64,000 nucleotides of DNA, from NCBI RefSeq assembly GCF_035594765.1, contig NC_085841.1, forward strand, positions 184,063,574 through 184,127,573, given 5' to 3'. Positions 1-64,000 of this stretch are shown here, one piece after another; position 1 is the first letter of the stretch, and each line of letters starts with the position of its first letter. The notes below the pieces were generated by a model that was not told the origin of the DNA, made no database searches, and worked only from the letters and a program-made list of their open reading frames with translations. The DNA is from Anolis carolinensis. Taxonomy: Eukaryota. The position numbers were made by a program, and so were the translations under genes.

Positions 1-1094
1 CTGTCATGTTTTTTATATCTATAATGATAGGTTATCCCTTTTAAATCTTTATAGTATAATACTTTGAAACAGTGGTATGTATTACACATCTTCAGTTCCA
101 CTTCAGGTTTTTATATACCAGAACAGCAATATGGTGAAGGACAAATGCTGACCTTCCACAGCACAAGGCTATGCCTTTCAACTTACAGTATTGGATCTCC
201 AGCAAAACCTCACTTTGAAGAGGACCAAAATATCCCCAGTCAGTGTTTACACTGAACGGAAGGATTAAATAGTTCTAAACTCAAGGTGAAGTAGTAAACA
301 ATTCTAGACTTCAATGGCCTGAGGGTTTATGCCAGACATGGGCAAACTTTTTTTCCTTGGGGCTGCCTTGTGGGACTGACTGAGACGGCTGGTCTGGGAG
401 GGAGAGGGCCTGTGAGAGGGTAGGAGGCAGGAGGGGGCAGAACAGGACCCGGATCATCCTCAGGTTGTCCTCATGGCATAAGGATGGGGCTGTTTGCCCC
501 ATCCTTATGCTGGGAGGAAAACGAGACATTCGGCAACTGCCCCAATCCTCCTCCCCTGATCTAAGAGGACAGGAAAAATGAAGACGCCCTGAGGTAAGCG
601 CCTAGAAATAGATCTAAACCTGGGCCACTCACAGTGGTGGTCCATGGACCAGTGATAGCACATGCGCTATTAGCTTGTGGTCCATAGAGCACCATTTTGC
701 ACCAGTACCTGACACGTTTCTAAAAATATGATTTCCTCCTTAGTTCATATGAGAAATACTGAGCTAAACCACTTGGGAAGTATCTCTGGGTCTTGTTACA
801 CGAAAGAAAAAAGGTGCAGCTACTACAGTCATGTGACTTAAAATATTTCAATTCAGACATGGGAAGAAATGCCCTTTTGTACCACTTTGAATTTGGGCAG
901 CAGAGGGCATGTGTGGCTATCAATACAATTGGGAGTGTGGTTTATTTGGAATAGACATGGCACTAACAGAATTAATTTTGGGAAGAACACTCCAAATTGC
1001 ACTTGAATTATTTTGCTGGCGTGAAGAAGAAGAAACAATTCTTAGGTTTCAAATTACACCATATTTCCAGAAAAAAAGCATGTCTTACTTCTCA

Positions 1095-1193
<99 letters not shown>

Positions 1194-1267
1194 TTATCAA
1201 TCAATAATAGAAAGATTAGCCGTTGACTGGGAACAGGGCAAGTCTACTATAGGAGGCAAGTCTACTA

Positions 1268-1495
<228 letters not shown>

Positions 1496-2449
1496 TCACC
1501 TTTTCAACCACACAAAATAAGTAATGAAACCTGTCTTAGGCATTCCTAATTAACATTACAGTGTTTTGACAAGTAAGTGATCCTGAGCCCTTGTTGTAAA
1601 TACCATAAAGGCATCTCATTTTGGAACTAAGCAGGGTCAGCTCTAGTACTCTAGGAAATAGCAACCTTCCAAGTCTTCACTATTTGTTTGTTAATGTATA
1701 TATTTGCTAACCTGCATTGTATGTGTATGTTGATTTGCCAGTTTTACTGTACCTCTTTGATGTGGAAGGGGCTTAACCTACTGTGCCACTGAGGGCTCCA
1801 ATATAGTTTGTGGCACCCATAAAAATGAAGTTTCTGGCGCATAACAACTACTGTACTTTCAAAGTACGTACCACACAACAGGAAATAACACTTTCAAGCT
1901 AGGAATCCCCCCCCCTCAATTTGTTTCATAGTGTAATAGGGTGTCTTGGAGGTTTTTCGTTCATAGCTTTACCACAAGTCAAACTTGATTTGATAGCAAT
2001 TAACAGTATCAGTGAGAAATAAAGAGCAATAACAAACAGGGCTTTCAAAAGCCTCACGTTGGCTGCATCTTCTCAATAGAAGAAATCATGTTATCAGCAA
2101 AATAAGAACTGCAACTGCCTTTGTAATGATTAAACTTTTGGATAAAGAAAATATAATTATCTGAGGCATAATAATTTCACATTGGTCCTATGTTCCATTA
2201 TTGTCTGCGAGCATAAATATATTTAACAGAGAGCAAATGTCCAGAAAAACAGCTAGACACACCCCAAAGTATTTGAAACACTGTGCATTTGCAATCTCTT
2301 AACCTGCTCTCTTCTCCCAAAAAAGTAAAAGATGCCAGGAGGAACTGCAAAACACAGACACAGCAAGGTAATTGAGAAGAGATGATGGCCTATTATTTGT
2401 GTTCTGGTTAATTGTTACAGTATTCAGGAAGGCTTGTTTTATTGATTAC

Positions 2450-2537
2450 CTTGAAAAGTCCAATAGCCCTGATTCTACATTGCAATGAAGCAGTTTGTGT
2501 CCAAAGTATAATGTAGTGTTGGGATATTTCTCAGCAG
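2450..2537 (-). CDS. KMO: KMO exon 6 (AAEKYPNTTLYFGHKLLHCNVESGLLDFS)
   Basis: AG/GT boundaries, 88 nt, phase-consistent. Confidence 0.93.
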
Positions 2538-3637
2538 CTGTAAAGGGGGAAAGAAAAGAGCGGTACTGAAGAAAAATGATTATGCAAAACCAGGAGATAT
2601 TCCAGCTAATTTTTTCCCCTAGGGATAGGAATTGGAAAAGCTACAGTATGTCTAAAGTAATTATTTTGCAATGCATACATTTCAAAATTACAATACATTC
2701 TGCATGTTTTAGAGGCTTATCACTATCCCATTCCGTTCCCGCAACGTGGGATGGTGGTGATAGGTGGCTCTGCACAGCTGCTGGCATTGATGATCGCTAT
2801 TTCCCCTCCTTTGTTTGCTTATGTTCTTTTAATTTACAGGCACGTTGCAACTGGAAAATGCAGGGTGAACATTTAAAAAATGTATAACAAAGGGAACTTG
2901 ACAGTTGCCATCATAGAGTCACATGAACTCGCCATACAAGGTAAGTCTTAGGATCTAACTCCTTCATGGTGGCAAGATGGCGGGCAGCAATAATATTCTG
3001 CTGCTGTGCCAATCCATCACCTCCATGTGATAAAGTCCTCTATCAACTGGGTAGATTTGTATTTTCTATATCAGCTACTATACCCCCTCCACCCCATTTT
3101 AAATGTAAATAATTCAATCCATTTTGTGTCCCATGAGACTTGCTGGCATATCTATGCCAGCATAAGCTTGTACTGTAGAGTCTGTGGATTAAATACAATT
3201 ACCATATGTTATCATATGTGTATAAATGTGTCATTTCTTCTTTCTCAATAACTTTTCTGTATGTTACACTCAGAATTCAGATTCTAACTTGCACCCCAGT
3301 ATCCCATTTGGTACATTATCTTTAACTTTCCATACCAAATATAGACTCTCCCTTTGGCATTTTATCCCACTAAGGGTGAAGGCACTGTTACTTTATTCAA
3401 ATGCTTCAAGTGCATATGAGCTGTCCTATGGTTTTTGTTTTTAAGACCAGGAATATCAGTTTCAATCACATAACTACAATTAAAATATGGCATTTTCACT
3501 CTTCTAAGTATTAAAAAAGTAAACAAAACGGTTATAAAGGAGTTTTGTTTGATATATCATCTGGTAGTACTGTCACAAACATTCAATTATTTTGGATATA
3601 TGATGGGATTTTGGAAGATTGAAAAGGGTAGACTTAC

Positions 3638-3686
3638 CATTTAGAAGCTCTTTGTTTAAATTTGCTCTATCGACAGAGAGAATATA
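3638..3686 (-). CDS. KMO: KMO exon 5 (YILSVDRANLNKELLN)
   Basis: AG/GT boundaries, 49 nt, phase-consistent. Confidence 0.95.
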
Positions 3687-4875
3687 CTGCATGAAAGAAC
3701 ACAGTGCAAAGAATACTTTGTGTATGTGTTTCACCAAATGTAAATGGTTAAGGTGCTGTTAGCCAACTTCTCCTCTAAACGTTCTAACATTTGAGCGCAG
3801 AGATGTCCCTTTCATAGCTATGAGGTTGAGACTTCCTCACTCAGTTGCTACAGGGCATATTTTATACTCTGTCTTCCTACCACCGAAAGTCAAATCCACA
3901 TCACAACTTAGCCACACAAAAGATAAGAATGAATACATATCAGTGAAAAAGCATCAGTTATTATAGCTATGCCTATAATGGCTGCCAACATAAATCATTC
4001 AAAATAGTAGAGCAAGATGCTCACTGTCTACCATTTTTTCCTATCCTATCTTTCAAATCAGATTTTCATCCAGCAATCAGGGAGCTCCCCGCTCTCTCTC
4101 TCTCATTCCCTTCTGATGTTTCGTTCTACTTTCATTGTCATCTTGACTGCTGCAAGACTAACATCTGCTGCCAGATTGAGATTGATATTTCAAATGTAAC
4201 TTCTGTAGTTTGCTGTATACATTGTAAGTACAAGGAGGGGAGGGTGGGAGTGGGATAAAAAGAGAAAACAATGATAAAAAGTGAACAAAAGGTGTGCTGA
4301 AACCCATTGAACTACTCTCCGTTTTTGTATTACAGGAATCAGTTGCAATTTCTTCCATGCCATTTCTGTCTCTGAATACACAAACTTTGTTAACCAAAAA
4401 TGCCGTATGTTTTCTATAGAATAAAATGTTGCCCTTTAATTATGCCTGGTGCCTGTAGACAGACTTATATGTATTTGGAGAAAAGGAGCAGAAACTCTGC
4501 ATCTTCGGTTTTTGTTTGTTTCGTTTCTTTAAATATACATGAAATGCAGCAGAGACACCATTTAGTTCAAGGAGGCTTACTTCCAGTTACTTTCACTCCA
4601 ACATGTCAGATGATTGTTTGTTCACTAGAGGTACATCTAGATTTTATAATTAATGCAGTGTGAAACCACTTTTGTAGCTACGGAGCCTGGGATTTATAGT
4701 TTTACAAAGTCTTCAGCCTTCTCTGCCAAAAACTATTGATGCCTTACTGAACTACAATTCTCATGATTCCATAGTATTGAGCCATGACCATTAATGTGGT
4801 GTTGAACTGCAGGAATTCTACAGTGTAGAAGCACCCTAAGATATCACTTCCTTTGCAAAATTCAGCCCACTTTTT

Positions 4876-5127
4876 GGAGCCCCTGGTAGCGCAGTGGATT
4901 AAACCCTTGTGTCAGCAAGACTGCTGACTTGAAGGTTGGGTTACTGACTTGACAGTTGCCAGTTTGAATCCAACCCAGGGAGAGCACAGGTGAGCTCCCT
5001 CTATTAGCTCCAGCTCCATGGAGGACATAAGGAAAGCCTCATCTCCTGGGCAACATCCTTGCAGACAGCCAATTCTCTCATACCAAAAGCGACTTGCAGT
5101 TTCTCAGGTCATTCCTGACATGAAAAA
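4876..5127 (+). mobile_element. Sauria SINE
   Basis: tRNA-like head GGAGCCCCTGGTAGCGCAGTGG; TSD AGCCCACTTTT. Confidence 0.8.
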
Positions 5128-6665
5128 GCCCACTTTTTAAAATTAGGAAAATTAAGGACTTCTAGGACCATTAACATAATGTCTACATTGTGCTTTGATT
5201 GTGCTTTTCCTGCATGGCAGGGAGTTGGACTAGATGGCCCATGTGGTCTCTTCCAACTCTATGATTCTAAATCAATAAATTAAAACTTCATTACTAGTAT
5301 TAACAAAATGAATTAATTAGCCTCATTACAATTAATTTAAAGCTCATTAGCAATTCGTGTAATGAGTCCAACACATGGTTTAAATATTCTAAGCTCCATG
5401 GGAGGGAACATTTTGCCAGAATTATGCAGACATCTTTAGTTCATACACTGAAAGCTGCTTCCCAGAATTACATCTCTATTTCCTAAAATCCTATCACATT
5501 TAGGTTTCACCAAGAAACACACGTCCACATGGGTCCAAAGCAGGTTTGATTCCTGCTCTCTTTCAGCCCCAGTGGGAAAGAGGGTTGACTCTGTCCCTAC
5601 AGAGTTCCTTTGCATTCTTTTACTCTCTACCATACAAAAGAGGTTTTTAAACCCCTTCTTTGGGGAAAATTAAAGTGGTGTCTTTGGGGGACATTTGCGC
5701 AAAATTTGCTGTCCATTTCAGACTTTGGGGCGGGGGGGTTGAAAGGGGGTTGTGTCAGAAGTGACTTGAGAAACTACAAGTCGCTTCTGGTGTGAGAGAA
5801 CTGGCAGTCTGCAAGGATGTTGCCCAGGGGACACCTGATGTTTTTTTTAAAAAGAATATATGTTGACTGTGATGTTTGTGATTAACCACACGGAGTGGCT
5901 ACACAAGAATCAACTGCAGTAAAGGAAGTATAAAGGAAAATTTCTAAACCTCGTTTGTACAGAAAAGATTATTTGAAACTATATATATTATTGTCATGCC
6001 ACAAGGAGGCAAAACACTACCTGCTGCCCTGTCTCTTTAAGATTCTAAAGGGGCGGAGCTTAGCCTTGGCTCCTGCCAGCCTGAAATGGCAGTTATTTTT
6101 TGTCAGTTAGAATTTGTCAGTTGGTGAGGCACTGGAAGGAAGTGTAGGGAGTAAAAGGATCACAGAAATTCACGTCACGTCGGAGCTGTACCCAAATTAG
6201 ATATAAAGCCATACACTACAGCAATAGAGAAAGTTATAACAACATTGTATTAATCACATCAAAGCTACAAAGAATCCAGTCATGACAAGACTTCATACTG
6301 TGTGGCAATATATATCCAGAACTGCATAGACTTAAAGATTTCTTTCCTCACAAGAGACTTCATAGTGGCAATAAGAGGAAAAGAGATCCATTTTGTCTAC
6401 CAATAAAATATTTTGTTTTACATAACACAGTGTCCAATCTGTCCTTCGTGCTATGGTAACTCTTGGAAGGGCTTGGTTATACCTCTGGCTTCCTGGTAAA
6501 ACTGAATTACTATGTCACAATAGGATGCATGTCTAAAAGGTGTGTCATCAACATGAAAAGTTTGGAAAGCTTTGCTTTAAAGTATGAGCTAAATTCCAGA
6601 GTAGATTCACAGTTCCATTGAAAAAGAAGCCACTTGATGCCCTTGCTCCTTATGACTCTAAGCAA

Positions 6666-6840
6666 TCATAGAATCGTAGAATCCTAGAGTTGGAAGAGAC
6701 CTCATGGGCCATCCAGTCCAACCCCATTCTGACAAGAAGCAGGAAAATGACATTCAAAGCACCCCCGACAGATGGCCATCCAGCCTCTGCTTAAAAGCCT
6801 CCAAGGAAGGAGCCTCAACCACACTCCGGGGCAGAGAGTA
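6666..6840 (-). mobile_element. CR1 3' end fragment
   Basis: CR1 3' UTR and tail. Confidence 0.8.
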
Positions 6841-6987
6841 CAATGCTGTACAAATTATGTTCACTGAATTGAACATTATGAGTGCTGATTTAGAATAATA
6901 ATAAATCATAAGAATTTGATACTATTTATAAAACTTAGCTCAAAAATAAATTGTAAAAAGCATACTAGGGAATGCTTAAGGTGATGG

Positions 6988-7379
<392 letters not shown>

Positions 7380-8255
7380 CTAAAGGATAGGACTTCTTTA
7401 AGAAAAGCAAGCAAGAAGGTAGAGTTGTAAAAACATCTAAAGCAGAGATGAGGAAAGTGTGGCCCCAGATAGTCCCAAAGTCTCCTAAGGATTTCCTCAG
7501 AATGCCCCCAACTTCCTCCTGTACAATGTAGGAGATAAGTTTAATCATCTGAACATAACAGAAGTATATTTCTGGGTCAATTTCTATTGAAACAAAGGCC
7601 ATTCCTAAATCTCAGATAGCTGAAATATGGTCAAAAATGTGATGAAATTGTCCCTAACAAGGGTCACTTGGGTGTGATGGTATACGTGTGAGCCTCAAAA
7701 TCTATTTCCATGCATTACCCTGAGTGGCGCAAAAAACTATGGTTTTGAAATGTGATGAATAAATACCATCCTAAATGCCCTTGCTTATATTAACGCTTTC
7801 TATATGGTTATGGAGAAAGGAGAACATGTTTGTGGTTGATGCCATATATTTCTATTCTGGTCTAAAGTTGTGAACCAGGCAGCCCATGGGCCTATTTAGT
7901 CCTGTATTTGTAACAATGGCCCAAGAGATAATTGCATCAGGAGTTCATCATGCAAGGTAGCCAAATCGTAATAACAGCAGGACAACAATTTCTTTGCATT
8001 GGATTTATTATGAGGTTGTTCCTTACCTGCCACTCTCCTGGTGGGAACCATTGGAAGGCGTTTCTTCTACAAAATAAGGTCATTAATGGATTGTTTATGT
8101 TTGTAACACAAGTACTTTCCAGGCTGTTTCCTACCAGGAGAGCATATGAGAAGTCCAGGGCAGACACAGTTGTCCTGATTATGGTAACTTGCCTGCCTTT
8201 TGTGATAAACTCCATGGAACATTTGGTGTCTTATAGCTATTGAGCAATCCAATTA

Positions 8256-8438
<183 letters not shown>

Positions 8439-9272
8439 TTAATATCAATAATAAAAAACTTTATTTATACCCTGCTCCATCTCCCGAAGGACTCAGGGCG
8501 GCTTACACTGGGACAAGCCCAGAACAGTATTACATCAATAAAAACAGTAACACAATAAAAATTACAGTATACTAACACATCTCATAAAATTAAGATAACT
8601 TAAAACATAGACAGTAATCCAAATCAGTAGTCAAGCACCGATGGACATGGGCCATTTTAAGGGGAAAAGGAAACCTGAAAGTGCATATTCTTCGGTGACT
8701 AGGAATGGGAGTGACTAAAGTTAATAAAGTGCATGGAATGGCCAAGGTAAAGCCCATGGACAATTACTTATCAGTTAAGTAATTGACAAAAAATTGGAAA
8801 ACAGCTGGGAGCAGGTCTGTTAAGTAAGCCCACCCTCTTACCTCTTTAAATCTTCCTTAAAAATCCCTGAAAGTCAGAACACAGCAAGTGTTTCCTTATT
8901 AAACAGCTGAGCAGCAAGGGGCATGGTCCTGGTTGGGAGGGAATTTAAATTTGGACACAGCATGAAGAGCTGTTTCAATGCCACAGTATAACTCCTAATT
9001 CCCTGACTGTCCACATTGTGTGTTTAGGGTGGGATTGCTACCTTTGTTTATAGGACATCTATGCAAAGTTATTGCATAAGTTATTGTATAATAAGGTGCC
9101 TTGACGAAAGGCACCTTATCAGTTACGAGAAGGCAATAAGCTGTTGTAATTGATTGCTACATTCCTTTGGTTTCAAGAGTCCCTAGTGTTCTCGGATCAC
9201 AATATTGTTTTGAGTGGTGGTAGTATGACAGTGGCACAGTGAATGTCTATTACATCATGTACCTTTCATATA

Positions 9273-9766
9273 ATCATAAAATCATAGAGTTGGAAGATAC
9301 CTCATGGGCCATCCAATCCAACCCCTGCCAAGAAGCAGGAAAATTACATTTGAAGCACCCCCAACAAATGGCCACCCAGCCTCTGTTTAAAAGCCTCCAA
9401 AGAAGTAGCCTCCACCACACTCTGAGGCAGAGAGTTCCACTGCTGAACAGCTCTCACAGTGAGAAAGTTCTTCCTAATGTTCAGGTGGGATCTCCTTTCC
9501 TGTAGTTCCGTCCTAGTCTCCAGGGCAGCAGAAAACAAGCTTGCTCCCTCCTCCCTATGACTTCCCCTCACATGGCCCTCAACATGTCTCCTCTCAGCCT
9601 TCTCTTCTGCAGGCTAAACATGCCTAGCTCTTTATGCCGCTCCTCATAGAGCTTGTTCTCCAGACCCTTGATTATTTTAGTCATCCTCCTCTGGACACAT
9701 TCCGGCTTGTCAACATCTCCCTTCAATTGCGGTGCCCAGAATTGGACACAGTGTGATTCCAGGTGT
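9273..9766 (-). mobile_element. CR1 LINE 3' fragment
   Basis: [20 protein letters not shown] peptide; CR1 3' tail. Confidence 0.9.
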
Positions 9767-9868
9767 CAAAACAGACTGTATATAAAAACAAAACAGTGGT
9801 AATAAATGAAAGCCTAATATATGATAGGAGAGCGTATTGGGTTCTCCGAGGGAAGAACTGGCCTCCAA

Positions 9869-10040
9869 CTGACAAAGAGTTCTTCTCTCACCCTGGACTT
9901 TCCACAGATAGATATTAACCTTCCTTGCTTAGTTCCCCGACAGACCTCACAACCTCTGAGGATGCCTGCCGTAGATGCGGGCGAAACGTCAGGAGAGAAT
10001 ACTTTTGGAACATGGCCAAAAGATAATACTTTTGGAACAT
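9869..10040 (+). mobile_element. Penelope-like element 3'/pLTR fragment
   Basis: Homologous to the GIY-YIG-bearing copy at 57704-58262; carries the hammerhead motif. Confidence 0.8.
9953..9993 (+). ncRNA. Minimal type I hammerhead ribozyme motif (Penelope pLTR)
   Basis: CCT-CTGAGGA-t-GCCTGC/GCGGGC stem II-GAAAC-GTC-AGG; complete core. Confidence 0.75.
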
Positions 10041-10361
10041 GTGGGGAATCTCCACAGAGAGGAGGAAGCCAGGAAAAGGAGCCCAGGGCTGGCCCTAGGA
10101 AATTTTCACGTGTAAGCAAGTAGTATTTTTGGCGCCCCCCCCCCCCCCCCGACAAACCAATCACTGAAAAATAAAAGGTAGAAGGTAGAGGTGAATAGAA
10201 CACACACACAGCACATATGGTCCCTGCATATGTGTTTGTATGTGTGTGTGTGTGCATCTTATATATACATACACATACACACAATGTGGAAAATATGTGG
10301 AAAGGTAAATAGATAGGTAGGTAGGGAGCCACGGCAGAAGAACCTTCCCTGGAGCAAGATC

Positions 10362-10415
<54 letters not shown>
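10362..10415. repeat. (TAA)n microsatellite
   Basis: Direct. Confidence 0.95.
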
Positions 10416-10417
<2 letters not shown>

Positions 10418-10419
10418 CA

Positions 10420-12075
10420 TCCCAACAAAGGATTCCCCCAGGCAGGGAGCAGCCAAGCAATTGAAACATTTATACCTGCCTCCAACAGACAAGAGTTCTT
10501 TCTTTCTCCCACCCTGGACTTTCCGCAGATATATAAACCCCACTTGATTAGTTTCCAACCTCTAAGGATGCCTGCCATAGATGCAGGCAAAATGTCAGGA
10601 GAGAATGCTTCTGGAACATGGCCATACAGCCCAGAAAGCTCACAGCAACCCACTTGTCTTTACTGTATTACACAAATGTAATGTGCACCTCAATTTTGGA
10701 ATAGTCATTTAGGCAAAAAAGGTGTGGCTGAGATTGATGTAAATATGGTAATTTTAGCCTTCTTACTCAGATAGAAGCTTCAATAGGGCTACAGTAACTA
10801 GGGTTTGGTATTTTAGATAATATACTCAGCATGATAACTATGGTACTTGTCCTCTGCTGAGCATGAGAATGATGAGCAGACCTTCTTTTCAATCTCTGAC
10901 AACTCTGATGGCAAAGCTGGGGTGATTTACTTGAAGTGTGGGCGAAACGTCAGTATTTTAAAAACTCTAAAATCAGGACAGTAAATAAAGAACACCACTC
11001 AGAAAACAAAGGAATTCCAGACAGGAAACAATCAGGGCCAGCTAACACCTCCCAACAAAAGATTACTCCAGGCAGAAAGCAGCCAGGCTTTGAAGCTGCA
11101 AGACTATTTAATGCTAATCAAGGTACCTCAGACAAGAGTTCTTTTTCCAACCCTGAACATTCCACAGATATATAAACCCCATTTGCCTAGTTTCCAAGAG
11201 ACCTCACAACAACTGAGAGAAAAAGGAGGGAGGGAGGGAGGGAGGGAGGGAGGGAGGGAGAAGAGGGGGATCCTCAATCAGGGCAAGCTAACACCTCCCA
11301 ACAAAGGATTACCCCAGGCAAAAAGCAGCCAGGCTTTGAAGCTGCAAGGATATTTAATGCTAATAACGGTGGCCATTTGCAACATTCACACGTGCCTCAG
11401 ACAAGAGTTCTTTTCCCCACCCTGAACATTCCACACATATATAAACCCCACTTGCTTTGTTTCCAACAGACCTCGCAACTACTGAGGGTGCCTGCCATAG
11501 ATGCAGGCGAAACGTCAGAAGAGAATGCTTCTGGAATATAGCTATAAACTCAGCAGAGAGACTGGGAAAACATAGANNNNNNNNNNNNNNNNNNNNNNNN
11601 NNNNNNNNNNNNNNNNNNNNNNNNNNNNNNNNNNNNNNNNNNNNNNNNNNNNNNNNNNNNNNNNNNNNNNNNNNNNNNNNNNNNNNNNNNNNNNNNNNNN
11701 NNNNNNNNNNNNNNNNNNNNNNNNCAGAAAGGCAGAGGAGGGAGAAGAAGGAGAGAGAGAGGGAGGGAAGAAGAGGGAGGGCGCCAGGGGATCCTCAATC
11801 AGGGCAAGCTAACACCTACCAACAAAGGATTACCCCAGGCAAAAAGCAGCCAGGCTTTGAAGCTGCAAGGATATTTAATGCTAATAACGGTGGCCATTTG
11901 CAACATTCACACGTGCCTCAGACAAGAGTTCTTTTCCCCACCCTGAACATTCCACGATATATAAACCCCACTTGCTTTGTTTCCAACAGACCTTGCAACC
12001 ACTGAGAGTGCCTGCCATAAATGCAGGCAAAACTTCAGGAGAGAATGCTTTTGGAACATGGCCAGACAGCCCATG
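10420..12075 (+). mobile_element. Cluster of tandem Penelope 3'/pLTR fragments (about 10420-10652, 10936-11215, 11270-11560, 11790-12075)
   Basis: Repeated ccaacaaaggatt...gacaagagttct...gcctgccatagatgcaggc block with degenerate hammerhead cores. Confidence 0.8.
11577..11724. other. Assembly gap (148 N)
   Basis: Run of N. Confidence 1.
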
Positions 12076-12700
12076 GGAACCGCCATCTTGATCAGGCCAC
12101 TCGCGGGCTGCGGAGGGGGCAGGGCCGAAGGGCACTTCCAAGGCACTCCTTCGGAAGCAGGGGGCGTGGTCTCCTGGGAGGTGCGTGCCCTCCGTGCCCT
12201 TAGGCCCCGGCCCCGCCCCCTCCGCAGCCTCAAAGCCTGGCTTCAAGGCAGAAAGGGAGACCAGGTAAAAGAGGAAGGAGGGAGGGAGAAGAGGGAGGGC
12301 GCTTTTGGGCGATGGTGCTGTGCGTGAATGTTGGTGTGGGGTTTCTGATTGAAACCCTGGCTGGAAGGAGGAGGCAGGGGTGCACGCGTGCGCATGCACA
12401 CGCACAGGCGCCTCTGGCGCCCCTGGGACAACAGCGCCACCAGCGGCCGCGTAGTTGCATATAGCCTTGAACCGGCCCTGAAGGAGCCCCATCTGGCCAG
12501 CAGTAAGGGGAAAAAAAACCTCTAAAACCAGGAGATTGAATGGAGAGCAATACCCTGAAGAGAGAGAGGGAGGGAGGGAGGGAGGGAGGGGGGGAGCCGT
12601 GCAGGCACACTTACTCTTGGTCCGCCCCGGTGGGCGTGTTCCGCGGGGTGAGGGCCGGGCTGGGCACTCGTGAGGGCAGCGGCGGGAAGTAAAGATGGTC
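12076..12700. promoter_or_regulatory. CpG-island promoter-like fragment within KMO intron 2
   Basis: High GC and CpG; YY1-type CCGCCATCTTG (~12081), ETS CGGAAG, NRF1-like TGCGCATGCA (~12390), GGCGGGAAG. Confidence 0.5.
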
Positions 12701-14945
12701 CTCATCCAGGGCGGGGCGCCAGGTGTTCCGGGCGGGCCGGCGCGGGGGAGTGCGCGGAGGGGGCGCAGGGTGGAAGAGAAGCACAGCGGGCAGCGCCCCC
12801 TCCGGCTCCCCCCCGGCCTCCCTGCGCCTCCCCAGCAGAGTCCGGGGCACGCCCTGTCGCCTCAGGGCCCTCTGCTGGGGGGCGGCGCGGGGGCCCGCCT
12901 TCGCCCCGGCGCTCCCGAGGCAGGGCAGCGGCCCCTCCGGCGATGGTCTGGCCAGGAGGGGCTGGAGGCGGCCCTGCCTCTGGGTCCACGCCGGGGGAGG
13001 CCTCTCCCTGCCCTGGCTGCACCCGCCGCTGCCCTCGCCCAGCCCCACGAAGAGCCGCGCCCGGAGGAGGCGCGGGGCGGGCCTGACCTCCCTGGCCTCC
13101 CTCCGGGCCCTCACCGTGCGCTTCGCCTCCGCTTCCGCCTCTTTCTTTGCGCTGAGGGCCCATAGGGGCCGCCTACCAATGTCCCGTCCGCTGTCTTCCA
13201 TATCTGGATGCGAAATGGGGGTCCCGGGCAGGGAGGGGGGCTGGCCACGAGAGGGGATTGTGACGCGATGGGAGGGGGGCTTGTGACGGGAGGGGGTTGT
13301 GTGTAAGGCAGGCCTAAGGTCAATAAAGTTTTATTAGTATTAGTATTATTAAACATCAAATTAGGTTATGATTTTAGAAATGAAGCCCCTGGAAGAGCCG
13401 CGCCCGGAGGAGGCGCGGGGCGGGCCTGGCCTCCCCGGCCTCCTTCCGGGCCCTCACCACCGCGCGCTTGGCCTCCGCCGCCACCTCTGCCTTCGGGCTG
13501 AGGGCCCATAAAGGCCTCCTAGATAGGACACCGCTTTCATGCTCCATGTCTGGATGCGAAATGGGGGTCCCGGGCAGGGCAGTGGCCCCTCCGGTGATGG
13601 TCTGGCCAGGAGGGGCTGGAGGCGGCTCTGCCTCTGGGGCCGTGCCGTGGGAGGCCTCCTCCTGCCCTCGCTGCGCCCGCCACCGCCCTCGTCGTCGCCC
13701 AGCCCCGCAAACAGCCGGGCCCGGAGGAGGCGGGGGGCGGACTTGGCCTCCCCGGACTCCTTCCGGGCCTGCAGCGCCATTCATTTGGCCTCCGCGGCCT
13801 CCTTTTTCTCTGCGCTCAGTTCCCATAAGGGCCTCCTCAACATGACTCCGCTCTTTTCCATTTCTGGATGCGAAATGGGGGTCCCGGGCAGGGAGGGGGG
13901 GGCTGGCCGCGAGAGGGGATTGTGACGGAATGGGAGGGGGGCTTGTGACGGGAGGGGGTTGTGTGTAAGGCAGGCCTGAGGTCAATAAAGTTTTATTAGT
14001 ATTAGTATTATTAAACATCAAATTAGGTTATGATTTTAGAAATGAAGCCCCTGGAAGAGCCGTGCCCGGAGGAGGCGCAGGGCGGGCCTGGCCTCCCCGG
14101 CCTCCTTCCTGGCCCTCACCACCGTGCGCTTGGCCTCCGCCGCCACCTCTGCCTTCGGGCTGAGGGCCCATAAAGGCCTCCTAGATAGGACACCGCTTTC
14201 ATGCTCCATGTCTGGATGTGAAATGGGGGTCCTGGGCAGGGCAGCGGCCCCTCCGGCGATGGTCTGGCCAGGGGGGGCTGGAGGCGGCCCTGCCTCTGGG
14301 GCTGCGCTGGGGGAGGCCTCCTCCTGCCCTCACTGCGCCCACCGCCGCCCTCGTCGTCGCCCAGCCCCGCGAACAGCCGGGCCCGGAGGAGGCGGGGGGC
14401 GGACCTGGCCTCCCCGGACTCCTTCCAGGCCCGCAGCACCATTCGTTTGGCCTCCGCGGCCTCCTTTTTCTCTGCGCTCAGTTCCCATAAGGGCCTCCTC
14501 AACATGACTCCGCTCTTTTCCATTTCTGGATGCGAAATGGGGGTCCCGGGCAGGGAGGGGGGGCTGGCTGTGAGAGGGGATTGTGACGGGATGGGAGGGG
14601 GGCTTGTGACGGGAGGGGGTTGTGTGTAAGGCAGGCCTGAGGTCAATAAAGTTTTATTAGTATTATTATTGTTATTAAACATCAAATTAGGTTATGATTT
14701 TACAAATTAAGCACCAAGCCGCCTCTCTCTCCGGACTGAGGACCCATAGGGGCCGCCTACACAGGACAAGTCCTATATCGTCCATTTCTGGATGCGAAAT
14801 GGGGGTCCCGGGCAGGGAGGGGGGGCTGGCCGCGAGAGGGGATTGTGACAGGAGGGGGTTGTGTGTAAGGCAGGCCTGAGGTCAATAAAGTTTTATTAGT
14901 ATTATTATTGTTACTAAATATCAAATTAGGTTATGATTTTACAAA
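12615..14945 (-). repeat. GC-rich higher-order tandem array (~660-nt units with ~300-nt subunits)
   Basis: AT-rich spacer CAATAAAGTTTTATTAG at about 13321, 13984, 14645 and 14884; TCTGGATG(C/T)GAAATGGGGGTCC six times. Confidence 0.9.
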
Positions 14946-15104
14946 TTAAGCACCAAAACATCATGTGACAGAAAAAGTAGTTCAATATGCAGGAATGCAG
15001 CATAGTAATGGCTGTATTTATGAATTTAGCACCAAAATATCACGATATATAGAAAACATTGACTACAAAATTGGCTTGGATAATCCTGAACCTTGGATAA
15101 ATAA

Positions 15105-15466
15105 ATATAGCTGTTTGGAAGGGCCTTGAGTCTACACTACCATATAATCCAGTTCAAATCTGATAATCTGTATTTTATAGGCAGTGTGGAAGAGGCCTAA
15201 GTGAAACCTAACTCTGCCTGTCCCCTGGGCTGAGTGGGTTGCTAGGAGACCAAGTGGGCAGAGCTTAGCCTTCTAACTGGTAGCAATTGGCTAAAGATAA
15301 TTATTCCTCTCCCTCTAATTAGGACTTTATTTTTCTTTTCTTTTTGTTGTCGGAACCTAGGGGCAAGGATGGTGGATTGTGCTGCCAAATTTCTAGGTTC
15401 TGGGGCTTGTACTTTTGTTGTTTAGTGGGAGGGACGGACACCATTACTCATTTATATATATATAGA
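15105..15466 (-). mobile_element. 5' end of a minus-strand non-autonomous Helitron-like element
   Basis: Reverse complement begins A|TCTATATATATATAAATG, like the other Helitron 5' ends; 3' end not located. Confidence 0.55.
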
Positions 15467-16571
15467 TATGTTAGGGGTGTGCAATTTTTGTTAGTGATCG
15501 TAAATTTTATCCAAAAACTTAAGAATGAAAACTTGTCCAATACCTTTTCATTTGAATTTTGTAAATCTCAGAAGCCTCCCAAAGTCAGTTTCATTTTCAG
15601 TGCAAGGAAGTGAAGCAAAGCCAAAAAGGCTGCCTTTCCTGTTTAAATGAATGGCCTCATGCCATTAGAAGAAGGAAGCAGCAGGGAGAAAATGGAGTTT
15701 ATTGGGGAAGAGACTGAGAAAGCACAGAATTCTGGGAAATGTAGTTTGGGAAGGCAAGGAGCCCTATGCCTGAGAATTAAAAAGGACCTGCCATAAACTA
15801 CATTTCCCAGAATTCTGCTCAGCAACAGAAAGCCCCAATCAGGATAGGAGAGACATTTGTTCCTCCATAGCAGCAGTCAACCAGAGTTCCAATAATTAAT
15901 TGAATCTGTAAAGAGGAGAACTGACTCATACTTCTAGTAAGTAAATCTCAGTGCTGGGCTGGGAAGAAACCCCTAAATGGAAGTTCTATTGGTTAATATG
16001 AGAGACATTCAGTAAGATAACTCTTGTGGGTTTTAAAAAAAGTTTTTGTCAAAACCTTAAAAACTCCCAAAAATCAGTAGGTGTATGAATATTTCTGAAA
16101 GTTGGGAGGAATTATCCAGTTTTCTTGTGTCATTGTATAGAAAATTCAAGGAGATTGCTATTGTGAGTTTTTTTAAATGTTGTTTATAAAAACCTTGAAA
16201 ATTCTCCCAAAATCCATGGATACGTGAAATATTCTGAAACTTTATGTGCTAACAGTGCTGAATGTATTCTACCATTGTAGCAAGTTTCACCCTAATAGCT
16301 GTAAAAACGAGGGAGAAAGGAGCCCCGGAAATTTCCCCACCTGGCAATTACTATAACAAAAAAAATAACAAAATTGTGTTACTTTTGTTATAATAATGAA
16401 ATTTTTGCTAATGATACTTTAGAAATGAAATGCCAGTGCCCCCTAATTTTGTAATGACTTTTGAAATTTTTTAATTGATTGCACAGACCTAATGTATATC
16501 CAGAGTCAACAGAAGGTAGCAGGATTTGCATGTATATGCTCGGAGCAGGATTTTAATGACAATAGGTTTTA

Positions 16572-17022
16572 CAGTAGAGTCTCGCTCATCCAACATAAAC
16601 GGGCCGGCAGAACTTTGGGTAAGCAGAAATGTTGGATAATAAGGAGGTATTAAGGAAAAGCCTATTAAATATCAAATTACGTTATGATTTTAAAAATTAA
16701 GCACCAAAACATCATGTTTTACAACAAATTGACAGAAAAAGCAGTTCAGTACACAGTAACATTATGTAGTAATTACTGTATGTACAAATTTAGCACCAAA
16801 ACATTGTAATGTATTAAAAACATTGACTACAAAAACATTGACTACTAACAGATTAAGTACAAATAAAGATAAAATTGCATAAAATGAATTTACAGTTACC
16901 ACACTGTCTGAAGTTAAATCCGTAAAAGGTTCAGTCCTTTCTGCCTAGAGAAAGAGCTGTGGATCTGGGCGGGAGGCAGACTGCATTGGATAAGCGAAGG
17001 TTGGATAAGCGAGACTCTACTG
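16572..17022. mobile_element. Tc1/mariner-pogo-type MITE (related copies about 40208-40515, 40783-41123, 61272-61571)
   Basis: TIR CAGTAGAGTCTC(G/A)CT, TA TSD. Confidence 0.85.
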
Positions 17023-17052
17023 TACTTAAGAATATTATCAAAATAGGCATAC

Positions 17053-17122
17053 CTGGTCTGCTTTCATACAGTTCCACTACAAAACCTCTTTTCGCAAAGA
17101 AGCAAGCATTTAAAGAACCTAC
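17053..17122 (-). CDS. KMO: KMO exon 2 ([23 protein letters not shown])
   Basis: AG/GT boundaries, 70 nt, in frame with exons 1 and 3. Confidence 0.95.
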
Positions 17123-17330
17123 CTGCAAACAAAAGAATTATACACAGTCTTAAAAATTATGGTTTGGGAGACGCCTCCTAATTTGGTAATGTACAATGTG
17201 TCTTAAAACCTTTTCAAGGAGGGGCAGTTCAAAAAATATCACCAGACAAAAAGACTTCCATGAGAATATTTATCTTCCCCTGAATGTAAACTTAACACCA
17301 GGGCATTGGACAAGAGACACCAAAGCAGTA

Positions 17331-18001
17331 CAGTGTTCCCCCGCTATTTCGCGGTTCGCTTTTTGAGGACTCGCTGTTTTGCGGGTTTTCTCAGACGCGG
17401 GCGCTGGCTGAGGGGTGCAGCCTGTCCTGGCCTATTCTCCTCATTCTCCCACAGGCAGGGCCAGTAGGCCTGTCCTGCACCTCAAAAACCACCACAAAGG
17501 AGGGCCTGGCTTCGAGGGCCCTCACCAGTCAAGCGGCAGGCCTATTTCCTCCCCTGCCCCGACTGGATCCCTGAGGGCCACATTCTGGACGGCGTCACCT
17601 CACATGGTGCTGTCCCTGCCGCCGCCACCACCGCTCCGCCCACGCCCGCCACCCCGCCGCTGCTCTGTATGCATGTGCCCCAGAGCGTTAGTGGCGGCAG
17701 CAGGGTGTGCATGCATGGAGCAGTGGTGGTGGGGAATGCACGCGTGGGGTAGCAGCAGCGGTAGTGGGGTGAATGTGGAGCGTTGGCGGCGGCAGCACTC
17801 TGCTTCCAAGCCCATGCACAACGCCCTCCGCAGCTTGATGGCCATGGCTTAATACAGTACATACTCTACATTTTAAAAAGGAGAGAAGGAGGGGGGAGGC
17901 TATACAGTATTTATTAAAATAAATGAGTACCTACTTTGTGGATTTTCTCTTATCACGGGTGGTCCTAGAACAGAACACCCGCGCTAAGTGAGGGAATACT
18001 G
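17331..18001. mobile_element. Tigger/pogo-like MITE with GC-rich interior
   Basis: TA|CAGTGTTCCC...GGGAATACTG|TA. Confidence 0.8.
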
Positions 18002-18293
18002 TATTTCTATACTTTTAAGGGATGTAGACTTCTCAAAGTGTAATGCAGGAAAAGGCAGGCTTTGTGTCACTTTACCAAAAACCGTAGTATTATAAGGGTT
18101 GATGCCACCCAGTGTAGTAACTCATGGTCAGTCTCCTGTACCAGCCGAGACCACAATATCATAGCTAAATTTTGACAGAACCAACAATTATAAATTAACA
18201 GCAATAGAAACAACAGTGTGTACTTGCAGCACATGCAGATAAAACGATGTATTTCAAAACATTCTTATAATAATGGGTTCTAACTGGAGCACA

Positions 18294-18880
18294 TAGAATC
18301 ATAGAGTTTGAAGAGACCTCATGGGCCATCCAGTCCAACCCCCTGCAAAGAAGCAGGAAAATCGCATTCAAAGCACTCCCGACAGATGGCCATCCGGCCT
18401 CTGCTTAAAAGCCTCCAAAGAAGGAGCCTCCGCCACACTCTGGGGCAAAGAGTTCCACTGCTGAACAGCTCTCACAGTGAGGAAGTTCTTCCTAATATTA
18501 AGGTGGGATCTTCTTTCCTGTAGTTTGAAGCCGTTATTTTGCGTCCTAGTCTCCAAGGCAGCAGAAAACAAGCCTGCTACCTCCTCCCTATGACTTTCTC
18601 TCATTTATACATGGCTCTCGTCTCCTCTCAGGCTTCTCTTCTGCAGGGTAAACATGCCCAGCTCCTCATAGGGCTTGTTCTCCAGACCCTTGATCGTTTT
18701 AGTCACTCTCCTCTGGACACATTCCAGCTTGTCAAAATCTCCCTTCAACTGTGGTGCCCAGAATTGGACTCAGTGTGATTCCAGGTGTGGTCTAACCAAG
18801 GCAGAATAGATGGGGAGCATGACTTCCCTGGATCTAGACACTAGACTCCTATTTATGCCGGCCAAAATCCCATTGGCTTT
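18294..18880 (-). mobile_element. CR1 LINE 3' fragment
   Basis: Same CR1 ORF2 C-terminus and tail. Confidence 0.9.
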
Positions 18881-19222
18881 TAAAGCTTTTTTAATGTACA
18901 TGCTTTTTAGCATGTACATTAAAAGGTCCAAAAGTTAAATTAGCGTAGAGTTTTAGTCTTATAGGGATATTGATACAACACCTGCAAACTTAACATACAA
19001 AAAATCTGGTTGTATCTAACTACAGAGATAATTTAAATAAAAATCACAATACATTTCTGTTGAAACACTGCACAAAAATGTACATACAATCATTTTGATG
19101 TCACCCCTCTGATGACGTCATCCAGTGCAGATTGCACCCCACCCCGTCACCCCAGTGCTACACTGATTGAAAACCAGTAATCTGACCTTTTAGCTCCCAA
19201 ATCCAGTTACAAAGTTTCTTAC

Positions 19223-19276
19223 CAATCCTCCTCCGATAATAGCTACTTTTTTCCTCTGTGTATCAGATGGATTCAT
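19223..19276 (-). CDS. KMO: KMO coding exon 1 (MNPSDTQRKKVAIIGGGL)
   Basis: ATG at 19276; start of the FAD-binding GxGxxG motif; GTAAG donor; 54 nt, resembles the human KMO N-terminus. Confidence 0.95.
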
Positions 19277-19384
19277 GACTGGGCTTCTGCTTACTCTTAA
19301 GGACAAAGAGTCTGTCTACAAGTTTCCAGTAGCAAGTACGTATCTGGACTCTCAGTTCATTATGCTCACCGCCCTCCCGCTCAG

Positions 19385-19397
19385 GTTATTCATTAAC
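19385..19397 (-). promoter_or_regulatory. Candidate HNF1 site in the KMO proximal promoter
   Basis: GTTAATGAATAAC on the minus strand, one mismatch to GTTAATNATTAAC, about 110 nt upstream of the KMO ATG. Confidence 0.5.
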
Positions 19398-20094
19398 CGG
19401 AATAACTGGGACAGCTGGAACAACAATTTAATATGTAATCAACTAGGTATTTCTATAGGTGACACACAAAAGAATGGAAGCTATCCTGGAAAAGAAGAGC
19501 CAATGGGAGCCAGTTGAGATTCTTAATTTCTGCCCTTGCAACACATTAGATAAGAATACTCTGCCACCGCTTTCCCAATTCAAAATGTCAGCATCCTGGT
19601 AGGTCAGTCCATCCCATGGATTAGGAGGAAGAGGATCTTCAGTGTAAACATGCAGTGTGTTGCAAATGGGGATTCTCTGTATTCTTGTGTCAATGTTGGA
19701 TGGAAATAACCGTCGTAGCACATGATGTTTCTGATTCTATGGTTGTGTTGCCTAATGGGAGATTTTGTCTGCAATTATCATGTTATGCATTAACTCCTCA
19801 TTTGGTTAACTTTTTTGAGAACCTAAGAGTAAAACTACATATCGAATTACATTTTTAGCATGGAGGTGAATTCCCTTTCTTTTATAAGTTAGTATAAAAT
19901 AGAATCACTGGATGCGACTTCTAATTTCCCTCTCCACCTAGCTGCCCTCCCTCAATTCACTTCCCTCTTGATACAAGAGCTAAAAAAAAAACCTCTATTA
20001 CTGTAATTGGAGAGATATGTGTGTGTGTTTGTGTTGTTCATGTGGTACAGGGTGGAGATTGAGAAAAAAAGTGGCCAGAAGGTCTTCCTTACGC

Positions 20095-20410
20095 ACAGGT
20101 AAAGGTTTTCCCTTGACATTAAGTCTAGTCGTGTCCGACTCTACGGGTTGATGCTCATCTCCATTTCTAAGCTGAAGAGCTGGTGTTGTCTGTAGACACC
20201 CCTTAGCTCATGTGGCCAGCATGACTGCATAGAGCACCGTTACCTTCCCATAGAAGTAGTACCTATTGATCTACTCACATTTTGAACTGCTAGGTTGGCA
20301 GAAACTGGGCCTAACAGCGGGTGCTCACTCTGCTTCCTGGATTTGAATCACCAACCTTTCGGTCAGCAAGTTCAGCAGCTCAGTGGTTTAACCCACTGCA
20401 CCACTAGGGA
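20095..20410 (-). mobile_element. Sauria SINE
   Basis: Reverse-complement homology to 63680-63993, including the ACCTTT tail. Confidence 0.8.
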
Positions 20411-20971
20411 TCCTGCATGCTGTATTCCTAATGTAGACCAGCCCTTCCGTGCATACTTACCAGGAAATAACCAAACAGAGGCTCAACTGCACATGTCTTA
20501 ACATGGTGTGTCATTTTTGAGAGCCTACATGGTGTTGTGGTTTCAGTGCTGACCTACGACTCTGGGGACCAGGGTTCAAATCCCTGTTCAGTCATGGAAA
20601 CCCACTTGGTGACCTTGGGCAAGTCACACTCTCTTAGCCTTGGAGGAAAGCAATGGGAAATGTGTGCAGGGGGAGCTTTGTGACAGACAAAATTGTGAAG
20701 GTGAACCTAAAAAAAATGGTGTGACTAGCATTTTAACTTTGTGTATCTTCTTTTTTAATTGTGTTTATTGCTTTTCTTTAATGATTTTGTACCCTGCTTT
20801 GAGCCTCAAGAAGTGGGTAACAAATGTTTATTGTTATTACAACATTCATATCTCATCACCATCTCTACCTTGCCATATAATCCAGATTATCAAAGCAGAT
20901 AATCCAGATTATTTGCTTTGAACTGGATTATCTGAGTCTGCACTGCCATATAACCCACTTCAAAGCAGATA

Positions 20972-21367
20972 CCGTATATACTCGAGTATAAGCCGACCCA
21001 AATATAAGCCGAGGCACCTAATTTTACTACAAAAACTGGAAAAACTTATTGACTCAAGTATAAGACGAGGGTGGGAAATGCAGCAGCTATGGGTCAATTT
21101 CAAAAATAAAAATAGATATTAATAAAATTGCATTATTTGAGGCATCAGGAGGTAAAATGTTTTTGAATATTTATATAAAACTGTAATTTAAGATAATAAT
21201 AAGACTTTAATAAGATAAGACTATCCAACTCTGAATACCTCTATACTCAAGTATAAGCCGACCTGAATAGAAGCCAGCCAGGACCCTCATTCAAGTATAA
21301 GCCAAGGGGAGCTTTTTCAGCCCTAAAAAAGGGCTGAAAAACTAGGCTTATACTCGAGTATATACAG
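20972..21367. mobile_element. Tc1/mariner-type MITE nested in a Harbinger-like MITE
   Basis: TIR C(C/T)GTATATACTCGAGTATAAGCC, TA TSD. Confidence 0.8.
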
Positions 21368-23332
21368 TAATTGGATTTTATATGGCAATGTAGAAGGGGC
21401 CTCAGATGAGAATGAGGACCATTTTGCTTCAGTAGACGTGATTTGAAAACAGAACAAAGGCTCCGAGTGTGATGTTGCAACTTATAACTATAGGTTTATT
21501 CTATCTGCCAGCACCCTGCAGCATTCAGTACAGAAAGGAGTAAAAAGTTGCAGGTGCAAAAAGGTTTGTTTTTGTACCTGAACCCAGTCCACATTCTTTC
21601 CCAGTCTCCAGAGGGTGGACACAAATAGACAGCAGATAGCTTCAAATACATCCGGTAATAGTTTATTAAAATTCCCATCAGACTACTTGGCTAATCCACA
21701 GCTGAGATTCACAGGCCTTTAAATCTTTGGCCAATCAGTAGCCAGGGATGAACAAACCCCTTCACCCAATGATGCCGCGGATCCTAGAAGTTTAACAGTC
21801 ACCTCTGTTTGTCATGTTACCCAATGTGTATGCTTTTCTATACAATGGCCATGCTTGTACCTTTAGAGCATGCAGGATTTGGGAACTGTTTGCCTCCAAT
21901 GTCCATCTGAAAAGAGCTGAATAAATAGATTTCTGTTCCTGCCTTCAACTCCTGCTTATTTCATTGGATCAGATTGGGAGTTAAAGCACACTGGGCAACA
22001 GGAATTGGGTCCTATGAGCCCTGTGGCCCCCACAATCCATGAATGCTCAAATCCCTTTATACACAATTATTTGCTTTTCAAAAAAAATTTAAAAAATATT
22101 TTCAACCATAGATTGTTGAACCCGTGGATAAGAAAGACTGACTAATGTCTCTTCTCTGTATCTGTACAGGGAGTGCACATGAACACATACTGTGCTGGCA
22201 TAACAGCAGTTTCATCCTTCGTTGTAACTAATGTCTAGACTGGCTGCAATCTTATGCAATTTATGTGTGATCTAAGTTCCATTGAATTAAGTAGGATTAC
22301 ATCCAAGTAAATATGTAAAGGATGAAACTATCGGTTATCACTGTTGTGAAATGAAATATCAGATGAGGACATTCCAGTCATAATTCAGCCATGTAATTGG
22401 TGTCCCTTTGTTGGCCACCTATAAGAGAAATCAGCATGAGTACTAGCATAGTTGAACAAAGTAATAACGAGTTCTGAAACATCAGACACAAGTAAAATAG
22501 CAAAGACAGTAGTGAGGTGTAGTGGTTTGAGTGTTGAACTATGACTCTGGAGATCAGGATTAAAATTTCTACTCAGCCATGAAACTCAACTCAATCATCT
22601 TGAACAAGTCACACTCTCTCAGCTTTAGCGGAAGGCACTGGCAAATCTTGCCAAGAAAACTCTGTGTGTTAGGAACCTATTCAGTACTACAACTAGAGCT
22701 TGCAGGCAAAGATTTTCACAGATAAATGCACTGCCCTTTCTTCCATAATTGTCTTCATTCCTGCAATCTAACTGAGAAGAAAAGGGGCCTTTTGTTGTCA
22801 AGATTCCTAAAACACTGGAAGTAAAAAACAACAACACCCCATTGCAATTACTTTTGAGAACTGACATGAAATCCTGAACCACTTTTCATTCATTCCTGCT
22901 CTCCTAGAGAAAGCTCAGTAGTTCAAGGGCATGGGCTGAATGATCTGATACCTTAGGTAAGGAAGAGATACCAGAAATGGCAGATGCTTCCTGTTCTTCC
23001 TCCCAAACAAGTATCTCAGGCCTGCATAGTTTTAGATCAAGGGGTTTTCCATCTTTTCATATTGGATCAAACTTGATATGTCTAGTATGTTTTTGGAAGA
23101 GGTGCTCCCTCAAGTGGTAAAAGATGTCACCTTGCTTAGTCATTAATCATAGAGTTGGAAGAGATCACATGGTCATCTTGTTCATTCCCCTGCCATGCAG
23201 GAGAAAGCACAATCAAAGCATCCGCAACACTTGGTCATCCAGCTTCTGTTGAAAAGTAGGAGTACAAGGGTCAGTTTGACACAGAGAAAGCTTATGCACT
23301 ATGTACCTTTGCTTATCTGATGCTGTGGAAGT

Positions 23333-23375
23333 CTACAAACCTTGGGGTAATCCAAGCATTCCATGGGCTGGCATG
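23333..23375 (-). CDS. C21orf58: C21orf58-like last coding exon (SMPAHGMLGLPQGL*)
   Basis: T-rich acceptor (ttttttcaag), phase matches exon 7, TAG stop; total CDS 876 nt. Confidence 0.6.
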
Positions 23376-23772
23376 CTTGAAAAAAAGAACATGTAAATTA
23401 GAAATGTGCATTTATAGTAAGGAATTCATTTTATCCCTGCAATGCATACATGTTTTTCCTTACACTAGGCACTTATATGCTCTGAAGATTGCAGTAACTG
23501 ATATATAATTCTCAAAGTGATAACAGTGGCTTTCCAGAAAAGTTGAGATCTCAGCTGACACCTAGAATTTGTGTAGCCACTTGAACCAAACTGGCCAGAA
23601 TGAAAGTTTCATTACTTCCTTAATATTAGAAATATGATTTCTGTCATTAATTTTATGTACTCTATTTTGGTTCTACTGTTGACAGCAATGTTCAACAAAA
23701 ACTAAGTGGAAAAAAGTATCAAAAAGGCATGCAAATCAAAGCAATAACTTCAGTGTGGCATTATTGGCTTAC

Positions 23773-23981
23773 CTTTGTATAGTATTAATTGGAATGGGAA
23801 AAGTATGGACATCAGATGAGAATCCTCCTAGTTGGGTACCAAAGCCAGGTTGCATGACCGGAGGCCACATGGAAAAGCCAGCCTGAGATGGAATAGCTGC
23901 TATCCCAGGAGTAGAGTAGTGATGATGATGTACAGTTGATGGCCGTGGCTTCTCTGCTCTTACCAAAACAGGGGCAGCAAG
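23773..23981 (-). CDS. C21orf58: C21orf58-like exon 7 (LAAPVLVRAEKPRPSTVHHHHY...WPP...INTIQ)
   Basis: His run and WPP as in the human C-terminus; TAG acceptor, GTAAG donor. Confidence 0.85.
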
Positions 23982-24389
23982 CTACGTATGGTTTGGAAAG
24001 AAGGGCATATGTATTGTTGAGCATTACTATCTTACAGGGCAGGAAAGGTGAGTTCTAGACAGGCATTAGGTTTACTGTGTAGTTGCTTAACTACCTTGCT
24101 ATCTGTATTTCAGGGTTACAAACAATTTTACCTTAATTCCTAATGTTAAAAAACCCTCAAAAACATATTTCTTATTGCAAGATCTGAAGTATGTTTTTTT
24201 TTCTCTTATGTTTTATTCTTGAAAATCCTAGCAAATGTAGGCACTTTCTAAGCCCCCCTTCTACACTGCCATATAATCCATTTCAAAGGAGATAATCTGG
24301 ATTTTATATGGCAGTGTAGAAAGGGCAATCACAGTGTTCACCTGGATAGGCAGGCTATTAATAACTCAAAATTTTCTCACTGGTACAGA

Positions 24390-25083
24390 CTGTACAAACT
24401 TGACCATGAGAGGGCTATCTACCTGACTAGGCTCACATTTCCAAAACTTAGGCAAGCCTTCACAGCCCTTCGTTTCCAAAGTATGCCCACAGCTGTGATT
24501 GATGGTAGATATACAGGCATCCCTCTGGCTCTTCGTTTAAGTGTGTGTGGGGCCCCAGAAATTGAGGATTTGCTTCACTATTTGTTTTCCTGCCCTCTGT
24601 ATTCTGAGCCAAGAACTAAAATTCTGGGACCTATTCTTTATTCCCTCCTAATGAATACGGTGTCAGAAATGATTTTCTACCTTCTGTCCGACATTAACCC
24701 TGCAGTTACTCATAAGGTGGCCCTTTTTGCCCTGGCAGCTCAGAAAATCCGGGCAAAACTGATCTCCGATGTCGCGGTCAACTGTGCTGGGGATGCTTTT
24801 AACTAATAGTGGTTTTTTATATCCAAGGTGTTCACTACTTGGGTTTTAATAATGCTGTACTTACTTGGTTTTATCTTGTTTTTAATTATGTTGGTGCTAA
24901 TCCATGACATATGTAGTATTTGAAGGGCATATCCTGAGATTGATATTTGCAGCATTTTAATGTTTTAATGATTTATATAGGGTTTTAATGGCATGTTTTA
25001 TATTGTATTTGATGATCTGGCTTTTGTGTATTTGTTTGTTTGTCTTGCATGCGAAAGACCTTTGGTCTAAGCATTAAATAAAT
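24390..25083 (+). mobile_element. RTEX-like LINE 3' fragment
   Basis: LRQAFTALRF...GRYTGIP...EDLLHYLFSCPLYSEPR C-terminal Cys/His motif; TAAA tail. Confidence 0.65.
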
Positions 25084-25249
25084 TTGGCACTAGTTTGGCT
25101 TTGAACTTTCCAAGTATCAAAATCTATATACTGTATAGCACAGAAGCTACTTTGTTGTAGCTTGCATGGTTTCAATCTGTTAGCAGCAAGATGACTTTGC
25201 TTTATTGATACTGTCAAGCCAATTAATATAGGGCCATTGTTATAGTTGG

Positions 25250-26420
25250 CATACATGGATTAAGATGGGAATTAGATCTAGGATTTAAAATAGCAGAGAA
25301 ACAATGGGACTTAATCTGAGAAACTAAGCTTTATAAATCAATTTCTGCACAACTGAGAGAAAAAACTTTGAAAATTATATATAGATTGTACTACTATCCA
25401 CTCAACTACATAGAATTGATAGCAGAATTCCTAAACTATGATGGAAAAAGAATGGAGAAACAGAGGATTGGACCTACTTGTGGCTAATGTGCCACAGTAC
25501 AGAGATTCTGGGATGAAGTTCTATCATGGATAAACAAATAGTGGGGGAAACAATACACTTCAGGGGAGCTCTATTACCTATCTCTGTATTCAAAAATGAG
25601 AATAAGGATTTGGTAAATAAAAGGGTTAGGGTTAGATATAAAATTTGTTATATCTTTATTCCAAGGTTTAAATATCTGCATATTCCTCAGTATTGGTATT
25701 GTTTGAAATAAGTATAACATCTTTGGGAAAACTTTAATTTTTATTGTGGCTATTTTCCCCATTAGTGAGAGGTTTAAATATTTCCAATTTTCTAAATCTT
25801 TTTTATCTCTTTCTGATTCATAATTGTTCTTTAAAAGTTGAGAGTTACTTGCTGTTATGTATATGCCTTTTTTGTCTTTTATGAGTCATGAAGTGTGCTA
25901 CAAGACTCAAAATAGTCAGAACATGGAAAAAACAAGACAATTTATCAATAAATAATGGATTAAATAGTATATGGGCTATAACACTCTTGGAAATGTTAAT
26001 CTATAAATTATGGTTAACAAAATGAGAAATAAAAGAATACCTATTTGAAAATACATGGAAGCCATTTATTAGGTACATGTACAGAAGTTACAGCTCATTT
26101 AAGCCATCAAACAACCAAAAAAATATTTATTTATTATTTATTTACTATATTTATATCCTGCCTTTCTCAACCCTGAATGGGACTCAAGGCGGCTTATGGG
26201 TGAACAATTAGAAAAACATACCAAAGGAACTATATGTAATGGAGAAAATTAGAATAACTGAAAGGCAAGAGAACTGACAGGGTTGTACTTGTATAAAGAT
26301 ATGTTAATGATGGGTGTGGGGAAGTATAGAGATGGGAGTAGTCAGTGTAACAATGCAATTGTATCATGTTAAACTTTTATAAATTAAAAAATAAAATTAT
26401 TTTTAATATTTTAAAAATAA
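25250..26420. mobile_element. Degenerate L1-type LINE with an internally inverted piece
   Basis: Plus-strand ORF2 C-terminal remnants plus minus-strand KIATIKIKVFPKMLYLFQTIP at 25574-25762. Confidence 0.65.
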
Positions 26421-26684
26421 AAATAGTTGGCATATGAAACCTGATGAATCAAATTCTGCTGCCAAACATAGGTCTAGACCTGAATTTCCAACTTCTCTGT
26501 TACATCAGCTAACATCTGAAGTCCTATTAGACCAGTGGTTCTCAACCTGGAGTCCCCAGAAGTTTTTGATCTACAACTCCCAGAAATCCCAGCCAGTTTA
26601 CCAGCTGTTAGGATTTCTGGGAGTTGAAGGCCAAAACATCTGGGAACCCCAGGTTGAGAACCACTGTATTAGAAACACATTTAC

Positions 26685-26824
26685 CGGCTGCCCAGGTTGA
26701 AGTACAGGACCTCCATGCCCATTAGCTGGTGAATACACAGGTGGAGGTAGGGATTTCAGCATCATATTCTGCATAATGATCTGGTGCATCTGTGCATTTT
26801 GCATTAGCATCATCTCCACCATAT
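26685..26824 (-). CDS. C21orf58: C21orf58-like exon 6 (DMVEMMLMQNAQMHQIIMQNMMLKSLPP...PGQP)
   Basis: DUF4587 core EDMVE.ML.QNAQMHQ; AG/GT; 140 nt. Confidence 0.93.
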
Positions 26825-28969
26825 CTGGAAAAGCATGAAAGACAATATCATGAGGCCATTTCTTATTGTCTGCTGTTGATATTACAGTGGAATGCAAGAG
26901 AAAACAGCAGCCTCTAAAGCACAGACATGCTAGCCTGGCACCTCTGACCATTCCCAGTTCTGCCCATGATGGTAGTGTACCATGCAGTGGTATCCCTAGG
27001 TGGTGCAGTTTAAGTATGTGGACACTATCAGGGAGGGACACTCAAATGACTGTCTCTCCCAGAGAGGGTGCTCTCACAGGCTCTCCACATGCTCCAAGTG
27101 GCAAAAGCAATGAATGAAACCGACTCCCTCTCCTCTCCTTTCCCCCTGCAATCCTTGCTCCTCTCAGCCACAGTCTTATTTCCTCCCATAGTCCATGGTG
27201 TTGAATCAGAAATTGGCCCAAAACCACAGCATTTTTCAAATCATAGCCTCTGTGGTGGGCTGCCTGCTGCTGGAACAATGGTTGGTGGACAAAGTGACAT
27301 ATGTCCAGGATAACCATTTTGTCTTTTCTTCTGCTTCCATGGTTACAAGCCAGTCTGTGGTGGAGCTGCTCTGGAAGAAAGAAGATAGTAGTCCACCATC
27401 TCAGTTTGGGGCAGTGTGGGCTTCCAGCTGCCACTGGCGCCCTGCCCTGCCCTGCATAACACCAACCAGATGGCACCACCAACTGGCATCATCAACAGTT
27501 TCCTGCTGCGTGTGAGCACTAGTCAAGATGGACAAACAGCAGTCTCACTGATGACCGCCATTTCTTGTCTCATCACTGGGAGATGACAAAAGCATTCCTC
27601 TCCACACCCACATGTCAATGCATATATCCCACATTGATAGAGCACAGGACCCACTTAGGGCTGAAGCAGGATCTACACTGCCATATAATATAGATTATCA
27701 GAGCAGATAATCCACATTATCTGCTTTGAACTGGATTATATGTGTCTACACTGCCATATAATCCAGTTCAAAGTAGATAATTTAGAATTTATATGGTGGT
27801 ATGGATCCAGTCTGAGAGATTTATGTGTCCTCTATCCCAAAAGTTACTGGTTTTTAGCTCAATGTTGGAGTTAAAAAAAAATTAACAGTAAAAGGTTTCT
27901 GAACAATTGAACTCTGTTAGCAACAGCGTGCAGTGTTTACAGTGAACTGTGCAGAAGATGCTTCAGCTGCACTTCATAAAAAGGAAAATCATTCAGTTGA
28001 GCAACCCTTGCAAATGCTGGTTTATTATCTGCTTTTAATTGGATTATATGCGTCTACACTGCTATATAATCCAGTTCAAAGAAGATTATCTGGATTTTAT
28101 ATGGCAGTGTAGAAGGGGCTTTAAGCTGCCCTGAGTCCCCATGGGAAGATGGGGCGGGGAAGAAATAAGGTTTTGTTGTTGTTTTATACTAATTTTATAA
28201 ACCTATATACCTGGAGTCTCATAAAGATTTATCTGGCAGAAAGGGGCCGTGAATGGGAAAAGTTTAAGAGCCCCGTTTTAGGCTATAAAAGATAGACAAT
28301 ATATACAATATAGTTTGGTAAATGTCTGATGGCACAGATGTGGTAAATGGAAATAAATTTATCAAAGTCCCTGTGCACTCTGGATTGATTTGCCATGATG
28401 TATTGTGGACAACAAGTCAATTTGAGGTGTGGACAATAGTATCTGATTATATATTTGCATGTGGCAAAATTAGCCATCTATTATATGGCAAAAACATTTG
28501 CAAAGAAGTTTAATTTTTCTCCATATTCTTACCAACAGCTAAACTAGATGTGATGGGGATACACCAAATGTCCTTTGACCCTTTCTCCTCCTCAAGGAAC
28601 ACAATCAGTCGAGTGTTTTCGGCTTTCTCTCCACTCCAAAATACTTTGAGATTTTCTTCTCACATAGCTAGGAAAGATGATGGTGGAAATAGTTTCTGAT
28701 TATGCCTGATCAGATTCAGGCACAGAAACCCATAACTTTATTACCTTTTTTAAAACCTAAAAAAAGGTTCACACCTCTCCTATATTTAATCTAGTTTGAC
28801 CATAAAATAGGTTGTTTAATTGGGACCTGAGGTGGTTAGCTGCCAAAGCCATTGTGTTCATCATATTCTGAAGTGACTGTCAGAACAGACCCTGGATTTC
28901 CTTGTCATGCCCCTTTTCACAGCAGCATATTGCAAATATGGCGGCAGGCCCATCTTGGGCTTTCTCTCA

Positions 28970-29245
<276 letters not shown>

Positions 29246-30036
29246 CTAATATAAATTTGGACTAATCATACTACTAATTAATAATCTTTTAGAGTGTCAT
29301 CCACACAGCTAGAAGTAGAAACTTTTATTACGGTCAATGACCAGCTTGTAACAGGGGTACCCAGTTCTGTACATCCATGTCAGACTTCATTAATAATAAT
29401 AAAATTATAACAAAAAATTAAAAAACTATTATAAAATTGAATTATTTACCAATTTAAAATCTAGGCTAAAGACCACATACAAGTAACTATTGAAGCCCAA
29501 CTAATCCCACAGGATCCTCTGGGGCAGTCTCAAGGGAGGGAGTGGGGATGACACCGGGGGGGGGGGGGGGGAGTAACCATAACTGTAAATAACAGTCTAG
29601 AACTATAATTATCAGTCTATTTCTGATTACCCATCTATACTCTGTAGGAGATGCTTAAGTCTTTTGGCTCTCAATCATCGTCTGCCGAATTTTAATTGCA
29701 GCTGTGCAGAACTTGGCAACGTTGTATGTCACAACACACAGCTGCATTTAAATCTGCAAAACCTTTTGAGAAAGTAGATCAGGGTCCTTTAAGATTCATT
29801 CAGGTCCATCTGAGTAGAAGTCCACCTCTAATCACAGTACAAATGCTATCCAGATTTCTCAGGGTCATTAATGCTTGTCATTGTTATTTGGTAAGCGAAG
29901 GCCCTTTCTACACTGCCATATAAAATCCAGAGTATGGATTCTATATGGCAGTGTAGATAGGGCCTAAGATTCCTAGAAAGCACATTTCTAATCAAATATG
30001 TGAATTATTAAATCTGCAAAAGTCAAAAGGAGATCA

Positions 30037-31293
30037 AGCCCTATGAGGAGCGACTTAAAAAGCTGGACATGTTTAACCTGCAGAGGAGAAGGCTGAAAGA
30101 AGACGTGATAGCCATGTATAAATATGTCAAGGGAAGTCATAGGGAGGAGGGAGCAAGCTTGTTTTCTGCTACCCTGGAGACTAGGACATGGAACAATGTA
30201 ACAGAAAATGTTGACCATTTCCGCTACCTTGGCAGCCACCTCTCCACAAAAGTCAACATCGACACTGAAATACAACACCGCTTGAGCTCTGCGAGTACAG
30301 CATTTTTCCGAATGAAGCAGAGAGTGTTTGATGATCGGGACATCCGTAGAGATAACAAGGTGCTTGTTTATAAAGCCATTGTCCTCCCAACCCTGCTCTA
30401 CGCCTGCGAAACGTGGATGGTCTACAGATGTCACGCTCAACTCCTGGAGCGTTTCCATCAGCGTTGCCTCAGAAAAATCCTGAAAATTTCTTGGGAAGAC
30501 AGGCGGACAAATGTCGGCGTGCTGGAAGAAGCAAAGACCACCAGCACTGAAGCGATGCTCCTACACCATCAACATCGCTAGACAGGCCATGTTGTCTGAA
30601 TGCCCGATCACCGTCTCCCAAAGCAGTTACTCTACTCTGAACTCAAGAACAGGAAATGTAATGTTGGTGGGCAGGAAAAGAGAATTAAAGAAGGACTTAA
30701 AGCCAACCTTAAAAACTGTGGCATAGACACTAAGAACTGGGAAGCCCTGGCCCTTGAGTGCTCTAATTGGAGGTCAGCTGTGAACAGCAGTGCTATGGAG
30801 CTAGAAGAGGCACGAATGGAGGGCTTAAGGGAGAAACGTGCCAAGAGGAAGGAGCATCAAGCCAACCCTGACCGGGACTGCCTTCCACCTGGAAACCGAT
30901 GTCTTCATTGCGGGAGAACATGCGGATCAAGAACAGGTCTCTTCAGCCACTTACGGACACCCCCCCAAGACCCCACAACTGGAAGACCATCATCCTCGGC
31001 TTATGATTAATCGCCTAAGTAAGTAAATAAGTAAGTAAATAAATAAGTAACAATGTCTTCAAACTACAGGAAAGGAGATTCCACTTGAACATTAAGAAGA
31101 ACTTCCTCACTGTGAGAGCTGTTCAGCAGTGGAACTCTCTGTTCCGGACTGTGGTGGAGCCTCCTTCTTTGGAGGCTTTTAAGCAGGGGCTGAATGGCCA
31201 TCTGTCGGGGGTGCTTTGAATGTGATTTTCCTGCTTCTTGTCAGTGGGTTGGACTGGATGGCTCATGAGGTCTCTTCCAACTCGATGATTCTA
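30037..31293 (+). mobile_element. CR1 3' fragment split by a nested RTE LINE
   Basis: CR1 sequence at 30037-30199 resumes at 31049. Confidence 0.88.
30200..31048 (+). mobile_element. 5'-truncated RTE-clade LINE
   Basis: FRYLGS...LVYKAIVLPTLLYACETW...RFHQRCLRKIL; (TAAG/TAAA)n tail; TSD AACAATGT at 30192-30199 and 31049-31056. Confidence 0.9.
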
Positions 31294-31517
31294 TAATGAC
31301 TGTACTCCATTTGAACGTGTTAACATGTAAAGCTTTTTTAATTCATTCATATTTGCTATTGTTCATCCTTCATGCAGGAGCCACTGTCTTTTCAATTCTT
31401 CCTAGCTCTTCTTGAAGATCTAACATAGCCACAAAAGAACTAATCAGTGCCATCTTGATCTAGCCCAGGGTTCTCAACCTGTGGGCCGCAAGAACAAAAA
31501 TCTGGTCCGTGAGCCTG

Positions 31518-31519
31518 CT

Positions 31520-31563
<44 letters not shown>
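31518..31563. repeat. (TTTC)n microsatellite
   Basis: Direct. Confidence 0.95.
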
Positions 31564-31898
31564 TTATTTCCACTTCATTCTGCAGAGCTGACCATTGCAT
31601 TGGATAGACCACATCATCTCTAGATTATTAAATATGGTTTTCTGTGGGCGAGCAGATGGCGACTACTGAGTGGTATATATTCTGTATCAGAAACTAGAGC
31701 TAATGTAGACTATTCAATGCAATTATCTAAATCAGCACCCCAAATAATCAAATAACCTAAAAACTGTTTCATAACCCTTTTGGTACTAATGTTGAAGAGT
31801 GGTCCCCGGTCAAAGTGGTCCCTGGTCAAAAAAGGAACCACTGATCTAGCCACATTTGTTTTAGCAGCTTCTGTATCTTTCCTCTTTTTCCTTTAGCC

Positions 31899-32296
31899 CA
31901 GGGGTCCTCAAATTTTTTAAACAGAGGGCCAGTCCACGGTCCCTCAGAGTGTTGGGGGAAATGGACTATAGTTTGAAAAAAATACAAACAAATTCCTATG
32001 CACATTGCACATGTCTTATTTGTAGTGCAAAAAAAAAAACCAACCCTCAAAAGAATATTTAAAAATAAGAACAATTTTAACAAACATAAACCTATCAGGA
32101 TTTCAATGGGAAGTGTGGGCCTGCTTCTGGCCAATGAGACAGTCAAGTTAATTAGGATTGTTGTTGTTGTGTGCTTTCAAGTCATTTCAGACTTTAAGCA
32201 AGCTTAAGTCTAAAACTGAGCGCGGGGGGGGGGGGGGGCAGATAAATGACCTTGGAGGGCTGCACCCAGCCCACGGGCCTTAATTTGGGGACCCCT
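31899..32296. mobile_element. hAT-type MITE (similar elements about 26533-26666, 31466-31843)
   Basis: CAGGGGTCCTCAAA...TTTGGGGACCCCTG TIRs, degenerate 8-bp TSD CTTTAGCC/CTTTAACT. Confidence 0.7.
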
Positions 32297-32736
32297 GCTT
32301 TAACTGTGTATCAAATTAGGCAAAGATTAGTTTTCCCTTGCAAGAAATTGCTTGAAAGATATTTCTCTTCCTTGATCTCTGAAAAGAGATCTGTTTCTAC
32401 CATTATTTATTTATTTGTATCCCACTTTTATCTCTTTATTGGGACACAAAGCATCTCGCCGCATTAATAATAGGCTTCAGAACATGATGTACCCATGTTT
32501 GCAGACTGAATTGTTAAAAATACAAGATCTGAAACTAGCTTTCTTTAAAGAAAGAATTTTTAAAAAACCTCAAAGTCTAGCAATACCCTCAAAACACTAC
32601 TGCTATTGGCTTGGTGTTAATAGACTCATTTATAATTTATCAGATGTACAATTTTCCCCTATAAATTATTTTCCTTGTTACAATTAATTAGCATGAATTT
32701 TCCTTTCAAGGAATGGTTATAACAGAAGGCACTTAC

Positions 32737-32913
32737 TGTCTGCTGGATAATTCTTGGTTGTTCAGGTACAGCAGGAGGAAGAGGAGGTGGGGGAGGAAGA
32801 GGAAGGGGAAGGGGAGGAGGAGGGGTTTGGTAGATATGTTCTGGTCTGATCGGCATTCTTTGGACTCTTGGCAAACCGTGTGGGAGTGAAAATTCATCCA
32901 AAAGATTTTGCTC
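32737..32913 (-). CDS. C21orf58: C21orf58-like exon 4 (EQNLLDEFS...polyPro...PRIIQQT)
   Basis: Matches human EQHLLDELS...PPRII; AG/GTAAG; 177 nt. Confidence 0.88.
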
Positions 32914-35178
32914 CTGCAAATTCACATACAGATAAGCCCAACTTTTTGTTTATTAGTTACTAATGTTTGTTATACAAAAGATGTATTATTTACCTGATAG
33001 CACCCATCTCTAAAAATGTCTTCCAGAACTACTCTATGGTCAATATCAGCTGGAAGCTGACCATAAAATTGCACTGGGGACTTCTCTCCATCTCTATACA
33101 TGCATATTTCGCCTGTATTGAAAAATTCAATTCAGCGGAAATATAGGCTTCAAAAGACACTTTTACTCCTTGATTTAAAATCTGTATTTGACATTAAAAC
33201 AAAGAAGGATTTTTTTTAAAAAATGCAATAACCAGAGAGCATATGTTAAAATATCCCAATATGGTATCTACTTCACAAAGCCAAAAAAAAGATGCATCTA
33301 AACTGGACATCTCTTTCAAGACATGATATTTCTAAACATTTTGTAAGTGTAACACGGACCCCAAAATGAGGGATAGAGAGGTTGAGCCCCCTTAAAACTA
33401 GACTGGGAGGGCAAGAAATAATTTGTCAAAACTGGACCATCAAGACTCTTGTGGACTTGAACTTGCTCCAGAACAACCAAGAAATAAACTAACAGATCAA
33501 GTGCTAAGAAATACTAAGAAAGCTATTGTTGAGTCCTCATACAGATAACAAAAGCTTTTTATGTAATTGATCCGTTGCACATTTTATGGGGAGTGAATAC
33601 ATAGAAGGGATATATCCACTGTGCTTGTAAAGGTCTTAACATTTGACAATAATAAATGAGAGCAGTATTTTGCTCTCCCCCTGCAGATACAGGCAGTCCC
33701 CAAGTTACAAACAAGATAGATTCTGTAGGTTTATTCTTAAGTTGAATTTGAATGTAAGTCGGAACAGGTATGTTATTCAAGTGTAACTCTAGCCAAAAAA
33801 TGTAATTTTTGCCTTTTGATAGTATAGGGAAGGGCTAACATCCCTGTGGTGTTTGCTTTGCTGTCTGTGCCCTTGTTCAGAGGATTTCGTCACACTTTCT
33901 GTCCATGTGATAATTGGATTTTGAAAATTTTAATTTTTTGTGGAAACAAGGACTGGTGAGAAAGCTTCAATGGAGATACCTTTTCCCCATGATCACTCTT
34001 TCAGGAGTGGATTTTCCTTCCAAGGAGTAGATTCTTTTCACTTCATGTTGTCTCACCCCCGTTCTTAACTAGGAGTTGTTGGTAAGTCAGATGTTTGTAA
34101 CTCGGGAACTGCCTATACAAGTCTGCCTGGTGTTGTTTATTGAGTATCTGCCAGGGAATTGTTAACACTAGCTTCACTTAGGCTGGATCTACATTGTCCT
34201 ATATACCAGGATCTGATCCCAGATTATCTGCTTTGAACTGGATTATATGAGTCTACACTGCTATATAATCCAGTTCAAAGCAGATAATCTGGATTTTATA
34301 TGGCAGTGTAGAAGGGGCCTTACCTTACCAAATAACAATGACAAACATTAATGACCCTGAGAAACCTGGATAGCATTTGTACTACCATTAGAGGTGAACA
34401 TAGTTCTCTACACAGATGGACCTGGATGAGTCTTATATGACCCTGATTTGCTTTCCCAAAAACTCTTGCAGGTTTAAAAGCAGATAATCTGGGATCAGAT
34501 CCTGAGATGTAGGACAGTGTAGATCCAGCCCTAGTGCTTATCTGAAGTGGAATTCCTATTTTGTTACAGGAATAAGTAGCAATTTGTTTTTACAAGACTT
34601 TTGCAGGAAGTTGAACAGATATAGCTGAGGCCCCTTCTATACAGCTGAATAATATCCCACATTTTCTGCTTTGAACTGGAATATATGGCAGTGTGGACTC
34701 GTATAACCCAGTTCAAAGCAGATACTGTGGGATTTTCTGCCTTGATGTTCTGGGTTATATGGCTGTGTGGAAGGGCCTTGAATTTTTTCACATTCCATTC
34801 CACTTGAAAAAGGTTAATCTGTGACATTGATTTAAGAATGACTATCCCATCTCCATCAAGCTTTCAGCACATATTTGGAAGTTCAGAAATGAGTTTCAAA
34901 TCATGCTATATATTTAATGTAACATATAGTTTAATAAATTTTTTGAATGGCTTCATGCACAACTATTCTAGGGGACTATTGAGTACAGATATTCTCAAAA
35001 AATCTGAAATAAACATACTACTAAAACAATTGATAATACATTCCCACACATTTTTGCACAGGTGTAAATCCTTATTGCATATGTCACCCTGAGATAAGTA
35101 CACAGTATATACAATACAGTCTGTGTGGTTTAATAAGATTTATTAATGAAAATATTGTATACATTGCCTGGATCATAC

Positions 35179-35252
35179 CCTGAGTTTCTGCAGAAGATCT
35201 TTTCTTCGTTTCATTGCACTCTGTAAAGTATGACTATAGCCACCATTGTTCC
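35179..35252 (-). CDS. C21orf58: C21orf58-like exon 3 (NNGGYSHTLQSAMKRRKDLLQKLR)
   Basis: Matches human ALQTALKRRRDLLQRLR; AG/GT; 74 nt. Confidence 0.88.
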
Positions 35253-36307
35253 CTGCAAACACATTGAAGAAACTTAATTCCTTTGATTTACTGGTAATTT
35301 TAACTGTTTCTTTTTATAGAAAACATAGAAGAGATGAATGAATGAAGAGTGAGAAAAGAAGATAACAAAGAAGGAAAGAGTAAAGCATGCTGAACGTTGA
35401 GTTAGGGAAAAAGAAGTTTTATGACAGAATCAACCAAGTCACTCTATAACCTTTCAATAACATCTGATATATGTCTACACTAGCACCTGCACTTTATTTC
35501 TGGTTTATTATGATCTGCACCATTTAAAACTTCTCTTCAAGCTTGTTCAGGATCAGGACTGCAATTTGTTGTTGCTTTCTGGGAAGATAAGTGCAAAAGA
35601 CCAGTAACTTCAATCTACATGATTACCTCCTCCTTCACATAGCAATGTGAAGATGCCTCTGAAGCTGCCAGCCACAGATGCAGGCAAAACATAAGGAGAA
35701 AATGCTACTAGAATATGGCCATACAGCCCGGAAATCACGCAACACCCAAGCTCTCACCATTTGACAACCTACACAAAGAAGGAGATGGTTGATTTTTCTG
35801 CAAAGCATTAAGCTACAGCACTTACATTGATCCATGGATAAGTCGACCCAGGTTTTTGGATCAATTTTTTAATTAAGATTTCTAGATTTGTGCTGTATGT
35901 TTCATATATACCTTATACACATATCCTGAAGGTAATCTTATGCAAGATTTCTAATAATATTGAGCCTGAAACAAAGATTGTGCAAATTAAACTATTGGAA
36001 AGCAAAGGTGTTTTGATGTTATTTACCACCATTTTTATAGACAATTTTAGATATTTGCTTATTTTAGATTTTGGAATGCCAGATAAGGGCCACTCAACCT
36101 GTAGTAAACTGGAGGTCCATAACAAATTTAATCTTAAGACTGTGGAAAATATCCTATTATCTGATCCGCCTTGAGTCCCCTCCAAGGTGGAGAAAGGCGT
36201 GAGACAAATGTCATAAATAAATGAATAAAAATTAGCCACTACTGTATAGCGAACCAAATATTTCTTCACTACAATGAGATGTAATGGAGTATAATCTAGT
36301 TCCTTAC

Positions 36308-36365
36308 GTGTTGCAGATAAAGGAGATTCAAACTCATCCAAGTTTTCAAATTCATTTTCTAGTTT
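36308..36365 (-). CDS. C21orf58: C21orf58-like exon 2 (KLENEFENLDEFESPLSAT)
   Basis: CAG/GTAAG boundaries, 58 nt, phase-consistent. Confidence 0.8.
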
Positions 36366-36932
36366 CTGTGGATCAAAACAAAGTGAAGATTAACAGGAAG
36401 CCAGGGGGCCTAGTTGCTTTAAACAAGTGCTTTAAAATTATTGGATTCAAAAAAGAAATGTGAAAAGAAGTGGGGAAATACAAGGAATTATTATTATTAT
36501 CATTATTATTATTATTATTATTATAATATTTATTTTATACCCTCCTTTATCTCCCCTGAAGGCGTCTCAAAGCAGCTTAACATAAAAGCATCAGCATAAC
36601 AATTTAAAATATACAAATATGCAAACATTAAAATGATTAAATATAAACAGTATTTTAAAAATCCCAGTTAAAAACCATGAAAGCGTATTCAAAGTTAAAA
36701 ATTACATCACCCCTGAATTGATTTTAAAAGCAAGACAAGGAGCCTCAAATATCTAAACATGGAGGCTGCTGGTGTTATTGCCCCTGGGACCTCATATACA
36801 CTACCATATAATGCAGTTTTGACAGTATGCCTTCCTTTTTTCCTCCATCTATGGGTACACTAATTCTACACTATAGAAACAATGCAGTTTGACACCATTT
36901 TAATTGCCATGCTCAATGCTATAGAATCATGG

Positions 36933-37583
36933 ATCATAGAATCATAGAATCATAGAATAGTAGAGTTGGAAGAGACCTCATGGGCCATCTAGTCCAACCC
37001 TCCGCTAAGAAGCAGGAAATCGCATTCAAAGCACCCCCGACAGATGGCCATCCAGCCTCTGCTTAAAAGCTTCCAAAGAAGGAGCCTCCACCACAGCCCG
37101 GGGGAGAGAGTTCCACTGTCGAACAGCTCTCACAGTGAGGAAGTTCTTCCTGATGTTCAGGCGGAATCTCCTTTCCTGTAGTTTGAAGCCATTGTTCCGT
37201 GTCCTAGTCTGCAGGGCAGCAGAAAACAAGCTTGCTCCCTCCTCCCTATGACTTCCCTTCACGTATTTGTACATGGCTAGCATGTCTCCTCTCAGCCTTC
37301 TCTTCTGCAGGCTAAACATGCCCAGCTCTTTAAGCCGCTCCTCATAGGGCTTGTTCTCCAGACCCTTGATCATTTTAGTTGCCCTCCTCTGGACGCATTC
37401 CAGCTTGTCAACATCTCCCTTCAACTGCGGTGCCCAAAATTGGACACAGTATTCCAGGTGTGGTCTGACCAAGGCAGAATAGAGGGGTAGCATGACTTCC
37501 CTGGATCTAGACACCATACCCCTATTTATGCAGGCCAGAATCCCATTGGCTTTTTTAGCTGCCGCATCACATTGTTGGCTCAT
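36933..37583 (-). mobile_element. CR1 LINE 3' fragment (young; ORF2 tail still open)
   Basis: [21 protein letters not shown]...[15 protein letters not shown]; octamer (GATTCTAT)n tail. Confidence 0.95.
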
Positions 37584-38149
37584 TCACATTGTTGGCTCAT
37601 AGGAATTGTAATTCTACAAAGTCTTGAATCTTTTCTGCCAAAGAATGCTAGTCCCTCACCAAACTACAGCTCCCAGGATCTCACAACTGATGGTTAAAAT
37701 GGTGTCAATCTGCATTAATTGTACAATGTAGATGCTGCCTATGTCTCTTTATCTCTTTCTCTCTTCCTTGATCCACCTGAAAACTTTAAAACTATGACTG
37801 GGAATATTTTAGATTCTTAAGACATTAAAGTTGTAAGTCCAATTAAACTTAATAGGGATTTTTCACAATAGATATATTTAGATATGGGTGTCCTGTTGGA
37901 TTATCATAATTGATGCTGACATCATCTCTTTCTAAATTATTTTTTTTTTAGTATCTTGGGCCCCTTCTACACTGCCATATAATCCAGAGTATCAAATCAT
38001 TATCTGCTTTAAACTGGATTTGAGTCTACATTGCCATATAATCCAATTCAAAGTAGATAATCTGGATTTTATATGGCAGTTTAGAAGGGGCCTAGGTTTC
38101 TAAGTCTGTTTCTGGGCTTACTTGGGATGCTGATTCGGAAAGTTTCATT

Positions 38150-38392
38150 GAGCAAGTTTATTTTCTTCTGCCCTGGAGACTAAGACGCGTAACAATGGCT
38201 TCAAACTACATGAAAGGAGATTCCACCTGAACATTAGGAAGAACTTCCTAACTGTAAGAGCTGTTCAGCAGTGGAACTCTCTGCCCTGGAGTGTGGTGGA
38301 GGCTCCTTCTTTGGAGGCTTTTAGACAGAGGCTGTCGGGGGTGCTTTGAATACAATTTTCCTGCTTCTTGGCAGAAAGGTGTTGGACTGGAT
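38150..38392 (+). mobile_element. CR1 3' fragment
   Basis: Homology to the other CR1 copies. Confidence 0.85.
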
Positions 38393-39577
38393 CAGCTCTA
38401 GTTCATTAGATATAGTGATCATGATTTCCTATGGGTAAGCAAATGAAGACAAATATGGCATATGTTTTGTATCTCAAAAACTAGAGCTGATGGGGGGAAC
38501 TGGTGCCATTTTTGGAATCATCAGGTCAAATATACCCAGAAACAAGCCTAACGTTTGAGGCACCAAAATATGTATTGGCCAGTGTTATTAGTTGTATTAA
38601 GATCATGATTTTGAATGTGAAGAAGCATATCTAAACAGAATAAAGAAGGTTTAGTGTTTTCACTTTGTCATACACTCTCAAGTGAAAAAATATAAAATAC
38701 AATGTACAGTATACTGATACAATGTGGATTTTGTGTGTATCAATTTGCATATAAACTTCTGGGAAATCAGCCTCTGAGGGCATAGTGTTGGAAATGTCAA
38801 CCTTCATCAAGCCTTCTCTAGCAGTCGGTTTGTCTATGATCTTATTGCTTACTCTTTCCTGTATGTATATTCTGGTGTGCAGCTTCCTTTACTCTATGGT
38901 TTCTGAGAAGTTATAAAAGGGGTTGCAGACAACATGCTTTTTCTCTCTCTCCTTTTGACTATGTGACCTGTTGATAGCTGTTTTGTTATAAGAGAGATGC
39001 CCTGGCTGGCTGGCACAAGGAACCATCTCAAAGATATTTGAAACTGGACTAATAAGTTTTTTGTACCTGTGTATGCGGAACACATGAAAGTTGTGAATAA
39101 ACTAAATATGTTATTTCCATAAAAGTCTACTTCATTTTTGTCTCTTGAGTGCATAATATGAAACAAGGTGTTTCATGGGTACTGAAAGAAATACTCTTCT
39201 AAAGCTCTGCTGTTTTTATGCACTGAGAAATCTCTGTTTTCCTGACAGATCGAAGATTTCTGATTGTTCAGTCTAACAACTGAAACCATTGCCTAGCATA
39301 TTTGGTCATATACTGTACTACAAGAGGAGATCCTGCCTAAAGGGTTTTTGGCTCTTCTCTAAAAGGTTATGTTCTCTAATAAAATGTTGGTTGGCAATGG
39401 TGTCAACTGCCATTTTTATAGATAAAGCACATGCATGACTATATGGTAAAGAAATGTCTGTCCTACAAAACTTTCCTTTTCGTTTCTGCATACCAAAACT
39501 ATGCATTTATTGCTACTGTGGAAAAACAGTAGCGTGGGAAGCTAATCTCTGGACAATACTGTAAAAATATAACTTAC

Positions 39578-39637
39578 CTTTTTAAGAAGTTTGATTTTTA
39601 GCTGTGCCAAGTGATCAGCCACGTCAGAGTCCGTCAT
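39578..39637 (-). CDS. C21orf58: C21orf58-like (DUF4587) coding exon 1 (MTDSDVADHLAQLKIKLLKK)
   Basis: Resembles recalled human C21orf58 [20 protein letters not shown]; GTAAG donor. Confidence 0.8.
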
Positions 39638-41172
39638 TGTCACAAACTCCCAAGGCAATAGACTGATCAAACAACAAATAAAATTACATGTGATATGTGC
39701 AGTCTCTTCTTTTCTGCAGCATTTTTATCAAAAATTTCCATTGAGTTTCTCTCCGTCAGACTATTATTGCAAGGAAAGGGGGAAACATCTCTTCCTCAGT
39801 CCCTCTCCTTCTCATGCTTGTTGGCTTGTACACTCAGTATGGTTACTAAGATGTTGCTTCAACAACACTGAGACTTTCCTAAGGGCTTTCTCATTGCAAA
39901 ATCACTACGCCCAGCCCTGTGTGCTGCTCCCAGGCTCAATAACTGTAATAAGATCAGCTAGCATGGTTACTATGTTTGTACTTTCTACAGTCTAAACAAA
40001 ACTCCAAGTAAAGACACAAACCTGAATCATATAATTTGCTAGGTGGAACTATTCCAGATTTTGTAAGATCTGGTGAAGTATTCCTTTAAAAGAATTTCCC
40101 AAACCATGCTTTAAATAACTTACTCCAGAAAATTCAAAGAGAAATAAGACAAAACAATTGAAATTATAAGAAGAGAGAAGTGTTGTAAGAGCTTGTGTTT
40201 TCAAGTACAGTAGAGTCTCACTTATCCAACGTTCTGGATTATCCAACACATTTTTGTAGTCAATGCTTTCAATGCATTGTGATATTTTGGTGCTAAATTC
40301 GTAAATACAGTAATTACTACATAGCATTAATGTGTCATGAACTACTTTTTCTGCCAAATTTGTTGTATAACATGATGTTTTGGTGCTTAATTTGTAAAAT
40401 CATAACATATTTTGATGTTTATTAGGCTTTTCCTTAATCTCTCCTTAGTATCCAACATATTCGCTTATCCAACGTTCTGCCGGCCCATTTATGTTTGATA
40501 AGTGAGACTCTACTGTATGTCTTCCTGCACATGAAGTTCATTTACATTACAATTTCTGCATATATGTAGATTTAAAATATATTTTTATAAATTAAACACA
40601 GCAAATCAGTACACAAGTCTCCAGAAAATTGTCTAAAGGTATCTTCTTAGACCGGTAAAATATTTTGATTTTCTGACAATATAATAGGAAGATTTATAGA
40701 ACTCCATACTGTTTAGAGTATAAACTTTACCTAGCATTGTCACATTTGGAGCTCAGATATGCCTTCAGGCTAAATAATATATACAGTAGAGTCTCGCTTA
40801 TCCAACATAAATGGTCCAGCAGAATGTTGGATAAGTGAAAATGTTGGATAATAATGAGGGATTAAGGAAAAGCCTATTAAACATCAAATTACATTATGAT
40901 TTTACAAATTAAGCACCAAAATATAATGATTTACAACAAATTGACAGAAAAAGCAGGTCAATATACAGTAACGTTATGTAATAATTACTGTATTTACGAA
41001 ATTAGCACCAAAACATCGCAATGTATTGAAAACATTGACTACAAAAACATTGACTACTAAAAGGCAGACTGCGTTAGATAAAACAGAACGTTGGATAAGT
41101 GAAGGTTGGATAAGCGAGACTCTACATCATCATACATTGGATATAAAATGCAAATTTCACACTAGCATAGAA

Positions 41173-44100
41173 TCTATATCTATATCTATATCTATCTATA
41201 TCTACATCTCTATCTCTATCTCTATCTCTATCTCTATCTCTATCTATATCTATATCTATATCAATATATATAATAAAAGTCAGTGTTTGTATGTATCAGC
41301 GTTTTGATTGGCCTGGCGGAATATGGGTCAGCTTTCTGATTGGCCGGCCGGAATATGGCCCAGCTTTCTGATTGGCCTCCACTTTCACAGGCCACTGGGA
41401 CCCCTGAGGCAAAAACTACTACCAACTGGCTTTGTTCAGCCTACTTCTCTCCTCAGAACGACGCTAGCTTTGGTACAGTTAACAGCCTTCGGCCTACACT
41501 TTTGTAATCAAAAAAACCACTGCCACCACCAGGAAGGCCGGACCTGGACCAAACTTGACACACATAATCCCTACGACCCATGAACCCACTGACAATGGAT
41601 CTGGACCACATAGACCCAACATGCCCAACTGTGCATATTGATAATTAAAAACTTTGGGTGCTAGGAATTACAGTTCACTCACACATTCACAGCATTCTGA
41701 ATCCAACTAACGATGGAAAATAATTATGTTTTAATGCTTCCTTTTAAACAATGGTTGCGGGTATGTTTATGAAAACTTCTACCCCCTCACCTCATCCCCC
41801 TTCAGTGCTTCTACTGACATGTCTGGGCCTTTGCAGGCTGCTAGGCCCTGCTAGGCCGCAAAGGAGGGGGCCATCTTGCCTCCTCACGATTGCTCCAAAG
41901 ATGGCAGCTTCTGCCTGGGCCATTGCCAGAACTGTCCTTCTACAAGGTAAGACAGTACTTTCCACAACAGACTGAAGAGAAAATTCACTATCTTTTTAAT
42001 CTTTGCTGTCATTATGAACACTTTTATCCCCCCCCCCCCACCTTACCCACCCACCACTGGGCGCTTTGGCCCCTCTGCTGACATGTTTAAGGCCTTCCAG
42101 GCTGGCCCCATGCTACTAGGCCCAAAAGGGGATGCCGTTTTGCCTCAGCTTTCAACTTCTTTGTAAGGCCCTACTTTCTTCAAAAGACAGCAGAGAACAT
42201 CGTTATTATCTTTTTAATGATGCCTTTTCATGCTTATGAACACTTCTAGCCCCCAAAGCCCCAATCCAAGCCGCCTTGGATCATTTTGCTAACACGTTTC
42301 AGGCCTTGCAGGCTGGCTCCATTCTGCTAGGCCGCAAAAGAGGGGGCCATCTTCCCTGTTCCACATGGTTCCAAACAGAGCAGCTTTTGCCTGTGTCTTT
42401 TGGATACAGCACTCTCCTTCAACAAGGTAAGGCGGCAGTACGTAAATAGGTTGATCTTGGGCTGATGGGAGTAGCTCCACATCAAGTAGGAAATAAGGTA
42501 CCACTTATAAAGTGGGGAGGCAAATTTAACTAATTTACAATGTTGGAATGAGGAAGTGCCGTCAGAGTGGATGATGAAGCAGCTGTTCTCCCCTGTGGCC
42601 AGAATCGAACATCCCCTCAGGAGAAGGTTAAATTGCCTCTGCGTCTATCTCTGTCTCGGTTCTGTGTGTATACGGGCATTGAATGTTTGCTCTATATGTG
42701 TATAATGTGATCTGTTTATATATATATAAATGGTTCTGTTTATATGGTTATGCATTTCCTAATAACTTTATTCTTAAATCCAAAATCCAACAATGGCTAT
42801 TTCTAATATATATATATCCTTACCAAATGAACCCAGGCAACATCAGGTACTTAGGCAACATTATTTGTTTATTTACGGTATTTATATTCCGCCCTTTTCA
42901 CCCCGAAGGGGATTCAGGGCGGATCACATTATATACATATAGGGCTAACATTCAATGCCCATATACACATAGAACCGAGAGATCATCCACTGTGATGGCA
43001 CTTCCTCATTCCAACGTCATAAATTAGTTAAATTTGCCTCCCCACTTTATAAGTGGTACCTTATTTCCTACTTGATAGTGTTGTCGACCGCGTTTCGGGG
43101 GATCGGGCCCTTAAGGAGAGACCCGACCCGGTCCTGAGGGAACGGACCTTGGCGAAGCCAAAAGGAGAATATAAGCCGCAATACAACCTGAAGCCGAAAT
43201 GAAGAAGGTCCGCCAAAGTTGAAGGAAAATTCCGCCAAGGAGTCTTTATTGAGCGATTCAGCTGAAAAGGACTCTAGTAGTGATCATTCAGTCTACTAGG
43301 GTACCATATAATCAAAATAAAGCCATATTTATACAAAGTTTCAGTCTGACAGCCCTTTGAATTTCCCGCCCCGCTCCCCCGCCCATCTGATCGCTGATAG
43401 GCTAGAAGGTTGAACGAGGCGGGCTTTCGTTTCCCGCCTTGCTCTGTTGGCCCAATAGGGAGCTGCTTTTTGTCCCCACTCGAGCAAATCAGGAAGGAGA
43501 AGGCGGGAGTTATTGAAACAATGAAGTGACAGGGCAGGAAAGATCGGATTAATTCCTGCCAGACCAATTTCTAAAGGAATTAATGGCAGCAATCAAAGAA
43601 TGTCCGGGTTTCTGTCACGTATACAGATTTTAGATATGCCTTGGGGTGTCAGGGGTGGAAGTGGTGATGGGTGGTGATGAGCCATAATTGACAGGCTCCA
43701 CAGGGCGCCTTCCTGAGGTGTCCTGGAATTTCCTTAGGATGAGATATGACAATGTTTGCCTTGGGGGCGAATCACCTTTAGGACAACACTCCGAATTCGG
43801 CGACTCAAGCCTTATATTGTCCATGCAATCTGAATTAGATTGGGTTAAGCGGTGGCAGATTATCCTTTTGTTTTTGGGAAGGGAAGCCTGGGTTATAGGA
43901 AATGAGATAAGTTCTGGGGTTCAGGTTGAGTTCAAAATATTCCCTATTTGATTTGATGACTTGACAATTATATGAAATAAAATGAAAAATAAAATAAAGT
44001 TGGAATATAAACCGTGCTGGGAAAAATACATATTTTCCGGGGATCCCAAAGAGTACAAATACATATAGGCAGATAGATAGGTTTCATGGAAATATGGGAG

Positions 44101-46033
44101 AATCTATAAAGGTGGGTTACATTGCATAAAGGGGAATCAGGAATGATATAAACAATTGAAAACATTTGATAAGAACGAGGTTCACAACATCTGGGGAACC
44201 CAATATGGAAGTTCATAAAAAGTGGAGTTTTAGGAGCATGATTTTACAATTCATGAAATTAGCCCAACAATTAGAAATTCATACAACAGTGATTCATGAG
44301 GGTGTCCAGGTACATAGAATATGAAAATTCACGGATACATTGGGAAAAGAGTTCATCTGTGGTGGAAGGAATTCATAGAAATAGCATGGGGGAGAGGTAC
44401 ATGTGGGTTGCAGTCTTTGGAAGTATAGGATTTCATAAGTTCAGGAGTAGGTCTGGGGAAGAGTGTTCTTCTCATTCATAAAATTATGAAGGTGTAAATG
44501 AAACGTGGAGGGCGCCCGACCAGGCACCCTCCTGGCAGCTGTAGAGAGGGTGAAGGTCCTTGGAGAACTATGTCTCCCCAGCGGGAGAGCGATCCCCCAT
44601 CCACAGTTTACAGAAAGGGGCCAGTGATCTCTTAAAAAAAACCATCCCGCGGGTCGCGGGGAGAGGAAAGTCCGGGATAAGGCTGGAAGAGAGCAGTCTG
44701 GCTTGAAAAGAGCAATCGGTTCCGTTTGACAATCAGCTGATGAGGTGCCGAGAACTGGACCGATTTTGGTTCCGCTGGTGGTCCTTGAGTCAGGAGCCTT
44801 AGGAAGGGTTAGGACTAAAAGAGGAGTGTGCCAGGGGTAATTTTGATAAAGATATGAGCCAATTTGTATCGCCCGCCGTATTAATCTATGGCGGAGGAGC
44901 CTCAGCCAGAGTTAAAGGGACGGACGGGTTAGATAGAGAGAGAGAGATTACGTGCAAAAGAAGGAGTCAGGGAAAGACACAAAATAACCAGGTAGAGAGT
45001 GTTACTATTAAAAATGAATGCTACTTTTATTGGGGGATTTGTTACATAATTCAGGGAAAGGGAAAGTGAAGGAAAAAAAAAGATCTTTTAATAATAGTCT
45101 GCTGCGGTCCCGCTCCGTTCCTTTGGTGATGGATCTGCGGAACTCTCCGCTGCGGGTTCAAATCAATTTGAAAGCTGGCGCCTCGGTCATCAATAGATGC
45201 AACTATCTTTCGGGTTGCTAGGTCAGCAACGAGCAGGGGCTATTTTTTTTAATTGACAGTACTCACCCCGCCACGGGATGGCCTCCAACACATGACCTCA
45301 TGGTCAGAGTGATTTATTGCAGCAGGCTGCTCACCAGCCTGCGCCACAGGATGTTATGGATGTTGTCCATCTACAACCTTATGCATTTTATTAATGGGAT
45401 AATTCATTTTAAAAAAATTAAAATCCCCTTTCAAATAACCCGGGCGTCGCCAGGTACCCAACCAGGTATATAGTAATAAAAGTCAGTGTTTGTGGGTATG
45501 TATGTTTGTATGTAAGTATGTATGTATGTGGCGATGTATACTTCCGCCCTGGGCTCTGACTACCACAGACCACTGCAACCCCCCACAAAAGATGCATCTG
45601 GAGCTGTTTGGACAAGGATGGACCACGGACGAAGGAATTTGCAGTACCATCACCTGCTTTACAGACCACACAACCCCCACCAATGACAGACTAGGACCAA
45701 GCTTGAAACACAAACTCCCTATCACTTTCAACCCTGGAGAATTTGGTGAAGAATGGAACATGGATGATAGGATCTGAAGTATCTTCACCCACATCCAGAG
45801 ACTATTCCTAACCCCCTCAGTCATGTATCTGTACCAAAGATGGCACAGACCCCCATGACTCTTCTTATATACTGCTGAGGTTTTTGGGAGGATTTCCAGT
45901 ACCTTCAGTCCCATCCAGAAACTACTGCAAACCCCATCGGCCATAGATCTGCATCAATGGGCCCATTCATAATATCGAAAACAACTCAATGCCCGCTACT
46001 AATAACCCGGGCACCGCCGGGGCCCCAAGCTAA
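41173..46033 (+). mobile_element. Non-autonomous internal-deletion derivative of the same Helitron family
   Basis: A|TC start with an expanded TATC microsatellite; 5' and 3' segments homologous to 46034-47000 and 55335-56228; same terminal hairpin, ending CTAA; no RepHel. Confidence 0.88.
43079..45192 (-). mobile_element. Second copy of the same solo LTR, inverted, inserted into a SINE within Helitron copy 1
   Basis: TG...CA termini, ATAG TSD, reverse-complement homology to 52772-54834 along its length. Confidence 0.87.
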
Positions 46034-46628
46034 TCTATATATATAATAAAAGTGAATTTTTGTATGTGTGTATGTATCAGCGTTTTGATTGGCCTGGCGG
46101 AATATGTGCTCGCGTTTTGATTGGCCTGGCGGAATATGGGCCAGCTTTCTGATTGGCCGGCCGGAATATGGGCCAGCTTTCTGATTGGCCTCCACTTTCA
46201 CAGGCCACTGGGACCCCTGAGGCAAAAACTACTACCAAGCAGGCTTCGTTCGGCCTACTCTCTCTCCTCAGAACGATGCTAGTTTTGGTACAGTTAACAT
46301 CCTTCGGCCTACACTTTTGTAATCAAAAACACCACTGGCACCACCAGGAAGGCTGAAACTGGACCAAACTTGACACACATCACCCCTAGGACCCAGGAAC
46401 CAACTGACAACGGATCTGTACCAAATACACCCAACATGGCCAACTGTACATACTGATAATAAAACACTTTACATTTACATTACTATATCTACTTTCCACA
46501 ACAGACTGAAGAGATAAAAAGACTATCTTTTTAATGATGCCTTTTCATGCTTATGAACATTTCTAGCCCACAGACCCCCCCCCCCCCCAATTACTGCCCT
46601 CTTCAACCTTTCTGCTGACATATTTTAG

Positions 46629-48043
46629 GCCTTGCAGGCTGGCTCCTCCCTCCTAGGCCCCAGAGGACGACGCCATCTTCCCTGTTATACATTCTTCCAC
46701 AGAAGGCAGCTTCTGACAGGGTCATTGATACAGAACTGTCCTTCTACAAGGTAAGGACCTACTTTTTTCAAATGACAGCACACAACATTGTTATTATCTT
46801 TTTAATGATGCCTTTTCATGCTTATGAACACTTCTAGCCCCCAAAGCCCCCATCCTGGCCTCCTTTGATCCTTCTGCCACATACTTCCAGGCCATGCAGG
46901 CTGGCTTTCTCCTCCTAGGCCCCAAAGAGGAGGCCATCTTCCCTGTTCAACGTTGTTCTACAGAAGCCAGCTTTTGCCTGGGTCTTTTGGATGCAGCACT
47001 TTCCTTCTACAAGGTAAGACAGTACTTTTCACAACAGACCGAAGAGAACATTGTTATTATCTTTTTAATTATACCTTTTCATGCTTATGAACACTTCAGG
47101 TCTTACAAGCTATCCCAAGACTGTTAGGTGGCACACCAGCCCACCCTCTCCCCAGTTCAATGTTTTTTCAAATAAGGTGGCTTCTTCCAGGATAATTTGG
47201 ACGTAGCACTGTACCTACACAAGGCAAGACCCTATTTTATTCAAGACAAAGGCTAACATCATTATTATCTTTTTAATGTTGCCTTCTTAACAACAAGATG
47301 GGGTTTGACAGAGTACTTCTCCCCATTTGACTTCTTCTCATTCCCCCCTCCATATTATGCAGTATATATATATGTGTGTATGTGTGTGTGTGTGTCTGTG
47401 TGTGTGTTTATGAAGAGTTCTAACCACCATCCACCTCCTTTTACCCTTCTGCTGAACAATTTCAGGTCTTGCAAGCTATCCCGAGACTGTTAGGCCACAC
47501 AACAGCCCGCCGTCTTCCCAGTTCAACATTGTTCCAAATAAGACAACTTCTACCAGAATAATTTGAAAACAGCATTGTCCCTACACAAGGTAAGGTCCTA
47601 TTTTATTCTAAAGATAAAAGGGAAAATAATTATTATCTTTTTAATGTTTCCTTTTAAACAATAAGATGGGGTTTGACAGACTATTCCTCCCACTTTGAAT
47701 CCTTTCCTTTTCTTTTCAGTACAAATATCAAATGGAAGGTATGTCTGTGACAGAAAAGAAAAAGAAAGAATATGAATGAATATACACACAAATATGGAAA
47801 TGTCAAAGATACGGTGTCTGTGTATGCGTGTGTGTGTGTGTATGCAAGGCACACTGTGTGTATTTATGAAAAGCTCTACCCCCCACGCCTCCATTGACCC
47901 TTCCGCTTAATCCTTTCAGACCTTGCAAGCTGTCTTGGGCCAGTTATGCTGCACAACTGTTCATCCTCCTCCTGATTCAACATAGTTCCAAAAAGGGCAA
48001 TTTTATCCAGGATCATTTGGAAACAGCATTGTCCCTCACCAAG
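46629..48043 (+). repeat. Array of five homologous 122-124-nt exon-like cassettes upstream of RepHel
   Basis: Each unit runs ttYag|(G/A)YCWT...CAAG|gtaag (one GC donor); related copies at about 41828-41946 and 42303-42426. Confidence 0.75.
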
Positions 48044-48348
48044 GTAAGGTACTGCTTTATTCAAAAGACAATAGAGACCATAATTATTAGGGATATTTTC
48101 AGTTGTGTGCATTGTTATAAGTTATTCCCTGAAGCCCAAATCCAAAAAATCTTACTCCTTTCTGTTTTACACTGCTAAATAATAGTGTTTCTTTTATCAG
48201 GAGTGGTACCTTCAAAATGTCTCAAAAAAGGAAATCTACCATAGGAAAAATCCCACCAAAAGCAAAAAAGGGAAAATTCCACCAAGCAAATGAGTCAACT
48301 GACTGTCGACTTGATAATAACCAGGAAACAGCTAATGCATCAAGGATT

Positions 48349-48900
48349 GCAGAGACTCCAGAACAGCGTCAGGCCAAGCTTCAACAAAAGAGAGAAAAGG
48401 CCAGAGCATCCAGAGCAGCACAGACTCCAGAACAGCGTCAGGCCAGACTTGCAGCAATGAAAGAAAGAGCCTCTATGTTAAGAGGAGCAGAGACTCCAGA
48501 ACAGCGTCAGGCCAGGCTCCAACAAAAACGAGAGAAGGCCAGGGCATCCACAGCAGCAGAGACTCCAGAACAGTGTCAGGCCAGACTTGGGGTAATGAAA
48601 GAAAGAGCCTCTACATCAAGAGGAGCAGAGACTCCAGAACAGTGTCAGGCCAGGCTTGCAGTAATGAAAGAAAGACCCTCTACGTCAAGAGCAGCAGAGA
48701 CTCCAGAACAGCGTCAGGCCAGACTTCGAGTAAAGCAAGAAAAAGCCTCTACGTCAAGAGCAGCAGAGACTCCAGAACAGCGTCAGGTCAGACTTGGAGC
48801 AATGCAAGAAAGAGCCTCTATATCAAGAGCAACAGAGACTCCAGAACAGCATAATGCCCGACTTCAAGAAATCAGGGATAAAGTCACTACAACAAGGAAA
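48349..48900 (+). repeat. Coding tandem repeat, 8 x 69 nt (23 aa, AETPEQRQARL...), STPR-like
   Basis: (G/C)AGACTCCAGAACAG recurs every 69 nt from 48352 to 48835. Confidence 0.9.
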
Positions 48901-51900
48901 GGAAACCATTCAAATTTGTTGCTTGAAGGTTTTCACTATAATCCTCATAAGGACTATGATCAATATCCAAATGTTATTATTGGACAAATGAATCAAATAT
49001 GTAGGTATTGTCATGCCAAGAAATTTAAAATGGAGCCACCGGGGTTGTGCTGTAAGAGTGGAAAAGTTGCACTGCCACCTTTAGAACAACCACCAGATGA
49101 ACTTCTTTCTTATATGTCTGGAAGTACTTCAGAATCAAAACATTTCTTACAGAACATAAGAAGATACAATTCATGCTTTCAAATGACATCGTTTGGTACC
49201 ACCTCTGTTGTTGAAGAAAGGAGCTTCCCAACAACTTTCAGAGTGCAAGGTCAAGTCTACCACACGGCAGGATCTATGATGCCTTTACCCGATCAAAGCC
49301 CCAAGTTTTTACAAATTTTCTTTATGGGGGATGACCAACTAGAAACAGATCAACGATGCCATTACATTCCTGATGTCAGACGTGATATTGTCTTGATCCT
49401 ACAGCAGATGTTTCATCAACACAACCACATAATTAACACATTCAAAACAGCCCTAGAACGTATGCCAACAGATGAATACAGAGTAGTTATTAGAGCTGAT
49501 AAAAAGCCAGTGGGAGAACATGAACGTCGCTTCAATGCTCCTCAAACAAACGAAGTTGCAATCGTCATATCAGGTGATGAATTTGATCAACGTGACATCA
49601 TCATCCAAAGGCGCAGTAATTCACTACAGCGCATACCAGAAACACATCGATGGTATGATGCACTTCAATACCCACTGATATTTTGGCAGGGTGAAGATGG
49701 TTATCACTTCAACATTAAGCTAATCAACCCAACTTCAGGCATACCAACTAACAAAAAAGTCTCAGCAATGGACTACTATGCATACAGAATAATGATTAGA
49801 AGTCATGTTCCTAATCATATTTTAAATTGTCAGCAACTATTTCATCAATTTATTGTTGATATGTATGCAAAGATTGAAACTGAGCGTCTTCTCTTCATAT
49901 GCCAAAATCAAAAGAAACTTCGAGTGGACAAATACATCCACTTAAGGGATACTGTCTCCAATGATAGAAGTGTTGATAACATTGGGCAAATGGTCATTCT
50001 ACTTGCTACATTCACAGGAAGCCCAAGACACATGCACGAATATGCTCAAGATGGCATGACATATGTGAGATCTTATGAACGCCCTGACTTATTTATTACT
50101 TTCACGTGTAATCCCTCTTGGTCAGACATAAAAGAAGAACTTTTATTCAGACAGACACCCAGCGATTGTCATGATTTAATAGCAAGAGTGTTCAAACAAA
50201 AACAAATGAAGTTAATCAATGTAATAAATAAGAGCCATGTATTTGGAGAAACACGGTGCTGTCTGTACTCAATCGAATGGCAGAAACGAGGACTTCCACA
50301 TCCCCATAATCTAATTTGTCTAAAAGAAAAAATTAATCCAACTGACATAGACAATGTTATATCTGCAGAATTCCCAAATCCATCTGAAGACCCTAGCCTC
50401 TATTCAGTGGTGACCAAAAATATGATTCATGGTCCATGTGGAAACCTTAATATGAATGCACCGTGTATGAAGGAAGGAAAGTGCAGCAAGAAGTATCCCA
50501 GACAATTGGTTACAGACACACAAACAGGACACGACGGTTATCTTCTCTATAGAAGACGAGCAACATCAGATGGTGGCTTCACGGCAAAACTCAAGATTAG
50601 AGGCAAGACAGAAGTAGAAGTGGACAACAGATGGGTTGTTCCATATTCTCCACTCCTTTCTAAAATGTTTCAAGCACATATTAATGTTGAATACTGCAAC
50701 TCAATAAAGTCCATTAAGTACATCTGTAAATATGTGAACAAGGGAAGTGACATGGCTGTTTTTGGACTCACTAATGAAAACAGAAATGATGAAGTCCCTC
50801 AATACCAGCTGGGAAGATATATCAGCAGTAATGAAGCAGTTTGGCGGATTTTCAGCTTTCCGATCAATGAACGCCATCCAACCATTGTTCACCTTAGTGT
50901 GCATTTAGAGAATGGCCAAAGAGTCTACTTTACAAGAGATAATGCTGAGACAGTTGCTGCCGAACCACCAAATACCACCTTGACAGCATTCTTTCAGTTG
51001 TGTCAACAGGATTTGTTTGCAAGAACACTGCTATATCCTGAAGTTCCAAAATATTACACATGGAACGCATCCAGAAAGGTCTTCTCCAAAAGAAAACAAG
51101 GAATGTCAGTTTCAGGACATGATGCAGTTGCCAGCGAAGCCTTGGGTCGTGTGTACACCGTTCACCCTAACAATGCTGAATGCTTTTTTCTTAGGATATT
51201 ACTTCACACTGTTCGAGGGCCAATGTCTTTCGCATTTCTAAAAACTGTCAATGGAGAGGTGTGTAATACTTTCAGAGAGGCATGCCAAAAGCTTGGTCTA
51301 TTAGAGGATGATCAACACTAGAACTTTACTTTATCAGAAGCAGCATTACAATCTTCACCAGCTCAAATACGGAACCTTTTTGCCATCATCCTGACAACCT
51401 GCTATCCATCAAACCCTAATGGACTATGGGAGAAACACCGAGAAAGCATGGGTGAAGACATACTTGCAAAACTACAAAGAGACAATCCCACCATGCACTT
51501 AACATTTTCTCCAGACATTTTTAATGAAGCACTTATACTGTTAGAAAACAGATGTCTGGCCATCAGCAACAAAACATTATAACAGTTAGGTGTACAGCCT
51601 CCAGAACGAAATAACCATGATGTCTTCAACAACGAACTTCTGAGAGAAAAGAATTACAATACTGAAGAACTACTAATATTTGTACAATCAAGAAAGCCTC
51701 TATTAAATCATGATCAAAGAAAAGTATATGACACCATAATGGATCACATCAGGAATCAAAAAGGTGGCATACTTTTCCTCGACGCACCTGGAGGAACCGG
51801 AAAAACATTTTTAATTAATTTAGTACTTGCTGAAATTCGTGGAAGTAGGGATGTGGCACTCGCACTCGCTTCCTCTGGGATTGCATCAACACTGATGGAT

Positions 51901-52771
51901 GGAGGACGAAGAGCACACGCAGCATTAAAATTGCCACTGAACAACGCCAATGAACAGCACCCAACCTGTAACATCAGCAAAACATCTGGGCAGGCACAAG
52001 TGCTAAAAATCTGCAAAGTCATAGTGTGGGATGAATGTACTATGGCACACAAGAAATCACTTGAAGCCCTTGACAGAACTCTACAAGATCTAAGAGGAAA
52101 CAATGAACTGATGGGAGGAGCTCTGGTCCTTTTAGCTGGTGACTTCCCGTCATTCCAAAGTCGACGCCAGTAGATGAGCTTAATGCTTGCCTCAAGGCTT
52201 CCGCTCTTTGGAGACATGTGAAGAAAATGACATTGCAAACAAATCTGAGGGTCCAACTTCAAGGAGATGCAAATGCTCAACCTTTTGCAGAGAAGCTCCT
52301 TCAAATTGGTGAAGGTACTTTTCCCACTGATTTGACCTTAGGTGAAATCCACTTTCCAAATGACTTCTGTACGATTGTGACGTCAGTTGGAGAACTTATA
52401 GATAAGGTTTATCCAAACATTTCAGAAAATTTCAAACAACACTCCTGGTTGTGTGAAAGAGCCATCCTCGCGGCTAAGAACGATGTAGTGCATGAAATCA
52501 ACAAGCACATTCAAGACATGATTCCAGGCTCCGTAACAGAATACAAATCCATCGATACAGTAGTGGATGCCGATGAAGCTGTGAATTTTCCAACCGAGTT
52601 CCTCAACTCCCTTAATCCACCTGGGATGCCATCTCACCGCCTGCCACCTAAAGTAGGATCGCCCATCATGCTGCTTCGAAACCTCGAACCACCAAGGTTA
52701 TGCAATGGCACCCGGCTGTGCATCAAAACACTGCTGCCCAATGTCATAGAAGCCACAATACTGACTGGGAA

Positions 52772-54834
52772 TGATGACCGAGGCGCCAGCTTTCAAATTG
52801 ATTTGAACCCGCAGCGGAGAGTTCCGCAGATCCATCACCAAAGGAACGGAGCGGGACCGCAGCAGACTATTGTTAAAAGATCTTTTTTTCTTCACTTTCC
52901 CCTTCCCTGAACTATGTAACAAATCCCCCAATAAAAGTAGCATTCATTTTTAACAGTAACACTCTCTACCTGGTTATGTTGTGTCTTTCCCTGACTCCTT
53001 CTTTTGCACGCAATCTCTCTCTCTCTCTCTATCTAACACGTCCGTCCTTTTAACTCTGGCTGAGGCTCCTCCGCCATAGATTAATACGGCGGGCGATACA
53101 AATTGGCTCATATCTTTACCAAAATTACCCCTAGCACACTCCTCTTTTAGTCCTAACCCTTCCTAAGGCTCCTGACTCAAGGACCACCAGCGGAACCAAA
53201 ATCGGTCCAGTTCTCGGCACCTCATCAGCTGACTGTCAAACGGAACCGACTGCTCTTTTCAAGCCGGACTGCTCTCTTCCAGCCTTATCCCGGACTTTCC
53301 TCTCCCCGCGACCCGCGGGATGGTTTTTCAGAGATCACTGGTCCCTTTCTGCGAACTGTGGATGGGGGATCGCTCTCCCGCTGGGGAGACATAGTTCTCC
53401 AAGGACCTTCACCCTCTCTACAGCTGCCAGGAGGGTGCCTGGACGGGCGCCCTCCACGTTTCATTCATACCTTCATAATTTTATGAATGAGAGGGACACT
53501 CTTCCCAGACCTACCCCATAACTTATGAAATCCTATATTTCCAAAGACTGCAACCCACATGTACCTCTTCCCCATGCTATTTCTATGAATTCCTTCCACC
53601 ACAGATGAACTCTTTTCCCAATGTATCCGTGAATTTTCATATTCTATGTACCTGGACACCCTCATGAATCACTGTTGTATGAATTTCTAATCGTTGGGCT
53701 AACTTCATGAATTGTGAAATCATGCTGCTAAAACTCCACTTTTATGAATTTCCATATTGGGTTCCCCAGATGTTGTGAACCTCGTTCTTATCAAATGTTT
53801 TCAATTGTTTATATCATTCATGATTCCCCTTTATGCAATGTAACCCACCTTTATGGATTCTCCCTTATTTCCTTGAAATCTATCTATCTGCCTATATGTA
53901 TTTGTACTCTTTGGGATCCCCGGAAAATATGTATTTTTCCCAGCACGGTTTATATTCCAACTTTATTTTATTTTTCATTTTATTTCATATAATTGTCAAA
54001 TCATGAAATCAAATAGGAAATATTTTGGACTCAACCTGAACCCCAGATCCTATGACCCAGGCTTCCCTTCCCAAAAACAAAAGGATAATCCGCCACCGCT
54101 TAACCCAATCAAATTCAGATTGCATGGACAATACAGGGTTTGAGTCGCCGAATTCGGAGTATTGACCTAAAGGTGATTCGCCCCCAAGGCAAACATTGTC
54201 ATATCTCCTCCAAAAGAAAATCCAGGACACCTCAGGAAGGCGCCCTGTAGAGCTTGTCAATTATGGCCCATCACCACCCCAAGGCATATCTGAAATCTGT
54301 ATACGTGACAGGAACTCTTGATTGCTGTCATTAATCCCTTTAGAAATCGGCCGGGCAGGAATTAATCCGATCTTTCCTGCTCAGTCACTTCATTGTTTCA
54401 GTAACTCCCGCCTTCTCCTCCCTGATTGGCTCGAGTGGGGACAAAAAGCAGCTCCCTATTGGGCCAACAGAGCAAGGCGGGAAACGAAAGCCCGCCTCGT
54501 TCAACCTTCTAGCCTACCAGCGATCAGATGGGCGGGGGAGTGGGGCGGGAAATTCAAAGGGCTGTCAGACTGAAACTTTGTATAAATATGGCTTTATTTT
54601 GGTTATGTGGTACCCTAGTAGACTGAATGATCACTACTAGAGTCCTTTTCAGTTGAATCGCTCAATAAAGACTCCTTGGCGGATTTTCCTTCAACTTTGG
54701 CGGACCTTCTTCATTTCGGCTTCAGGTTGTATTGCGGCTCATATTTTCCTATTGGCTCCGCCAAGGTCCGTTCTCTCAGGACCGGGTCGGGTCTCTCCTT
54801 AAGGGCCCGATCCCCTAAAACGCGGTCGACAACA
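52772..54834 (+). mobile_element. Solo LTR (~2.06 kb; ERV1/Gypsy-type 4-bp TSD) inserted in the Helitron helicase
   Basis: TG...CA termini, GGAA TSD; removal restores [16 protein letters not shown]; CCAAT, GC box, TATAAA (~54581) and AATAAA (~54664) near the 3' end; no long ORF. Confidence 0.85.
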
Positions 54835-57703
54835 GGAAGGGGCAGGGTGAGGATGTGTTCATTCCTCGCATTCCCCTGATCCCATCAGATTTGCCCTTTC
54901 GTTTTAAGAGACTGCAGTTCCCCGTGAGGCTGGCATTCGGGATCACCATCAACAAGGCACAGGGCCAGTCAATCAAATACTGTGGGATTAACTTGCAGTC
55001 ACCGTGTTTTTCCCATGGACAGTTATATGTGGCATGTTCTAGAGTAGGTTCCTCAAATAATTTGTTTGTTTATGCGCCGGGGGGGGGGGGGGGGAACCAA
55101 AAATGTTGTTTATAAACAGGTTTTACAATGAACTCACTGTTCTGCCATGTTGATGTGTTTAAAAGTTGTATTTTTTCATTCTTCCAGAGGTTCTCAATAA
55201 CAACAGTGAATTTCCATATAAAAGGGAAGATTAAACAATAAAATGTTTTTTACTCCTCACTGATTGACTCATTCCTACAACTGTAAATTGGAAAAAATTC
55301 TACTACATAATATTAGAAAAGGCATTACCGGGTAAGTACATAGATAGGTTGATCTTGGGTTGATGGAAGTAACACCACATCAGCTATACAAATGTATAAA
55401 TAGTTCTGTTTATATGGTTATGCATTTTCTAATATGTTTATTCTTAAAATCCAAAATCCAACAATGACTATTTCTAATATATATCCTTACCAAATGAACC
55501 CAGGCAATGTCAGGTACTTAGGCAACATGATGTTGTCCATCTACAACCTTATGCATTTTATTAATGGAATAATTCATTTAAAATAAATTAATTCATTTAA
55601 AATAAATTAAAATCCACATTTCAAATAACCCAGGTTCCAAGCAGGTATAGTAATAAAAGTCAGTGTTTGTGTATGTGTGTGTGTGTGTGTGTATGTATGT
55701 ATGCGGCGGTGTATATTTCCACCCTGGGATCTGACTACCACAGACCACTGCAACCCCCCACAAAAGATGCATCTGGAGCAGTTTGGACAAGGATGGACCA
55801 CGGATGAAGGAATTTGCAGTACCATCACCTGCTTTACAGACCACACAACCCCCACCAATGACAGACCAGGACCAAGCCTGGAACACAAACTCCCTATGAC
55901 TTTCAACCCTGGAGTAGTTTAGTGAAGGATGGAACATGGATGATAGGATCTGAAGTACCTTCACCCACATCCAGAGACAATTCCTAACCCCCTCAGTCAT
56001 GTATCTGTACCAAACATGGCACAGACCCCCATGACTCTTCTTATATACTGCTGAGGTTTTTGGGAGGATTGACCACAGACGATGGGATTTCCAGTACCTT
56101 CAGCCCCATCCAGAGATTACTGCAAACCCCATTGACCATAGATCTGCATCAATGGCCCCATTCATAATATCCAAAACAACTCAATGTCCGCTAACAATAA
56201 CCCGGGCACCGCCGGGTCCCCAAGCTAGTATCAAATAAACGAAAGTAAATTTGAACATGACACCTTTCTGCAATTGGTGGTGTTGGAGTGAAATTGTGAA
56301 TTAAAAATAGGTTTCAAATATGGGAAATCATTCAGTCATTAATTTTGGCATTCTTCATTATGGAGAAAAGAAAACCCTTGTAAAATGCTTCTTAAGGGGC
56401 AGTTGCTTTTTCTAAAGTGCAGTGATATGAACAGGAATTTATAACCTTGTGTACTGACATAAAAGCTCTTTTGACTGGCTATGGAAAACAGCACTTCATT
56501 TAGGACAACATTATGAATATTCATCAAGAATGATTTCCAAATAACAAAAAAATCAACATAAAATAAGTCATGATTTTTTTTGTTTTTTATTTTTTTCCCA
56601 ACAGCATATACAATTAAACATTTTGAGAACCATAAAAAGAGGAAATGTTGATGTTGTAGTACAGTTTACACGTAAAATAATTAAGAATGTTGGCATGAAT
56701 ATTTCTAATGAAAACCTTTTACCCATATACGTATGTGTCCTTTCCTAATTAGCTTTGTATTAGGCAGAGAGCAAAATAAGGTATTATTAGAAATTATTTC
56801 GATCTCCTTTGCTCATAAATCTGTGCTTTTTCTAATTGCCTTGACAGATTGAAAAAACAGCTTTCTAATATCTGTGCTTTCAATTTAAAATGGGAACCCT
56901 ATAGGTAATCTAGTCTCACCCTCTTTTTATCAAACAGAAATGTAAAATCACAGCCCTATCACTGGGATTGGGTGCTACTGCGAAGTATACCTTGTTATTT
57001 AGGCTATAAAGTCCTGGCTATTTTAAAAATGTGAACCCACTTTGTACTTTTACTATTTAAAGCTTTTCCTTAGCTTTGAACCAAAGCCCGTTACAGCCAA
57101 CTATTAAATCATTCTAATTTTCTAGTTTTTGTTCAGAATCCTTGCAACTAGATATCTATAATTTGTATTATATAATTTAAAATAATGTTATAGATTTTTG
57201 TTCTACAATGTGACGTTCACATTTGTCTTCAATGACCAGTGATAGCCAAAGAGGAAAGTTGACATCTGAAATTTTACAGTGGTTGCTTCTGCAACCAAAC
57301 CTCAATGGATACTAAGGGCCTGCTCTATCTCCAAATGTCAACTTTCATTTAATTCCACTTTTGTGGAGGAAAAACTGTCTTTTATCATTCCTTTTAGAAG
57401 AATGGACACAACACATGGAGGTGTGTTGTCTTTATATTTTGGAGGTAAAGTCGATTGCCAAAACTTTTCATTGCTGCTATGGTGAAAAGAGAGGCTGAAT
57501 CAATTTTGTTTTATGTTCTTTTGCTACTAGAAACCTCTCATCAGCCTTTGATACCGTCAACCATCAAGGCAACAGACCCCCTCCTTGGCCCACACGTTTT
57601 AAAAATTACTGGATAAGTTGTGAATAAAGTATAGATTTGGGTGATTGTTCTGTTACAGTTCTGTTAGTTGTGGTCTACTTTTAGATAATATCAAGAAAAA
57701 AAC

Positions 57704-58262
57704 AGGGTTGGGTTGCTGAGTTTTTCAGGCTATATGGCCATGTTCCAGAAGCATTTTCTCCTGATATTTCACCCACATCTATGGCAAGCATCCTCAGAGG
57801 TGTGAGGTCTGTTGGAAACTAGGCAAGTGGGATTTGTATGTTTGTGGAATGTTCAGGGTGGGAGAAAGAACTCTTGTCTGTTTGAGGCAAGTGTGAATAA
57901 TGCAATTGGCCACCTTGATTAGCACTGGATACCCTTTCAGCTTCAAGATTTGGCTGCTTCCTGCCTGGGGGAATCCTTTGTTGGGAGGTGATCGCTGGCC
58001 CAGATTGTTTCCTGTCTGGAATTCCCGTTTTCAGAGTATTGTTCTTTATTTACTGTTCTGATTTTAGAGTTTTTTTTAATATTGGTAGCCAGATTTTGTT
58101 CATTTTAATGGTTTCCTCCTTTCTGTTGAAATTGTCCACATGCTTGTGGATTTCAATGACTTCTCTGTATAGTCTGACATGGTGGTTGTTAGAGTGGACC
58201 AGCATTTCTGTGTTCTCAAATAATACATTGTGCTCAGGTTGGTTCAAGTGCATTGCTATAGC
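57704..58262 (-). mobile_element. 5'-truncated Penelope element with GIY-YIG endonuclease C-terminus
   Basis: Peptide ...HVRLYREVIEIHKHVDNFNRKEE...; near-intact hammerhead motif at about 57760-57800. Confidence 0.85.
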
Positions 58263-58267
58263 TTACT

Positions 58268-58757
58268 TAGAATCATAGAGTTGGAAGAGACCTCATAAGC
58301 CATCCAGTCCAACCTCCTGCCAAGAAGCAGGAAAATCACATTCTAAGCACCCCTGACAGATGGCCATCCAGCCTCTGCTTATAAAAGCCTCCAAAAAGGA
58401 GCCTCCACCACAGTCCAGGGCAGAGAGTTCCACTGCTGAACAGCTCTCTCACACAGTGAGGAAGTTCTTCCTAATGTTCAGGTGGAATCTCCTTTCCTGT
58501 AGTTTGAAGCCGTTGTTCCATGTCCTAGTCTCCAGGGCAGCACAAAACAATCTTGCTCCCCCCCTCCCTATGACTTCCCCTCACATATTGATACATGACC
58601 CTCATTATGTCTCCTCTCAGCCTTCTCTCCTGCAGGCTAAACATGACCAGCTCCTTAAGCCGCTGATCATAGGGCTTGTTCTGCAGACCCTATGAGGAGC
58701 GGCTTAAGGAGCTGGGCATATTTAGCCTGCAGAAGAGAAGGCTGAGAGGAGACATGA
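58268..58757 (-). mobile_element. CR1 3' fragment with a fold-back at its 5' end
   Basis: CR1 tail near 58270; 58688-58755 is the reverse complement of 58607-58675. Confidence 0.85.
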
Positions 58758-59139
58758 TAAACAAACTTCTCTGGTGGAGTTAGTCTGCAGTGCCTTTCAT
58801 GTTCCTTGATTCGTGTTTGGGCAATACTGCTGCATTTGGTGGTCCCTATGTAGACTTGTCCACAATTGCACGGTATATGGTAGACTCTGCAGAGGTGAGA
58901 GAATCCATCGTCTTTTGCTGAATTGTAGCATTTGCTGGATTTTCTTAGTTGGCCTGTATATAGTTTGTAGGTTGCGTTTTTATGCGGGCATATTGTCTTT
59001 GCTTTCTCTCTTTTCCTCAGTATATGTGTGTTAGTTTTCTATTTCTGTACTTTTGACCACAAATTAACGTTTAAAAAGGAATAGACGTTAGCAATTATTG
59101 TAATGTGTGGAGCAATCGCCACAGGGCTGCCTGAAAAGG

Positions 59140-60400
59140 TTCACCCAATCCATCTCTCCTTTGAAAAGACCGCCTTCCCTTCCTCGCCCCGCCTCCTTCT
59201 TCACTTGGCGGGCAGAAGCGCGCGACTGCCAACCGTCACCATCCAGCCAGCATTAGGATCCGCCCCTGCCTCCCTGATTGGTCGAACCCTCTCAAAGGGG
59301 GCGGGGAAAAGCCGTTTGAAATTCAGCCTCCCGCAGCAGCTGTCGCCGAGGAACCCAATGGCAGTGCTGTGTACGGCGGGAAGGAAAAAGAATTGCGCAT
59401 GCGCAAACCGACTCTTTCCTTTGTACTTGTTTATTTTCCATTCTCGGTCCCCAGCAGTTGTTTAGAAGCGTGACTGGGGTGTCAGAAGCGCCTCTTTCTC
59501 TTTTCATAGAAACCAGAGATTGCTAGAGCCAGGACCCAGCCATTCAGAGCAAATGCCATTTTTTCCCCAGTGGCAAAAAGTGAGAGGTGCCTCTAGAATG
59601 AAGTAGTGTCGAACTACATGACTTGTACACTGTAGACGCACCCACAGTCAATGCAGCAGACAGCTACTCAGGCCCCTTCCACACAGCTGAATAAAATCCC
59701 ACATTCTCTTGCTTTGAACTGGGATACATGGCAGTTTGGACTGGGGTAACACAGCCCTGTAAACCAGAATATCAAAGCAGAGAATCACAATATTTGCTTT
59801 GAACTGGGTTATCTGAGTCCACACTGACATATATCCCAGTTCAAAGAAGATTATGTGGGAGTTTATTCAGCTGTGTGGAAGGAGCACCAGTTCAAAGCAG
59901 ATATTGTGGGATTCTCTGCCTTGATATTCTGGGTTATAAGACAGTATGGAAGGGCCCTCCTTTTGTCCCATTCTGTCAAGTTGCAAGAAAGAGGGGAGAT
60001 GTATACCTCCGCGGGTGAGGGGTGGGCCGTGCAGACCTGTGCCTGATCTTATTGGTCCGTCGAAATGCCAATTCGGTAACAGCTGGCGCAAAAGCGAGGG
60101 GGGGGGGGGAATGAGGAAAGCGTAGGTTTGGGCTCGCTTTCCGATTGGGCGGGAAGTTGAGACGGAGGCGGAGACTCGAGGAACGCCATTGGCTGAAAGT
60201 TTTGGCCTCAGGTGGCTGTGCAACGGTTGGGACCTGAGAGCCAGAGGCGGCTTCCGTCTCCCGGCATGGAGCAAGGAGGGAGGCCGAGCGAGGAAGAAGA
60301 GGAGGAAGGCGAAGGCAGCAGTCCTCCGGAGGTGCGCCCTTTCCTCCTGGGTCTGGTGGTGGTCGCGGGAGGGCTGCGGGGAAGGAAGCGGGGCCCCTCA
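59140..60400 (+). promoter_or_regulatory. CpG-rich, cell-cycle-type promoter region (two GC blocks split by MITEs)
   Basis: Several CCAAT boxes, E2F-like GGCGGGAA and TGGCGCAAA, CHR TTTGAA at 59315-59320, perfect NRF1 palindrome at 59394-59405. Confidence 0.7.
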
Positions 60401-62037
60401 TACAGCACTATGCTCCCATTTGACTGACGAGTTGGCATTCTGTGGAGTCCTAAGAGCGATAAATGGGCCAGAGGCACCAGAGGAAAGTCTGAAACTGCAA
60501 ACCCCAGGATTCCATTGGCTGTTGCCATGGTAGCTACAGTAGAACTATAGCAGTATAATGGCACAATGTGAAAGCACGCTGTCTCTTCCTCCAGTGAACT
60601 CAGGGCACCAGCGGATTAGATTAGATTAGAGTTCAAGTTGAAGAGATCCCCGAGGTCCATCTAGGGCCCTTCCACACAGCCCTATATCCCAGAATATCAA
60701 GGCAGAAAACGCCACATTATCAGCCTTGGACTGGAATATATGGCAGTGTGGACTCAGATAACCCAGTTCAAAGCAGATATTGTGGGATTTCTGCCTTGAT
60801 ATTCTGGGATATAGGGCTGTGGTGAAGGGCCCTTAGGCCAACCCTCTTCTACCAGGCACAAACACAATCAAAGGACCCCTGACAGATGGCCACCCAGGGC
60901 CCTTCCACACAGCCATATATCCCAGAATATCAATGCAGATAATCCACAAGGTCTGCTTTGAACAGGAATATTTGAATCCACACTGCCGTATAACCCAATT
61001 CAAAGCACATAATGTGAGATTTGATAAAGTTGTGTGGAAAGGTCCCCAGCCTCTGCTTCAAAACCTCCAGAGAAGGAGACTATCACATTCTGAGGCCCCT
61101 TCTACACAGCTGAATAAAATCTCACAATATTTGCTTTGAACTGGAATATAGGGCAGTGTGGACTCATAACCCAGTTCAAAGCAAGTATTGTGGGATTTCC
61201 TGCCTTGATATTCTGGGTTTTATGGCTGTGTGGAAGGGCCTCCAGAATATCAAGGATGATAATCCATAATACAGTAGAGTCTCGCTTATCCAACGTTCTG
61301 GATTATCCAACGCATTTTTGTAGTCAATGTTTTCAATACATCATGATATTTTGGTGCTAAATTCGTAAATACAGTAATTACTACATAGCATTACTGCTAT
61401 TTTTTCTGTCAAATTCGTTGTATAACATGATGTTTGGGTGCTTAATTTGTAAAATCATAACCCAATTTGATGTTTAATTCGCTTTTCCTTAATCCCTCCT
61501 TATTATCCAACATATTCGCTTATCCAACATTCTGCCGGCCCGTTTATGTTGGATAAGTGAGACTCTATTGTATCTGTTTTGTACTGTACTGGAGTTTCTG
61601 AGTCCACACTGCCATATGACCCAGTCCAAAGCAGATAATGTGGGATTTTATACAGCTGTGTGGAAGGGGCCTGGATTATAGGACAGTATAGACTCAGATA
61701 ATCCAGTTCAAAGATGATAATGTGGATTATCTTTGATAATCTGGATTATGTGGTTGTGTGGAAAGGCCCTTAGGCCCCTTCCACACTGCTGCTATATCAC
61801 AGGATCTGATCCTAGGTTATCTGCTTTGAACCGGATTATATGAGGCTCCACTGCCAGATCATCTAGGATAAGCAAATAATCTGGGATCAAATCCTGGGAT
61901 ATAGGGGCGCAGCCATATAACCCAGAATAGCAAGGCAGATAATCCACGATATCTGCTTTGAACTTGATTATCTGAGTCCACACTGCCATTTAATCCAGTT
62001 CAATGTGGATTTTATACAGCTGTGTGGAAGGGGCCTT
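59669..62037. mobile_element. Cluster of palindromic Harbinger-like MITEs (other copies near 24.3, 27.7, 29.9, 34.2, 34.6, 38.0 kb)
   Basis: GGCCCCTTC(C/T)ACAC TIRs with internal CCAGTTCAAAGCAGAT repeats; interspersed with unique sequence. Confidence 0.7.
60266..60331 (+). CDS. Candidate first coding exon of an unidentified plus-strand gene (MEQGGRPSEEEEEEGEGSSPPE)
   Basis: Strong Kozak GGCATGG in a CpG island; GAG|GTGCGC donor; no downstream exon confirmed. Confidence 0.4.
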
Positions 62038-63679
62038 AGTTTCCTACTTATTCCATTCTCCTTATTTCCTGGCCTCTCCTCCCCCCCCCCCCCTCCTCTG
62101 GTAACATTTGTGATTCAATTTCAGCTTTTATTTACTTGTTGGATCATGAGTATGGTCTGATTTAGTTCCTTGTGTTTTCTTTTTCCCTTCACTTTGGCTA
62201 TCAGTTCTTTCCAAATCGAGACCCAGTTCCCCATAGGATATCCGTTTGTTTATTTATTTATTTTCCTTTCAATGATATAATCCTAGAGCATATAGTCAGC
62301 TAAATATTTGAACTATTTTTTTATTTCCCATTTTTGTCATATTGCAGTGTTGGGCAGCCTGTACCATCAGGAAATTCTGTTCAATAGTGTTCAAGTGGAA
62401 TCTGTCTCCTTGTAGTTCTTAGTTATTAAACATGCCAGTTCCAGTATCAGACTAGAGCTGAAAGAGTGGGCAAAGGGTCTGCATCCCATCTGAAATCCTG
62501 TTACTACGTCCTGAAGGATTCTGGGGCTTGTAGTTTAGGGGAGGAGCTCTTGAAATGGTCAGCCATAGAAGTCCTGAGTCTCACTAAACTACAAGTGCCA
62601 GAGTCCTGCAGGAGGCAGCCACAGGATTTCAGATGGGATAAATACACTTGACCTACTCCGTCAGCTCTAGTGTGTTAAGGCACCAGATGACTGTTAGCCA
62701 GCCCTCAATTACCCCTTCCAAGCTCTATCCACTTTGCCTGACTTTTCAGAGGATGTATCAAGGAGGAGAGCCATGTCTATTGCCATGGTATGGGAGTGCT
62801 TATAATAATGTTGCTCTAGCCAGGGGCCTCTTGGTATGTTCTGTGGTTTGGTTTTAGGGCTTCCCACAGATACCAAAAGATCTGAAACTGTTATACACAT
62901 AAGTGTTCTTTATGTAAAATAGCAACATTAAGGATTGTCTTGGATTTCAGCCAGATTACTTTCAAAACTTCATTTCAAAACTATTGCTTGGTTGAGTCCA
63001 TGGATATACAGGCTGTTATGGACCCAGTTTCAAAGCAGTATATTTAAAGATGGCTGTGTATTACAAGTACACAAAAATTACAAATGGTTTAATAAACTCT
63101 GTCAGGTTTTACTAACCATTTAGAGTCACAAATCTTCAAAAAAAACACACCCCTCCACAAATGGAGAATTTCTCTCTAGGCCTTACGTTCAAGGGTCTCT
63201 TCTTGTGAATGATTGAGGCTAAGGGCTATTTGTGTATTTGGAGAGGCATCTAATGGTAAATCTTCAAAACTCTATGCCTCATCTTTTCAAGGAGTAAAGG
63301 TTTCAATTGTGGGCTGTTAGTGGTTGCAGAGATATAGTGATTTCAAATCGGATCCATCTTTTAAAAAAAAATCCTGTAAAATCCATAGTTATGCAGGTCT
63401 GACAATACAGGGCTCTCTTGCTTATAGCTTTCATTTCTCAGCAACTTGTGATAGTTTACCTTTGATGTGTTTTAGCAAGATGTCCCAAACCCGTCATACT
63501 AACATGTGTACCAGACCCTCATAAGAAGCTGACTGCTCTGAGCAAGTACGTCTAGTGGTGCATCTTGTCCAATATTGTTGTGGCTTCAGAAGCTCTTCAG
63601 ATAAATATTTCAATTGTGTACTACCACCAGGAATGATATATGTGGCTTCTTCTTTTCAATATCATTAGATGATGGTTAT

Positions 63680-63993
63680 GGAGCTTCCGGTGGCTCAGTG
63701 TGTTAAAGCGCTGAGCTGCTGAACTTGCAGACCGAAAGATCCCAGGTTCAAATCCCGGGAGCGGAGTGAGCGCCCGCAGTTTCTCCAGCTTCTGCCAACC
63801 TAGCAGTTCGAAAACATGCCAATGTGAATAGATCAATAGGTACTGCTCCAGCGGGAAGGCAATGGCGCTCCATGCATGACCTTGGAGGTGTCTACGGACA
63901 ACGCCGGCTCTTTGGCTTAGAAATGGAGATGAGCACCAACCCCCAGAGTCGGACATGACTGGACTTAACGTCAGGAGAAACCTTTACCTTTAC
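63680..63993 (+). mobile_element. Sauria SINE
   Basis: A/B boxes, (ACCTTT)n tail, flanking TAGATGA repeat. Confidence 0.85.
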
Positions 63994-64000
63994 TAGATGA

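Follow-up and report, generated by a model that had tools for sequence, protein, structure and literature searches.

Our data indicate that the region upstream of the RepHel gene of a long Helitron in Anolis carolinensis is best explained as a non-coding, multi-intron 5' leader of the RepHel transcript, a reading that we consider probable, albeit not strongly so. The region lies within a 64,000-nucleotide stretch of genomic DNA, referred to here as the window, and contains five paralogous units of 122-124 nt (U1 to U5) between a CCAAT-repeat region and the RepHel ATG of the Helitron. At least the last two of these cassettes are genuine spliced 5'-UTR exons, the runs that carry their splice joints being probable RNA, while U1 to U3 are leader exons by prediction.

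Architecture of the cassette array and its Helitron

The first-pass annotation of this DNA had described five units of 122, 123, 124, 124, and 124 nt, and all five are found at the positions claimed (Table 1). They are true paralogs, with BLAST identities between cassettes ranging from 66 to 80% (79% for U1-U2, 80% for U3-U4, 74% for U4-U5, and 70% for U1-U4). An nhmmer profile of the cassette recovers every unit at E ≤1e-48, and cassette homology within the 64-kb window is restricted to the array and a neighboring Helitron copy, on the plus strand throughout. The units form two subgroups, one comprising U1 and U2 together with the units of the neighboring copy (N0 to N2) and the other comprising U3, U4, and U5. 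The splice signals attributed to the units are also present: all acceptors consist of a pyrimidine-rich tract ending in (T/C)AG, and the donor reads CAAG/GTAAG in U1, U2, U4, and U5 and CAAG/GCAAG in U3 (a slash marks the exon border). With its GC donor and a rebuilt, weak acceptor, U3 is the weakest candidate exon. The donor 9-mer CAAGGTAAG occurs seven times in the window, compared to 0.61 expected occurrences, and six of the seven lie in cassettes of the two Helitron copies. The final acceptor, ttttatcag, ends its intron at 48200, which is 16 nt upstream of the RepHel ATG at 48217, as had been proposed.

The duplicated unit is a whole module of exon plus intron, with a TRF period of 263 nt over 46489-47097, and the introns downstream of U3 and U4 are 82% alike. 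The leader introns are short (86-330 nt each) and sum to 955 nt. Loose contig ends show that family members mostly run on past 46470 into a segment of the type found in the neighboring copy, with cassette N0. Since the loose ends at 46470 join this N0-bearing segment, the module before U1 was lost from the RepHel copy.

Table 1. Coordinates of features of the two Helitron copies in the window and of candidate leader exons and introns in relatives
Feature	Sequence	Position	Strand	Length	Remarks
Deletion copy (internally deleted, non-autonomous, same family)	Window	41173..46033	+		Starts A/TC at 41172/41173, ends CTAA at 46033
Cassette N0 (deletion copy)	Window	41823-41946	+		Acceptor AG lost
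Cassette N1 (deletion copy)	Window	42093-42166	+		Truncated
Cassette N2 (deletion copy)	Window	42303-42426	+		Donor at 42426
Helitron 5' terminus (TC...)	Window	46034..46075	+		Adjoins 3' CTAA of upstream copy
Tandem repeat	Window	46078..46191	+	32 nt x3.6	ATTGG per unit (CCAAT on opposite strand)
Cassette U1	Window	46629..46750	+	122 nt	Predicted leader exon; unspliced contig 46608-46772 in run X19
Cassette U2	Window	46891..47013	+	123 nt	Predicted leader exon; two ATGs
Cassette U3	Window	47100..47223	+	124 nt	Predicted leader exon; GC donor, non-homologous short acceptor region
Cassette U4	Window	47466..47589	+	124 nt	Confirmed leader exon; donor used (joint 47589/47920)
Intron U4-U5	Window	47590..47919	+	330 nt	GT..AG; removal confirmed
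Cassette U5	Window	47920..48043	+	124 nt	Confirmed leader exon; acceptor and donor both used
uORF in U5	Window	47946..47975	+	Nine codons	ATG 47946, stop 47973-47975
Last leader intron	Window	48044..48200	+	157 nt	GT..AG; removal confirmed; retained form also present
ORF exon	Window	48201..51321	+		16 nt of 5' UTR, then RepHel from ATG 48217 to premature stop
Rest of RepHel (PIF1 helicase)	Window	51322..52771	+		Stop ~51580, frameshift ~52150
LTR-like repeat in helicase domain	Window	52772..54834	+	2.06 kb (2,063 nt)	TG..CA, GGAA on both sides
C-terminal end of RepHel coding region	Window	54835..55133	+		Collinear with relatives L001 and L002
3' hairpin and CTAG terminus	Window	56201..56228	+		Hairpin 56201-56217, CTAG 56225-56228, then T
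Predicted cassettes	L001 (tailed frog)	3815-3875, 4289-4349, 5100-5151, 5235-5345			Last acceptor 5855
Candidate intron	L006	2881-2974			Predicted; ends 26 nt before ATG
Candidate intron	L007	1517-1573			Predicted; ends 46 nt before ATG
Candidate intron	L008	791-852			Predicted; ends 12 nt before ATG

The array belongs to an element with a 5' TC, a 3' CTRR, a pre-terminal hairpin, insertion between A and T, and no TIRs, all of which are characteristic of Helitrons. Over 42 nt, its 5' terminus has 86% identity with the corresponding end of a pseudoscorpion relative (L002 5563-5603), and its 3' hairpin was re-found by a bacterial promoter and terminator scan, a tool not suited to a vertebrate. 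The tandem CCAAT repeats that had been noted upstream of the cassettes are there as well, and this 32-nt repeat is a putative NF-Y-type promoter region. The ORF exon encodes STPR repeats and Helitron_like_N (PF14214, E=4.8e-51; PF21107, E=2.3e-40), and further Pfam matches of RepHel were found to PF05970 (E=4.2e-38) and PF21530 (E=8.7e-16). At the domain level, the element thus encodes the HUH Rep and PIF1-type helicase of a RepHel protein, with the gene broken in the window copy. The RepHel coding region, approximately 4.85 kb with its stops and frameshift included, aligns collinearly with relatives that have a single exon, and the ORF is A-rich on its sense strand (34% A versus 24% T). Excluding the LTR-like insertion, the element is approximately 8.1 kb long. 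The earlier view of this element as autonomous did not hold: since two stops (51319 and ~51580), a frameshift (~52150), and the 2.06-kb LTR-like insertion break RepHel, the element is not autonomous in the sense of being intact.

Directly upstream lies an internally deleted copy of the same family. The 3' region is common to both copies, the 3' end of the deletion copy at 46006-46033 matching that of the RepHel element, and the 32-nt ATTGG/CCAAT repeat is also present in the deletion copy at 41296-41378. One related cassette had been reported from this copy (N2), and we found it together with two others, N0 and the truncated N1. Directly after the N2 donor, the deletion copy ceases to be homologous to the RepHel leader. 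In the host context, fumarase motifs were looked for and not found. The window has a run of N at 11577-11724.

Splicing, conservation, and coding content of the leader

We compared public assemblies of three runs (X17, X18, and X19, from three studies), whose RNA nature is only guessed, with a DNA run (X3). Contigs of both X18 and X19, which are probable RNA and come from two different studies, contain the joint between 47589 and 47920, which skips 330 nt, and the joint between 48043 and 48201, which skips 157 nt. Both skipped segments are bounded by GT..AG, and both joints have zero mismatches to the window. The second of these is the junction that the first-pass annotation had set as a test. 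Furthermore, a 397-nt contig of X18 consists of U4, U5, and the ORF exon and is mismatch-free against the window, and the depth of X18 is found on exons only, with zero depth over introns. Neither joint was found in the DNA run X3, though the same places are covered there in unspliced form. The longest sequence common to both sides of either joint is 5-7 nt, which excludes a repeat-induced (de Bruijn) assembly chimera between paralogs. Since both joints are found in probable RNA and are absent from DNA, at least U4 and U5 are real spliced 5'-UTR exons.

Unspliced forms were observed as well. X19 also carries a contig (48015-48228) that retains the last leader intron, and X17, likewise probable RNA, contains unspliced pieces only. 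Among the joints listed for X17 to X19, none involves U1 to U3. The earlier proposal of a multi-exon spliced 5' UTR is thus borne out for U4 and U5 in probable RNA, but no joint accompanies it for U1 to U3. Counting against our explanation are the unspliced U1 contig, the exclusively unspliced pieces of X17, the loss of the module before U1 together with the failure to see a good first-exon donor, and, in the deletion copy, the lost acceptor of N0 and the truncation of N1.

We next consider how the splice sites have fared among the paralogs. Conservation was measured on an alignment of U1 to U5, repeated with N0 and N2 added, with 13 splice columns per cassette. The mean pairwise identity is 0.86 in splice columns versus 0.62 in the remaining columns (column permutation, p ~5e-4), and splice columns also exceed the exon interior alone (p ~3e-3). 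Among the five units, mean pairwise identity is 0.89 for the donor (-3..+6), 0.80 for the acceptor (-3..+1), 0.67 for the exon interior, 0.65 for the downstream intron flank, and 0.45 for the upstream intron. The claim that splice signals outlast both cassette interiors and spacers therefore stands for the splice columns, but the downstream intron flank has diverged no further than the exon interior. The donor 9-mer CAAGGTAAG is the most conserved window of nine columns in the cassette alignment and is perfect in six of eight units despite 20-30% divergence, with a rough P of ~5e-4 that assumes approximately 18% change per site since the common ancestor. This conservation among only five to eight related paralogs is compatible with purifying selection on splicing. 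An intronic TTATGAA is also invariant across units, showing that conserved blocks also persist through chance or constraints of another kind. Given that the RepHel copy is a dead gene, present-day selection on that copy is unlikely.

The leader does not appear to be a structured RNA. The consensus structure of seven cassettes is weak (-7.5 kcal/mol) with an unfavorable covariation term, and we dropped the idea of a structured RNA repeat on these grounds. Over 41000-48400, an Rfam search yielded no match close to the gathering scores, and the leader introns thus contain no snoRNA or miRNA.

The cassette exons are non-coding. In an analysis carried out exon by exon, the paralogs were found to be separated by frameshifts and stops, with U3 and U4 having a TAA at the same place. 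It had been suggested that the 123-nt unit alone forms an open, frame-preserving cassette; U2 is indeed the only unit whose length is divisible by 3, but stop-free frames are also found in U1 (two) and U5 (one). The RepHel frame contains a stop within U5 and then no ATG until 48217, and since U5 has this stop, an in-frame extension of RepHel into the leader is impossible. The predicted start of the protein, M-S-Q-K-R-K...I-G-K, matches M-P-P-K-K...I-G-K of its relatives, and the ATG has an A at -3. Peptides of the cassettes had no Pfam match at E up to 10. The U2 peptide, searched against 1.84 billion proteins, gave four marginal matches only, all to large repetitive proteins; these matches, two of which are bacterial He_PIG Ig-repeat proteins, were judged to be chance and not relatives. 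The confirmed part of the leader contains a sole uORF, located in U5, whose stop is 84 nt before the main ATG in the spliced form.

Origin and possible roles of the leader

We asked what the leaders of related elements look like. RepHel is 71-75% identical to full-length relatives from a pseudoscorpion, a tailed frog, spiders, a scorpion, hookworms, and rotifers, and further relatives in the same range were found in many insects and a bracovirus. This patchy distribution is like that of horizontally transferred Helitrons (PMC2997563). The pseudoscorpion copy (L002) has the 5' terminus and the ORF in common with the anole element, and its leader is approximately 380 nt long and contains no cassettes. 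It carries a single ATTGG box approximately 120 nt upstream of the ATG, and a pyrimidine-rich AG precedes the ATG by exactly 16 nt, as in the window. In the scorpion copy and other copies of arthropod type, sequence prediction yields candidate GT..AG introns of 57-94 nt just before the ATG. Overall, leaders in the arthropod relatives are short and contain no more than one candidate small intron, which ends 12-46 nt before the ATG. Because of these short leaders, we infer that an older, simpler leader gave rise to the array through tandem duplication of an exon-intron module. The array thus most probably reflects tandem expansion, specific to one lineage, of a leader intron module that was already present in the ancestor.

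With less certainty, the splice sites may have been kept since leader introns would aid expression of an otherwise intronless, A-rich RepHel coding region. Splicing in general promotes export and translation, and the leader introns could act by this route, i.e., through splicing-dependent export and translation. They could also, or instead, protect the element from HUSH-type silencing, which in vertebrates is directed at long intronless A-rich units; as a counterpoint, a small artificial intron gave no protection from HUSH (PMC8770142). The uORF in U5, together with optional weak exons such as U3, may modulate transposase output. Deletion derivatives retaining the promoter, leader exons, and donor would, as a by-product, be potential exon traps. 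These functions, namely intron-dependent expression, uORF control, silencing escape, and exon trapping, are ones that we infer.

The same module could have been amplified by slippage or unequal recombination as a neutral by-product, in which case intact sites would be spliced with no effect on the transposase or on fitness. We regard this as possible but doubtful. It would fit the duplication of whole modules including introns, the conservation of intron flanks at the level of exon interiors, the degenerate signals of U3, and the fact that the transcribed copy is itself defective. The two Helitron copies are also unlike in cassette number and integrity, given that a module was deleted after 46470, N0 is without its AG, and N1 is truncated. 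However, after 20-30% divergence, retention is significantly higher at the donor 9-mer and acceptor than in other columns, and a predicted multi-cassette leader recurs in the frog relative, where G has otherwise been almost erased.

This frog copy (L001) has only 3.8% G across the 2.5 kb upstream of its ATG. Its leader contains paralogous exon-like cassettes with predicted borders tttcacag/G...CACAAG/gtaa, and it holds 10 YAGG motifs versus 0.7 expected and six AGGT[AC]A motifs versus 0.07 expected. The G content of the predicted exons is 10.4% versus 2.4% elsewhere in the leader. No significant homology between frog and anole cassettes was found when the cassette profile was run against the relatives with nhmmer, and a leader of this type is absent from three more frog copies (L003 to L005). 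We hypothesized that a minimal leader with at most one small intron, as in arthropods, has repeatedly expanded into long multi-intron leaders after entry into vertebrates, through tandem duplication of exon-intron modules, as an adaptation to intron-dependent expression or HUSH-type surveillance. Under this hypothesis, a horizontally spreading clade would have produced both the anole array and the tailed-frog array, the latter known from sequence prediction, and the strand-specific loss of G in the frog, in sparing predicted exons and splice borders, would mark these as selected. We consider such repeated adaptive expansion unlikely.

The cassettes might alternatively be host exons, from a gene or a lncRNA, that were captured and then duplicated in the manner of HelibatN3 and NUBPL, with exon trapping as their main effect in place of RepHel control. 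Consistent with capture, the pseudoscorpion relative lacks the leader despite sharing the 5' terminus and ORF, and homology of the deletion copy to the leader stops right after the donor, leaving a layout of promoter, exons, and donor. Moreover, the DNA run X3 contains U2-like units together with intron 1 in very many copies, and the DNA depth of these units and of the 5' part of the leader is orders of magnitude above that of the ORF. This layout and the very high DNA depth make exon trapping by non-autonomous copies plausible. Capture as the source of the array nevertheless seems quite improbable: Pfam and protein-library searches, which address the protein level only, gave no parental gene, and the array sits exactly between the conserved promoter motif of the family and the conserved pre-ATG acceptor position and is spliced to the RepHel exon.

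Finally, it is very improbable that the spliced transcripts start elsewhere than at the element's own promoter, through read-through or splicing from the head-to-tail upstream copy (N2 donor at 42426) or from an unannotated host transcript, with the cassettes being trapped exons: the spliced contigs begin at U4 and so cannot show the RNA start, no good first-exon donor is visible by sequence inspection between the CCAAT repeats and U1 (46192-46628), and a copy with promoter and donor lies 3.6 kb upstream on the same strand, but no plus-strand host gene was detected around the elements, where the KMO exons and a DUF4587 ORF, the only match among other long ORFs, are on the minus strand, and the position of the final acceptor is conserved with relatives that have no such context.

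Comparison with known systems

Vertebrate Helitrons are usually drawn with a single uninterrupted RepHel ORF. Among other DNA transposons, the maize elements En/Spm and Ac produce transposase mRNAs with long 5' UTRs and introns, and splicing affects their products. To our knowledge, no tandem array of homologous cassette exons makes up the leader of En/Spm or Ac, and neither element is a Helitron.

Introns within the Hel domains have been reported for plant and Caenorhabditis elegans Helitrons (cited in PMC8788227). As in the anole element, their transposase transcript needs splicing, but the anole introns all lie in a non-coding leader of repeated exons. A long Helitron of Anolis carolinensis, Helitron-1_AC, has been described as 8,771 bp in length with fewer than five copies (Novick et al., PMC3014272). 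Compared by description only, it resembles the element studied here in being a long RepHel-encoding anole Helitron with internally deleted derivatives and a size close to ~8.1 kb. That survey of anole DNA transposons makes no mention of Helitron introns or exons (PMC3014272). HUSH silences long intronless A-rich transcription units, and added introns relieve the repression, findings obtained in human cells with L1s, retroviruses, and transgenes (PMC8770142). The RepHel unit is like these targets in being long, intronless in its coding region, and A-rich on the sense strand, but Helitrons and lizards are not among the systems in which HUSH targets are known.

The deletion copy resembles HelibatN3, a bat Helitron with a captured NUBPL promoter, first exon, and splice donor; non-autonomous copies of HelibatN3 have been amplified and are able to splice to acceptors located downstream (PMC4778049; PMC2997563). 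The deletion copy has the same layout of promoter, short exon, and donor. The anole array differs from HelibatN3 in that it consists of tandem paralogous cassettes with both acceptors and donors, located upstream of the element's own RepHel and spliced to it. A text search of the literature found no description of a Helitron leader built from tandem cassette exons. Introns in Hel domains are already known, as are Helitrons equipped with a promoter, a first exon, and a donor, and what appears to be new, as far as the literature searched here suggests, is the tandem cassette-exon leader.

Our data describe a Helitron message that is spliced in its leader, with joints from probable RNA, and whose leader is built from duplicated cassette exons. 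This provides a system for asking whether a horizontally transferred DNA transposon must gain introns for expression or for avoidance of silencing in vertebrates. Furthermore, deletion derivatives with the same leader, which are far deeper in genomic DNA, are a possible source of portable promoter-exon-donor modules and could generate chimeric transcripts with host genes, like HelibatN3 in bats.

Genomic setting and structure of the two Helitron copies

We found recognizable host sequence on the minus strand around the Helitrons (see table). Since the coding exons of KMO lie on this strand, the Helitrons are located upstream of KMO and outside the gene.

The two same-family elements, an internally deleted copy and the downstream copy that encodes RepHel, are arranged head to tail; the 3' CTAA of the former is immediately followed by the 5' TC of the latter (46030-46035). 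The 5' TCTATA... end of the deletion copy has expanded into an (ATCTAT)n microsatellite of approximately 100 nt (41172-41272). Each copy contains an LTR-like repeat; the two repeats are 93% alike and in opposite orientations, with TG..CA ends and an internal AATAAA and TATA-like motif. In addition, the deletion copy carries a 596-nt foldback (42481-43076) directly 3' of the donor of its leader cassette N2, with outer arms of 95 nt (95% complementary) and inner arms of 59 nt (92% complementary).

Feature coordinates in the window and in related elements (Y, pyrimidine)
Feature	Sequence	Position	Strand	Remark
KMO coding exons	window	1142, 1402, 8372	-	conserved motifs
DUF4587 ORF	window	26598-27041	-	
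LTR-like repeat, ~2.06 kb	window	43079-45192	-	in deletion copy
LTR-like repeat, ~2.06 kb	window	52772-54834	+	in helicase domain of RepHel copy; GGAA on either side
Candidate short GT..AG intron	L006	2881-2974		before RepHel ATG
Candidate short GT..AG intron	L007	1517-1573		before RepHel ATG
Candidate short GT..AG intron	L008	791-852		before RepHel ATG
Y-rich AG	L002 (pseudoscorpion)	5916-5923		16 nt before ATG

Leader introns and base composition

On its sense strand, the leader of the RepHel copy (46200-48216) is poor in G (16.5%, compared with 25.4% C). An invariant TTATGAA is present in the introns preceding the five paralogous leader units U1-U5, at approximately 46553-46559, 46824-46830, 47087-47093, 47409-47415, and 47863-47869, respectively. 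This motif lies 53-70 nt 5' of the acceptor for U1, U2, U4, and U5 and 12 nt 5' of it for U3. The confirmed U4-U5 intron also contains a 22-nt inverted repeat (47699-47771; 86% complementary, 29-nt loop), for which an Rfam search returned miRNA-like matches below threshold only.

Leaders and RepHel N-termini of related Helitrons

Depletion of G is found in a relative from the tailed frog Ascaphus truei (L001; CM079538.1), the leader of which (3500-6002) contains only 3.8% G on its sense strand. G is retained at paralogous exon-like cassettes and at their AG/G and AG/GT borders. Judged from its sequence, the frog leader looks like a second, predicted multi-exon leader that is apparently unrelated to that of the anole element.

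The N-terminus of the anole RepHel contains 7.5 tandem repeats of 69 nt (23 aa; 48349-48864) that match the Pfam STPRs domain (PF21107, E=2.3e-40), and this domain is also found in several arthropod relatives. In the arthropod-type relatives (L002 and L006-L008), the sequence ending 12-46 nt 5' of the RepHel ATG is a candidate short intron or, failing that, a Y-rich AG. The pseudoscorpion copy resembles the anole element in this respect, as the distance from AG to ATG is 16 nt in both.
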